Source of the DNA: a virus | Taxonomy: Duplodnaviria > Caudoviricetes | Length of the DNA stretch: 53,709 bases | Strand: one strand, 5' to 3' | IMG/VR virus record: IMGVR_UViG_3300044999_000048 | Coordinates: 1-53,709 of that record | Shown here: positions 1-53,709 of the stretch, one piece after another | How positions within the stretch are numbered: position 1 is the stretch's first letter | Layout: the number at the start of each line of letters is the position of its first letter | Position numbers and translations under genes: made by a program | Notes under the pieces: generated by a model | What the model was told of the DNA's origin: nothing | The model's database searches: none | Seen by the model: the letters and a program-made list of their open reading frames with translations, nothing else

Positions 1-1305
1 CTTCGCTAGTTCACGCAAAAACGCAGCACCAAGGTACTTCGAGCACTCCGCCTGGCTCTTCACAATCCGCTCGAGCGCTGAATTGTCATCCCGGTTGTCC
101 AAAATTCGCAGGAACGCCAGCAAGTCTTTGACCTCTGCGCGATTAAAAAACGAGCACGCCCCTAACACAATATAGGGAATTTCCTTCCGGAACAGCGCTT
201 CCTCGAGCAGGCACGCTTGCCGATTGGTCCGGTAAAGAACAGCAAAGTCGCCCTCGCCTTTCGCACGCCACTTAGCGATAGAGTCCGTCACCCACTCCGC
301 TTCACCGTTGTCGGTCGCAAATTCCACAAATTCCGGCATTCCTTCAGTAGGCTCTGAATGTTTGCGGAACGGAAAAATCTTCTCCAAAAACCCCGCGATC
401 AACGAAGGACAGCCCGTGATGGTTTCCTTGTAGAGGCTTACAATATGAGGCAACGACCGGTAGTTGGTTGCCAGAAAAAACTTCTGGTGCTCCGGAAAAT
501 ATTTCCCAAAGTCTAGACAGATGCGGTAGTCAGCGCCTCGCCAACTGTAGATGGCTTGGTTGCTATCACAGACCGCTAGAAAGTTATCCTGGGGAGCCGC
601 AATAGCTTTAGCCACGCCCATCTGCACTTTATCGGTGTCATGGAATTCGTCGATCATCAGGTACTCACACCGCGCCTGCTCGGCCAGGAGTACCGCGCGC
701 TTGTCGCGCAGCAGGCGCCAGGCCAGAAAAATCATGTCGTCAAAGTCTAGGATCCCCAACTTTTGTTTCTCGGCCTCGAATAACGAATAGGCCAGCGCGT
801 ACACATCATTAGGGTCCTGAGCCAACGCCTGGTCGCAATCGATATCCTCGCGCTTTTTCAGGGAAATGTACGACCGCAAAATCTTGACGTGCAGCTTGGT
901 CCCGAGCTGCTCCCGGTTGCTGGCCGTCATCCGCAGAATTCTCGACGTCGCGGCCAGATCGATCGGCGCATAGGACAGTTTGAACGGCAACTGATTGCGA
1001 TTCCGCAGAATTAGTCGATAGCCAAGGCTGTGAAACGTTGAAATAGTGGCTTTTAGATCGTCCGGCTCCATGCCAATTAGCTTGCCAACACGCACACGCA
1101 TTTCCTCAGCCGCGTTGTTGGCAAAAGTAATCGCGAGAATCGAACGTACCGGATGGCCTTCGTGGATCAACCGAGCTACGCGATGCGTTAGAAGCCTCGT
1201 TTTACCGCTGCCCGGGCCCGCAACGCAAAGAGCCGCACCTTTATCGAACAGCGCAGCCTCACGCTGGTACTGGTCCAGCCCATCGAGATTGAATGCGGCG
1301 GTCAT
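1..1305 (-). CDS. UvrD/Rep/PcrA-family SF1 helicase (3' end runs off the window)
   Basis: Manual translation from ATG 1305: MTAAFNLDGLDQYQREAALFDKGAALCVAGPGSGKTRLLTHRVARL...ILAITFAN; later LMIDEFHD, QAIYSWRGA, LATNYRS and AVLYRTN motifs. Missing from the ORF track because no stop lies in the window. Confidence 0.93.
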   Translation of the reverse strand, partial: MTAAFNLDGLDQYQREAALFDKGAALCVAGPGSGKTRLLTHRVARLIHEGHPVRSILAITFANNAAEEMRVRVGKLIGMEPDDLKATISTFHSLGYRLILRNRNQLPFKLSYAPIDLAATSRILRMTASNREQLGTKLHVKILRSYISLKKREDIDCDQALAQDPNDVYALAYSLFEAEKQKLGILDFDDMIFLAWRLLRDKRAVLLAEQARCEYLMIDEFHDTDKVQMGVAKAIAAPQDNFLAVCDSNQAIYSWRGADYRICLDFGKYFPEHQKFFLATNYRSLPHIVSLYKETITGCPSLIAGFLEKIFPFRKHSEPTEGMPEFVEFATDNGEAEWVTDSIAKWRAKGEGDFAVLYRTNRQACLLEEALFRKEIPYIVLGACSFFNRAEVKDLLAFLRILDNRDDNSALERIVKSQAECSKYLGAAFLRELAK

Positions 1306-1883
1306 AGATCGTCTAGCGCGTCTTGCGCCTGCGACTCCAGATTTGGAGTCGCTTGCTTGATGTCCTCTTCGAGGTCAACCACCGGGCTATCCGGAACTTC
1401 GACGGTGGCTTCATTAACTTCCGGTTGCCCGTTTTTCGGCTTTCCGGCCAGCCGTTTTTCCAGTTCGTCGCCGCCCAGGTGATCAAAACCTTTTACGTCA
1501 AACCGCAGCATTCCGCTTTCATCTGGAGCAACATTCACGAGAACTTTTCCGTGCAGCCCGGCAACCTCGTTACGCCGGATCGTTGGCTTGCCAGAGGCCA
1601 GCAACTCTTCCGGATAGCCGAATTTCTTCAAAAAGTACAGGCACCAGGACTGCGCCCGCGGATTCAGGTAAATCCGGAAGTTGAATTCCGTCCCTGTATG
1701 CGGATCCGGCTGACCGTTCGGAGGATCTTCCACGATGGCGTCCAGAAGCATATAAGGCTTCGTTTCACCCTCTTTGACCGATTCTCGAAACAGGCAGTTT
1801 TTTAGATACACGGTCCAGATGTGCATCCCAACTTCTACCTGCTTTTCAGACCACTGCGGTTGAAACTCTTCACGTTCGGCCAT
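1302..1883 (-). CDS. Putative single-stranded DNA-binding protein
   Basis: 193 aa with a very acidic C-terminal tail (...VVDLEEDI...DALDDL); sits between an annealing-protein-like gene and a helicase; ATGA overlap with the helicase start. Confidence 0.5.
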   Translation of the reverse strand: MAEREEFQPQWSEKQVEVGMHIWTVYLKNCLFRESVKEGETKPYMLLDAIVEDPPNGQPDPHTGTEFNFRIYLNPRAQSWCLYFLKKFGYPEELLASGKPTIRRNEVAGLHGKVLVNVAPDESGMLRFDVKGFDHLGGDELEKRLAGKPKNGQPEVNEATVEVPDSPVVDLEEDIKQATPNLESQAQDALDDL

Positions 1884-1892
1884 TTCACTCTC

Positions 1893-3089
1893 CTAAGCCG
1901 TCGGCGGCTGATCGGAAACCGTGGCGAGCAGGTCCGCGTAGGCCGTTTCTACCGCCTTAAAGTCTGCAGAAAGCCCTTCGTTGCGCACAAACGCTGTGAC
2001 CGCGTTCATCCCGGTCGGCCAAGTCATTGCTGCGACCCGTTCGAGCGCGTTCAGGGCCACGATCTTTTGCCCCTCGGGCGCGCCCTTCAGGTCTTCGACC
2101 CGCAAGATACGCTTCAGGAAGAACACGAGTTGGTCGGGCGACGATTGCACCTTCGCCGCGAGTTCCCGGGCCCAGGTCTTGAGATCTTTCTTCTGCTTGC
2201 CGTTGGTGCCGGTCGGCTCCATGGGCGGAATATTCGCCTTGGGAGGGCCCGAGGGCGCCGCTTGCGCGGCTGGCTGGGCAGTTTCCTTGGGCGGCTGTTT
2301 CTTAGCTGCAGGAGCCTAGGCAGGCGGAGATGTTGCAGCTTTTGCCGGCTGCGCGGGCGCTTGGGCAGGAGCGACAGTTCTCGGCTCTTCCGCCCCGGGC
2401 TCGAGATCTTCCATATCTTGTGTGAACAGACCAGAGCTGCGTGTGGCAGAAAGAACCGCGCTGACCTTTGAGCGCTTCAAGGACATCTTCAAAATTGTAT
2501 TTTTTGAGTCGCTCATGTCAGGATTCAAGACACGGCCTATCGTTTGCTCGGTAATCCGTTTATCGCCGTCCAAAAACTTTGATCCGCAACCACCTTTTTT
2601 GGCAAAACACAGCCAACCGCCTCCGTATTCTTCCCGGCCCTTAATGATGGCTTCGGCACCACACGCCGGACATTTCCGCTTTCCTTCCCGCCAGCGATAT
2701 TTGCTTTCGTAGGAATTGCAATTTCCGAGTCCAGACGCAACAAAAATGCCGGACCCTTTTTTGGTGAGGTTGCACTTCATCGTGTAATCAAACAAGCCAC
2801 GGTCGTAGTCCTCAACTTGTTGAACGATCACGTAATCGTCGGCAAGTCCGTAAATCTCACAAAGTTTGTCCGCGCCAGGCTTGTACAAAGTCGGTTTTTG
2901 CGTTCCAGGAATCACGCCATAGTCTTCATTTTCAACAAGGTATTCCTGAACAAACTCACGAAACTCTTTCAACCGTTGCTTGGCAACTGCCAGATTCATT
3001 ACTGGAGCAATCAGGTAAGCATCGGTATCCACCATGCGCTGAAGCTGTTGTCCACCAACTTCAACGATTGCCTCTTTCGGTGTACTCAT
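1893..3089 (-). CDS. Putative phage ssDNA-annealing/recombination protein with Zn-ribbon insert; interrupted by in-frame TAG at 2316-2318
   Basis: KPTLYKPGADKL, CPACG...CFAKKGGCG and NTILKM..KRSKV.AVL...FTQDMED motifs. ORFs 2316..3089 and 1893..2222 are in frame and joined by a continuous Pro/Ala/Gln linker across one TAG. Strong SD (GGAGGAGG) before ATG 3089. Confidence 0.6.
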
Positions 3090-3111
3090 TTCTTCCTCCT
3101 CCTATAAATTA

Positions 3112-3256
3112 AAACCATACCTCACCAAACCTTACCGCAGCCGACCTTAGCTTGCCGCACTATGCCTTACCAAACCACACCGTGGCTTACCTTGCCACAC
3201 CTGAACTTGGCAGACCAAAGCTCACCTCACCATAGCGTGCCGCACCGAACCCTACC
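3112..3256 (-). repeat. Array of 29 in-register GGY-NN pentamers (candidate guide RNA), downstream of the Cas7-like gene
   Basis: Minus strand GGTAG GGTTC GGTGC GGCAC GCTAT GGTGA ... GGTAT GGTTT. 21/29 units start with exact GGY, position 3 is always a pyrimidine, and there are no indels. Confidence 0.92.
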
Positions 3257-3860
3257 GCGAAACTTCAAACCTAGTGACAGCGTAACGACCAAATGTCGGA
3301 CGAAAATCTCCAACACCGATTAATCGTCCTCCTGCCTGGATCGTCTCGTTCAGCAACGCAGGAGAAATGTATTCAGGCAGCAAAACCTGAAAATCGAAAC
3401 CCACTCTCCAGCCAGAAAGAAGCCCGGGCCGATGACGAGTAATTCCGTTGCGCTGGATCATCACGCGCCGGCGATCAACAAAATCCCATTCTTTCTTGCC
3501 GACAGAGCACAGATCGGTAAGATTTGCGATTCCGGCCTTGAACAAATCCATAGCCGACTTACGTGGCGAGCGCGGGTCTTGCTTGTATTTCGCGGCGTTG
3601 ACTACCGTCATCCGAAAATATTCGGTTGGAATCGAAAGAAATCCTCTCTCGTCTCGGTAAACGTAAGATTCAAGGTCATCTTCCTTTTTGGCCTTGGAGC
3701 CTTTCGCAGCCTTCGATTTCGCGTCAATTCCATCAACCGACCAACGATGGAAAAGAAACGCAGCCGTGCCCTCGACTTCTATGTGCGCGATGTACGGAAC
3801 TTCAATTGCGCTTGCGCCATCGTTTGAAACATCGCTCAGAATTGCCGCCTTTTGTGTCAT
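3252..3860 (-). CDS. Stand-alone Cas7/RAMP-like protein (Vipr-like), 202 aa
   Basis: N-terminal strand IEVEGTAAFLFH, LSIPTEYFRM..VNAA helix, RHRP and a C-terminal Gly-rich loop GRLIGVGDFRPTFGRYAV typical of RAMP folds. True start is ATG 3860 with SD GGAGAGG; the ORF track extension to 3998 merely translates the repeat array. Confidence 0.75.
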   Translation of the reverse strand: MTQKAAILSDVSNDGASAIEVPYIAHIEVEGTAAFLFHRWSVDGIDAKSKAAKGSKAKKEDDLESYVYRDERGFLSIPTEYFRMTVVNAAKYKQDPRSPRKSAMDLFKAGIANLTDLCSVGKKEWDFVDRRRVMIQRNGITRHRPGLLSGWRVGFDFQVLLPEYISPALLNETIQAGGRLIGVGDFRPTFGRYAVTRFEVSR

Positions 3861-3885
3861 TTTGTGATCCTCTCCGTTTTTAATT

Positions 3886-4025
3886 TGACCACACCTTGCC
3901 AAGCCGAACCGCAGCCCACACGACCTGACCATGCCCGACCATACCGAACCGCACCCTGCCAATGCGGGCCATGCCACACACAACCAAAACCCGCCCAACC
4001 CTACACTGCCTCGCCTTACCTAACC
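3886..4025 (-). repeat. Array of 28 in-register GGY-NN pentamers (candidate guide RNA), upstream of the Cas7-like gene
   Basis: Minus strand GGTTA GGTAA GGCGA GGCAG TGTAG GGTTG ... GGCAA GGTGT GGTCA; 22/28 exact GGY; ends in an AT-rich run followed by the SD. Confidence 0.92.
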
Positions 4026-4032
4026 ACGACAT

Positions 4033-4046
4033 CTCCAAATTTGGAG
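4033..4046. promoter_or_regulatory. CTCCAAATTTGGAG palindrome (one of 15 copies in the window)
   Basis: Perfect 14-bp palindrome immediately 5' of the upstream pentamer array; see findings for all copies. Confidence 0.75.
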
Positions 4047-4067
4047 ACTTGCCTTGTCTGAATAAGG

Positions 4068-4096
4068 TTTTTACAGTGACGCTTGCTGTTTGTCAA
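4068..4096 (-). promoter_or_regulatory. Leftward sigma70-like promoter for the array/Cas7-like/recombination operon
   Basis: TTGACA-17 nt-TAAAAA on the minus strand; spacer contains AACAGCAAGCG. Confidence 0.5.
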
Positions 4097-4146
4097 GCAA
4101 AATTATCGCGGTTGCTGTTTTTAGGAAACTACACCAATTACCCGAA

Positions 4147-4176
4147 TTGCCAAACCGTTCTCGCTTGCTGTATATT
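4147..4176 (+). promoter_or_regulatory. Rightward sigma70-like promoter, probably giving a leaderless mRNA
   Basis: TTGCCA-18 nt-TATATT with ATG at 4183, 6 nt after the -10, and no SD. Confidence 0.55.
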
Positions 4177-4182
4177 GGCCGC

Positions 4183-4389
4183 ATGAGAAAGAAACCCAAA
4201 CAAGATATGGTCAAGCTTGGCGAAAGTGGCGGTCACGCCACGCTCAAGAAACGAGGACGGAAATTCTTCTCCGAAATCTCCAAGAGGCGTAAAAACTTTA
4301 GCGGCGGGCGCCCTCCTAAAGACAAGGAAAACCATCCGTTAGAAAAAGACAAGCCCCGACCATCCCAAGTAGACGCATACGAAGATTAG
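4183..4389 (+). CDS. Small basic KGG-like protein, possible regulator (68 aa)
   Basis: MRKKPK...LGESGGHATLKKRGRKFFSEISKR resembles the KGG/GsiB repeat motif; first gene of the divergent unit. Confidence 0.5.
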   Translation: MRKKPKQDMVKLGESGGHATLKKRGRKFFSEISKRRKNFSGGRPPKDKENHPLEKDKPRPSQVDAYED

Positions 4390-4392
4390 GAA

Positions 4393-4983
4393 ATGGAAAG
4401 TTACACGATCCCGGAATTCGCAAAAAAATACGGCTTCACCGTTCAAACCGTTTCCCGACAAATCGCACAAAATAACCTAAGCACCGTCACCGTTGATGGC
4501 GTGCTACACGTGTGGGATCCGTGGAGCGACCCTCAAACCGGCACGAACACAGCGGAAGACATCTACATGCTCCGCGGCGTTGAGGTGGCTGAGATCCTCG
4601 GCATCACCACCCGCGCGCTACGCTACCACGTTGCCGGCGGGGGAATGCCTGGGAAGGAATGTATTGGCGGGAAAATCGCTTGTGTGTGGATTGGGAAGCA
4701 GCGACGCTACTGCCTGGCCGACGTCCGGCGTTTTATTGCCGCTCGGATGGAGAAAAGAGTTGGTCGAAGCCGGGTGCGCGCGGGAATCGTCGAGTGGGCG
4801 CTCGAGCGACTCGCGAATCCGGAACAGTCCATCCCCAAAAATCCAAGAGCCGAGCCCGGGATTACCAAGTGTTCGGAAAACCACCGCCACGTTCGAACCG
4901 GCTACATCGTTGCAAAACAAGGACACAGCAGGAAAAAAGGAAGCGGCAAACTCCGCGCCGCTCTTAACCGGCCGCCAACCTAA
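4393..4983 (+). CDS. Tandem HTH DNA-binding protein (excisionase/MerR-like)
   Basis: Two HTH-like segments: YTIPEFAKKYGFTVQTVSRQI and MLRGVEVAEILGITTRALRYH...QRRYCLADVRRFI. Confidence 0.7.
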   Translation: MESYTIPEFAKKYGFTVQTVSRQIAQNNLSTVTVDGVLHVWDPWSDPQTGTNTAEDIYMLRGVEVAEILGITTRALRYHVAGGGMPGKECIGGKIACVWIGKQRRYCLADVRRFIAARMEKRVGRSRVRAGIVEWALERLANPEQSIPKNPRAEPGITKCSENHRHVRTGYIVAKQGHSRKKGSGKLRAALNRPPT

Positions 4984-4994
4984 AAGGAGGTCCT

Positions 4995-5426
4995 ATGAAC
5001 CGTCGAGATTTGCTGAAGTCGCTTACTGCGTTGCCGGCGCTTGCGCCCCTGATACGCCTTGAGGAAAGCCCGACCAAACCAAAAAGTGAAGCGTCCTTTG
5101 AAGACTGGAAAATTCGCTGGTACGGGTGGTCAAAACCGGTGAATCAGCACGTTTTAATTGGCTATTGGTATGCCATCAACGAAAAAAGAAAGCTAATGGC
5201 CTACTCCTCTTGCCCGGGAAATGTGGGGTACATTTTTGAACTGCAATTGATGGATACCTGCGTTCAAGAAGACCAAATCATAATCCATCCAGATACGCCA
5301 ATTTTCGTCGCCGAAGAACAACAGAAAAAAGCCCTAGAAAAACTGATTCACTTTCTCAAGACGGAACAGCCACCCAATTCAGGCTTGAGAACGCGCACCG
5401 CATCACCCTTCAGCGGGAAATACTAA
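4995..5426 (+). CDS. Hypothetical protein with twin-arginine-like N-terminus
   Basis: MNRRDLLKSLTALPALAP; SD AGGAGG. Confidence 0.6.
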   Translation: MNRRDLLKSLTALPALAPLIRLEESPTKPKSEASFEDWKIRWYGWSKPVNQHVLIGYWYAINEKRKLMAYSSCPGNVGYIFELQLMDTCVQEDQIIIHPDTPIFVAEEQQKKALEKLIHFLKTEQPPNSGLRTRTASPFSGKY

Positions 5427-5632
5427 CCGGCCGCTGACGTAGAAGGCGGTAGAACGCCCTTCGAGTTGGCGATGATCGTATCCCAGGTTCGATCTGCGTC
5501 GTCTAAGATTTGCGCCGTTGTCTGCGTGTGCGAGTTTGACATCACGCCCTTGATATCGACGACCGTTTTCGCCAGCAAGCCTGCAAGCTGTTCTGCCAAA
5601 ATCACCAAGCCCATAATTTCTTTCGGATCCAT
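5423..5632 (-). CDS. Small hypothetical protein
   Basis: 69-aa amphipathic ORF directly downstream of the lipoprotein gene. Confidence 0.55.
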   Translation of the reverse strand: MDPKEIMGLVILAEQLAGLLAKTVVDIKGVMSNSHTQTTAQILDDADRTWDTIIANSKGVLPPSTSAAG

Positions 5633-5637
5633 GTTTC

Positions 5638-6054
5638 CTACTTTCCGGCTATGGCGTAAATAACGCTCAGAGCCCCTTCGGTACCCGTCAAAATCGTGCT
5701 AATCGTCAAGCGTGTGTTGGGATTCGAAATCCCGACGAGGTCTCGGTCGTTCAGTTGCTTGAAAGCGTCCAGAAAAGCGTTCACGACCGGCAAAATCTCC
5801 GTCGTGGTTTGGTTCGCCCGGATCGACGCATCGAGCGTTTTTCCCACCGTGGCAATTCGCACGAGATCAGCGTTAAGTTTGGCGCAGGTTGCCCCGTCAA
5901 TTTGTGGCGGGTTAGCGCTACAGGCAAGGGCAATCCCTTGCTGCGCGTCCGCCATGGCGTGACTGATCGTGTCAGAAGCGACCGCAAGGCCCTGAGCGCC
6001 TTTCGGACAACCGGAGAGCAGCAAGACAAGCGGCAGTAAAAACAGTTTCTTCAC
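5638..6054 (-). CDS. Lipoprotein (possible spanin/lysis accessory)
   Basis: MKKLFLLPLVLLLSGC lipobox; SD GGAGG before GTG. Confidence 0.7.
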   Translation of the reverse strand: MKKLFLLPLVLLLSGCPKGAQGLAVASDTISHAMADAQQGIALACSANPPQIDGATCAKLNADLVRIATVGKTLDASIRANQTTTEILPVVNAFLDAFKQLNDRDLVGISNPNTRLTISTILTGTEGALSVIYAIAGK

Positions 6055-6114
6055 GTTTCACCTCCCGGCGCACAGTATCACAGATCTGCGCTCGGAAAGA
6101 TGGAAAACATATCG

Positions 6115-6591
6115 CTATGTGTGGATGTCGCCATTCTGGATGAAGCCGTGCCAGTGACAGGCCGGATCGCTATGTGTGACTTGCAGCGACGGAGCGGCCG
6201 TCAACGTGTTCTCTTCGGCTGAGCCCGACCAGTTCCAGCAGGAACCAACTCCGCTATGTACGCAGGACTCGTAATTCACCGTCTGACCGGTCTTTGTATC
6301 CACGTAGGACCGCTGTACCTTCTGATTGCAGTTGCCCGCGGTAGTCCAGTTGTGAACGTGCCCGCATCCTGGGCAGCAAATCGCGTAACCTGCGATCGCT
6401 CCTTCCGGCTCGCCTTCGTTGTGATGCCAATGAATACGCCACACGTCGCCGGGTTCGGCTTTAGGAACAGCTTCCCATTCTTTCCTGTCTTCCTCAGAAA
6501 TTGGGCCCCAACTGTGATATGTCTCCAAGGTGTAACCGAAATTCTTAAGGTCAGCGAAATGCCAACCGTCAGTTCTGAAACGCATTTTCAT
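6115..6591 (-). CDS. DUF6527-like Cys/His protein
   Basis: CPGCG.VH...WNWSGS...TLTAAPSL...CHWHGFIQNG pattern. Confidence 0.55.
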   Translation of the reverse strand: MKMRFRTDGWHFADLKNFGYTLETYHSWGPISEEDRKEWEAVPKAEPGDVWRIHWHHNEGEPEGAIAGYAICCPGCGHVHNWTTAGNCNQKVQRSYVDTKTGQTVNYESCVHSGVGSCWNWSGSAEENTLTAAPSLQVTHSDPACHWHGFIQNGDIHT

Positions 6592-6612
6592 TGGGACTCC
6601 AAATCTGGAGTT

Positions 6613-9600
6613 TTAGAACGGTCGTGGTGTAGGTTCTAGGCCGTATTCACCTCGTCCGCCACCGCCGATCGGTGCCGGAGGATTTGCCAACCTATACGCC
6701 GGTGAAATTTCTTTTGCCAACCGGTTCAGTTCACCTGGGATTTTCTCCATCTGGCCTTTGACCACATCTTCTCCCATCGAAAGCAAGGAAGTTGCGCCTT
6801 GTAAGACGTCCCACAGATACGGCCCGAGCGCAAATCGCGCGACGGCCGAGCGCTTGTCGCCCTTGAACCGGTCAAATGACTCGATCATGTTCGATACGAG
6901 CGACGCCCCAATCGCCATGCCGGCATCCTCGGCAACCCGGCCTAGCAACGTGAGTGGGTGGTAGGTTTCCTTCTGGCCAAGTTCCTTGGTCCGTTGCGTG
7001 CGCCCGCGCGCCAGCTCCTGCAGGTCGAGGAACAACTCACCGCCAGCCGGCGCCAGCATCAGGAACGGCACCCACGGCCGGAAATTACCGCGCATCGCTT
7101 CTTTCATTAGAAGATTGCTGAAAAATTTTCCGTTTCGGTAGACGTATGCCTTGAGCATAACGGTCGTGCGCAGGAGCGCCGCTGCGTGCTGGCCAGCTTC
7201 ATCCTTAGCCCGCAGGCGCCACATGGGCGGCAGTTCGGTCGGATCATTAGTTCCCTGCGTAGCCGCGGCCCACCGGGCCCCGGCACGTTTAACCGCTTCG
7301 TCACTCCATTTTCCATTTTGAATGGCCTCGTCAATCAGTTTGTCGGGTACACCCATCAAATCACGGGCTATATGCCGGTAGGTGTGTTGCGGCTTATCCA
7401 TCAGCTTTGGCAATGCCCACCGGGTCAGGAAATTTTCCGCTACTTTGTTGGCCATCACGCGGCTGAATTGATCAAGGCCGCTTACGCCGACAAATTTCAG
7501 GGCGCGGTCCCCGATCCGGTGGCTAACGCCGTACTCGGTGGAAATAAAATCCAGGGTACGTTCTGGCGCAATCGCGCCGGATTCAATCGCCGCGCGGCGC
7601 GCGGCTGGATAATCACTCAGAATTTGGCCAAACGACCGCGCAAACTCCGGAACCCCTACCGCGTCAAACATTCCGGACTTGATGCTGTGAAACATCATCG
7701 GGATAGCCGTGAAATTCATCTTCGTCAGCGCGACCCAGTCCGACGCGAAGGTAAGAAACGACTTCGGCCCTTCGTAGAACGGCTGGCGCATCAGCAGATC
7801 GTCAAAAATCTCGCGTACCTGGCGCCGACCAGCCTCTGGAAGTTGCACAATCTTCCCGTCCAGCACGGCGCGCTTCTGGCCAAACACCTTCGTGCGCCCA
7901 ATCGCTTCGGCAGCGCCATTTAGGTAGCGATAGACCGAGTGGAGCGTCTTTTCGTACCCTTCGATGTCGTGCTCGCGCGTGCGTTCGAGGTTTCCCGATA
8001 GCGGCACGTCCGGCAAGCGCCGGGAATCCAGGAAAGTTTCCGCCGCTACACGAGAGATCCCGCGGCGCTGCATGATGCTAGAAACGATTTCTTCACGCTT
8101 TTTGCTGCCAAACTTGAACACGTCTTCGTCGTAAATGCGCGGCATGTAGCCCGGCCGGCGGTCCTTTGGGAAATCGAAAGTATCGGTTTTCCCGGTAGCT
8201 TCGTTGAACCGCTCGAGTTGCACGCCAGCCTCTACTGCTTTGTCCTGAACATCGAAAAAAAGGTTTTGGAGTTGCTGAACCGCCTTTTCTTGCCAGGAGC
8301 CCGCCTTGACTTCTCGCTCCCCTTCTTTCATTTCCCACACTTCCGTCATGTTTTCCGGCGTGATTTTGTGTTCCTTCACCCAATCGACAAGCTGCCCCAT
8401 CCAGTTGCCGGCCAGCAGCGATCGCTGCGCGTGGTATTCCTGGATGTCGTGGTTCAGTTCGCCGCCCAGTTCCGGCATCCCAGACTTTTTAGTCACCGAA
8501 TCGATGATGTCGCGCCCACTGCGCAAGGCAAACTGCCACATCGAGACGTTTCCAGTTTTTCCAGCCTGCACGAATTCGTAGGCTTCCTTCCCGCCATGCT
8601 TCTTCATCCACTCAATTTGATCTTTGAGCACGCCATGCACCACCGGAGCGTGGTTCCCATCCGTATTGGCGATCTCATCCTCGGCCAGGGCGGCTACGCC
8701 GCTGACAAACTTCTGTTTGTCCTCTGCTTTAGGTAGGGCTTTACCCAAATCGCGCTCGATTGCCTTGGGATCCAGGAAACTGTCCAGCACGTCTTGTATT
8801 TTCTTGTCCAGCGCCGGGTCAGCCGACAAGCCAGCATCACGCCGAAACGTGTCTTTCAGCTCCTTCGACACGCGCTTCGCAGCGTCAATCGGGTCCACGC
8901 CCATTAAAAATGTGCCTTTACCAGGAGGTTTGCCCTCCATATTTGGAGGCGGAGTCAGCCGGGCGCGCACCTTCATACCCTTATTAGGGCCCGTCTGGCT
9001 CTTGGCGTCCGGGATGTCAACCTGTTTGTGTGACTTGAACACTTTCGACGTGTCCAGGAAGTCGGTAAACTCTTTGCCGGCTGCCTTGACGTCGTCGCCA
9101 TGCTCGTACTGTAGCGCTTCGTTCGCGTTAGACAGCCCTTCGGTAAGTGGAGACCTGAAATCGACGCCGTTTACGACCGCGTTGAGCGCCTCCAGGCGCG
9201 GCACGATTCGACCCACCACAAGCTTCACTTCCGGCGCGACGTTGCTTAACAGAAACGCTGCGTTCGTGTCTGACTTCGTGCCGTATCGCCACGTTCGGCC
9301 GGCACCTTGCTCAAACGCATAGCCGGACCACGGCAAGCCGTGATAGATCGAGAACCGCGGAGCGTCGCCAGCCGTGTCATGCAGGCTAAGCCCAAGCCCG
9401 CCAGCAGCGTAGGTTGTGTAGAAAACCTTTTTCTGCCCGGTCTGGAAGCCTGCAAGCTGCTTTTCGCGCGCCGAGGAGTAGCCGCCGCTGTAGTCGGCAA
9501 AGTCTTCGCCAAACGCTTCCTTAAGCGCTGGAACAAACCCTTGAATGGGCGGCAAAATCTTGGAAATAAAGCCGTTCATCGAAGCGTCTGGATCAACGAG

Positions 9601-12600
9601 CGGCTTATAGAGCGTGTTGACCTCGCTGTGCGTCTCCGAGAAAATCGGTACTTGGTAACCTGCCTTCATGGCCCGTCGCGCCATCTCGATCGTGGCCGGG
9701 ATCCGTGTTGACTCGATGTAGTGCTTCAGGTAGTTCATCTTATTCGCGGACACTACCATCATCATTCGCTTGTTGCCGCGACGCTGGTAGTACTCCCTGG
9801 CCAGCGCAAACGCGCGATCGATGTTGCGCACACCTTGAACCTGCTCCGGCGTGAGCGGCACAACAGCAAAGTGAGCGTTGAAGCCGTCGAAGTTCTTCTC
9901 TTGGTTGATAAACTGCCCGCGCTCAATCAATTGCTGGCGCAGCTTTTCGAGTTTGAATGGGTTGGTATGGCCTTGCCAGGCGCCTTCGGCGCTTCGGCTA
10001 ATCCCGAATTGCCTGACCCACTGATCAAACGGCCGGCCTTTCCACAGACCAAGTTTGGTTAGGTATTGCAGTTCGGCCGCATTCGTGAACGGCGTAGCCG
10101 ACAGGTACATCACCTTCTTGGCGTTGTTGCCCATGTCGGCTACGAGGCCGCCGCGCTTAGAGGTTTCCGACCCGCGCGCCTGTCCCGCTTCGTCGACGAC
10201 TACCAAGTCCCACGGAAATTTTTCAATTCCTTCGCGGTTGCGTGCCGTATCCATCGTGGTAGCGTACACGCCCGGTTTGGGAGGCTCAGCCTTGGCTCGC
10301 GGATCGTAGTAGTGATCGGTATCAGCGTTGACACCAAAACCTTTGGCGATGTCGACCCAGTCGTCGACCAGCTTACGGCTGGCCGTCAGGTAAAGAATGT
10401 GCTTGAACTGCTCTGGCGCGCTCTCCTGGACGTGACGAATAATCGCTGATGACAGGTAGCTCTTTCCCGTACCAGTAGGCAGGCCAAGCACAACCCCGCC
10501 AGAACCATCGAGCAACTCGGAAAGCCCATAGTCCGCAATCGCGTCTTGGCCCGGGAAAATCAGTTTGTCAGCAATATGCTGAAAAACACGCTGCGTCGGA
10601 ATTCGCGCATTTGGAGGTAAACGTGCGTCGTTGACCACTTTTTTCCACGCTTCAGTTTTCCAAGCTGGTTGCCTAGAACGTTCTGGCTGGGGCGTTAATT
10701 CGGCTGGGGCGACATTTGATAGCCCTGTAGCTCGCGCTGTACGTCCTCTTCCTGCGCCAACCTTTCCACCTGCTCCCGGAACCCCTCCTGGGGCTCCTCC
10801 GGCTCCGGGCTGGACGGTGGCGGCGCCTGGTTCATCAGCTTTTCCAGTTGGCTTAACGTCTTGCAATGGAGCAGGCGCATTAGGTAAGCCTCCCTCGGCA
10901 GCGGCTTTCTCTCCACTGGTCACCTCCCTGAAAACATTCATCTTCTCTCGAACTTTTTGATCATCGGCCCCACCACGAATCGCTGCGACCGCGCGCTCCC
11001 AGGCATGATCGGTCATCATTTTCCAAGCTTCTTCCAGGTGCGGGCGCGCCCATTCGCCAACGGTTTCAATCGTCTTCTTGGCCACATCTGCGAAACTACG
11101 AATCCCGCGCTCGACGTGGTACCCCATGACCGTGGCAATGTCTTTTAGGTCTTCGGGATCAATGCCGGCCTGCAGGCGCCCGCGGCGCTTCTTCATTCGT
11201 TCAATTGCCGCATCGGCCGCGCTTTTCGGGAAAATCGTGTTCTTGTCTTCGGGCGTTGGCGCTATCTTACCTTCCATTTCGACGTTACGGGCCCGAATTC
11301 CCTGTTCGATGTTTTTAGGCATAGTTAACGACGGTGGAATTTCACCAGGAGCAGGCCCTTGCGGGGCTACTGCCTGTGCAGGCTTACGCTGCTGGACCTC
11401 GGGCGGCACAATTTCCAGAAGCCGTTGTTTTAACTCTGCTGCGCGCTGCGCGGCCATCTGGCGCTCTTCCGGAGTGGCTTTCTCATCCCGAGCAATAGCT
11501 TCTGCTTTGGTAATTTCCGCTTGCAATGGGATTTCTTGAGATTTCTGAGATAACGGCTCTGGTGGCGCAGCCATTTTCGGCGCTTCCAGCGGCGGAGGAG
11601 GCGCTGGCACCCCCTCCGGAACCTGCGCTTCCTCCGCCAGCAGGCTTGGTCCGACCACGGCGTTCATGGCACCGCGGAGCAAGCCGGCTTTATCTGGAGC
11701 TTCACCTGCGCCGCCAAACATCGTGCCCTGGTCCTTCCGCCCAGCGCGCATGGCATCGTCGGCATAGGTATTCAAAATGTCAGACACATTGGCCGGCCGG
11801 CGCGCATTTCGGCCCAAAATCGTCAATAATTCACGCGCCGCCGGGCTGATATCCTGGCCGTACAACTTTCCCTGGCTGAGGTAGTCCGCGACCGATTGGC
11901 CTTGCTCTCTCAAGGCCGACAGCTTCCGCGCAGCCTCCACTATGTCGTCAGAGAGACGCAAGTCGTGTAAGGTGCCTTCGTCGACCAACTGATTGAGTTG
12001 CGCGAACTTCGGCGCCGCCGCGAGCATCGCTTTTGTGGCCGCGCGAATATTATTGTTTGGGTCCTCAGAGAGCTTCTCCATGAGCGCTTCCGACCCCGGG
12101 AACGCTTTAGCGAAGATAGCCGCCTGGATCCGGCGCACACCGTCCTGGTTGATTTGCCCATTCGCCATCATGAACTTCGACCGGTCGGCTGGAGAGATCA
12201 CCTCGCTAAAGAATCGCTGGATAAACCCTTGATTGCCAGCCACAAACAGGTTGCCGTCCTCCGACGGCTGCAGAATGGCCATCAGGTCCGGCGTCATAGC
12301 CTGCGAATCGGCCTTGGCCGTTTCGACTTGGCTCATCGAAGCTTCAAACGGCTCGTTCAGTTCCCTGGAAAACGCTTCGGCAGTAAGTCCAATACTTTCA
12401 AGCGGCGTACGGCGTATCCGGACCAGCACCGGTTGTCGCATTTTTGCTACAGTTTCCGAGTCCACTCCAAATTTGGAGTAATTCTGCGCGAGCCACGCCT
12501 TGTACTCATCCGCTTTCTTATCACCAATTTGGTACAGGAATTTCAAGACCATCGAGCGCATGTTGCCGCCATCGACGAACAGGTCATCACCCACCACCGG

Positions 12601-15480
12601 TGCGCCGTTATTTCCCGAGAAATTCTCGCCCAGCATGGACGGATCAAATTGGGCCCCAATGCTCAGGAATTGGTCCTTGCTAAACGCTCGGTTGCGGTTC
12701 CGCGGCTGGCGCCGGGCCGGATAGTTTGGATTCGGATTCAAATCCGAGTCGTGTGACGGCTCGATTTGCTTGGCTTCCACCACGGCATATTGGAAGTCGA
12801 CCGAACTGCCGCGCGCCGTCTTGATCGTGCCGTTACTGCCAAGCTGCCGCGGCAGGATCGGGACCGCGGGGCGGTCGCGCTCCGGATCAGGCTTGGCCTC
12901 GGGCGGCAATTTGTCGTTCAAAGCATCTTGTTGCTTCGAAAGGGCTTGAATCGTCTTGTCCGCATCGTCGACAGCCTTTTCCAGACGGCCGTAATCTTCT
13001 GGGACCGACTGTCTCAAAGCTTCCTGGACGTCGTCGCGACGTTCTTGCAGCGATCGAATCGCTTCCGCCAGCGTGGTGACGAGGTGACGCGCGTCCTCGG
13101 CCTCTTGCCGTGCCTTCCTAGCCTCTTCTGGCGTCGTTTCCAGAATATATGGCTTATCCTCCAGTTGCGCTTGCCCACGGTCACGGAATTCGTCTTCTCC
13201 TGGGGTTTTAGAGAGTTCCGCTTCTTGTCGCTGCTGGCGAGCGTACTCGTCGCCGACAATTGCGCGATCGATGCGCTGCTCGTATTTTCGTTGTTCGTTG
13301 CGTCGTCGGCGCTTGTCGCCCTTGATCGCCTCGTCGATGCGTTTTTCGAGGGCTTCTTCAGCCTTCTGGGCGCGCAGGCGCGCTTCCTCAGCATCCTTAA
13401 CCATATTCTCCAAAAGCAGCGATTGCTCGCCAGGGAGCAGGCGCGGGCCGGTCGGAGCACGGTCCACCGGCGTAGTAACACTTTCAACTGGTTTAGGTGT
13501 AGCTGTGAGTACCGGTGGTCGCTCCGTGGTCTCTGGAGGCTTGGGAACACCACCCTCACCCAGGCGCGCTTGCGGCGTAGGAGCCAATCCTTGACGTATC
13601 TCCGGGCCCGGGAGCGGTGCTGGAGGCGCGGGGCGCGCAGCGAGTTCTCCAGGAGGTTGACGCACAATGGCAGTAGCTCGAGCGCGCCGATCCTCGTACT
13701 GCTGTACAACAGGATTGTTTTTAATGAATTCTTGACGAATGTTCTCGATTTCTTGACGCCTAGCAAGCATCTCTCGATCATAATCAGCTCGGAGATCGGC
13801 TAGTCTTTGCTGCTGCTGGTGCGTTACCTCATCTTCGATCAGCCGTTGCGCCTCGACTTCTTGGGCAATCATCTGGTGCCAAGCGGGCTCAACCTCTTCA
13901 ATTGTCTTGCGAGCCTCCTGCTGAGCGTTGAAAAGTTGCTCGTTAAACGCTTTGTTTTGTTCCGCAAGTTTCTTGGCCTGTTCCTCCGGATATCCCATGG
14001 CGGCAACGTCGCCGGGCTCGCCCATGACGTACTTCGCGCGCGAAAGTAGGGACTTGGCCTCGTCGACCCATCCGCGGCGCAGGAGTCCGTCCACTAACTC
14101 TGAGTAGGCTTTGATGTCGGCTTCGTTGGCGCCATAAGACTCCTTCGTGCGCGCATTGGCCCACTGACGGAAGGCCGGGTCAGAGAATTTTTCAGTTTCC
14201 TCGACAGGAACTTTCTGAAGAGCTTCTAAATCCTTTGGATTTTTTGTCTTTTCCCAGTCGGTTGTAACGCCATCGCGCGGTTTTTCGTGGATGCCAAATT
14301 GGTGCTCGAGATAAGCGGTCTGCAAAGCCTTGATTTGCGGCCCAACGCGCTCTTCGGGAGCAGCCTTTGTACCCTTTGGGACTTCTGTTGGGAATTTTTT
14401 GCCCGTAAACTTCTCGTACGCCGTTTTGATGGCTGCGAGGTCACGGTTGTTTTCAGCCTTTTGCAAGTCTTCGAGAAACGGCGCGCGGCTCTTGTTGGCT
14501 TTCAGAACTTGTTCTGACACCTCGGCGCGCTGCGCTTGTGGCAGATCCACCCAATCACGCTTGTAGGTTTTCTTCGAAACTGCGTCCAGGGTGTTTAGTG
14601 TTCCCATCGTCCGAATTTTGTGAATCGAAGAAAGCGTTCCCAAAGCACTGAAAGCGCCGTCGATGCCAGCTCCAAGCGTATCAACCGCCGCACCTTCGTA
14701 ATCTCCAGATTTGAACTTGCCCCACGCGCTTTTTGCACCCTCGTAGGCGCCGTACCCCTGCATGGCGGCAAAGCCGACGTCAGCGCCGGTGCGAAACATC
14801 CCGGCCGCACCTTTTAGGCCGGCTACGCCGCCCGTTTCTCCGCTCATCAGCAACACCAAATTGCGCGGATCAAGAGCTAAGTGTTGCACCGTGTTCATCA
14901 CCTTATCCGCTAAAGCGTTGGCAATCCTTTGCGCGGGAGTGTAGGGATGTCGACGTGCTTCTTCTTCGAGGGAAACCTGCTGGCCTTTATCCCGGTCCAT
15001 GTACTGGTAGGCTTCGAGGCGGTCTTGTTCTTGGTATTTTTTCTTGGCTGCGTCCGCCTTGTCGATGAACTCATTGATCTTGTCGAACGGCTCTACCAGG
15101 TAGTGATTGGCTCGCGTGAGCCACCACGACTGCGCTCCCATGTGCGGATCTTCATGTTTTGGCAACTCCATTTCTGGATGCCGCACGTAGAACGATTTGT
15201 CCGTCTCGCTCATCCAGGAAGGAACCTGCCGAGCCGGTTCAGGGATGGAAACGCGCTGCCCGGGCCCAAGCGTCGGCTTAGGCGGTGGCGCTGTCATCTG
15301 TGCGCGCTTGGTGGTCAGGAAGGAAGAGACTTGGCCTTTAAGGTTTTTGGGGGACGCAGGTGTGGGCGGTTTCGCGGCACGTTCCGGCACGGATGGCGGG
15401 GTAGGGGCAAGAGACGCACGGCGGGTAGTTAAAAAACTGTGGAGCTGCGTTTGAAGATCGTTGCTTTGGTCCGCCATCAA
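6613..15480 (-). CDS. Large polyvalent (probably virion-injected) protein: coiled coils, DdrB-like ParB domain and strawberry-notch-like SF2 helicase
   Basis: YAVVEA..IEPSH...NYP...QPRNR...GAPVV...VDGGNMR (DdrB-ParB-like); GLPTGTGKS, VVVDEAG, YLSATP, AAGGLGLSLHD, LPWSG..EQGAGRTWRYG (SF2). Last gene of the ejection-type cluster. Confidence 0.8.
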   Translation of the reverse strand: MMADQSNDLQTQLHSFLTTRRASLAPTPPSVPERAAKPPTPASPKNLKGQVSSFLTTKRAQMTAPPPKPTLGPGQRVSIPEPARQVPSWMSETDKSFYVRHPEMELPKHEDPHMGAQSWWLTRANHYLVEPFDKINEFIDKADAAKKKYQEQDRLEAYQYMDRDKGQQVSLEEEARRHPYTPAQRIANALADKVMNTVQHLALDPRNLVLLMSGETGGVAGLKGAAGMFRTGADVGFAAMQGYGAYEGAKSAWGKFKSGDYEGAAVDTLGAGIDGAFSALGTLSSIHKIRTMGTLNTLDAVSKKTYKRDWVDLPQAQRAEVSEQVLKANKSRAPFLEDLQKAENNRDLAAIKTAYEKFTGKKFPTEVPKGTKAAPEERVGPQIKALQTAYLEHQFGIHEKPRDGVTTDWEKTKNPKDLEALQKVPVEETEKFSDPAFRQWANARTKESYGANEADIKAYSELVDGLLRRGWVDEAKSLLSRAKYVMGEPGDVAAMGYPEEQAKKLAEQNKAFNEQLFNAQQEARKTIEEVEPAWHQMIAQEVEAQRLIEDEVTHQQQQRLADLRADYDREMLARRQEIENIRQEFIKNNPVVQQYEDRRARATAIVRQPPGELAARPAPPAPLPGPEIRQGLAPTPQARLGEGGVPKPPETTERPPVLTATPKPVESVTTPVDRAPTGPRLLPGEQSLLLENMVKDAEEARLRAQKAEEALEKRIDEAIKGDKRRRRNEQRKYEQRIDRAIVGDEYARQQRQEAELSKTPGEDEFRDRGQAQLEDKPYILETTPEEARKARQEAEDARHLVTTLAEAIRSLQERRDDVQEALRQSVPEDYGRLEKAVDDADKTIQALSKQQDALNDKLPPEAKPDPERDRPAVPILPRQLGSNGTIKTARGSSVDFQYAVVEAKQIEPSHDSDLNPNPNYPARRQPRNRNRAFSKDQFLSIGAQFDPSMLGENFSGNNGAPVVGDDLFVDGGNMRSMVLKFLYQIGDKKADEYKAWLAQNYSKFGVDSETVAKMRQPVLVRIRRTPLESIGLTAEAFSRELNEPFEASMSQVETAKADSQAMTPDLMAILQPSEDGNLFVAGNQGFIQRFFSEVISPADRSKFMMANGQINQDGVRRIQAAIFAKAFPGSEALMEKLSEDPNNNIRAATKAMLAAAPKFAQLNQLVDEGTLHDLRLSDDIVEAARKLSALREQGQSVADYLSQGKLYGQDISPAARELLTILGRNARRPANVSDILNTYADDAMRAGRKDQGTMFGGAGEAPDKAGLLRGAMNAVVGPSLLAEEAQVPEGVPAPPPPLEAPKMAAPPEPLSQKSQEIPLQAEITKAEAIARDEKATPEERQMAAQRAAELKQRLLEIVPPEVQQRKPAQAVAPQGPAPGEIPPSLTMPKNIEQGIRARNVEMEGKIAPTPEDKNTIFPKSAADAAIERMKKRRGRLQAGIDPEDLKDIATVMGYHVERGIRSFADVAKKTIETVGEWARPHLEEAWKMMTDHAWERAVAAIRGGADDQKVREKMNVFREVTSGEKAAAEGGLPNAPAPLQDVKPTGKADEPGAATVQPGAGGAPGGVPGAGGKVGAGRGRTARATGLSNVAPAELTPQPERSRQPAWKTEAWKKVVNDARLPPNARIPTQRVFQHIADKLIFPGQDAIADYGLSELLDGSGGVVLGLPTGTGKSYLSSAIIRHVQESAPEQFKHILYLTASRKLVDDWVDIAKGFGVNADTDHYYDPRAKAEPPKPGVYATTMDTARNREGIEKFPWDLVVVDEAGQARGSETSKRGGLVADMGNNAKKVMYLSATPFTNAAELQYLTKLGLWKGRPFDQWVRQFGISRSAEGAWQGHTNPFKLEKLRQQLIERGQFINQEKNFDGFNAHFAVVPLTPEQVQGVRNIDRAFALAREYYQRRGNKRMMMVVSANKMNYLKHYIESTRIPATIEMARRAMKAGYQVPIFSETHSEVNTLYKPLVDPDASMNGFISKILPPIQGFVPALKEAFGEDFADYSGGYSSAREKQLAGFQTGQKKVFYTTYAAGGLGLSLHDTAGDAPRFSIYHGLPWSGYAFEQGAGRTWRYGTKSDTNAAFLLSNVAPEVKLVVGRIVPRLEALNAVVNGVDFRSPLTEGLSNANEALQYEHGDDVKAAGKEFTDFLDTSKVFKSHKQVDIPDAKSQTGPNKGMKVRARLTPPPNMEGKPPGKGTFLMGVDPIDAAKRVSKELKDTFRRDAGLSADPALDKKIQDVLDSFLDPKAIERDLGKALPKAEDKQKFVSGVAALAEDEIANTDGNHAPVVHGVLKDQIEWMKKHGGKEAYEFVQAGKTGNVSMWQFALRSGRDIIDSVTKKSGMPELGGELNHDIQEYHAQRSLLAGNWMGQLVDWVKEHKITPENMTEVWEMKEGEREVKAGSWQEKAVQQLQNLFFDVQDKAVEAGVQLERFNEATGKTDTFDFPKDRRPGYMPRIYDEDVFKFGSKKREEIVSSIMQRRGISRVAAETFLDSRRLPDVPLSGNLERTREHDIEGYEKTLHSVYRYLNGAAEAIGRTKVFGQKRAVLDGKIVQLPEAGRRQVREIFDDLLMRQPFYEGPKSFLTFASDWVALTKMNFTAIPMMFHSIKSGMFDAVGVPEFARSFGQILSDYPAARRAAIESGAIAPERTLDFISTEYGVSHRIGDRALKFVGVSGLDQFSRVMANKVAENFLTRWALPKLMDKPQHTYRHIARDLMGVPDKLIDEAIQNGKWSDEAVKRAGARWAAATQGTNDPTELPPMWRLRAKDEAGQHAAALLRTTVMLKAYVYRNGKFFSNLLMKEAMRGNFRPWVPFLMLAPAGGELFLDLQELARGRTQRTKELGQKETYHPLTLLGRVAEDAGMAIGASLVSNMIESFDRFKGDKRSAVARFALGPYLWDVLQGATSLLSMGEDVVKGQMEKIPGELNRLAKEISPAYRLANPPAPIGGGGRGEYGLEPTPRPF

Positions 15481-16008
15481 TCATTCCGCCGACTTCCCTG
15501 TAGACAGATAACGTTTCATTTTTTCAATAATCTCTAGTTGTTTAGGGGAATACCTGTCAGTCGATTTCCACTCATCCCCCTGTCCTTCAGCTAACCGCCC
15601 TCGAATATACATATCGTCGATCGAATTCTTGGATACGCCACGTTCTTTTTGTATCTTGGCGTTAAACTCCGCAATTTTTGGCGGATAGTTCTCAGTAAAC
15701 TGTTTGCGCAACGATGCAAAATAAGGATCCTTGGACATCCCGTGCAACAAATCACCATAAATCGCCTGCTTTAATTTCTCAGGGTTATTCCGTAGCTCAG
15801 GGCTGTAAATTTCAAGAACATGTTTTCCATCATGCCCTGTAGGTCTTTGAAAATCTTTGGAACCTGATTCCTCGGGAGACCAATACTCAAGCTGTCTATC
15901 ACTACCACCCTGCTTTTTAAGCGCAGCCATGCGTTCTGGTGATGCAAAAACGACACTAACATTGCCAGGCTTGTATATTTTTGCCAGCCCATGATTTTCT
16001 GACAGCAA
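15481..16008 (-). CDS. Hypothetical domain, possibly the frameshifted C-terminus of the upstream 540-aa gene
   Basis: TTG start without clear SD; its frame stays open back to the G7 run at 16061-16067; AT-richer than neighbours. Confidence 0.55.
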   Translation of the reverse strand: MLSENHGLAKIYKPGNVSVVFASPERMAALKKQGGSDRQLEYWSPEESGSKDFQRPTGHDGKHVLEIYSPELRNNPEKLKQAIYGDLLHGMSKDPYFASLRKQFTENYPPKIAEFNAKIQKERGVSKNSIDDMYIRGRLAEGQGDEWKSTDRYSPKQLEIIEKMKRYLSTGKSAE

Positions 16009-16054
16009 AGTGCTAACTTGACTGGTTGCATTTTCTTCATCTTTTGGTGTGGCG

Positions 16055-17677
16055 CTAAAGCCCCCCCGCAGTCGCTGCTTCGATCTTATAGTGCGGGTAC
16101 TTCTTCTTAAATTCGTCGGCTTCTTCTTGCGTCATTTCTTCCTGTGTCGATTGTTTGCCGTCTGTAATCGTAAACTTCTTGGTCGCGCCAACGCCTTTCG
16201 GGCCGGGCTTACCACCATTCATCGAGGGCGGCGTTGGGCTCATGCCGAAGCCGGTGCTGCCAGTTACTTCCCGAATATCTTCGGCGGAAAACCCGCGATC
16301 GGCTAGTTGGCTGCCAACGTGTTGCAGCATGTTGTCGTACTCTTTTTGATCGTCCTTGTTAACCGCGCTACGCGCCTTGATGCGCAACGAGCCTTTCCCG
16401 GCGCCCGGCTCGACAAACTCTCTCCAGCGTTTGTTGGACGACAGATCATTGTAAATACTCTGCTCTATTTGAGCCTTTTCCGGGGTTGGAATCTGCCGCG
16501 GCTTCTCGCCAGACTTGGTGGGATACGTAATGTCCATCCACTTTTGAGCCGCTTCCTGCTCGGTCGGCTCACGGCCAAGTTCTTTTTGTAGCGCAAGCTT
16601 GATGTTCTTTTTGAGGTCCGCGTTTTGCTCTTCGTACGCAGTTGGCTTTTGACCTACCTTGTTCCAGTACGCCTGGTCGGCCAGGTAGAGATCGAGCGCG
16701 TCGCGATCGTCCTTCACGTCCACAGGCCGGCCCGTCAGCTTGTTCGTTGCGCGCTTGCCGATCATGTTTTGGTAGATCGTGAACGGATCGGTCTTGCCTT
16801 CCGGCAGGTACACGGACAGCACGCGCTCTTCGGTCGGCGAAAGCGGCTGGTTGCGCTGTTTTTTCTCATACGCCGCCATGCCGTCGGTGGCCATCGTGCT
16901 TTGCAGTTTGAGCGTCGCAGTTTCCGCGTCGCGTTTCAGTTGTGTTGCGCGCGGATCGGGAATCTCTTTGAGGTTTCCAGTCAACGCCTGTTGCTGCGCG
17001 AGCAAATTTGCAGCCTTTTCCCGGTCTTCATCCGTCTTCACGCCGTTAGAAAGCAGGCCGGTAAGCTGTTTATTCACGGAATCAACCTGGTCCATTTGCT
17101 CGTTGGTCTTTTTCTCCCGCTGCAACTGAAGCTGCTGCTGTTGCTGCTCCGGGGAAGGCCCGTGAGGCTGGCTCATCATCTGCAGTATTTGCGGGCTCTT
17201 GTAGAGCTGGAGCATTTCTTCGGTCCCGAATTGCGGCTTCTGCGCTGTTAGGTTTCCGCCCATGCGCGACAGCACGCCCTTGATGCCCTTTTTCTTTGGC
17301 TGGCCACCCGGCTGCGTGTAGCGCTCTACGTTGTCAATCCACACCTGATACGCCTTGCCGAGATTGGCCGTTGCCTGCTTGCGCGCGTCTTCCGGCGCAG
17401 AGGGATCCGAGGCGGTCGCCTGAAGCTGCTGGTAGGTTTGCCAAGCAGAGGTAATAGAAAACTGCGCGGTCTGCTGCATTTTTCTTTCATGGACATCTTT
17501 GCCGGCCAGCATTCCGTGCAGAAAATTCGAAGCAATATTAGCGAATTGACCGGCGTGGCCCGTACCCGATGCCGGCGCCATCTGATTGGGCTCTGGACGC
17601 GGACCTACCGGCGTCGGCTCCGGAATTTGTATCGGGGGCGGTGAAAGGTCGTAAACCGGATTAGGTCGACCACCCAT
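16055..17677 (-). CDS. Putative internal virion/DNA ejection protein
   Basis: 540 aa, Gln/Ala/Lys-rich helical; lies between a pilot-like gene and the giant protein. Confidence 0.55.
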   Translation of the reverse strand: MGGRPNPVYDLSPPPIQIPEPTPVGPRPEPNQMAPASGTGHAGQFANIASNFLHGMLAGKDVHERKMQQTAQFSITSAWQTYQQLQATASDPSAPEDARKQATANLGKAYQVWIDNVERYTQPGGQPKKKGIKGVLSRMGGNLTAQKPQFGTEEMLQLYKSPQILQMMSQPHGPSPEQQQQQLQLQREKKTNEQMDQVDSVNKQLTGLLSNGVKTDEDREKAANLLAQQQALTGNLKEIPDPRATQLKRDAETATLKLQSTMATDGMAAYEKKQRNQPLSPTEERVLSVYLPEGKTDPFTIYQNMIGKRATNKLTGRPVDVKDDRDALDLYLADQAYWNKVGQKPTAYEEQNADLKKNIKLALQKELGREPTEQEAAQKWMDITYPTKSGEKPRQIPTPEKAQIEQSIYNDLSSNKRWREFVEPGAGKGSLRIKARSAVNKDDQKEYDNMLQHVGSQLADRGFSAEDIREVTGSTGFGMSPTPPSMNGGKPGPKGVGATKKFTITDGKQSTQEEMTQEEADEFKKKYPHYKIEAATAGGL

Positions 17678-18407
17678 GCTTATACTTTGCTTCCGCCTTC
17701 TTGAGCGCTACATCAAACAGCGCCCGGAATGCTTGCTTTAGCCAAACAGATTTACTAATCACCCTAGCAGCACGCTCGCCGTACTTGCAGTAGGCGGCCA
17801 CCACGTACTTTCCGATGAAAGTTTTTGCGTAATCGTTCGCGAGCCATCGACGTACCAGGGTTACGCGAGGCCCAGTAAAGAAGTTTTCTTTGAACACCAC
17901 GGCGGCAATCCAACAAGCAGCCATCCCCGCCCCACTCGCGAGCGACCCGAAAAAGCCCATCGTGCTGGCCTTATTAGCCGACTGGTTCTGCATCACGCTC
18001 TGATAGCCCTGCAGAGCGTTGGCCATTTCGTTTACAGAGAGCCCCAGTCCCGTCGACGCAAGGTTCGCGAGCGCGGGGAAGGACGACGTGTACGCGGACG
18101 TCTGAAGGTTCCCAATCTGCGCGGCCTTCGATATGTCTGCTTCCTCGATCGCAAGGTTCGCCTCCCCGCCGCGTGGCGCATTCGCTAGAATGTTTTTCTT
18201 TGTTGCTTCTGTATTTCCAATGATCGAATTTACCGACGGCGCAACCGCACTAAAAATGGCGCTCGGGTCACCGCTGGAAAGTTTCGTATAGTAAGCTTCT
18301 GCGGCCTTCAATCCAGGTGCAGTTGTCGCGTAAGTTTCAGCAGATTGCTGCTGTGATTGCTTCGCCGCTTCGTCTGCTTGTGTTTGAGCTGGAGGTCCGC
18401 CACCCAT
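17661..18407 (-). CDS. Putative DNA pilot/ejection protein with C-terminal CWIA/CFI-box-like domain
   Basis: MGGG start, Ala/Ser/Gln-rich, GFFGSLASGAG, then CWIAAVVF...LVRRWL...YCKYGE. Confidence 0.55.
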   Translation of the reverse strand: MGGGPPAQTQADEAAKQSQQQSAETYATTAPGLKAAEAYYTKLSSGDPSAIFSAVAPSVNSIIGNTEATKKNILANAPRGGEANLAIEEADISKAAQIGNLQTSAYTSSFPALANLASTGLGLSVNEMANALQGYQSVMQNQSANKASTMGFFGSLASGAGMAACWIAAVVFKENFFTGPRVTLVRRWLANDYAKTFIGKYVVAAYCKYGERAARVISKSVWLKQAFRALFDVALKKAEAKYKHGWST

Positions 18408-18934
18408 TACACCACTCCAAATTTGGAGCTTCTCTTACGATTTGCCACCTGTTCTGCTTGAGTCATCCAAACGCAATTCCCTGGCTCATAGTTTCCAACG
18501 TCTCCGAAACGGCCTAAAGTTGTTCCCAAAGGGCGCGGCCCCATATCAGTCAAAAAATTCTCGAAACTTTCCCATCGTGGAGAAATTTTAACGCCTGCGC
18601 CGCCATAATACTTCCACCGTGAACTTTTTGGATTCGTGCAACGATAAAACATATGTTCCCAGCTTCGATATTCTGGTGTTTCTGTGCCATTGGATGCATG
18701 CCCATGAGTTTTACAAATCGCATTCCCAGACATTCGAGCAGACATGAGTTTTCTTCTGAGACAGCCACAACTCTTTGCGTCACCGCTTCTCAGACTTGTC
18801 CTATTAACTACCACAATTTGCTTACAAGCGCACAAGCAAAGCCAATGCACGTGTCCATGTTTCGATATTCCAGCAGGCCACTGGACAGTCAACTCACCAA
18901 ACTTTTGTCCGGTTAAATCTCTAAGTGGTGGCAC
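18407..18934 (-). CDS. Free-standing HNH-type homing endonuclease
   Basis: DLTGQKFG.LTV, WLCLCAC, SCGC, W..M..RC.N...YYGG.G, FL.DMG.RP, GNYEPGNCVW; lower GC than flanks. Confidence 0.85.
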   Translation of the reverse strand: MPPLRDLTGQKFGELTVQWPAGISKHGHVHWLCLCACKQIVVVNRTSLRSGDAKSCGCLRRKLMSARMSGNAICKTHGHASNGTETPEYRSWEHMFYRCTNPKSSRWKYYGGAGVKISPRWESFENFLTDMGPRPLGTTLGRFGDVGNYEPGNCVWMTQAEQVANRKRSSKFGVV

Positions 18935-19557
18935 TACGTTTCCACCTTTCCAAATCTTGTGCCAAAGTGCCGTAAAAATTCTTCACGCATCAAATAAACC
19001 AACATGGCCTCTTCTGGTCCGCGCCCGGTCATAAAAAACAAAGGAAGCCTGCCAATCTCATGGAAGTAATGTTCCCGGAAGAATTGTACAGCCAATCGGT
19101 TCGATGGGAGCAAGGTTCCGTAAAGAATAGCAACCCCCTCTTTGTTGAAAAACCAGTCCAGCGCAATCCTGGTCAAATCACGAATCTCCGGTCGGCCCCA
19201 GTACTTTCTTAGAAAACAATATCCAATGTTCGCTTTCGTCCACGGTTTCGGGTTGCCATATTCTGACAAAAACGCATATCCCATCACATCACTGTCAGCT
19301 TTCGAGAACCCTATGACGAGCGGCCAGCGGCTTAGTTTTTCGATAAATTGCGGAAGCGTGATTTCTTCTTCTCCTGGGAAAATTCTACGCAGGAGACGGT
19401 CCTCTTTGGTGCGGGCGAATAAGTAGGGGATGGTCGAGTCAGGGAAAGGACTCCCCTTTCCCGACCAAAACGGCGATAGGTACACCTCGTTTGTTTCGTT
19501 AGGGCCAAGCTTCCTTGCCTCGATCGGAGGCGGTACCGCTGTGAGTGTCTGGTTCAT
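18934..19557 (-). CDS. GNAT-family acetyltransferase-like protein
   Basis: IGYCFLRKYWGR, ALDWFF, LYGTLLPSNRLA..F....F..IGRL; usual position ahead of ejection genes in podoviruses. Confidence 0.75.
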   Translation of the reverse strand: MNQTLTAVPPPIEARKLGPNETNEVYLSPFWSGKGSPFPDSTIPYLFARTKEDRLLRRIFPGEEEITLPQFIEKLSRWPLVIGFSKADSDVMGYAFLSEYGNPKPWTKANIGYCFLRKYWGRPEIRDLTRIALDWFFNKEGVAILYGTLLPSNRLAVQFFREHYFHEIGRLPLFFMTGRGPEEAMLVYLMREEFLRHFGTRFGKVET

Positions 19558-19883
19558 GTCGTTTTATCGGTGATCAGCCCTAGCCCGGCCAGCGCCGTCA
19601 GCAAACTCGCGAGCGCGGCGTTGCCGCCCCTGCTTCCTGTAACCGCAGGCACCGTGGAAGGTACAATCTTCCCCACCGCGTTCAGGTTGTGCGTCTGCAA
19701 ATCCAAGTCTCCGCTTAGCCGTTCCCCAGCAACCAGCACCACCACACCGTTGTAGCCAATCAGGGAGTTGACTGCCTGCGCGAGTTGCAGCAATAGGTTA
19801 TTTAGCCCGGCCAGACGTGGGTCCTCCATGTCTGATTTTTTGATCTCGCGATAGGCAACTTGAGGTGCTGCGCTGACTGCCAT
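19554..19883 (-). CDS. Small virion-module protein
   Basis: 109-aa ORF coupled to both neighbours; C-terminal VTGSRGGNAALASLLTALAGLGLI. Confidence 0.55.
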   Translation of the reverse strand: MAVSAAPQVAYREIKKSDMEDPRLAGLNNLLLQLAQAVNSLIGYNGVVVLVAGERLSGDLDLQTHNLNAVGKIVPSTVPAVTGSRGGNAALASLLTALAGLGLITDKTT

Positions 19884-19884
19884 T

Positions 19885-22875
19885 TCAGACGCCTCCCTGG
19901 GCCGTTATCTGCCCGAACGGGAATCTACCATAGCCCTTGTCACTGGTGATAGGTTTAACCTCAAGAAACGACTCGCCGTACAATTGAAAATCGCTCGCGC
20001 TGGTAGCCACAAGCCGCCATAGTTTGCCCTTAAAAGCAGGGAATCTCTTTTTTACCGAAGTCCGCACTACTGTTTGAGGCAGGTTGAATGAATACGACGC
20101 AGTCGCCGACCCTTCCAGGTACACATTGAACGTAATCCCGCCAGCGTCAGGACCGACATATTCAAAATAGCCTTGCTTGACGAACTTAAACTCGTCGGTT
20201 CCCATCTTAATCCAATAGCTGTCGTAGGTCTTCCGCTGCTCTGCGTCGACCGCGGCCTTGATGTGCCACTGATAAAGATGTACGGCCGCGACGGTCGGAG
20301 AAACCGAGCCCGTGATCCGCAACGCCACATTTTTAGAAACCTGTCCGTTTCCAGTATTGATTGGAAACGTAACCTGCTTCCTCCCGGCAACCCCACCCAC
20401 AGTTCCTAGACTCACCACCGTGGCAGTGTTGTCAAACAAAAGAAAAACGTTGAGCGTGCTTCCGCCCGTGTCGAGATCCAGCGTGAATTCGTTGTAGACC
20501 TTGTCGTTTCTCGGATACCCCTGATCAAGGGATGGAGTCTCTAGATTGAGTGGTATCGCTACAGATTGGCGAACGCCAACAACGAATCCTTCCTGATCCC
20601 AATCGCTGCGGCGGTCCTTGTAAATCATGCCGTCGCCCAACTCGGAAATGATCAGTTCTCCCGTGTCCTCCTCGAAAAACATCGCGTCGCAGGAGACCGA
20701 ATCGTTTCTCCAGCGTTTATTTACCGTATCGTAGATCATGCGGCGCTTGGAGCCGGAAACGCCTGTGTAACACAGGAAAAATTCACCTTTATTGTAGGCA
20801 GCAATCGTGGAGGACCGCTTGGTAGAATCCAGTGGATCAAGAGGCCCTAAATTAGGTTGCTTGTCCGAAAAGACCCACTCGATTTGCTCGCTGATGTAAG
20901 TCGAGTCATCCGCCAAAAACGAATACACGCCATCGTAAGACAGGTAAATGATCGACTGCTCGGCAATGGCCCAGGCAAAGTTTGCCGACAAGCCGTGCCG
21001 CGAGCCGGTAGGAATCGGTTGAGGCGTTCCTCCACCATAGGACAGAATGCGATAGACACGGCTCTGCGTGAACACGAACACTTGCCCGCGAATTGCCACG
21101 ACGGCCATGATCGGATCGCTCGGAACTCCAATTTCGATGTAATTCTGCGGCGGAAACGATTCCGGGTTTTGCGGCTTGGAATAGTACAGCCGGTTGGGAT
21201 TAACCGGATCTCCGGCCAAAAACGCTTGCTGAGAGCCGATCGCCGCTAGGTTCATCGCCTGTTGCGGCTTCGAATTCATAATGACAGGAACCCCACTTGC
21301 ATGGGGAAGCTGAAAAATAGCTTTAAACTGGGTCGTGCTTAAAACCTGATTGACCAAAACAAATTCTTGGTTAACTCCCGAATCCACGATCACGACTTGA
21401 TACGGATAAAAAGTCGTGGCATCGTTCACGGTCATCGTCACAAAGCCGGCAGCCGTGGCTCCATTTATCGTGGAATTGTATTGAGAAGCCAGCGTCGTCG
21501 TGCAAGGCGGATCGTTGTCGATCTGCAGAACCGGCTTAGTCGCAATTGTAGAATCCGGAAAAACATCCAAAAAAGAGCCAAACAAAAACGATACGGGCAC
21601 CGTCCCAATCAAGAGCCACGCGGCGAACAAGGTTCCACCTCGCCGATAAATCCGAAAATGGGTCGCTTGACCATCGTTGTACGAGAATGTCGTGGCCGGC
21701 CAAGTCAGCAAAACCGGTTGATTGGTCGGCGCCACCGTGTTTCGGGTAACGAAAACCGCCGTTGGATTGGATTCTCCGCCTGTATTTTGATTGTAGAGCG
21801 TCATCCGGTAGTCGTAATTGTTGGCGTTTCCCGTCACGTCGGGCCCGGGAGATATGATCGCCATGGACCCGCCGAGCGCTAGCGCTTCATTGAAAAACGG
21901 AACGGCAATCGCAAAACTCGCCGTTCCCCCCGTTCCGCTACGAACCGTCCAAGTGCTGTTGTAGGTTGCGTCCGCGTTGCCAGTAATGGTTACCTTAACC
22001 CCGGTCGGCACATCCACCGTCGGCGGAGAAAACAGAGCCACCGTGGCAAGAGACACGGCAGCCACTCCTCCATTGCTGTTGGCAAGGCCGCTCGAGCCAT
22101 GCACAAATTGAACGGTTTTCTGGGTCGGATCGGCCGGAATGGCGGTGATCGTCCAGGTCCCGTTGTAAGCCGCCACGCTGGCGCCGGCTATCCGGATTTG
22201 ATCTCCCACCTGCAACCAAGCAAAAGCTCCTGAAAAAGCAGCGGTTACCGTGACAACATTTCCAACTTCCACGCAGGCGTTTGAAGCGGCCAGGTTTTGA
22301 TCGCCGTTCGACGTCACCGAGGCAATAGGCAAACTGAAACCGACCGAGGCATTGATAAATCCAAAGGGAGGAAGAACTCCCCAGAATTGAAGAGTGGAAA
22401 ACAGCCCATTGTCCTTGTACATCGCGCTCTGGTCCGCGAGAAAGATGTAAGGTGTTGAAGAAAAAGCTGGGCGGTAGGTAACAGCACTTAGAGCATTTCC
22501 ACTAATATTTGTGCCAGGAAGTAAAATCTGTGTGTAGGCGCCGTTTGTATCTCCCGTACGCCTCCAGGCTGGCCGGCCAGGGCCGGAAACATCATGGCCA
22601 AAAGCGTAACGGTATGTATTTGTTCCAGTTGCCTTCAAACGGCCAAACGAAGTAATCGTCAGAGGGTTAGGACCGTTTACCAACGGAAAATTATTTGTTC
22701 CATTCGTGGTGATCGCCGTACGGCCTAGCCGGCTGCTGAGCGCACCCTCTTGCCGCACCTCGAAACCATCTAAATTGAAATAGGTGCCTTCCGGGGCGCG
22801 ATCCCGCGCAAACAAGGCCACAAGCCCTTTGGACGTAAAGGCGTAAGGATATGGGACATAGGACTGCTCGCTCAT
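19885..22875 (-). CDS. Putative tail nozzle/hub (packaged-DNA stabilisation-type) protein
   Basis: 996 aa, beta-rich; NRLYYSKP.NPESFP, IIYLSYDGVY and YD....RW propeller-like motifs; follows adaptor genes. Confidence 0.6.
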   Translation of the reverse strand: MSEQSYVPYPYAFTSKGLVALFARDRAPEGTYFNLDGFEVRQEGALSSRLGRTAITTNGTNNFPLVNGPNPLTITSFGRLKATGTNTYRYAFGHDVSGPGRPAWRRTGDTNGAYTQILLPGTNISGNALSAVTYRPAFSSTPYIFLADQSAMYKDNGLFSTLQFWGVLPPFGFINASVGFSLPIASVTSNGDQNLAASNACVEVGNVVTVTAAFSGAFAWLQVGDQIRIAGASVAAYNGTWTITAIPADPTQKTVQFVHGSSGLANSNGGVAAVSLATVALFSPPTVDVPTGVKVTITGNADATYNSTWTVRSGTGGTASFAIAVPFFNEALALGGSMAIISPGPDVTGNANNYDYRMTLYNQNTGGESNPTAVFVTRNTVAPTNQPVLLTWPATTFSYNDGQATHFRIYRRGGTLFAAWLLIGTVPVSFLFGSFLDVFPDSTIATKPVLQIDNDPPCTTTLASQYNSTINGATAAGFVTMTVNDATTFYPYQVVIVDSGVNQEFVLVNQVLSTTQFKAIFQLPHASGVPVIMNSKPQQAMNLAAIGSQQAFLAGDPVNPNRLYYSKPQNPESFPPQNYIEIGVPSDPIMAVVAIRGQVFVFTQSRVYRILSYGGGTPQPIPTGSRHGLSANFAWAIAEQSIIYLSYDGVYSFLADDSTYISEQIEWVFSDKQPNLGPLDPLDSTKRSSTIAAYNKGEFFLCYTGVSGSKRRMIYDTVNKRWRNDSVSCDAMFFEEDTGELIISELGDGMIYKDRRSDWDQEGFVVGVRQSVAIPLNLETPSLDQGYPRNDKVYNEFTLDLDTGGSTLNVFLLFDNTATVVSLGTVGGVAGRKQVTFPINTGNGQVSKNVALRITGSVSPTVAAVHLYQWHIKAAVDAEQRKTYDSYWIKMGTDEFKFVKQGYFEYVGPDAGGITFNVYLEGSATASYSFNLPQTVVRTSVKKRFPAFKGKLWRLVATSASDFQLYGESFLEVKPITSDKGYGRFPFGQITAQGGV

Positions 22876-23774
22876 TGATTGACCATCATAGGCGAGAATT
22901 TGGAGGCTTGCATTTGGTCTGCTTCCATCTCCGCCGCCAAGGTTTCCGACGCCAGCAAGAACATCCGCGCCAGCATAACCCCAAAATCCACTTTTTTCTG
23001 GCAGAATTTCGCACGTAAATCGTCGCGCTGCTCGCCATCTTTGGAAAACGCTCGAGCGAGCGTCCCGTATTTCAGGTACATCGTAAAAATATCCGGCAGT
23101 ACAAACGGCGTCAGAAACGTCAACGGATTGACAGTCTCCTTCACCGAGTACCAGAGCTGGGCGGTAATGCCGTTGATGTCCACGAGGGGCCAGATCCCAA
23201 AGTTGTCGAGCCCGATTTCATCCTGAAACCACGCTTTTGGGTCGTCGGTCGCGTGATCGGACTGCCAATTTGGATTATCGAGGTCCAAAGTCAGCATCGA
23301 GGTGTTGGTCCAGGCTTTCTTTGTGGAAGATATCCGCTCGATCCGGATGGCGCTCGCTGGCTGCGGATAGACCCTCGTAGCAATGCTCAGCGCTTGCGTG
23401 GCACTGCTGTATACGGGGCGAACTTTGATGAGAAATTCATTCTAGGCGTTGGCGAGGTATCCGAGCATCTCTTGCTGCGTGAACAGCCCACTTGGGAAGG
23501 TAGCTCCGCTCACTGTATCGGCGGCTAGGTGGGTACTCGCAAACGTGGCTGTAAACGTCGTGGCAGTCACAGCGGTCACCGTCACCGCCTCCACATTTGG
23601 AGTTCCGCGGCCAATCACGAGGACGGCGCCGACGTAGATCCCGGTCATCACGGGCGGGCTCACCATCACGCTTCCGGGCGCGCCCACGGCCGTACCAAGG
23701 GTGGTATCGACGAATGGCTCAATGAGAACGAAGCTGACGTCTTGAAGAATGTCGATCGGTAAAACAAGCCCCAT
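22872..23774 (-). CDS. Head-tail adaptor-like protein interrupted by in-frame TAG at 23442-23444
   Basis: Reads ...QQEMLGYLANA*NEFLIKVRPVYSS...AIRIERI...SMLTLDLDNPNW...LKYGTLARAFSKDGEQRD; ORFs 23442..23774 and 22872..23297 are in frame. Confidence 0.65.
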
Positions 23775-24448
23775 CAGCGCACCTGCGTGTCACTGGCCTG
23801 CGCCGGAACGCCCGCAGACCGAGTAAAGCGCAATTTCCCGATCCGGTCTCCAAATTTGGAAAGCTCTCCCATCTTTGAAAGAAACCGCTCATACTGCACC
23901 AACCCGTTCACGAAATCAGAACCGCTTTCCTTTAGCCTAGCCATCGAAGCTGCATAGCTAGCGAGCGATTCCTGGAAACCTACGCTGAACGGAACCGTCT
24001 CTGTCCCGGTGTACGGACTCGAAACAGACACAGGAAAATTCAAAGTAGTTAGAAAAACCTGCACAGGTGCAGTCAGCGTCGGGTAGATCCCAAACTGTCC
24101 AACCCCAAATGGGAACCAACGGAGCGGCAATGGTCCGGAATCAGCTTCCCAATTGTGGCGGTCCTGGTCTAACGCCCAGAACGAGGTTTTCTCAATCGTT
24201 GTCGCGCCGTCCATCCGGGTAACCACGAATGCCGGGGAAACGAGCGAGAACAGCCGGGTATTGGCCGCGAGCGTGAAGGGTGTGCCAGCCCGGACCTGGG
24301 GAAGCCCAGTGATAAGAATCGCCTCCGACATGGCCTCGACAAGCAGAGGCCGTAGCTCGTTTTTCAAATTCCAAAACACACCTACACCATCTCTTGTTTC
24401 CTCAAGGCGATCCTGCACCAAAACCTCGAGATCTGAAATCGTACTCAC
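23774..24448 (-). CDS. Head-tail adaptor-like protein
   Basis: MSTISDL..LVQDRLEE, LDQ..HNW...G.LP.RW, GIYP, LASYAA..ARLKE; resembles the downstream gene. Confidence 0.6.
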   Translation of the reverse strand: MSTISDLEVLVQDRLEETRDGVGVFWNLKNELRPLLVEAMSEAILITGLPQVRAGTPFTLAANTRLFSLVSPAFVVTRMDGATTIEKTSFWALDQDRHNWEADSGPLPLRWFPFGVGQFGIYPTLTAPVQVFLTTLNFPVSVSSPYTGTETVPFSVGFQESLASYAASMARLKESGSDFVNGLVQYERFLSKMGELSKFGDRIGKLRFTRSAGVPAQASDTQVR

Positions 24449-24449
24449 C

Positions 24450-25403
24450 TTAATTTATCCATTCAAAGATCACGATCCCATTGCCACCATTCCCACCTGC
24501 CGCATTTCCCCCAGCCCCAGCCCCCCCTCCGCCCGCTCCTGCGCCTGTGGCAATATTCCCCACAGCCCCAATAGCAGATTGGCCGCCTCCGCCAAAGATT
24601 CCAGGAGCACCCGTACCGCCCACTGTGCCTGCATAGGTAGAACCACCACCCGTCCCACCACTTCCAGTATCCTGATTGGTCGGAGTTGCACCCGCCCCTC
24701 CTCCTGCACTTATAACACCTATCGAAAATCCGCCGCCGCCGCCCGGTGCGGTAACCGTGGCAATCGCTTGCGTGCCAGATGAAATAGAGGAATTGGCCCC
24801 TGGATTTCCTGCTGATGCGGACACGCCCGTCCCAAACGTTCCCACCGTCACCGTAATTGTGTTTCCTGGCGTCAACGAGGAAAACCATTTAATTGCGACA
24901 CTTCCTGATCCGCCACCGCCACCATTGATTATCGCTGTTGATCCACCTCCCGCACCACCACCACCGACAACCGTCGCCTTCACTGCTGTTACGCCAGCAG
25001 GAATCGTGAACATGCCGTTTAACAAGAATTGTTGAAAGTTTAGATGTGCTCCACCAACGGCAAAAGAAACATTGGTCTGCGTGTAGACAGCAACCCCGGT
25101 CCCCGAAATCTGGATGTCGTATACTCCCGGCACGGCGTAAAAATGGTAGTTCCCATTCGCGTCGGCGCTTGTCGGGTTCGCCAGCACCATCGTTAAAGCA
25201 ATGTCCGAATAAATATTCGCTAGCGGAGTACATGGGCTTCCCGTCGAGTTGGCGCTGCATACCCGCACCGTAGCGTTAGCGACCGGGCGCAGGGTTCCAG
25301 CAACATTCACCATAGCCGTGTCGTACTTTTGCACGCCTTGCGCGAACCCGGTCGACACCAGTACGAGCAAAGCAGAGATCAAGAATAGGACGCGCCGGAT
25401 CAA
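24450..25403 (-). CDS. Glycine-rich fibre-like protein with signal peptide
   Basis: MIRRVLFLISALLVLVSTGFAQ; LANP..ADANG.Y.FYA.PG.Y head domain; FTIPAGV...VVGGGGAGG...GG.G.VIFEW Gly-rich domain. Confidence 0.7.
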   Translation of the reverse strand: MIRRVLFLISALLVLVSTGFAQGVQKYDTAMVNVAGTLRPVANATVRVCSANSTGSPCTPLANIYSDIALTMVLANPTSADANGNYHFYAVPGVYDIQISGTGVAVYTQTNVSFAVGGAHLNFQQFLLNGMFTIPAGVTAVKATVVGGGGAGGGSTAIINGGGGGSGSVAIKWFSSLTPGNTITVTVGTFGTGVSASAGNPGANSSISSGTQAIATVTAPGGGGGFSIGVISAGGGAGATPTNQDTGSGGTGGGSTYAGTVGGTGAPGIFGGGGQSAIGAVGNIATGAGAGGGGAGAGGNAAGGNGGNGIVIFEWIN

Positions 25404-25624
25404 TCGCGACCTTCTTTCTTACCTCTCGTCGTACTCTTGTACATGAACGACTCATGGCCCGAAGACGCCTGCGTGATCTGAAACTCCTCATCAGAGTCCG
25501 TTTCGTAGTCAACATAGCTGGCCGTCGGCCGAGCTGTCCCGTCTACATCCCCGCGCACACCGGGATACCGCCTCTGTTGCGGCGGGCAGTCGTCAATCCC
25601 ACTGCCCTTCTTTTTGAACGCCAT
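25400..25624 (-). CDS. Small hypothetical protein
   Basis: MAFKKKG... with SD GGAGG; overlaps the next start. Confidence 0.5.
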   Translation of the reverse strand: MAFKKKGSGIDDCPPQQRRYPGVRGDVDGTARPTASYVDYETDSDEEFQITQASSGHESFMYKSTTRGKKEGRD

Positions 25625-25632
25625 AGCGCCTC

Positions 25633-25878
25633 CTAATTCCATGCTCCTGATTGAACACCAAACTTGTTTTCGAGCCGTCTGAGATGCCGCAATGACTTTA
25701 CCTCAACCGCTTTTCCTTCTGGATGCATGTTTCGCGTAACGAACGGAAAGTGCCCAGGATTTGCATTCTGAATAGGCTTGGCCGTGTAGGGAGCGCAGTT
25801 GTAGCACAACCATTCCCCACTCTCAGTGAAACGAAGCCGACCAACCGTCTGATCACATCCAGGACAAAGCATCACCAA
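25633..25878 (-). CDS. Small Zn-ribbon protein
   Basis: CPGC...CYNC; tight gene packing. Confidence 0.55.
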   Translation of the reverse strand: MVMLCPGCDQTVGRLRFTESGEWLCYNCAPYTAKPIQNANPGHFPFVTRNMHPEGKAVEVKSLRHLRRLENKFGVQSGAWN

Positions 25879-26822
25879 TCTCCACCGACATCATGTGACT
25901 GCATAAACTGCGACCCAAATTGTGACATTGGTGCGCGAGAAAATTCCCAAATGAGCCCACGCATAGCCGAATTGTCATCATTGCGACCCATTTTCTGTAT
26001 CTCCTCCTGATACTGGCTCTGCTTATACTTCGCCGTCTGCGGATCGTAATAGCGGCTGTTCTTGCCGCGGTGCAGCAAAGCATCCGGCAGCGCCCCCAAA
26101 ACGACCACATCCGAACGAATCCACAGTGGCGGAGCGTCTGCGTCGTTCACGAAGTCTGGTGGCTGCGTATAGGCCAGGAATGGAAACCCTTGCTGTGTGA
26201 TCGGGATTGGGTAAAGCTCGTAGAGGGGCTCTCCGGACGCCGACGGCGTGTAGTCCGCGACGGTGTGGGTAAACCCCACGGTCGCGCGCCAGGCGTCCCA
26301 CGCATTCAGCGCCGCCTGGGGAATGTGCAGCGCCATCCGGTAGCCCTGAAACTGGTTCACTACGTACAACAACATCTTGATGTTCGGTCCAAAACTGACG
26401 TAGCGCTGAAAAATCTGGTAGCCGACACCCGTCATCGTCGCTGGCGCCCAGGGAAGATCGATCGTCAGATCGGTTGCGCTGTTTACTGCCGTGATTGTGG
26501 AGGTTGGGGTAGAGAATCCTACCCGGATTTGCCGGCCCACCATCGTGGCGTCCCAGGAGGTCCCTACGCCAACGACGTCGGTGCTGCCGGTAGTGAACGT
26601 GGCCGTCCCGGTCGAGTACAAATTCGCGATCGGGAGCGTCCCATGCAGGACACAACCGTACCAGCGGCGATGGTCCAGGATCCTGCGGAAGCTGTTGCAT
26701 ATCATCCGGCCCGCCTGAACCGGGTCCAAATCTGGATTCCACTGAAGTAGCTCATTTTTCATTTGGCGAAAATTGAGCTGCGCGGTGGCTGGAGCAGATG
26801 ATTGCGCGACCGTTGTTGGCAT
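25872..26822 (-). CDS. Head-tail adaptor-like protein with inserted beta domain
   Basis: N-terminal helix pair, GTATFTTGSTDVVGVGTSW insert, ELYPIP...Y....D...D.D.P, C-terminal helices. Confidence 0.6.
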   Translation of the reverse strand: MPTTVAQSSAPATAQLNFRQMKNELLQWNPDLDPVQAGRMICNSFRRILDHRRWYGCVLHGTLPIANLYSTGTATFTTGSTDVVGVGTSWDATMVGRQIRVGFSTPTSTITAVNSATDLTIDLPWAPATMTGVGYQIFQRYVSFGPNIKMLLYVVNQFQGYRMALHIPQAALNAWDAWRATVGFTHTVADYTPSASGEPLYELYPIPITQQGFPFLAYTQPPDFVNDADAPPLWIRSDVVVLGALPDALLHRGKNSRYYDPQTAKYKQSQYQEEIQKMGRNDDNSAMRGLIWEFSRAPMSQFGSQFMQSHDVGGDW

Positions 26823-26976
26823 TTAAGACTCCAGATTTGGAATCCTGAAAAATCTATTTACGGCATCTTGGCCTTCTTACTCAAAACCGAGCGTCCTTTG
26901 TGATCTTGGGAGCCTATAACTGTTCCTGGGTTTCTGAACTCATTTTATGCTCATCCCCAATGTCACCATAAAAGAT

Positions 26977-29106
26977 TCACGGTACGTGCCTGCCGCTAGA
27001 TGACGCCGTAGGGTAAGAAAGAATGTGCATGGCATCGCCAAGCGCCCGTCGCGCCGCTTGCAAGCCCGCGCCACTAGTTTCAAACGTATAAGAGTTCGTT
27101 ACCCAAGTTGCGAGTTGCGTGTTGGTAAAAGTTCCCTGCCCAGAATTCGTCAGCTTGTTCAGGTACTCATAGTCCTGCACGCCGTCTCGGATGTGCTTGA
27201 GGCGAATGCTCGGTAAAATGAGCGGTATCGTCACACTGGCGCCCATGTAGTTGATTTTTCCGGCCATGACTCCACCGGCATAGACCAGTGTTCCGTCGCC
27301 CCAATTTCCAGAGTAGTAGATACCATTCCAGGGATCGTAGTTAGCAGCCAACTGTGATGGGGTACAGTTATTATTGCTATTGATTGTAGCAAAAGAACAA
27401 ACATCGCCCGCGTAATAAAGCTCTCCCGTCTGACCGTGCAAAAACGTGAGCCACTCCATAACACGATGCGCTGCGGGCTTGCCGTCCACATTGTAGTTCG
27501 GCCAACCCACGTAGGTATACCCTGACGCTCCAGGTCCAGGGTGTGTATTGCCGCAAGTTCCCGAACTAGAGCAGGCTAAATAGGACCACCACTGACGCGG
27601 GATTCCAACTGTTGAGCCGGTCAGCCAAGTTCGATAGGTCGAAAGAGGTTGGATCGGCCCGCCCATCGGTTCCAGTTGGTTGATAACTGGGACTAAAATG
27701 TCAATGTCATTCAAGATGCAGGTATTGGAGCCGCAAGTGGTCGTGCTGAACGTATTAGCTGCTGTTTGGTTTCCTTGTCCCCAGAAAATCTCAGTCGTTA
27801 CCAATTCAGGAATGCCTGGATTCAAGTATCCATGACGCGTTGCGGCATTCGTTGTGAGTTGCGAGAACGCCTGAGACGGCATGGCCGCGCCACAAGTACC
27901 TTGCCCCACGGGAAAGGGTTCATCGCAGAGATAATCAAAGAGAGGTAAAGTTCCAGCCGTTCCGTAGCCTTGTATGATGAAATGTGTCTGCCAATTGCTC
28001 CAGATCGCGACGCTGGCTATTTGCGACAGGAAATCTATCGTTTTCGTCGTCTGTTTGGAATTAGTAAGGATTGGACAGGTCGTCCCAGCGCCTCCGTGAA
28101 GATTGCAGGTCGTTCCAGTCATCATCGGACCATAAATCGTATCCCATGTCGCAAACGACCCTGATTGGGGATAAACATTACCTAGACCACCCATATTGAA
28201 ACGGTGATCTTTCATGAGCAGCGAGGCATCGTTCCACTGATAGGTAACACCAGCATCGTTGCCACCACCAGAACCAGGGTAGCTTGTACATAAGTCTGTA
28301 GTTGTGCCTCCTGGGTTGTACATTTGATCGCAAAGGCCGTTGTAGACCCAGTTGGAAAGTTCCGCTTTGAGCGTCGGCGTCGCAGGCATGAAGCTGGCGG
28401 AGGGCCATTGCCAAACGGCGAGAGTCACAGGCATCGTGGCCAGCGTTGTCGTGCTGTCTTTGACCGTGATCGTGCCAAGGTAGTAGCCAGAGGGCGCTGC
28501 TGGGGGGATCAGGATGTCGATCCAGAAACTTTGATTGTTTCCTGCTGTTTCCGCGAACGGTTGCGCGTTGGTCGTTTGGCCCCAGTAGGGATCGACAGTC
28601 GGGATCAGGATATCGGGATAATAGCCGAGAGCACCTTGGTAAAAGGTATTGAAATTCGCCCCGCCAGGGACCGCTGAATCGAGTTGGTTGTTGGACGGAT
28701 ACATTTGCACGTTGATATAAGCTTCGCGGTAGACGATGATGTTGGGCGGGGGAGCGGTAGCCGCAGAGATCGTAGAGCTACTTGGAGAGGTTTGCACGAA
28801 ATTGCTGGCCGCCACCGTCAGCGCGGAATAGCCGCCACCGGGAGCCTGTATGTGAACCTGGAAGTCCACGAACTCGTTCTGCGTGCCCCGTATCGTGAGC
28901 GTGCAGGCGTTGGCGGCTGGCGAGCCGCTATCCTGCCGCACCTTTTGTAGTGAATCCGTCATCCAGATATTCGAGGCATACTGGGAGTGGGCACAGTTCG
29001 TGTCCATGGCGGGCACGTAAGCAGGGCCGAGAGGATTAGTGGCCGCGTGTGTGGTCATCGCGGAAGTCACTATGAGTAAGGCTAGATAGAGGATTAGGCG
29101 TTTCAT
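26977..29106 (-). CDS. Secreted DUF4091/GH123-like glycoside hydrolase
   Basis: Signal peptide; GTQNEFVDFQV, YLCDEP, GDGTLVY and PSIRLKHIRDGVQDYEYL motifs. Confidence 0.75.
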   Translation of the reverse strand: MKRLILYLALLIVTSAMTTHAATNPLGPAYVPAMDTNCAHSQYASNIWMTDSLQKVRQDSGSPAANACTLTIRGTQNEFVDFQVHIQAPGGGYSALTVAASNFVQTSPSSSTISAATAPPPNIIVYREAYINVQMYPSNNQLDSAVPGGANFNTFYQGALGYYPDILIPTVDPYWGQTTNAQPFAETAGNNQSFWIDILIPPAAPSGYYLGTITVKDSTTTLATMPVTLAVWQWPSASFMPATPTLKAELSNWVYNGLCDQMYNPGGTTTDLCTSYPGSGGGNDAGVTYQWNDASLLMKDHRFNMGGLGNVYPQSGSFATWDTIYGPMMTGTTCNLHGGAGTTCPILTNSKQTTKTIDFLSQIASVAIWSNWQTHFIIQGYGTAGTLPLFDYLCDEPFPVGQGTCGAAMPSQAFSQLTTNAATRHGYLNPGIPELVTTEIFWGQGNQTAANTFSTTTCGSNTCILNDIDILVPVINQLEPMGGPIQPLSTYRTWLTGSTVGIPRQWWSYLACSSSGTCGNTHPGPGASGYTYVGWPNYNVDGKPAAHRVMEWLTFLHGQTGELYYAGDVCSFATINSNNNCTPSQLAANYDPWNGIYYSGNWGDGTLVYAGGVMAGKINYMGASVTIPLILPSIRLKHIRDGVQDYEYLNKLTNSGQGTFTNTQLATWVTNSYTFETSGAGLQAARRALGDAMHILSYPTASSSGRHVP

Positions 29107-30686
29107 TACAATGTCCTCGTGACCCAGGCATCAATTTGATAACTCCCAGTCCCAACGCCGCAGGCTGTATATCCGGTCGCGTATTGAATAATCGAGCCAT
29201 TTGATGAGATGTTAAACTGGCCGCTCGCCCACGCGGTCGCGTTGGATGTAGTAAAATGGAAAGTTCCGGTCGTGGCCACCAAGCTGGCCGAATCATCCAT
29301 TGCCAAGCTAGTAGCTGAGTGCGCTGTTCCGTTCTGATCGGTCCAGGTCAACAAAAATGTCACACCGCCCGCGCCGGGCGTTCCACAGGCTGTGCCTGTT
29401 TGCGTAAAGGCCCACTCCACCGTGTAATTGCCCGCCTTGTTGCAGTTGCCCGCCGTAGCTGCGCAGAGTGTGGCTGTTGAAATTGCCGCTGTTTGCGCGG
29501 TCAAATGGATTGGCGTGGTCTGCCGGATGATGAAAGTGCCGCCCATGTCCGGGAGATTGTGGGTAAGGGAACTCGTCTCGTTTGCGGCGATGTAATCGGT
29601 AAATTGATTAGTATCTAAGCCTATCGCATTGGCACCCACGTTAAAACCACTGGCCACAGCGACGCCCTGATTACTAGCAACTTTTAATATTTTCGATCCG
29701 CAGGCTCCCGCCACATTCGTGCAGACATCGAAAATGTCGGAAGCGGGAGCCCCAGCAGTTGTCCCAAGAACCGTCATTCCAACAATATCCGTGGTCGGCG
29801 CAACCGTGTTCGCTGCTGTCGTGGCCGGAACCTGGACGAGAGCGCCCGCTGCGGCACTACCCACTACCGTACATTGGAAATTCGTGTTAGTGACATCGGC
29901 GTAGCAGTAAGCAGTCTGGGCCGTTGTCACGGCAAGCGAGGCCCCAAGGACACCATTGTTCCCGGCAATCTGAGCGCCGCCTGTTGGGGTAATCGTCGCT
30001 GTCCCAGCACCGATATCTTTTAAGAAGAAGAAAAAGTTCTTATCAAGAGGCGCAGTCCCAAGTGTACTGACCGTCGTGACAACGATAGCCCCCGCGTTAT
30101 TCTCGATGATCCCATTGCCGCGATCCGTTCCTACGATGGTATCGCTGGTGGTCGTCTGAGAGCGTGGAACAACGCCCGTTGCCCAGCCCGTCTGCGGATT
30201 AAGAAGCTGAAACTCAACCCCATCGTATCTTGCGCAAGCGATGGAACCATTGGTGCCCGAAATGTCGCCAGCGACTAGGGCGCTTGTTCCTGGATATTTA
30301 GTGATAGGCTTGGCGCTAAAAGTACTCGTGCCACTGCCCGCCAGTGTCGGAGCCGCTCCCGTGTTATCCGCAATCGGCAACCAACACATTTCATAGTTTG
30401 GCACGAGCGTTACATTCGTCACCGCCGTCGTTGGCGCTACCGTTTGCGCTTGCGTCGTGCCACCGCCGACGGAGTAGTTGGGGCCGAAAGCTCCACCCCC
30501 GCCGCCAGCCAGCATCCACGTCCCAACTCCTGCGGTAATCTTGCAGGAGTACACATTCCCCGTGGTGACATCCGTGTAAACCTGAATCGACTTGCTGCAA
30601 TCAAACGTGGGAACCTGCGCCTTGGCAGAATGCGGCAAGAACACAAACAGAAACGCGAACAACGCGAGCAGTTTAATTTTTTTCAT
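29106..30686 (-). CDS. Thr/Gly/Ala-rich fibre/adhesin-like protein with signal peptide
   Basis: Likely start MKKIKLLALFAFLFVFLPHSAKAQ (30686); NTGAAPTL...AKPI.K...L.AGDI...YDG..FQLLNP fibre-like block. Confidence 0.65.
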   Translation of the reverse strand: MKKIKLLALFAFLFVFLPHSAKAQVPTFDCSKSIQVYTDVTTGNVYSCKITAGVGTWMLAGGGGGAFGPNYSVGGGTTQAQTVAPTTAVTNVTLVPNYEMCWLPIADNTGAAPTLAGSGTSTFSAKPITKYPGTSALVAGDISGTNGSIACARYDGVEFQLLNPQTGWATGVVPRSQTTTSDTIVGTDRGNGIIENNAGAIVVTTVSTLGTAPLDKNFFFFLKDIGAGTATITPTGGAQIAGNNGVLGASLAVTTAQTAYCYADVTNTNFQCTVVGSAAAGALVQVPATTAANTVAPTTDIVGMTVLGTTAGAPASDIFDVCTNVAGACGSKILKVASNQGVAVASGFNVGANAIGLDTNQFTDYIAANETSSLTHNLPDMGGTFIIRQTTPIHLTAQTAAISTATLCAATAGNCNKAGNYTVEWAFTQTGTACGTPGAGGVTFLLTWTDQNGTAHSATSLAMDDSASLVATTGTFHFTTSNATAWASGQFNISSNGSIIQYATGYTACGVGTGSYQIDAWVTRTL

Positions 30687-30690
30687 AGAT

Positions 30691-31083
30691 TTAATTTCCA
30701 GCAACCTCCACGTCAAACGTCGCGCTCAAGACTCCGCCCGACAAGAAGACCAGCACGGAAACGGAACTCAAATTAATGTCCACGTTGAACGGAAGCAACC
30801 AATCAATCACGTCACCAGCTCCGGCTGCCGGAAATGATCCGAGCGTGATGGTCTTGGTTCCGTCCGTGCCAGTCACCTTCAGCGCGGTAATCGTGGCGGC
30901 GTTGACCGCAGACGAGCGTACGCGGCAGTAGCCGGCCCGGCAAGTCAGGCGGTTCACCCCTGCCAGCGAAACGGTAATAGTGGAAAAGGCAACCGTCGTC
31001 AGATTTGCTAGACTTTGCGCTTCCACTTGTGCCAGCCCAAACCCTGGAATGATGCGCGCGATCGGATTTGCAAAGGCTCCCAT
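30691..31083 (-). CDS. Putative minor virion protein
   Basis: 130-aa beta-rich ORF in the head module. Confidence 0.55.
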   Translation of the reverse strand: MGAFANPIARIIPGFGLAQVEAQSLANLTTVAFSTITVSLAGVNRLTCRAGYCRVRSSAVNAATITALKVTGTDGTKTITLGSFPAAGAGDVIDWLLPFNVDINLSSVSVLVFLSGGVLSATFDVEVAGN

Positions 31084-31203
31084 AAGAACTCCATATTTGG
31101 AATTTTTCCAAAGTTTGGATCACTGGCGGACTGTTGAGACGGAGAGACCCAACAATCCGCCAGCTTCGCCATACCGCCCACCTAAGTAAGCGGATCTCGT
31201 GGA

Positions 31204-31515
31204 TTAATCGTCGAGGCTGTAGGCAAGCCCCCGGTACGTGAACGTGGAAACGTTCGTCGCAGGGGTTTCATCCGCCCCGCTAACCTCGAACATCACTTTC
31301 CCGGTCTGGCTGTTGTAGTAAGGATTGGTGGCAATGCCGGCCGTATTGCCGGCGATGAATTCGATTCCAAGAATGTTGCGGAGCCCAAGCGCCGCGGCCG
31401 TGACGGCGTATCCACCGGCTGGATAGGAAGTATCTCCGGTGATGTCAAACGCCACGGCGCGCAGTTTTCCGACAACATTCTCCGACCCAACAACTCGTGT
31501 GATGGTGGCTGCCAA
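31204..31515 (-). CDS. Putative capsid decoration protein
   Basis: DITGDTSYPAGGYAVTAAALGL motif; downstream of the capsid gene. Confidence 0.55.
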   Translation of the reverse strand: MAATITRVVGSENVVGKLRAVAFDITGDTSYPAGGYAVTAAALGLRNILGIEFIAGNTAGIATNPYYNSQTGKVMFEVSGADETPATNVSTFTYRGLAYSLDD

Positions 31516-31527
31516 AGATCACCTCCC

Positions 31528-32082
31528 CTAAAATCCCTGATCTTCAACGCAGACTCGCAAGTCGGATTTTCCGCCCGAAACGGCGGTTTCCGCCATTGCC
31601 AGAACCGTGTTGGTTGGAGCGGTGCCTTTGGCTACACGAGCGGTTAATTGGGTTCCCGTGGCGCCGATAATGGAATCCCCGGCAGCCGTCGAGGCGGCAA
31701 TCGGAACGGCGGCAATGTGCCCGGAAACCAGAATGAACACGAAGTTTCCATTTGTGGCGCTGGTATTGGCTAAAATTCCGGCAATACCGTTGAGCGCCAT
31801 GAGAGCTTCCGTGTCTTTTTGGGTCACGACCTGGTAGGTGTTGTCCTTCCAGTAGACCGGGCCAAACACTTTGGTCGCGTCCACCGTGGTGTTGAGCCGA
31901 ACGTAGCGCCACTTCTGCACTCCACCCGTCACGGACTCGATAACGTAAACAGCAACCCCCAGGGCGATGCGCGCGCCATTGTTCAGCTTCGTTGTGTCGT
32001 ACGCATCGTTAACCGTCGCCGGGTTGCCAGTGAAAATTTCCGCCGTCAAGCTAGATTGTATGGGTGATCCAGGTGTCGCCAT
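31528..32082 (-). CDS. Putative capsid cement/auxiliary protein
   Basis: WRYVR...G.FVFILVSG; immediately after the major capsid gene. Confidence 0.55.
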   Translation of the reverse strand: MATPGSPIQSSLTAEIFTGNPATVNDAYDTTKLNNGARIALGVAVYVIESVTGGVQKWRYVRLNTTVDATKVFGPVYWKDNTYQVVTQKDTEALMALNGIAGILANTSATNGNFVFILVSGHIAAVPIAASTAAGDSIIGATGTQLTARVAKGTAPTNTVLAMAETAVSGGKSDLRVCVEDQGF

Positions 32083-32094
32083 GTCAAGATCCCC

Positions 32095-33879
32095 CTATCC
32101 TGTGATCCCGGTGAGCCTGAACATCAGCCGGGGCGCACGGTTAAGCAAGTTGCCGCCAAACAAATATTGACCCGCTACGTCGTCGGTGTTCTGAGCCTCT
32201 TTCCAGCCCGTAAAGCCAAACTGGTACTTGCGCTCAGTCGTAACGTAGAGGTCGATATAGTTGGTGTTAAGCCCGTAAACTGTCTGGGCCGGAATGTACA
32301 TGTCAACGGTCAGGCTGCTCCCGTTAAATCGCAAAACCTGGAAGCCGAGTTTCCCAACGTCGCTGGATTCCTCGTTGAACCGCTGTTGTGGCTGCATCTT
32401 GTTCCAGATGACGTTCCAAGTCCCCTGGTCGGTGCAGAGCAGATCGGGCCGCTCCGGGCCGAACCAGCAGGAACCGTAAGCCGTCTGGAGTTGCGACAGC
32501 GCGAGGTTGCCGATAGTGCCGAGGAAATATCCGTTGATTCCAACGTTGGCGCCCGAGGCGATGTCGGAACGGGTGATGCCGCCGTAGGTTGTGAAATTGG
32601 TCAGCTTTGTTACTCGCAGCTTACGCTGCGGGGCTGTACATTTCTGACAGCCTCTTCATGTCGCCATGAAGCTCGGACTTTATCTTTACGATGTCCATAG
32701 GGACTCTCGTATCTGACGTGAAGTCTCTGAGGATTCGACTGCGAATAAGATCTTCAAAATGTTCTTCGAGTTTGCAAGTTTGCTTGTGGCACGGGGCACA
32801 AAGCGTCGCGCCATTTTCCACATCATAGCGAAGCCCTGGGAAATCAGAGAACCGCTTAATGTGGTGAGCGTGCAATTTCTTAAGGTGACGAAGGCAGAGC
32901 ACGCACGTAAAATGGTCCCGTTGATAAACTGCAAGACGCCAATCAGCATACTGTTGAGATGCCTTAGCAACATCCCGTTCACTCGAAATGCCACCCTTCC
33001 ATTTGTTGTTGTTTGAACCTGTGCGGGTAGCACCGTAGCATTCTCTGCTACAAAACTTTCTGAAGTCGGCCTGATAGTTTCTGCCAACAAAAAACAAAGA
33101 ACCACATTGCTGACAGACTTTCTCAATCTTTCCACCCTTCCATGAGCGATGTCTTTCTCCAACTTGTCCACCTGGAAGCGCAGAAGACCACCATGTCTCA
33201 TAGCATTTCCTAGAGCAGTAAACTGTGGGACGCACGCGATCTTGCCACGCAGCCCGGTATACTGGCTCTCCACATACTGAACATGGTTTGTATCGGCCAT
33301 TCTTTCGCATTCGTCTTTCCTGCGGATTGTCCGCGACTAGAGGTTTTTACGCTAACAGCAAGCGTACCCTAGTATACCCGGAGTTTCCCGCATATAGTCA
33401 GATTTTTCGACAGCAACATGTTTACCGTCGTCGACCGAAGCTTGAAAACCATCCAAGTTAATGATCGAACTGTTTGTCCCTTGGCCATCCAGATACATAT
33501 CAGTTGCCAAGAGTTCCGCCATACGACCTGCTGCGTTCGCCATCTTTGATTCAATCAAAGACATCGCAGCCTCCGGACCCCTATTAAGAATGTGGTCCGT
33601 TCCGTAAAGCGTGATGTTCACATAGTATTGCTTGATGAGCACTTCAAGGCTTGTGTCCGTCTGAACGTACGTTACGTCGAACGCCTGCCCGCGAGCAAAC
33701 GCGCCGCCTTTCAGCCGGGCGTACATCAACGGCTGAACGATGGAACGTCCGCCCTCAAACTTCATTCGATTACGTGTGCGCAGCCTCGTCAGAACTGGAC
33801 TCACCTTGTAGACGCTGTCGACCAGGGCGGGAACGATAAAGCGATTCGTTTTACCCGTGAGGTCGTCGTAGGTCAACAT
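32095..33879 (-). CDS. Major capsid protein, two exons (33424-33879 and 32095-32601; about 320 aa spliced)
   Basis: Exon 1 MLTYDDL...LVDSVYK.SP.L..L...GG.SI...YLDGQG...LDGFQASVDDG joins in frame to TNFTTYGGITRS...PDLL.T....WN...QPQQRF...GFQ.L.FNG; follows the scaffold. Confidence 0.88.
32602..33423 (-). mobile_element. Group I self-splicing intron (822 nt)
   Basis: 5' exon ends in U and can pair with GTTGCTGTC (P1). P TATGCGGGAAACTCC, Q GGACAATCCGCAG, R TCAGAGACTTCACG, S AAGATAAAGTCCGA; P3 TCTGAC/GTCAGA; terminal G at 32602. Confidence 0.92.
32621..33310 (-). CDS. Intron-encoded HNH homing endonuclease
   Basis: Two CxxC...CSxxC...WKGG repeats, then VYQRDHFTC..C...LHAHHI...YDVENGATLCAPCH. 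Confidence 0.9.
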   Translation of the reverse strand: MRKNGRYKPCSVCGEPVYRAAWQDRVRPTVYCSRKCYETWWSSALPGGQVGERHRSWKGGKIEKVCQQCGSLFFVGRNYQADFRKFCSRECYGATRTGSNNNKWKGGISSERDVAKASQQYADWRLAVYQRDHFTCVLCLRHLKKLHAHHIKRFSDFPGLRYDVENGATLCAPCHKQTCKLEEHFEDLIRSRILRDFTSDTRVPMDIVKIKSELHGDMKRLSEMYSPAA

Positions 33880-34005
33880 TCAGGTTTGTTTCCTTTCCTA
33901 AGATTTGACTCCAACCTTCGGTCTTAGGGCCTTCGAGGCTGCGCCAAATGGCTTCCCGTAGGGCCTTGTCGTGCCTGCGGCTGCGGCCGTAGCCTTCCGC
34001 TACTA

Positions 34006-34881
34006 CTAAACTTTTCCCTCCTGCCGTAATTCTTGTGCGGCAAGCGAGGCCATTCGGCCATCCCCCGGCATCGTGCCTTCCGGGATGTCGACGGGCGGTT
34101 TCCCCTGTAAACGAAGCTGCAAAGGACCCATTTCCGGAGCCGGCGCGGCGCCCGTTCCGGGAATACCCATCTTGCTGCGCAAGTCTTTCTCAATTTCCTC
34201 GCGCAGTTTGGCCTCGTGGATTTTCGAGCGGTCCTCACCGACAAAGAGTTCATAGCCCTGTTTCGGATCGGCGATTTTCTTCTCCACCAAAAACTTGGAA
34301 AAAGCGATGGGGTCAAGCGGTTTCTTGAATTCGTCCCGATGCTGGAACTGCAACTCGATCATGGCGTTGGTCCAGGCCATAGTGCTCGGAAAGGTTTGCT
34401 CCATAAACTGTTTCTGACGATCGTCGGCCATCGCCTTGATCGCCGTGTCCATGTCGGCCTTGGAGATGTACCCTTTGCTGGCGATTTCCGCGTTCACTTT
34501 TTTCATGATTTCGTCAGCGTTCAAGCCCTTGTACTCCTCTCCGCCACCGCCGTTGTTTCCGCCGCCTGCCGCTGCCGCCTTGGCTTTCGCTTCCTCGAGT
34601 TCCTTTTCCTTAGCGGCAAAATCGGTAACCAGCTTCTCATGCTTCGGAACGTTTTCTTTGGCCCAGGTGTCCCACTTCTTGGCGGTTTCCTCGAGCGCTT
34701 TTAGGCGCTCGAATTCCGTCTTGTTCGCGTTCATTTGCCGATCGTAATCGGCTTGCCGCAAGTTTCCTTCGAAATGCTCGCGAACGGACGGATCGGCTTC
34801 GAGTTGCGCGCGAAACACTTCTCGCGCCTTCTCGTCCTTCATCGTGGAAAGCATTTCCTCCATACTTTTTGATAGTGCCAT
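34006..34881 (-). CDS. Capsid scaffolding protein
   Basis: 291 aa, charged coiled-coil, LRQADY motif; directly upstream of the capsid gene; ends TAG TAG TAG. Confidence 0.7.
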   Translation of the reverse strand: MALSKSMEEMLSTMKDEKAREVFRAQLEADPSVREHFEGNLRQADYDRQMNANKTEFERLKALEETAKKWDTWAKENVPKHEKLVTDFAAKEKELEEAKAKAAAAGGGNNGGGGEEYKGLNADEIMKKVNAEIASKGYISKADMDTAIKAMADDRQKQFMEQTFPSTMAWTNAMIELQFQHRDEFKKPLDPIAFSKFLVEKKIADPKQGYELFVGEDRSKIHEAKLREEIEKDLRSKMGIPGTGAAPAPEMGPLQLRLQGKPPVDIPEGTMPGDGRMASLAAQELRQEGKV

Positions 34882-34948
34882 CGTGTCCTTCCCTTCTCCT
34901 CTTTTAGAGAAGCTGCGGGCTGCGGACTTGTCCGCCGTGGCGGATTAA

Positions 34949-35365
34949 CTATCCGACAAAACCCTTATTCATATCTTTGTCGGGAGATTGCACGTCCGGT
35001 GAGCCAGAACCTTTCTCGCCCGAACCTCCCACCATGCCTGGCTGCGAGGATTTCAGTTCCGCCGCCAAGCCTTGTTGCAAAAGGTCCGAGGCTTGCCGCG
35101 CATACGTGGACATGGACTTCCCCATCTGCGCGATTTCCTCGAGCACTTTTTTGACTGCATTCACTTTGACAATGAGAGCGCCTTGCGGGTGGGCCTTCTC
35201 GATCGCGGAAAATCCCTGTGAGTCGTCCTCCTCGCCCTTTTGGCCTTGCAGCATCTTGCCAATGCCGGCGTAAGGAGACCCGGCCTCCGGGCCAGCGCCC
35301 ATTTGAGACGAGGTATCGGGAGGAAGAGGTGGCGTGGCGCCCAACGTCATGGGGTTGGAAGCCAT
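34949..35365 (-). CDS. Hypothetical head-module protein
   Basis: 138-aa Pro/Gly-rich ORF in operon order. Confidence 0.55.
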   Translation of the reverse strand: MASNPMTLGATPPLPPDTSSQMGAGPEAGSPYAGIGKMLQGQKGEEDDSQGFSAIEKAHPQGALIVKVNAVKKVLEEIAQMGKSMSTYARQASDLLQQGLAAELKSSQPGMVGGSGEKGSGSPDVQSPDKDMNKGFVG

Positions 35366-35369
35366 CTAC

Positions 35370-35552
35370 CTACTCTTCTCCGCCACCCGTGTGTCCCGAC
35401 TTCTGATTGACCGACGTTGCTTGATGATTTAACGGCGCGTGCGACCCGACCGGTTGCAACTGGCCCTTGCTGAGCTTCATAACGTCGTTGATCGAGGAAT
35501 CGTCGTGCCCCTCATTGTCGAACGCGCTGCCTGCTTTTTTCTTGTCTGCCAC
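35370..35552 (-). CDS. Small hypothetical protein
   Basis: GTG start with SD AAGGAG. Confidence 0.55.
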   Translation of the reverse strand: MADKKKAGSAFDNEGHDDSSINDVMKLSKGQLQPVGSHAPLNHQATSVNQKSGHTGGGEE

Positions 35553-35596
35553 GGTAGTACTCCTTTCAGGTGAGAATAAACTCCAAATATGGAGTT

Positions 35597-35665
35597 CTAG
35601 TACCGGCCCTTCATTTTCTCTTCCTTGCGGCCCTTCTTCCTGCCCTTGCCCTTACGTTTCGCCAT
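35597..35665 (-). CDS. 22-aa highly basic peptide MAKRKGKGRKKGRKEEKMKGRY
   Basis: SD GGAGG, start overlaps the upstream stop (TGATG); below the ORF-track size cut-off. Confidence 0.6.
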   Translation of the reverse strand: MAKRKGKGRKKGRKEEKMKGRY

Positions 35666-35844
35666 CACGACCTCCCTCCGCCGGAAGACCGGCGACGCTT
35701 AGTACCACGCTTACTGTGCTGAACCTTGTGCCGTTTTCCAGCAACTACGACCGTATCTAGGTTCGGAGCAGCAATTCCATGAATGTGTCGGTAAGCATTC
35801 CACTTGCGATAGTCTTCTTTCGACTTAAAGTGTTCCGTTGGCAC
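35665..35844 (-). CDS. Small basic protein
   Basis: Likely GTG start MPTEHFKSKEDYRKWNAYRHIHG...; Arg/Lys-rich tail. Confidence 0.55.
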   Translation of the reverse strand: MPTEHFKSKEDYRKWNAYRHIHGIAAPNLDTVVVAGKRHKVQHSKRGTKRRRSSGGGRS

Positions 35845-35857
35845 AAAAACCAACCTC

Positions 35858-35894
35858 AAAAAAAAGGCCCGCAGCGGGTTGTCCGCTGCAGGCC
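35858..35894 (-). terminator. Intrinsic terminator
   Basis: GGCCTGCAGCGG-ACAAC-CCGCTGCGGGCC followed by T8. Confidence 0.85.
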
Positions 35895-35966
35895 GAACCG
35901 CGATACATGCCTGAGTTGTTACATCAGGGGTTCACGGTCTCTTGACCGAATCTATTTTCACCGGGG

Positions 35967-35996
35967 AGTATGGTCACTTACGCATACGCTTGTCAA
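35967..35996 (-). promoter_or_regulatory. Sigma70-like promoter ahead of the head operon
   Basis: TTGACA-18 nt-CATACT. Confidence 0.65.
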
Positions 35997-36085
35997 ATAC
36001 TTTCGGTTTTTGGGTTTACAAGGTGGGATGGGCGGCAGGACTTAGGGGAACAAATCTCACCGCCCATGTGTGTGTGGTAGGACCG

Positions 36086-36580
36086 TCATCCTGCATCGAG
36101 CCCGGTTACATCCCAAACTCCCTGAACACCGCTCGTCTTGTAAGCGGTACGGACTGCATCGTCAGGAGAAATAGGAAGCAAACCTGTCAGTTGAAAATGA
36201 GGAAAATCTGGAAACGTTCTGAATTCAGCACCGGAGTAAAGCCCCAAAGACTCCCCCACTTGGACAATTCGTTTCCAGTCCGGGTGCGAGCTATTCCAAT
36301 CAGGAACTCCCTCATTGAACGGAGACACGTCAACCGCTAGCCCAACTTGGTGATAAGAGTGCCCCGGCTTTGCCTTCGTCACTACCTGCGACATATCTAC
36401 AATGTTTCCGTTTGCGTCTCGCCCTTTCGCATACAGTGCCGCTTGCTCAGTCCAGGATCGCAACGCCTGCACCACACGGATCTCGATCCCCTCTTCTAGC
36501 AGCATCGTCGCCATCCTTCGCACGCGGGATGCGAGTTGAGGGTGAACTTCTCCGAGCCTGGTTTCAGAAATTGAATTCAT
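36086..36580 (-). CDS. Endolysin, M15 family (L-Ala-D-Glu endopeptidase-like)
   Basis: LRSW.EQ..LYAKGR, VT.AKPG.SYH..GLAVD, DFPHFQ. Confidence 0.92.
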   Translation of the reverse strand: MNSISETRLGEVHPQLASRVRRMATMLLEEGIEIRVVQALRSWTEQAALYAKGRDANGNIVDMSQVVTKAKPGHSYHQVGLAVDVSPFNEGVPDWNSSHPDWKRIVQVGESLGLYSGAEFRTFPDFPHFQLTGLLPISPDDAVRTAYKTSGVQGVWDVTGLDAG

Positions 36581-37029
36581 GGCTTTATAGGAGTTGGTTC
36601 AGGAACTGGCGACGGCCCACTTTGCGGCACCTCGGGAATGCGCTCCTGAATCCATTGACGAAGTTTTCCTGGAAGCTTGTCCCAATGAGACGCCACGCCA
36701 ATCAACGAATCCGCGCCAAACCCCAGAAAGAAAGCGGCTACGGGCCCCCCAGCTCCCGGGCCACCCGACTGCGCTGGAAGCTGGTAGGGTATCTTCGTCA
36801 AAGTCAAAATTTCATTCAGGCTCACATGCCGCCAAATCGCGTAGAATGAAATCTCTACGGCGAAACGAATTAAAAACACGTCCCAGTTCTGGCGAACGTA
36901 CTCGCGGCGCGACTTGATCGGGTTGTACTTGCTGCGGATCGCGGCCGCGGCACAGACCAGCACCCACAGGCACTCGCCTAGAAAAAAGACGGCCCAATAG
37001 GCCAGGTCTCCCAAGTGATGTATTGACAT
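36577..37029 (-). CDS. Putative holin/membrane protein
   Basis: Two to three hydrophobic segments; overlaps the endolysin start. Confidence 0.5.
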   Translation of the reverse strand: MSIHHLGDLAYWAVFFLGECLWVLVCAAAAIRSKYNPIKSRREYVRQNWDVFLIRFAVEISFYAIWRHVSLNEILTLTKIPYQLPAQSGGPGAGGPVAAFFLGFGADSLIGVASHWDKLPGKLRQWIQERIPEVPQSGPSPVPEPTPIKP

Positions 37030-37052
37030 TTGTAGTCCTCTTACTTTTAAGC

Positions 37053-37334
37053 CTAGTCCATCAGCAATCTGCGCACAACACGTTCTAGCTCGCTGTGATC
37101 CTTACCCGTCATTAGCCGGGCCGCTACCTCCAGAATCAGGCAGCCGGCCATGCGATCGTACTGCACGGCGCGCTCGATCATGTCGTCCCGCAGTTTTTGA
37201 CCGATTCCCTGCACGTCTTTTTTTAACTGTGCTTCGGTTTCCCGGTGGTTGGCTTCCGACCGTCCTGCTTTGAAAATTAGACCAGCGATTGCCAAGAGAA
37301 TGCTCACAGCCGCGATGGCTTCCGCTAGGGTCAT
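37053..37334 (-). CDS. Single-TM protein (lysis module)
   Basis: N-terminal hydrophobic helix followed by a coiled segment. Confidence 0.55.
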   Translation of the reverse strand: MTLAEAIAAVSILLAIAGLIFKAGRSEANHRETEAQLKKDVQGIGQKLRDDMIERAVQYDRMAGCLILEVAARLMTGKDHSELERVVRRLLMD

Positions 37335-37618
37335 GGATTCTCTAAACCTTTTATTCTTCTAGACTCCATGTAGTCCCCATTTACGGCAGTGTCTTGCTCC
37401 GTGAGAATCTTTTTCCAGCCATCTAGCTGATTTTGCGGAACGATCGCCCAACCGGCATTCGCTAGGGCCGCAAGGACCTGCCGAACATCGGTCCAGTCCT
37501 CCGCAGATACGATTCCTTCTGTTTTTAGGGTGCCTCGAACTTGAGCGAGAAATACAGCCACGATTTCAGCTTGTTCTTCCGTCAGGATTGTCCTACCCCT
37601 GCTATCAGTAGCTACCAT
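37331..37618 (-). CDS. Hypothetical protein
   Basis: 95-aa ORF coupled to the next gene. Confidence 0.5.
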   Translation of the reverse strand: MVATDSRGRTILTEEQAEIVAVFLAQVRGTLKTEGIVSAEDWTDVRQVLAALANAGWAIVPQNQLDGWKKILTEQDTAVNGDYMESRRIKGLENP

Positions 37619-37638
37619 GGCCCTATCCTGACTTCAGA

Positions 37639-38967
37639 CTAATTCACTCCAAATGCCTGCGCCTGCACCAGATCGACAATGAACGTAGGCGTTCCCGTTG
37701 TGAAAATCACGCTAAGGCCATACTTATCGCTGGCCGTCGTGGTTGTTTGGCCAGAAATGGTTCCGTTGAATTGCGCGGCTACGGCGGGATAGACAAGGCC
37801 AAATCCAGTACCCGTCGCCGCAGACTGACGCGGGATAATCGTCCAATACGCAGCCGTGGCGCTCGTCCACACAAGTTGAATATCCGCTTCCATGTTGTCG
37901 GCGGCAGCGGTCTGTGTGCCAATGGTCTGCGTCACAATCGAAGTATCTGCTATCGATCCGTTGGTGCCTTTTTTCAAAAGAATCTGGAAGGTCCCTGTCC
38001 CCGCCGCCGTTTTGTTTAAAGCAATACGCCACTTCATGGTCGTGCCCGCCCCAATCGCCGTGGTGTACGCGGCAGGCATGTCGAGATCGGAACGGGTGAT
38101 GTAGTATTCGGTGGCGGAGACTACAACCTGCGATTGCGCAGATTGATTGAAATTATAAATACCAATAGGATTATTGACCTTCGCAAGAGTTCCAGTAATG
38201 CCGCCGTTGCCACTTGCACCTACGTTGATCGCTGGAACTTGCGCTGCAGTCGAAAGCGTTAGATTCGCCACAGGTGTCACGCTCGCAATGGTGAGCGGAG
38301 CCGTACCTGTGGCAATCGTTGATTTCACCGGCCCATCAAATACTGCTGAAAAAGCGGCATTGCTTTGCGCAGCAACATGAATACCGGTACAGGTAGTCGC
38401 CGGGAACCCTCCCGCACATTGATCGTCCACGATGATTCCATCATGCGTCGTGGGAGAGGTTCCGGTAGGGAAGGATACCCCGCCAACGTGAATGCCGCGC
38501 GAGGTGGTGATGACTCCCGCTCCACCGGCTACGATTGCATTCACATCCAAACCTACAAATGTTCCAAGTGTTCCTGCGGCCAAATGACTTGGTACGAAAG
38601 CAGCACCAATCACCGAACCGATAGGTCCAGCACCAGAGTCAGAGGCTGTAAACTGACCCCCTTCACAAAAGGCATTCGCTAATTGCTGACACGACGCTAC
38701 AATTCCTGCTTCATTGACGGTCACCCCTGACGCTAGAGCGTAGATCGGGGCGGTGCCGCTCAAACCCGTATTCGTTACAGTAAGGCTCTTATTTGTGTTA
38801 TCCCAGGTAAAATTGGCGCTGCCTGCAATAGCATTTGCTCCAGACCCAAAGGGTACTTGCTGATTGGCAACGCTGCCGCTAATCATTCCACCACCCGTAC
38901 GCGTCTGCGAAAAAGCCGGCACAGCCAGAACCAGCAACACACTCATCCACAAAAAGTGCTTTTTCAT
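37639..38967 (-). CDS. Fibre/spike-like protein with signal peptide
   Basis: Likely start MKKHFLWMSVLLVLAVPAFSQ; GSANFTWDNTN and STIATGTAPLTIAS.T.VANL motifs common in phage fibres. Confidence 0.65.
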   Translation of the reverse strand: MKKHFLWMSVLLVLAVPAFSQTRTGGGMISGSVANQQVPFGSGANAIAGSANFTWDNTNKSLTVTNTGLSGTAPIYALASGVTVNEAGIVASCQQLANAFCEGGQFTASDSGAGPIGSVIGAAFVPSHLAAGTLGTFVGLDVNAIVAGGAGVITTSRGIHVGGVSFPTGTSPTTHDGIIVDDQCAGGFPATTCTGIHVAAQSNAAFSAVFDGPVKSTIATGTAPLTIASVTPVANLTLSTAAQVPAINVGASGNGGITGTLAKVNNPIGIYNFNQSAQSQVVVSATEYYITRSDLDMPAAYTTAIGAGTTMKWRIALNKTAAGTGTFQILLKKGTNGSIADTSIVTQTIGTQTAAADNMEADIQLVWTSATAAYWTIIPRQSAATGTGFGLVYPAVAAQFNGTISGQTTTTASDKYGLSVIFTTGTPTFIVDLVQAQAFGVN

Positions 38968-38980
38968 GCGCTCTCCATTC

Positions 38981-39508
38981 TCAGTCCACGGATACCGATG
39001 GCAAGATAGAATCAGCATTCGTCGTGCCGTCAAACCACCACTCACCATAACTTAAAGGACCTGGGAAGCCGGCTATCGTAGAACTAAAATCAACCGGCGA
39101 AGCCCCCGCACCAACCTGAACCAGTTTGGCAATACACCCCACTCCGGTTGCCTTGACCATCGTGGGCTTGTTCCCGATGAAGATCGGACTCGTGTTCCCG
39201 TCTTTCGTTTGTATGTAAACCGCGCTAACCGCCCCGGAAAGCCGAACGTAGGTCCCGTTCGCGTGAGCCAGCGTAAGGTTCACAACAATATGCGTGCTGT
39301 CCGGGACCGAGGCCACGATCGCCCTTTCCTCGTTGGCGCCCACATCGAAGTTCACGATATCCGCTTTTAGGAAAATACTGGAGTCCGTCACTGGAACGCT
39401 CACCTGAGATCCCGGAGAGACCGCCGCGGTGAGAGTCGTTCCGAAGACCGGTTGCGGTACTCCGTTGGTGGTCAGAGCTACGTATTTGAATGTACGAATC
39501 ATTGTCAA
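38981..39508 (-). CDS. Putative virion protein
   Basis: 175 aa, beta-rich; shares a TTL.AAV..G...V...G..EE.V module with adaptor and nozzle genes. Confidence 0.55.
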   Translation of the reverse strand: MTMIRTFKYVALTTNGVPQPVFGTTLTAAVSPGSQVSVPVTDSSIFLKADIVNFDVGANEERAIVASVPDSTHIVVNLTLAHANGTYVRLSGAVSAVYIQTKDGNTSPIFIGNKPTMVKATGVGCIAKLVQVGAGASPVDFSSTIAGFPGPLSYGEWWFDGTTNADSILPSVSVD

Positions 39509-39513
39509 CTCCT

Positions 39514-39550
39514 AAAAAGAAAAGCTCTCCGGAGATTTCTCTCGGAGAGC
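39514..39550 (-). terminator. Intrinsic terminator
   Basis: GCTCTCCG...CGGAGAGC hairpin followed by TTTTCTTTTT. Confidence 0.75.
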
Positions 39551-39634
39551 CGAATTGCATCTTAAAACTCCAAATTTGGAGGGTCTGCAATCCATGGCCC
39601 TGAGCAAATTGTGTCCAGCGAAGATTATCTTACG

Positions 39635-39973
39635 TCACGCCACAATACAACTCACAATCACGCCTTCGTTTCCAACTTCCACATCAATAAAAATATCCGC
39701 GAGATTGAATTCCGCTGTTGCGTAGGAAACCGTGGCGGTAAATGCCGGAATCACATTCTGCGTGGGAACTCCAAGAACTGCCAGAACGCCAGCCTTTGTC
39801 GTTTTATTCATACCCAAAAGCCCCACGTAAACCCGGCCAGAATTCATCGGTAAAACCTGGACCATGTAAGAGTGAACGGAAAGGCGAGCGTTAGGGTTTA
39901 CCTGCGTGGAAGTAACCTGCACAGGAGTCCCGGGAACGGGAACCGTGATTGCCCCTAGTGAAAGCTGTGACAT
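39635..39973 (-). CDS. Hypothetical beta-rich protein
   Basis: 112 aa; NSGRVYVG motif. Confidence 0.55.
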   Translation of the reverse strand: MSQLSLGAITVPVPGTPVQVTSTQVNPNARLSVHSYMVQVLPMNSGRVYVGLLGMNKTTKAGVLAVLGVPTQNVIPAFTATVSYATAEFNLADIFIDVEVGNEGVIVSCIVA

Positions 39974-40896
39974 TACTCAGACCCGCCTACGAACGGATTC
40001 CCTTCCCCCAAACCATGCCCATGCTTAGAATCTCCAACCCGCGGCCTGTTTTCATCGGTTGAGAAAGGTCTAGCTGGCGATTCCGCCTCCTGCGGTGGCA
40101 TCGCCAAATCTTTTCTCTTCAATATTGTGGACTCAATATCGTCAATGCCAATGTTCGGTGCAACCACTGGAGGAATAGGCACAAGATAGTTGTCCAAATC
40201 TCCTGGTTGCCGCCACATCAGCGCCGACCACACTTGTAAACTATCATCAAACTGAAAAACAGAAGGTGGAACCGGCGGAAAGTAACTTTCAGAGTCATCC
40301 GGTTGCCGCCAAGACAAACCCGTCCAAACACTGAAGTTACTATCCGGCTGAATCACAAACGGAGGAACTGGTGACAAAATAATGTCCACATCCTCGGGCT
40401 GAGAAAACACACGCTCGTACACTTTAAACTGCACGTCTAAATCGTCTAGTCCGGAGGTAGGAACCAGCGGAGGTGACGGCGGAAAAAAACTGTCTGGATC
40501 GTCAGGCTGCCGCCAAACGCTTGCCGTCCAAACCGATTCATCGTCGGCCTGTACCACCGTAGGCGGGACAGGCGGCAGATTCCGTTGTGTTTCCTGATCT
40601 TCGTGCTGCAGAACCCGCCAATCTAGTGTGCGCTCTTGTTCGCCATCTTCCTGAATGGCGGCCGGCGGCGCCGGAACAAGAGAAGATTCCTGTCCATCAT
40701 CTACGATAAATTGCGTGGCCTGGATCCATCGTTCGAGGTCGTCATCTTGAAAAGAGGCAGGCGGCAGAGAAGGCGGAACAACTTGTAGATAAGACTCATC
40801 CCACTGTGGGAGAGCGAGCGCGAGTGTCAAAACAGCTTCGGCAGGTTCCGGATTGCTACCTTCCACTGCGGCAAGAATGACTGCCAACGGCATCAA
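39973..40896 (-). CDS. Pro/Asp-rich repeat protein
   Basis: Repeated Q.DD...VW....WRQPDD...FPP.PP units. Confidence 0.6.
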   Translation of the reverse strand: MMPLAVILAAVEGSNPEPAEAVLTLALALPQWDESYLQVVPPSLPPASFQDDDLERWIQATQFIVDDGQESSLVPAPPAAIQEDGEQERTLDWRVLQHEDQETQRNLPPVPPTVVQADDESVWTASVWRQPDDPDSFFPPSPPLVPTSGLDDLDVQFKVYERVFSQPEDVDIILSPVPPFVIQPDSNFSVWTGLSWRQPDDSESYFPPVPPSVFQFDDSLQVWSALMWRQPGDLDNYLVPIPPVVAPNIGIDDIESTILKRKDLAMPPQEAESPARPFSTDENRPRVGDSKHGHGLGEGNPFVGGSE

Positions 40897-41188
40897 AACA
40901 ACATTTTCCCGTAGATATAGACATTTGTTCCGGCTGGAATCACATCGCTAAATGTAAACGTAGCCACATTCAGGAGATGAGTCGCTGTAACCGTTTGACC
41001 ACCAGTGCAGACCAATTCATCAAATCCAGAAAGCATCAGGCTTCCCACACTAAAATTCGGAGCAATAGGAGAACTGGAAGGTCCGCTATAACAAATAGGC
41101 GCTGCATTACAGTCCACCACGAGCGTGGTACTTGTTCCATCGCCGTGAACGTAAAGAAAAAATTCAATCGCTGTTTTATTTGCCATTG
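40893..41188 (-). CDS. Hypothetical protein
   Basis: Likely start MANKTAIEFF with SD AAGGA. Confidence 0.5.
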
Positions 41189-41197
41189 GCGTTTCCT

Positions 41198-41872
41198 TTA
41201 GGTAGGTACTTCCTCCCACATCAAACGTGCAGCAACGCTATGTGTGACAGAAGACACGGTATTTAACAGCGCCAACACTCCGCCAGGAGGCACAATCAAG
41301 CTACCGTCAAAGTTTTGCACTCCGCTAACAGAAGGAGTCGGAGTAGCTGCTGCAACGGTCGTAGTCAACAATCCAGACGCCGTATTAAATTCTGCGGCAT
41401 CAAAAAAAACCAGGTTATTGGTCAATCCAGTTAGAAGACTGGCCGTAGAAAGAGAAAACGCCTTCGCTTGCGACCCAACGTTAGAAAGAGTTTTTCGATT
41501 GAACGGCGCAAGGCCCGCGGTTAATGCTCCGTTCCCCACCGAAGATGCCCAGATGAATGCACCCATTGCCACAGAAGTTACGTTATTAATTTCATCTAGC
41601 AGCATGGCTTGCAGTATAGATAAATTTACCGTCGAGGTCAGCGGATTCCAAACTCCAACAATCGGTTGCGCCGAGGCAGTCAAAAGAATCGTGGCAGCGG
41701 ATAGCGCGGTAAGTTGACAGCCAATCGAAAACACGTTTCCACGATAGGTCTGCTGGTAAAAACGTGGCTGAAGCTCTGTAACCAACAGCTCAGAAAACTC
41801 ACCAGCACTGGCAACGATATTCTGACCCACTTGCTTTCCTGTCTGCCCCTGGTTGATCTGTAAAACCGGCAT
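41198..41872 (-). CDS. Putative virion protein
   Basis: 224 aa; GVWNP..S.VN...FDGSLIVPPG...WEEVP. Confidence 0.55.
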   Translation of the reverse strand: MPVLQINQGQTGKQVGQNIVASAGEFSELLVTELQPRFYQQTYRGNVFSIGCQLTALSAATILLTASAQPIVGVWNPLTSTVNLSILQAMLLDEINNVTSVAMGAFIWASSVGNGALTAGLAPFNRKTLSNVGSQAKAFSLSTASLLTGLTNNLVFFDAAEFNTASGLLTTTVAAATPTPSVSGVQNFDGSLIVPPGGVLALLNTVSSVTHSVAARLMWEEVPT

Positions 41873-41881
41873 AAACTCTCC

Positions 41882-42199
41882 TTACACCCGAATCGAATCA
41901 AATTCAGGATTATTCGGATCGAAGTCACTTTCCTCGGCGCGTCCACCATCTACCGCCATGAACACAGCAGCCTTCCGTAACGCTCTAACCTCTCGAATAA
42001 GCGTTTGCAGCAAATCTTCCACACTAACCTCTTGCACCGTACCAGGATTGGAAAGCGTCAATTTTTCAATTCCGGTCGAATCCGTAACCGTCACCGCTTC
42101 CGTAATAACCGGCTGCGCATTAATGGTGTTCAGCCATCCCTGCAATTGCTCGGCACCGGCCGAGGACGCAATAATGATAAAGGTAGGTGTTGCTGACAT
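41882..42199 (-). CDS. Hypothetical protein
   Basis: 105-aa ORF in operon order. Confidence 0.5.
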   Translation of the reverse strand: MSATPTFIIIASSAGAEQLQGWLNTINAQPVITEAVTVTDSTGIEKLTLSNPGTVQEVSVEDLLQTLIREVRALRKAAVFMAVDGGRAEESDFDPNNPEFDSIRV

Positions 42200-42205
42200 C
42201 TAAAC

Positions 42206-42670
42206 CTACTCGCTATGGCTCAAAAGTACGTCAACTGGAACAGCCACTGAACCAGACTGTGCAGAGTCTACTACAAGTTCTCCGTTAGGAGCCGTAGCTC
42301 CAGAGAAACTCTTAGCCTCATCCTCGACGGTCGCAAACCAGAGCCCCGTTCCGCGTGAGTTGAACGTCGTCTGCGCAGCAAACACTGCTGCCAAGGTTCC
42401 ACCGGTCGGCAAGCTGGTCGGCAACGCCGCCGCAGCCGGACCTTCAATGAGTGCCTTGGCAGGAACAATCGCTGCGCCAGGTGTGGTCAGCACCGTGGTG
42501 CGCGCGAGCATGATACGAATCTGGACATCGACGGCATTCGCGTTCGGACCGCATTGCAAGCGTCGAACGTATCCACGCATCCCAGCGATGCCAACGATGT
42601 TCATAAGGTGAAGCTTAGTTCCCGCTACAGCGCTTGTGGATTGCTCGGTTGATGTGTCATACCACAACAT
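42206..42670 (-). CDS. Hypothetical beta-rich protein
   Basis: 154-aa ORF in operon order. Confidence 0.5.
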   Translation of the reverse strand: MLWYDTSTEQSTSAVAGTKLHLMNIVGIAGMRGYVRRLQCGPNANAVDVQIRIMLARTTVLTTPGAAIVPAKALIEGPAAAALPTSLPTGGTLAAVFAAQTTFNSRGTGLWFATVEDEAKSFSGATAPNGELVVDSAQSGSVAVPVDVLLSHSE

Positions 42671-42673
42671 GGA

Positions 42674-43033
42674 TCACCCCTTTTTCTCTGGCACATAGCC
42701 AAAGGCGTCAAAATATTGCGTTGGAATTTGCTCCAAAGAAAGGCTTCCATATTTCTGAATGATGTTCAAGTCACAGTCATCACAGGTCACAACAACGTGT
42801 TGCGGCGCAATTAGTTGACTCGATTCTTTCGATACCCATCCGGCAGGTCTTCCACACAAAAAACAGTAAGCCCGCTCGAATAGCCCAGAGGGATCACTCA
42901 CCCGAACTGTATTGAGCGTCAAGCGGCTATCCGCATCCCGAAAAAGTTTCCCGTCGTGCTCGGCCATCACTTTCCTCGCAGGTAGTTCTTTGCTCGATTC
43001 AAAAGCAAGAAAAGCGCCGTCACCCAAGCCCAA
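42674..43033 (-). CDS. Zn-binding hypothetical protein (start uncertain)
   Basis: CFLCG...CDDC; may begin at ATG 43116 via a frameshift. Confidence 0.5.
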   Translation of the reverse strand: MGLGDGAFLAFESSKELPARKVMAEHDGKLFRDADSRLTLNTVRVSDPSGLFERAYCFLCGRPAGWVSKESSQLIAPQHVVVTCDDCDLNIIQKYGSLSLEQIPTQYFDAFGYVPEKKG

Positions 43034-43120
43034 CGTTTTTTCCCGGCACTCGCGCCTAAGTAGGTAATACCCGGTCCAGACGGACCCAGCTTCGGCATGT
43101 CGGTAATTTCCATCATCAAC

Positions 43121-43360
43121 CTAATCACTTCCCTTCTCCAAATTTGGAGTCGCGACATTCATCAAATGTTCCGTACAAGTTATATCGCAAATCGCACCGT
43201 TTTTGAAAACAACTTCCATCCTGCCAAATCTTCGATTCGGCTTCGTGAACCGAGACACGGCTTCAAACAATGCACGATTAACAAGAATTACCTGCTTCTC
43301 GGGCCCCACCAGAAAATAGCGCCCAGGTTCCGCCTTCAAAGCTGCTTCAGCCGTGCTCAT
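43121..43360 (-). CDS. Hypothetical protein
   Basis: ATGA overlap with the portal stop; FG.MEVVFKNG.I motif. Confidence 0.5.
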   Translation of the reverse strand: MSTAEAALKAEPGRYFLVGPEKQVILVNRALFEAVSRFTKPNRRFGRMEVVFKNGAICDITCTEHLMNVATPNLEKGSD

Positions 43361-45210
43361 ATTTTTGGAAGCCCCGCCATTGCCTGCCGGCCAGCTCCTC
43401 TTCCCGGAGGCATAGGCGGCGGAGGCTCCGCCTTCAGCCGCTTCTCGATTTCGTCCACGTTCAACCCCAAATCTAGGTTCTCGATCAAGGTCCGGCGATC
43501 GATGTCGCGCATGACGCGCAAGCGCGCAAGCGTAGCGATCCGCTCCATGCGGTTCAAGTTCAGCAGCGTTCCACCTTCCAGCAAAAATTCGAATTGATGA
43601 GCCAGCCGGGACTGGTCCATATCTTTCTGGTCTTCTTGCGGGTTCCAGTCCACTTCCCGGAAAATTCCCTCCTTCGCGCCTGGAAGATAAAGCTGCCGCC
43701 GGTCAGTGTAGAACTGAAAGAAATTGTGAATCTGCATGGATCCCAAGTCACGTAACATGACCTCGATGTTACGCCCCTTCAGGCGCAACGGAGTCTGCTG
43801 CGTTTGACGCATGTTTTCAAGTGTGTCACCCCCGGGAACCTGCTTCTTGTGCAGCGCTTCAGACACGGCCGCAATGCCGGATCCGCGGTCCATTTCCTTG
43901 CTCGCCCAACTGAGCATTTGAAAAACAAACGATGGCAGGTTTGGTGTGGGACCAAACGCCGGCGGGTTCGGGGAAATCGGGCTGTACTGCGCCTTGGCGC
44001 CCGGCATTCCCCAATCGATTGAATCCCAAACCGAGTCACTAAACGCATTCTCCGGAGCATAAAAGATCGGGTTAACCGCTTTTTTGATCATGTCCAGAAT
44101 GCCCGCGAGCACGTTGTTGATCACATCCTGCATCGGCATCATAGGCCGAATTTCAGAAAGCCCCGTAAACTGCCACGGCACCGCATTCAAACGCAGCGCT
44201 CCGAACGGATGTTTTCCATGCAAATAAGGATTGGGAATGTCGGCCATCCACTCGTCGCCGCCCATCACGATCAGCCGACCGCGCGGGTAGAGCGGCTCGC
44301 CCGGGCCGACCATGTAAGACCAATTCGACTTCGGACGTCCCATCAAGACTGGTTTATTGCTTGTGTTGTAAGAATAATCCTTGAACCAGAATTCCCGGTA
44401 CAGCGCCATCGGATAAACGCTCGAGCGGGCTTGCTGCTCGATTCCCATAACGCGCCGCATCTGCGGAGAAATGGAATCCCAAAGCGTCTGCGTGAAGTAG
44501 GAAGGCCGGTTGTTGCCGCCCATGGAAAAATTCGAGTAGTTTGTGTCCGGCTTGACCAGTTCCCCGCGCAGCTTAAATTTTCTGCGGAACCAGCCGAGCG
44601 ATTGCACGCTGCGGTAGATGATGCATTCGGACTGCTGAATGTCCGTCCGCGCCTTGAGCGGCAGCACGTCGTGCGGCCCGAGCGGTAAAACTTCGAAGTC
44701 CCCGCGGCCCATCTTCAACTCTTCGTTCCAGGAAAGCTTGAAATACCCCATGCAGAGCAAACCGTAGACAATCCCCATGGCGAGCGACAGATCGATGTTG
44801 TTCGACAGCCACCAGGAGCGGGTTACTTGCGTCAGTTTTCGGGCAATGTTCTTTTTTTTCTGGTCGTCCGGATCGCTTTCGCGGACTTCAAAGACCGGGC
44901 GAATGTCGGTCAGAGTCGAAACCAGTTCCCAAACCAACCCCCAAACGCGATTGTCAACAGGAGAAGCCCTGTAGGTAGGACGCTTCTTGGTCCACTGCTT
45001 TCCCATGATGTAGTCAATTTGCTGCGAGACTTTCTGGATTTCCTCGTTTTGCGAGTGTTCGTACACAGCCTCTTCATAGGCCGCGCCGGTCCACTTTTTT
45101 ACTTGGCTATCATAGGAAGGAAATCCAGTCGCGGAAGACGGTGAATATTCACTCCCGGTATCGGGATGCAGGCCGTACTGTGGTCCCACTTGGAAAGGGA
45201 GACTGCTCAT
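43357..45210 (-). CDS. Portal protein (P22/podovirus-like)
   Basis: 617 aa; DYIMGKQW, NRVW..V...V..LT..RP.F, NPY.HG.HPF, Q..IN motifs; downstream of terminase. Confidence 0.85.
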   Translation of the reverse strand: MSSLPFQVGPQYGLHPDTGSEYSPSSATGFPSYDSQVKKWTGAAYEEAVYEHSQNEEIQKVSQQIDYIMGKQWTKKRPTYRASPVDNRVWGLVWELVSTLTDIRPVFEVRESDPDDQKKKNIARKLTQVTRSWWLSNNIDLSLAMGIVYGLLCMGYFKLSWNEELKMGRGDFEVLPLGPHDVLPLKARTDIQQSECIIYRSVQSLGWFRRKFKLRGELVKPDTNYSNFSMGGNNRPSYFTQTLWDSISPQMRRVMGIEQQARSSVYPMALYREFWFKDYSYNTSNKPVLMGRPKSNWSYMVGPGEPLYPRGRLIVMGGDEWMADIPNPYLHGKHPFGALRLNAVPWQFTGLSEIRPMMPMQDVINNVLAGILDMIKKAVNPIFYAPENAFSDSVWDSIDWGMPGAKAQYSPISPNPPAFGPTPNLPSFVFQMLSWASKEMDRGSGIAAVSEALHKKQVPGGDTLENMRQTQQTPLRLKGRNIEVMLRDLGSMQIHNFFQFYTDRRQLYLPGAKEGIFREVDWNPQEDQKDMDQSRLAHQFEFLLEGGTLLNLNRMERIATLARLRVMRDIDRRTLIENLDLGLNVDEIEKRLKAEPPPPMPPGRGAGRQAMAGLPKI

Positions 45211-45386
45211 TGATCCTCGAAGTCAGTGCCATCGTCTTTTAGAGCGATCCCATGCATGTCGATCACGACGCCATCGCCGTTCTTGTAGTCACGAAAAGCG
45301 TGCTCGTAGCCGGCTGCTTCCAGTTTTTCCTTAATCTCCTTGTAAGCAGCGGTGCTGATTTCGAGAATAGCGTAGGTATGAGTCAC
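45207..45386 (-). CDS. Small hypothetical protein (59 aa)
   Basis: MTHTYAILEISTAAYKEIKEKLEAAGYEHAF...IDMHGIAL; fills the gap with 4-nt overlaps at both ends. Confidence 0.6.
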   Translation of the reverse strand: MTHTYAILEISTAAYKEIKEKLEAAGYEHAFRDYKNGDGVVIDMHGIALKDDGTDFEDQ

Positions 45387-45994
45387 AGCCAGTTATTTTT
45401 CACCGCCGTTTCTAAACACTCCCCTGCAATTTGCGAGGCCGATTTCCCGTGGTTCGCGGCAATCTGCTTCAGCGCCGCCAGCGTCTCCGGTGACGGGCGC
45501 ACCATCAGTCCGCCACTAAACGAAACAGATTCCTTCTTTTCCAGTTGCTCCCTCAAATTTGTACGCTCTTGAAAGATGGCGAATACTTCGCCGAGCAATT
45601 CCGAACCATGCCGCACACGTTTCCCGGCGACATATTTTGACATTTGCTCGACGTCTTCCGACGAGAGAACGAACGCTCCCGGGTCCATTAGTGTGGTGCA
45701 AATCGCCACGATTGTAGCGTCGAGCCTGGCTCCAAATTTGGAGTCGAGCGCCTGCTTCAGATTGCCGGGGATAAAAATCTCGGTCTTTACGTAGCCGGGC
45801 AGCATCCGTACGGGAGCCTTGGGAGGCAAGGGCATCCTCGACGGCTGCGCGGCCATCAGTTCGCCCGTGTCCATAAAACGATGCCCGTGGGAACAGGAGT
45901 AGCCAGAACCGGTATCGGTCAAGCGCTCCATCACAGGCGGGTTGCTTCTTGCACAGGCCGGACAGCCGAGGTCCGTAGCAGTCGGCATCGTCAA
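45383..45994 (-). CDS. Hypothetical protein with N-terminal Zn ribbon and RHH-like C-terminus
   Basis: CPAC...CSHGH; LMVRPSPETLAALKQIA...GKSASQIA. Confidence 0.55.
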   Translation of the reverse strand: MTMPTATDLGCPACARSNPPVMERLTDTGSGYSCSHGHRFMDTGELMAAQPSRMPLPPKAPVRMLPGYVKTEIFIPGNLKQALDSKFGARLDATIVAICTTLMDPGAFVLSSEDVEQMSKYVAGKRVRHGSELLGEVFAIFQERTNLREQLEKKESVSFSGGLMVRPSPETLAALKQIAANHGKSASQIAGECLETAVKNNWL

Positions 45995-46003
45995 TCTCCC
46001 CGT

Positions 46004-48031
46004 CTAAAAAGTTTTCCAATCATCAGCAGCCGTGTCCTCATCGCCTGGCGGTTGCCGCTCGGTGCCTTCCAGTTGAGAATACAAAATCAACTCAGCCGGA
46101 ATCTCGCGGTCGTAATGTAGCACACCTCGCGCACTATGTGGATGGTCGTGTATAGGAGAAGCATCCGTATTGAAATAATCGCGCTTCTTCCGTTCTTCCT
46201 CGGAAACCTTGTCTCCACGAACCTCAAGCGAAGCTTTCTTGCCATAATCTGAATCATGGGCGCAAAACAAGGCGATCATGGCTGAAAAAATTCTGTCATC
46301 GTGATTTCCTTGCCCCTCAAACCTGGCACTTCCTTCTTCCGCAGCGAAGTCCAAGCACTCATCGATGAGCCACTTGCTACGAATAATGACGGATCGATCG
46401 TCGAGTGCTTCGGAAAATTTTGTAATCAGCGAATCTCGAGTCTTGATGTTGGTCCACCAACCAAGCAGGTCGGTCATGAAATTCTTGATCTTGTCGTAGT
46501 GCTTCCACCTAAAAATGTTGTAGTATCCCAACTCGCGGAAAATATGGCTATTCGTTGTCAAGCCTGGGCCGTTGCACTCCACGGCAATTTGGCAGTTGTT
46601 GTACCACTTCGCCAAGGCGCACACGACATCCCCGAGCGGCGTTGGATTGATCCATCCATGCCACTCGGCCACATACTCATCCGGCTCCACGCGCTTGCCG
46701 ATCTTGAGAACGTACGCGCTCGAGAAATCTCCGCCTTCCGCTCCTAGTGCAACGTCCACCCCGATGAAATACTTTTCTTCCTCTTGCGGCTGTTCCCAAA
46801 CAAGCAGCCGGGCACCAGGACCCTCCGCCACCGGCAAGAACTCCGCTTGCTTGGTTTCCTGCAGCCGGATGTTTGGGATTCTGGCCGAAGTCAGTGAAAT
46901 TTCGCCAAACCAAAGCGGATCACAGCACTGCAATTGCAGCACTTCGTACAGACGTTCCTTGTTGAACGCCGTGATGCCGCTGCCCTGAAACGCCTCCATC
47001 CAATCAACGCTCGGGTACTCCTGAAAAAACGCCCAAGGGTTTTTGTTGATGGCGATTGATTCCTGAATTTTTTTCCTTCGCCACAGGAAATGCCCGTTCG
47101 GAATCTCGACACTCTTTTCCTTGAGAATTTTGTCGTGAATTTCCTTTTCCTGAACCGTCAACTCGAATTTCTCTCCCGCAGGAACCGGGATGAAATACTT
47201 CCTTACCCGGTAGGATTCAATAAATACCGGACGCCAATCCACATGCCCTTCCATGGCGCCAATCCAGAGGTGGTGCCAGGCATTGTTACGGCCGCGCGCC
47301 GTCGATTCCATGACGCCCAAGGTGTCCGGAGCGTTCATGGTAGGGAAAATATGTTTGGTAAGAACATCTGGATTATCCCAAAGAGAAATTTCAGACAGTA
47401 AAACACAACGCAAGGTCTTGCCAACACCCACGCCGGTTGCCTTGTTGGCCGCCTGACAAAGAATCTGGGACCGCAAACCAGGGTTTGTGAGCCGATCCTC
47501 CGGCCGCTTGCGGTCAAACACCAGATAGGTTCCCTTGGCTTCGTAGCGCGCTTCCGGACGCATCCACCACGGCAGGCACTCGTACGCCGTGCGCGACATA
47601 TTAAATAGGTAGTCGACTTGGTCGGGATCCTGAGCAACCACGAGCGAGTTACACGCTTCCGTGAAAATGGTTTTGTGAAGAAGCCGAGCTGCTCCGTAAG
47701 TAGAAATTCCCAACTGCCTTGCTTTGAGTATGATGACCTTGGCTTTCCCGTTTTTCCTTTGTTCTTCCAGAACGATATCGTCAATGATGATTTGGCTGTC
47801 CCAAAAAACGATGACGGCCAGCCCTTCACCTTCGGTAGGAATGACGTGGTAATTCTCGGCGTAGTACCGGAAGTCCTTCATGCAGCGTTCAATTTCTATG
47901 TTGATGAAGGATTGCTCGAACGCGGTTAGGAGGGTATAGGCCGCGCGGAGGTCGTGCCCCGCACGCTCGTAATAGCTATCCAGCACTTCAATGGCTTCGT
48001 CAAGGTAAGGGTCCTTCCGTTTCAAACGCAT
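46004..48031 (-). CDS. terL: Terminase large subunit
   Basis: Walker A ILKARQLGIST, Walker B VLLSE, ESTARG, nuclease YFIGVDVA.G...DFS, AVECNGPG, HDDRI. Confidence 0.95.
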   Translation of the reverse strand: MRLKRKDPYLDEAIEVLDSYYERAGHDLRAAYTLLTAFEQSFINIEIERCMKDFRYYAENYHVIPTEGEGLAVIVFWDSQIIIDDIVLEEQRKNGKAKVIILKARQLGISTYGAARLLHKTIFTEACNSLVVAQDPDQVDYLFNMSRTAYECLPWWMRPEARYEAKGTYLVFDRKRPEDRLTNPGLRSQILCQAANKATGVGVGKTLRCVLLSEISLWDNPDVLTKHIFPTMNAPDTLGVMESTARGRNNAWHHLWIGAMEGHVDWRPVFIESYRVRKYFIPVPAGEKFELTVQEKEIHDKILKEKSVEIPNGHFLWRRKKIQESIAINKNPWAFFQEYPSVDWMEAFQGSGITAFNKERLYEVLQLQCCDPLWFGEISLTSARIPNIRLQETKQAEFLPVAEGPGARLLVWEQPQEEEKYFIGVDVALGAEGGDFSSAYVLKIGKRVEPDEYVAEWHGWINPTPLGDVVCALAKWYNNCQIAVECNGPGLTTNSHIFRELGYYNIFRWKHYDKIKNFMTDLLGWWTNIKTRDSLITKFSEALDDRSVIIRSKWLIDECLDFAAEEGSARFEGQGNHDDRIFSAMIALFCAHDSDYGKKASLEVRGDKVSEEERKKRDYFNTDASPIHDHPHSARGVLHYDREIPAELILYSQLEGTERQPPGDEDTAADDWKTF

Positions 48032-48575
48032 CGTCGAGAGGGTCTTCGCTATCTGCCGCCGGCGAAGACGCGCCTTCCCCAGGAATCAAGCCTCTCCGTT
48101 GCTGGATTTCCCGTAATCTATCCTCGAACGTAATAACCGACCGCCCCAAAACGCCAACGTTGTTTTGCACGTTAACGTTCACTCCGCCACCTGCGCCGCC
48201 ATTTTTCTTGCCAATCAAGATTTCCGTCCGCTTGGTCACTTCTTTCATGGCTTCGCCCTGCACCGTGTAATCCGGCTCTACCCCTACTTTCTTGCCCTTC
48301 GAATCGTAAACATTGTGGTGCGCATTGAGAGCCCGGGAGAGCGCCGATTCATCCTGGTCGGCAATCACCATCATGGTTTCTATTTGCCGGAGTTCCAGTT
48401 CCGACGGAGCGCAAGTCAAACGGAAAAGTTCCACCATGCGAAGCGACAGATCAACGGTTTCCTTTTGCACATTATCTTGTCTGGCGATTTCTTCGATGGA
48501 AAGCCCTTGCCGCGCGCGGTCCCACCGCGACTTGTGAATGGTGCGGGAAAGCCGGCGAAGGGAAGTGATAGCCAT
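48000..48575 (-). CDS. Probable terminase small subunit
   Basis: N-terminal HTH (GLSIEEIARQDNV); overlaps the terL start. Confidence 0.6.
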   Translation of the reverse strand: MAITSLRRLSRTIHKSRWDRARQGLSIEEIARQDNVQKETVDLSLRMVELFRLTCAPSELELRQIETMMVIADQDESALSRALNAHHNVYDSKGKKVGVEPDYTVQGEAMKEVTKRTEILIGKKNGGAGGGVNVNVQNNVGVLGRSVITFEDRLREIQQRRGLIPGEGASSPAADSEDPLDDAFETEGPLP

Positions 48576-48596
48576 GCAGACTCCAAATCTGGAGTT

Positions 48597-48956
48597 TCAA
48601 TTTTCGGTTAAGAATCGCTCAATAAGATGCTTTGCTGCACTCTCTTTATCGCTCATATGCTTACTTCCAGGATCGTACACTTGATAAAACCCTTCATCAA
48701 ACTTTCCAGGACTCTCACACACAACAGCCTGTCTCTTCCAACGCTCTTTAGGACATCCAGGGTAAGGACACTTCCCATCCGATATATCCTCAGTGATATG
48801 ACGGAAGGTTAGACCTTCAAAAACAAAAGTCTCGGTGGATGGCAAAGCCAAATATTCACGGATAGTTCGCCTCTTTGGTGTAACAGAAAATTTAAGCAAT
48901 GGCGAAACCACAGGCAAACTTGAAATGTATTTCAGGATGCTTCTACGGCCATTCAT
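48597..48956 (-). CDS. Hypothetical protein with RR-type N-terminus, low GC
   Basis: MNGRRSILKYISSLPVV; SD AGGAG. Confidence 0.5.
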   Translation of the reverse strand: MNGRRSILKYISSLPVVSPLLKFSVTPKRRTIREYLALPSTETFVFEGLTFRHITEDISDGKCPYPGCPKERWKRQAVVCESPGKFDEGFYQVYDPGSKHMSDKESAAKHLIERFLTEN

Positions 48957-48966
48957 AAAACTCCTC

Positions 48967-49410
48967 CTAAATCGGTTCCTCGAGTGCTACTTCCGCAGCA
49001 GCTTCTCGCGCCGCGGCTTTTTCTTCCGAGTATCCAGAAAAACGGCCGGAGCCGGTAGGCGGCGCTACGGCAGAGGTACGCATCGCGCCGTCCATTTCAT
49101 TCTTGCTCACCGCGAACTGGTAGAACAGTCCAATGGTTTTATCGAGGGCTTCCATCTTTTGCAGCATCGCGGCCCCTTGCTTGCCCATCAGGATCATAGC
49201 ATTGCCCAGGCGAGTAAACTCCTCGCTCTTGAGCAAAGGAGCAACAGCACGGAGCGCCTCGGTGGCGGACTCCAGGGATTTCCTGAAACTATGAACCGTT
49301 TGCACGAGTTTTACGGCGAGGTAGATGGCTCCGCCAAAAATGATGACGAAGAAGAAAGTGCCGATCACACCGAACACGGCGTAAAGCGCAGGAGTCATCC
49401 ACGTCTCCAT
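48967..49410 (-). CDS. Membrane-anchored coiled-coil protein
   Basis: N-terminal TM helix. Confidence 0.6.
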   Translation of the reverse strand: METWMTPALYAVFGVIGTFFFVIIFGGAIYLAVKLVQTVHSFRKSLESATEALRAVAPLLKSEEFTRLGNAMILMGKQGAAMLQKMEALDKTIGLFYQFAVSKNEMDGAMRTSAVAPPTGSGRFSGYSEEKAAAREAAAEVALEEPI

Positions 49411-49422
49411 ATTTGGAGTTTT

Positions 49423-49644
49423 TCAAACATCGAACTGGTCCCGGTGGTGCTCGCAGGAACATCGCACCCGGCGAGAAACGCCGGCATTGGTCCCGGTACG
49501 CCCTTCTCCTGTGTTCACCAGGCCGTACAAGCCGCACCGCGCGTGCTCCCCAATCGCGCAATAGTACAAAAGTTGCCGCGGCAAAAGATTCTTCGGCGCT
49601 CGCAGTGGCGCAGGATCTCCAAAAATCTCATCCAGATCGTCCAC
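49423..49644 (-). CDS. Small Cys/His protein
   Basis: C..G.H..C...CSC.HH. Confidence 0.5.
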   Translation of the reverse strand: MDDLDEIFGDPAPLRAPKNLLPRQLLYYCAIGEHARCGLYGLVNTGEGRTGTNAGVSRRVRCSCEHHRDQFDV

Positions 49645-49924
49645 GGTTTTTTGCGTCCTCGTAGTGAATATTCATCCCGTTGTAGTAAATCAACTGTGCT
49701 TCAAAACCACACTCACAGGTATCGCAAAAAAACTTCACCTTGTTTTGCTCAACGCGGCCTTTCTTGTCCCGAACCGGCACACAGGCCATCCGGCTTCCAC
49801 AGTCCGAGCAAATCGCTTGCGGAAGCTGCAAGGGCGCCAGGTCTAGAAAGGTTTTCTTCTTTTTGGCCGGAGCTGTGGCAGATGCAGACGTTTGCGCCTC
49901 GCTCGCGGCCGGTTGATCGCTCAT
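49628..49924 (-). CDS. Zn-ribbon protein
   Basis: CSDCG...CDTC. Confidence 0.55.
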   Translation of the reverse strand: MSDQPAASEAQTSASATAPAKKKKTFLDLAPLQLPQAICSDCGSRMACVPVRDKKGRVEQNKVKFFCDTCECGFEAQLIYYNGMNIHYEDAKNRGRSG

Positions 49925-50238
49925 GCCAGCTCCTCCTCGGCCCCATCAGAAATAGGCGGTGGCGGGGACGACAGTGTCGGCTCAGCCCTTGTGTTCGACC
50001 TTCTTACGGGCAAGCGTGCCACCACACGCTCCGCCTTGCGGGCGCGCACGTCCTGAGAAATTTCCTCGAGGCTGCCTCCGCACTTCCGGCAGAGGATTTT
50101 CATTAACGGAACCAGCGCGCCGCTTTTTGGCTCGACCGCTTCCGACTCCATTAAACTGACAATGTCGTGCCCATGCACCCGGCAAACAGCCGTCATCGTA
50201 ACCCTATCCATCGGCATAACCTCTCCTAGTTGCGCCAA
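49921..50238 (-). CDS. Small Cys/His protein (start uncertain)
   Basis: CRVHGH...CRKCG. Confidence 0.5.
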   Translation of the reverse strand: MAQLGEVMPMDRVTMTAVCRVHGHDIVSLMESEAVEPKSGALVPLMKILCRKCGGSLEEISQDVRARKAERVVARLPVRRSNTRAEPTLSSPPPPISDGAEEELA

Positions 50239-50528
50239 TTGGTTGGCGGAGATTTTTCAGGTTCTTTTTCCGGCTCGCAAAAATTCGGATTGTCCATCAT
50301 GGCTTCGAGCACCACGTCCATGAGCATACCCGGCGTTGCGGGGACCATAGTTCCTTCCGCATTCCGGTAGCTAAGATTGGAAAGCAGGCCGGTCAGCAGC
50401 CGTTGCGTTTCCGCATCCCGCAGCCGCACGCACACGAGATAAACCACATCGCCGTTGCTGCGAATCAGTTCGATCGCCTGGTGCAAGCTTTTGAGAAGTT
50501 GCTGACGTCTCTCTTCTGCGGGATCCAT
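50226..50528 (-). CDS. Hypothetical protein
   Basis: Likely start MDPAEERR. Confidence 0.5.
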   Translation of the reverse strand: MDPAEERRQQLLKSLHQAIELIRSNGDVVYLVCVRLRDAETQRLLTGLLSNLSYRNAEGTMVPATPGMLMDVVLEAMMDNPNFCEPEKEPEKSPPTNWRN

Positions 50529-50575
50529 GGGGAAGTTTCTACCACAACATAAAATAAACAACAAGCGTTTAATTT

Positions 50576-50860
50576 TTATGCGATGAAGGTGAAGGCATCC
50601 GAATCAAACTGAGCCACCGGCAGAATAGCTTGAACGTAGCCACACATCGGACAGACCGCCAATTTTTTAGGCACCCCACCCACAGAAGCTTGTTTTATGT
50701 CGTAAGAATTGATGGAGTGCGAACAGCCAGGCGCGAACATACCATTCTTCTCGCCCACTGTTTGGGTTGGGTCCGTAACGATGTGCCCGATCCCGCCGGG
50801 CTGCTTCGGCACCGGCTGGTACGGTTCCGGTAAAAGCTGTCCCAATGCTGGATCGGCCAT
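50576..50860 (-). CDS. Small Cys-containing protein
   Basis: GCSH...CPMCG. Confidence 0.5.
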   Translation of the reverse strand: MADPALGQLLPEPYQPVPKQPGGIGHIVTDPTQTVGEKNGMFAPGCSHSINSYDIKQASVGGVPKKLAVCPMCGYVQAILPVAQFDSDAFTFIA

Positions 50861-50881
50861 GCGGGAATACTATCACGAAGA

Positions 50882-50955
50882 TGGTAGCGGGGCTCAGAAT
50901 TGAACTGAGGTCTGTGGCTTATGAGGCCACCGGATTACCGCTTTCCTACCCCGCG
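50882..50955 (-). tRNA. tRNA-Met(CAT), initiator-like
   Basis: CGCGGGG...CCCCGCT-A-CCA with C1:U72 mismatch; anticodon arm GTGGC-CTCATAA-GCCAC; GTTCAA T-loop. Confidence 0.9.
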
Positions 50956-50966
50956 TCCGAAGTCTA

Positions 50967-51134
50967 CTATAGATCGTCCCGTTTCGCCTTCCGAAGTTCC
51001 TCACTGATCATTCTCAACACTTCCGGGACCACAGCGTTGAGCATCGGCACGGAGAACCGTTCCTGGTCGGGCGACATCCCTTGTCGCTCGATCGCCGCCT
51101 TCAGGCGCTTGCGGATTTCGATAACTCCAATCAC
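50967..51134 (-). CDS. Small hypothetical protein (55 aa) between tRNAs
   Basis: SD GGAG then GTG: MIGVIEIRKRLKAAIERQG...; ends TAG TAG. Confidence 0.5.
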   Translation of the reverse strand: MIGVIEIRKRLKAAIERQGMSPDQERFSVPMLNAVVPEVLRMISEELRKAKRDDL

Positions 51135-51147
51135 TGGCAACTCCAAC

Positions 51148-51223
51148 TGGTGTGCCCGGTGGGACTTGAACCCACAACACCTTGCTTAAAAGGCAAGTGC
51201 GCTGCCAATTGCGCCACGAGCAC
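51148..51223 (-). tRNA. tRNA-Lys(TTT)
   Basis: Canonical cloverleaf; anticodon arm CTTGC-CTTTTAA-GCAAG; GGTTCAAGTCC; encoded CCA. Confidence 0.93.
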
Positions 51224-51234
51224 AAAATTTAATG

Positions 51235-51311
51235 TGGAGCCCCTGGATAGCGTCCAGCTACCGCCCCCCCGGTTATATGCCGGGTGCTCTTATGGGCTGA
51301 GCTACAGGGGC
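51235..51311 (-). ncRNA. Non-canonical tRNA-like RNA (anticodon position TAT)
   Basis: GCCCCTG/CAGGGGC-T-CCA; all four stems pair, but A33, no D-loop GG, and T-loop CTGGACG. Confidence 0.7.
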
Positions 51312-51313
51312 AC

Positions 51314-51400
51314 TGGAGTGCGAGTGATTGCCTGTGCAGAACCTCCGTTGCGTACCCTTCTGCCAAGGGCCGCATATAGTTTTCAGGTTTACACTCGCAC
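51314..51400 (-). ncRNA. CCA-ended structured RNA of unknown class
   Basis: 9-bp terminal stem GTGCGAGTG/CACTCGCAC plus TCCA; inner CCTG/CAGG and TGCG-GCCCTT/AAGGGT-ACGCA helices. Confidence 0.55.
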
Positions 51401-51422
51401 CTTGGCCGTGAAGCCAAGATCG

Positions 51423-51641
51423 TTACGCGCTGGCTGCTTCTTCGGTGGGCGCCTCATCGGTCGCGGGCGTTTCGTCGACCACCGCGGGCGCTTCGACGGC
51501 AGGCTTGCCAAAATCCACTTCGATCGCTTCGCGCCGGCGCTGCACGTAGCCCGGCACCGCCCCGCCTGTAATCCCATGCCCGGTCAGGAATTTTTCGAGC
51601 AGGTCCATTTCTTCCAGCCGAATTTGCTTTTCATCGTTCAT
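51423..51641 (-). CDS. Small acidic protein
   Basis: MNDEKQIRLEE...; SD supplied by the palindrome at 51648. Confidence 0.55.
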   Translation of the reverse strand: MNDEKQIRLEEMDLLEKFLTGHGITGGAVPGYVQRRREAIEVDFGKPAVEAPAVVDETPATDEAPTEEAASA

Positions 51642-51678
51642 CGTCGTCTCCAAATTTGGAATCCTCGAAACCGCAGGC

Positions 51679-51707
51679 AGTATACACGCGCTTGCTGTTT
51701 GGTGCAA
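51679..51707 (-). promoter_or_regulatory. Sigma70-like promoter for the tRNA/packaging region
   Basis: TTGCAC-17 nt-TATACT; spacer contains AAACAGCAAGCG. Confidence 0.7.
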
Positions 51708-51710
51708 GAT

Positions 51711-51830
51711 TTATTGCAACACCCTGTCCACGACCCGCCAAGCCCAGTAGGCTGCTCCTAAAGCCAAAGCCAGCAGCAGGAGCCACAAAATCGCAGCCCG
51801 GACATACGTTCTTTGTCTAGGATCGCTCAT
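51711..51830 (-). CDS. 39-aa single-TM peptide
   Basis: MSDPRQRTYVRAAILWLLLLALALGAAYWAWRVVDRVLQ; SD AAGGA. Confidence 0.5.
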   Translation of the reverse strand: MSDPRQRTYVRAAILWLLLLALALGAAYWAWRVVDRVLQ

Positions 51831-51852
51831 TGGGGGATTTTCCTTTTTTTTT

Positions 51853-52242
51853 CTAAAGATCTTCCCAGGGCGGCGTCCACTCCCAAATCGCTTGATGGCC
51901 AGTCGCTACAATAGGCTCATCGAACCGGCGAACCCTCCGCAACTTCCAGCCCCACCGCCCAGGATAGAAATCCCCATAATCATCCTTGATGCCGCGAACG
52001 TTTTCCTCTGTAAATTGCAGGTATTGTTCCAAGATGTGCGTCGAGACTACCGCGCCCCGCGGAATATAGTCAGGATCGTAGCCGAAATCCACACAGGCAG
52101 ACTTGTCTACCGTCTTCGCGGCGTGAATGGCAATCTCCCGTCCGAGCAAGAAATCCGAACCCTTCCAGTGCCGTGTCTCCCACAGCTTGCGGCCGTCCGC
52201 CATCAGGGAAGCCCAGGGTTGATGAAGCGAAAGAGTCCTCAT
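51853..52242 (-). CDS. ASCH-domain protein
   Basis: MRTLSLHQPWASL...G.K.WETR.W...IAIHA...P.GAVV...W.W.L...PI.A.G.Q.IW; ATGA overlap with the upstream gene. Confidence 0.88.
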   Translation of the reverse strand: MRTLSLHQPWASLMADGRKLWETRHWKGSDFLLGREIAIHAAKTVDKSACVDFGYDPDYIPRGAVVSTHILEQYLQFTEENVRGIKDDYGDFYPGRWGWKLRRVRRFDEPIVATGHQAIWEWTPPWEDL

Positions 52243-53189
52243 AAGATTGGGAACTGGTTCCATTCCCGGCCATCGAGCGCGCGTCCCGCCGCCCGCTTCC
52301 CAACCCACTCTAGAACGGCGGAGCCGAATGAATCGAAATGCCGTGGATATTCAGACACTTCCACGGCATGGCCTCCCCTCTCCGGCACGATCGCGAACCG
52401 TCCTGGAGTTCCAGTCGGCTTTCCGTAACTCCAACCCCACTCGCCGACCTGTTTGAAGTGAAACGCGACACCCGCCGCCACACATTGATCCCTGACAGCA
52501 CGCGCCCAGCTAGGGTGCATCGGTCGCGCGTTAGGTCCGCTCTCACCACCACAGACGATCCAATCAAGATTTGGTAACCCAAAGCTGTGACCAAACGCAT
52601 TCGTGAAGTTAGGGGAACAAAGATTCGTGAAATCCACCGGGCCAAGCGCCGGTTCGTAAGACACCCAGCGAATCGCCGCCGGCGTCTGCAAGAGAAGAGG
52701 AATGCGCTCGTCGGCAGTCTTTTGATCTTCGACGGATACACCCATCCAAACATTGTGCGGTGGCGCTGGGGAGATCCGCCCTTCATACAGATGCCGCATC
52801 CATGCAAGCATTCGCTCCGGTCGCTTTGTCAAACACTGAAACGTATGCTGCTCGGACTGAATCATCACGTTGAAAATCTTGACGAGCCATTCATCGGAGA
52901 CTTTTTCGTGGAACAGATCACTCATAGAATTGACAAAAATCATGCGCGGACGCTTCCAGTGGATTGGGTCTTCCAGGTGTTCCTCAATAAATTTAATTTC
53001 ACCGGTCCAATGCGGATTGCTATTTTTGTAGATCGCTAACCCTTCGTATGGCCGTCCGGAACCTGAAAATCGTGCAGCAACGCGTTCCGCATAACAATTG
53101 CGGCATCCTTCAGATACGCGCGAGCAGCCGCGGATCGGATTCCAGGTTTCTTCACACCAACTAATCCCATGCTTGCCTTGCTTCGCCAT
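52239..53189 (-). CDS. Phage Gp37/Gp68 (DUF5131) radical-SAM-like protein
   Basis: ISWC..TWNP..GC..VS.GC.NCYA, FVNSMSDLFH, LTKRPER, SYEP.LGP, WIVCGGESG..ARP, FKQ.G. Confidence 0.92.
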   Translation of the reverse strand: MAKQGKHGISWCEETWNPIRGCSRVSEGCRNCYAERVAARFSGSGRPYEGLAIYKNSNPHWTGEIKFIEEHLEDPIHWKRPRMIFVNSMSDLFHEKVSDEWLVKIFNVMIQSEQHTFQCLTKRPERMLAWMRHLYEGRISPAPPHNVWMGVSVEDQKTADERIPLLLQTPAAIRWVSYEPALGPVDFTNLCSPNFTNAFGHSFGLPNLDWIVCGGESGPNARPMHPSWARAVRDQCVAAGVAFHFKQVGEWGWSYGKPTGTPGRFAIVPERGGHAVEVSEYPRHFDSFGSAVLEWVGKRAAGRALDGREWNQFPIL

Positions 53190-53190
53190 C

Positions 53191-53373
53191 TCAAAAAATC
53201 TCCACTTCTTCGGCCATCTGCTTCGCGGTTTGCGCGAACTGCTCGAGCCACTGCCAGTTCTCAAGCTCCCGCCACACCGGGTCACCAGGATCTTCCGGAA
53301 TGCCGCCACCAATCAGTTCGCCACGTTTCCGATCGATCGCGGCAAGCGCGCGGCCCCAGTAGTAGGCGCTCAC
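53191..53373 (-). CDS. Small hypothetical protein
   Basis: 60-aa ORF ending just before the DUF5131 start. Confidence 0.45.
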   Translation of the reverse strand: MSAYYWGRALAAIDRKRGELIGGGIPEDPGDPVWRELENWQWLEQFAQTAKQMAEEVEIF

Positions 53374-53540
53374 TTGGTGCCCCGGCTAGCCCGGTCTTTC
53401 TCAATCGCTATTTGTTCACAACGCAGACAAATCTCACGACCTTCAAAATACCCCGTCACAAATCGATCACCGCAAATTTTGCACTTCCTTTCTCGCGTAG
53501 CAGCATCACCTATGCCACCAGTCCCTGTCATAAAAACTTC

Positions 53541-53708
53541 CTAGACTACCCTCACCCAGCCGGCCCGCACGGCGTAGAGCGTTAGCTCGGCAATATGATG
53601 AATCCCAAGCGCGCGGTAGATCAGCGTCCGGTGCGTCTCCACCGTCTTCACACTTAATTCTAAATCGCCCGCTACCTGTTTCGAGCTTTTCCCGCACGCT
53701 AGCAGCGT
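53541..53708 (-). CDS. LuxR/GerE-type HTH regulator, C-terminal part (5' end off the window)
   Basis: LLACGKSSKQVAGDLELSVKTVETHRTLIYRALGIHHIAELTLYAVRAG. Confidence 0.85.
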   Translation of the reverse strand, partial: TLLACGKSSKQVAGDLELSVKTVETHRTLIYRALGIHHIAELTLYAVRAGWVRVV

Positions 53709-53709
53709 C

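Follow-up and report, generated by a model that had tools for sequence, protein, structure and literature searches.

VIPR (Viral Interference Programmable Repeat) systems have been in print since April 2026 (preprint 10.64898/2026.04.26.720920). According to the available preprint texts, one protein subunit sits on each GGY triplet of a guide RNA, the intervening NN dinucleotides spell out a gapped target, and silencing proceeds without a nuclease (10.64898/2026.04.26.720920, 10.64898/2026.04.26.720927). The structure was determined by cryo-EM (10.64898/2026.04.26.720927). Disturbing NN pairing was reported to abolish silencing, and an 80% NN match was used as the cut-off for a target (10.64898/2026.04.26.720920). 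The type II system of Escherichia phage SUSP1 is described as Vipr, vap1 and four vrRNAs; it acts against the phage's satellite, and vap1 is reported to be required for protection (10.64898/2026.10.15.759431). For vrRNA-targeting vrRNAs of the SUSP1 family, a lower self-match is reported to avoid autoimmunity (10.64898/2026.10.15.759431). Other layouts presented in 10.64898/2026.04.26.720920 are staggered arrays without separate tails, single-vrRNA systems, and types I and III–VII; the legend to its fig. S18 speaks of long tail-less arrays whose vrRNAs follow one another end to end. VIPR arrays were also recovered by a language model, as stated in the text of a further preprint.

Here we describe a locus that is very probably a VIPR system of a soil tailed phage, with one guide (provisionally D2) that appears to be aimed at a gene of rival phages; the phage's own copy of that gene would escape. 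The window, i.e. the whole stretch of DNA analysed, corresponds to one entire virus record in IMG/VR, which is linear, 53,709 bases long and estimated to be ∼53% complete. The phage is uncultured, and its record encodes a portal protein (43357–45210), a large terminase (46004–48031), tail-fibre proteins, an internal virion protein and three tRNAs, with a UvrD-like helicase at the left end. The first-pass annotation had picked out a solo RAMP-like gene between two pentamer arrays and pointed to VIPR as a match. This link proved correct, given homology to the SUSP1 Vipr, a Cas7-like predicted fold and flanking arrays in 15 out of 15 related loci; as VIPR is already in print, the system is not a new kind. 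What appears new, from the sequences compared, is a layout lacking vap1 and a structured tail, together with a predicted target that is well supported and represents the rivals' version of the guide's neighbour gene.

In agreement with the statement made at first pass that no other cas gene or CRISPR array lies in the window, none of the 42 ORFs scanned in the 53.7-kb record (∼53% complete) matched a cas family in PADLOC, and Tandem Repeats Finder revealed no CRISPR-like array there. The hallmarks of class 1 CRISPR-Cas (a repeat-spacer array together with Cas5, a large subunit and Cas6) are therefore missing from the record. Neither a hammerhead nor any other Rfam family was matched within 2900–4300.

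The Vipr protein and its predicted fold

The vipr gene (minus strand, 3860–3252) has an intact reading frame, preceded by a GGAGAGG ribosome-binding site (RBS) 8 nt ahead of the ATG, and encodes a protein of 202 aa whose C-terminal end reads ...GVGDFRPTFGRYAVTRFEVSR. The RAMP-type C-terminal glycine loop seen at first pass is present as GVGDFRP. SUSP1 Vipr, likewise a small RAMP protein with a single RRM and a length of about 200 aa, has a G-loop of the form GVGD-aromatic-RP. It is also the only sequence match found in the PDB (36pp_D; phmmer E 4.7e-6), and a profile of 25 Vipr homologues recovers the same chain with E 1.9e-8 over chain residues 5–188 of 202. In the opposite direction, tblastn of SUSP1 Vipr (gene from the phage record) against the window gives E 2.3e-7 at 26.6% identity. 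By sequence, the protein is homologous to SUSP1 Vipr, whose structure has been solved, although the identity of only about 27% sets the two apart. Searches of Pfam, NCBIfam and PADLOC gave no match, and PHROGs assigns the protein to a family without a name. The protein has many relatives: one search returned 6605 homologous proteins at E ≤ 1e-3, and another 1001 clusters at 50% identity.

The AF2 model of Vipr (pLDDT 77.9, pTM 0.73) was compared with known structures by Foldseek, as had been proposed at first pass for Cas7 and Csm3. The search returned 68 PDB chains at E ≤ 1e-3, and every one of the top matches listed belongs to the Cas7 family, including type VII Cas7, Csm3, Cmr4 and Cas7-11. 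The best matches (8z4j_J with E 1e-6, 6xn3_F, 6s6b_I, 7xsr_B) have TM values of about 0.5 and sequence identity of 9–13%. The RAMP fold, in which a single RRM core is combined with a thumb and a glycine-rich loop, is matched at the level of the whole model; model confidence in the thumb region (residues 136–139) is low. The predicted fold and polymerisation on a guide with a fixed step are common to Vipr and the Cas7 backbone subunits of class 1 CRISPR systems. In contrast to the latter, the step here is 5 rather than 6 nt, the guide is gapped rather than contiguous, and there is no CRISPR array.

To compare individual residues, we took 11 SUSP1 positions named as RNA or DNA contacts in the text of 10.64898/2026.04.26.720927. 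In the alignment, 10 of these 11 positions fall on an identical or similar residue. Eight pairs (SUSP1/here) are identical or conservative: H17/H38, K33/K53, E71/E80, K82/K91, K88/R97, R138/R144, D177/D185 and R179/R187. W178/F186 is still aromatic, M72/Y81 is a change of class, and A57 stands opposite R39. In SUSP1, GGY is held by H17, R138, D177, W178 and R179, which correspond, as judged by alignment, to H38, R144, D185, F186 and R187; among the 25 homologues H38, R144, D185 and R187 are invariant and F186 nearly so. Within the G-loop, G182, D185, R187 and P188 are invariant in the same alignment, and most of the 10 matching contact residues are invariant across the Vipr family.

Pentamer arrays in the window, related loci and soil strains

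Two arrays lie on the same strand as vipr. The upstream vrRNA array (minus strand, 4030–3886) is 145 nt long and consists of 29 GGY-NN units, 22 of them with canonical GGY; the downstream array (minus strand, 3251–3112) is 140 nt long, begins at the base right after the vipr stop codon and has 28 units, 20 of them canonical. All units of each array stay in a single unbroken 5-nt register. Over the 57 units, 42 are canonical GGY-NN and 15 are not; G occupies position 1 in 53 units and position 2 in 46, while C or T occupies position 3 in 56. The information content is 1.0–1.6 bits at the GGY positions versus 0.07 and 0.05 bits at positions 4 and 5. Six or more GGY per 10 in-register units occur only in these two blocks when both strands of the whole window are considered, the maximum in 20 window shuffles being five. 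When the letters of each array were shuffled 2000 times, the number of in-register GGY did not exceed 9 and 8, compared with the 22 and 20 observed. The two same-strand arrays of 145 and 140 nt in strict 5-nt register, noted at first pass, thus stand up to counting and shuffling.

The arrays were divided provisionally into four guides. Since strain contigs (see below) diverge at 3950, the upstream array was split into U1 (minus strand, 4030–3951) and U2 (minus strand, 3950–3886). The downstream array was read as two provisional vrRNAs because its unit 13 starts at 3191, where strain contigs break (3189–3193): D1 (minus strand, 3251–3192) comprises units 1–12, and D2 (minus strand, 3191–3112), the guide with a predicted natural target, comprises units 13–28 and makes up the last 80 nt of the array. 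A structured 3′ tail was not found: the fold z-scores are −1.24 and −0.29, i.e. stability does not go beyond that of shuffled sequences, and there is no Rfam match.

SUSP1 also carries same-strand GGY-NN arrays up- and downstream of its gene, is phage-borne and has neither cas genes nor a CRISPR array. However, its vrRNAs have 9–16 units and a pseudoknot tail of ∼50 nt, while here 28–29 contiguous units run without a tail and abut the next start codon. Both features that mark type II (the SUSP1/P. fulva clade), vap1 and 9–16 units with a structured 3′ tail, are missing here. By the preprint's description, the arrays resemble the staggered tail-less layout.

Several sequence features upstream of the arrays may be related to transcription. 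A candidate promoter of the VIPR operon (minus strand, 4096–4068), read by eye, consists of TTGACA (4096–4091), a 17-nt spacer and TAAAAA (4073–4068). It is a weak candidate: a consensus promoter scan made no call at this position, the −10 element being poor with a second hexamer that lacks the final T. No RNA run was found to cover 3000–4200. The interval delimited at first pass, ending at 4096, takes in the candidate −35 hexamer. Just 5′ of the upstream array lies a perfect palindrome of 16 nt (minus strand, 4047–4032), the sole strong local hairpin in the fold of 4075–3861; it might serve as an operator or, in the transcript, fold into a 5′-terminal RNA hairpin. The intergenic region adjoining the arrays also contains three copies of a 9-mer.

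The palindrome and the 9-mer copies would be at home in another reading, which takes the pentamer tracts to act, for instance, as protein-binding DNA iterons or as mRNA/translational leaders and sees in the RAMP-like protein an ordinary RNA-binding regulator. The positions of the tracts fit it as well: both end at the RBS of the next gene, stopping 22–25 nt short of the following ATG. Yet this reading leaves unexplained why NN is variable while GGY is fixed, why the protein is homologous to one solved as a filament on GGY-NN RNA, and why there is a 22/22 in-frame match to a foreign gene family (see below). We find it scarcely credible.

On the VIPR reading, vipr and the two arrays are probably transcribed within an early minus-strand operon. 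By analogy with SUSP1, Vipr would form a polymer along the array RNA with one subunit to each pentamer; every subunit would bury its GGY and leave the NN dinucleotide exposed. Double-stranded DNA would then be read in steps of two bases followed by one skipped base, and transcription would be blocked by the bound filament, with no cleavage of the DNA. The same mechanism, with a subunit on each GGY, a gapped target spelled by NN and no nuclease, had been proposed at first pass: for VIPR in general it agrees with what the preprint texts report, and for this locus, where expression, RNA binding and silencing are expected from homology, it would hold by analogy.

The flanks of vipr homologues were compared in 15 related loci: 13 from IMG/VR (51–76% identity), two of which appear to represent a single sequence recovered from two samples, and those of the named phages DSL-LC04 (58%) and Pseudomonas phage Medea1 (31%). 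Same-strand GGY-NN arrays stand beside the vipr homologue in all 15, which answers the first-pass proposal to look for 5-periodic GGY flanks in homologues. Elsewhere in the flanks (up to 4 kb per side) no GGY-NN runs were found, apart from a single locus where over 100 further units lie on the opposite strand. Several relatives within the clade share the tail-less array layout, and others have only a short hairpin. Taken together, homology of Vipr, the Cas7-like predicted fold and the presence of arrays in 15/15 related loci lead us to assign the locus to VIPR. All features that define VIPR are found here: a small RAMP protein, GGY-NN arrays, carriage by a phage, no cas genes in the record, and a predicted target read with 1-nt skips.

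The nine neighbour proteins in the window and the helicase all lack a counterpart in the 15 related loci. SUSP1 vap1 (146 aa) gave a best tblastn E of 9.6 against the window and 0.15 against the 15 related loci, a comparison at the level of sequence that a structural analogue would escape. Since neighbours are not common to the related loci and vap1 has no match, vipr and its arrays travel in this clade, as far as sequence comparison tells, as a cassette without a conserved accessory gene.

Variation among strains was followed over 2800–4300 in contigs of four soil metagenome runs from two studies (likeness of at least 80%); these are assembled contigs, and each joint counts as a single observation. 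The contigs keep the vipr coding sequence (about 89–99% alike) and the candidate promoter region, in which the spacer keeps its length, one nucleotide being lost at 4075 and another gained at 4088. Indels in the arrays are 10, 35 and 50 nt long, all multiples of 5: the upstream array has a 10-nt (two-unit) deletion at 3927 in four runs and a loose end at 3950, and the D1 region has insertions of +35 and +50 nt. Matches end at 3163, 3189, 3202 and 3950, where the contigs continue as other RCC-periodic sequence. The NN letters of D2 are unchanged in contigs of four runs; the single difference in D2 is 3161 T>C, which turns AGT of unit 19 into GGT. Such a pattern would be expected of guide arrays under selection to stay in register. 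In one strain contig the flank containing the downstream gene g257 is 98% identical, versus 89% for the vipr flank.

The strain data also bear on whether this VIPR locus is in decay or already inactive, a remnant out of use. Such a state might be suspected from the absence of vap1 and of a conserved neighbour, from the 15 non-canonical units out of 57, from an in-frame stop in g257 and from the lack of an array tail. However, the Vipr reading frame is unbroken, and most of the residues to which the cryo-EM preprint text assigns a function are conserved; strain indels preserve the 5-nt register, the D2 NN letters are kept in contigs of all four runs, and the tail-less layout is common to clade relatives. 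We therefore regard decay as very unlikely.

Predicted target of the D2 guide

Potential targets were searched for in IMG/VR with five 9-unit stretches of the arrays written, by the published rule, as 1-nt-skip patterns; matching was exact, so that targets with mismatches were missed. The stretch covering downstream units 15–23 matched 113 viral loci. The other four gave next to nothing: upstream units 17–25 had no match, upstream units 5–13 had one match with no extension past the stretch, downstream units 2–10 (in D1) had two matches with no extension, and downstream units 20–28 had three identical matches with no extension. Hence, U1, U2 and D1 have no target among the stretches searched.

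The match of D2 continues beyond the search pattern. Units 13 and 14, which lie outside it, also match in 110–113 of the 113 loci per read base; unit 26 matches in 109–111 loci, and units 24 and 25 match the consensus at one base each. Against the consensus of the 113 loci, units 13–23 thus match at 22/22 read bases and units 13–26 at 26/28 (93%). The consensus site spans 42 bp (motif NTVLKMAKKRAK.D). The bases read by the guide, which are invariant, fall on the first and second positions of codons in the motif NTVLKMAKKRA..D, and the skipped base is the wobble position, which takes all four letters. There are 66 distinct 48-mers among the 113 loci, and 109 of the 113 target fragments are homologous to g257 (blastp E ≤ 1e-3), the gene just downstream of the guide. 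The 11-unit pattern was also found in 46 contigs of cellular genomes from many phyla. In SUSP1, the predicted target is similarly a coding sequence read at codon positions 1 and 2 with the wobble position skipped; it is, however, a satellite recombinase, whereas here it is a gene of other phages homologous to the guide's own neighbour. As D2 has the sense of the coding strand of the target gene, it would pair with the template DNA strand, not with mRNA.

Several controls were made for this match. In five whole target-bearing contigs, no array segment except D2 scored above 16/20. Twenty-three arrays of related VIPR loci reached at most 17/20 on ∼410 kb of target sequences, with none at 18/20. 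Potential self-targets in the window scored 16/20 at best, equal to the shuffled null, and the flanks of related VIPR loci taken as targets likewise gave best scores equal to the null. Vipr itself was not found in five target-bearing viral contigs (78–86% complete). Thus, D2, one of the four provisional guides, has an NN match of at least 80% outside its own contig and none inside. By these matches, D2 appears to target a conserved codon motif within a widespread family of phage genes, possibly one of Rad52-like annealing proteins, with units 13–26 laid over the motif and the skipped base over the wobble position.

The phage's own copy of the target gene

The gene g257 (minus strand, 3089–2316; 257 aa) starts 22 nt after the end of the downstream array and is the phage's own copy of the predicted target family. 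An in-frame stop is present in it. The protein matches phrog_10048, and its nearest homologue in a named phage is in Myxococcus phage Mx4 (48.5%); Pfam, NCBIfam, PADLOC and PDB sequence searches gave no match. The best fold match of the model (pLDDT 68.8) is human RAD52, with a Foldseek E of 6e-3 and a VIA Z of 8.4 over 114 residues at an rmsd of 4.2. A Z of 8.4 is a common level in VIA, and RAD52 stands just above a crowd of dsRNA-binding domains that have the same helix-sheet-helix arrangement. Atlas features gave weak Rad52/Sak leads (scores 0.81–0.82). The g257 product may be a Rad52-like annealing protein that carries a zinc ribbon; given the nearby helicase, a part in annealing within a recombination module is a fair guess and no more. 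Full-length relatives in this family measure 380–430 aa.

The site in g257 that is homologous to the D2 target (minus strand, 2501–2454; NTILKMSLKRSKVSAV) matches D2 at 17/22 read bases over units 13–23 and at 20/28 (71%) over units 13–26, which is below the 80% cut-off given in the text of 10.64898/2026.04.26.720920. Four residues are changed within the 11-codon core of the read site, and the motif form is unique, being one of 115 forms among the 120 nearest homologues. We scored D2 on two sets of homologues found via other peptides, which overlap partly. The motif was located by pattern in 25 of 35 IMG/VR loci (10 dropped) and in 56 of 80 metagenome loci (24 dropped). Scores range from 20 to 26 in both sets; at least 23 was reached by 18 of the 25 IMG/VR homologues and by 40 of the 56 metagenome homologues. 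The own allele ties for the lowest score (20/28) in each, a score of 20 being seen in 1/25 and 2/56. As the own copy differs at read positions, it would escape the guide, and the sequence comparison is suggestive of recoding for this purpose. Arrays are not a regular companion of the gene family: they are absent beside 34 of 35 IMG/VR homologues of g257, the remaining locus having one weak 8-unit run, and beside all 80 in the metagenome set.

The closeness of guide and gene could have another meaning: D2 might regulate its own downstream gene by partial pairing, or array and gene might have a common origin, with no anti-phage weapon involved. The 22-nt distance between the guide and g257 and the 17/22 and 20/28 read bases still matched at the own site are what this reading has to offer. 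Against it, the own site lies at the bottom of the homologue distribution and under the preprint's cut-off, disturbance of NN pairing is reported to have abolished silencing (10.64898/2026.04.26.720920), and the perfect 22/22 match of the guide is to the family consensus, not to the own gene. Regulation of g257 by D2 is therefore improbable, and we favour a guide aimed at rivals.

A guide that fits the sequences of rivals better than the homologous sequence of its own carrier is also a feature of self-avoidance in the SUSP1 family, as the preprint text describes it. The targets there are vipr genes and vrRNAs, while here the target is a protein-coding gene. A further difference from the account given there is that the divergent copy belonging to the carrier follows directly downstream of the guide, and D2 and the adjoining g257 copy remain linked in strain contigs. 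A word search of the VIPR preprint texts, supplements excepted, finds no mention of such an arrangement of guide and adjoining own copy, or of an annealing protein as target.

We can imagine that D2 and g257 form a linked ‘weapon plus shield’ module, which silences the rivals' gene across lineages and spares the own recoded copy; we hold this to be a real possibility, if somewhat short of probable. In such a module, D2 would read invariant codon positions that nearly every family member must keep, the gene would be silenced in rival or resident phages, and the module would stay together while the vipr side recombines. Transcription and processing of the arrays, RNA binding, silencing and a role in conflict between phages would all have to operate at this locus for it to work in this way.

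Natural targets of VIPR have so far been worked out mainly in enterobacterial and Pseudomonas phages. The soil-phage lineage described here appears to work without vap1 and a structured tail and, if active, narrows the essentials of the system. The difference between the consensus site and the own allele bears on how self and rival are told apart when both carry homologous genes. Finally, the target reading supports the idea, put forward in the preprint texts, that skipping the wobble position allows one guide to cover a gene family despite synonymous drift: the coverage of D2 would extend to 66 DNA versions in 113 viral contigs and to 46 contigs of cellular genomes from many phyla.

Repeats at the candidate promoter of the VIPR operon

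A region of 143 nt separates the VIPR operon from the divergently oriented genes, among them a gene for an HTH protein. The motif GCTTGCTGT sits here in three direct copies within positions 4081-4171. Two copies are exact and the third has a mismatch; one of the three lies inside the spacer of the candidate promoter of the operon. Over the whole window the motif is enriched, with 30 matches observed versus 13.6 expected. We regard the copies at 4081-4171 as candidate operator sites.

Arrays and annotation in related VIPR loci

In one IMG/VR relative (L016), whose Vipr is 51% identical to that of the window, more than 100 GGY-NN units are found immediately upstream of vipr but on the other strand (L016 3365-3916), forming runs of 44, 15, 38, 6, and 7; another 36 units, on the vipr strand, are located downstream of the gene. 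In Phage DSL-LC04 (OR003939.1), three arrays precede the Vipr homologue (3980-4597). The annotation of this homologue as a ‘helix-turn-helix transcriptional regulator’ appears to be an error.

Other genes of the window

For a 357-aa protein encoded at 52239-53312 (minus strand), PADLOC gives matches to two of its candidate-defence models, PDC-M41B and PDC-M30B (E about 1e-72); the protein also matches phrog_2045, a family without known function. Adjoining the virion genes is a giant ORF of 2955 aa (6613-15480, minus strand); its only match is a faint helicase-like one, to DrmD (E 8e-5). Three tRNA genes (Met-CAT, Lys-TTT, and Ile-TAT) are clustered at positions 50882-51311.

The downstream array and the gene that follows it

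The gene directly after the downstream array (g257) belongs to a reading frame that a single in-frame TAG at 2316-2318 (minus strand) splits into two ORFs, 3089..2316 (257 aa) and 2222..1893 (109 aa). Homologues are 300-450 aa long, and a near-identical relative of 380 aa (P0271) has K at the position of the TAG. The TAG could stem from a nonsense mutation or from an error in the assembly, or it could be read through.

One strain contig from soil (X5 record 24), compared over window positions 2800-3831, shares 98% identity with the window on the side of g257 and the array, but only 89% on the vipr side. This suggests recombination where the downstream array begins.
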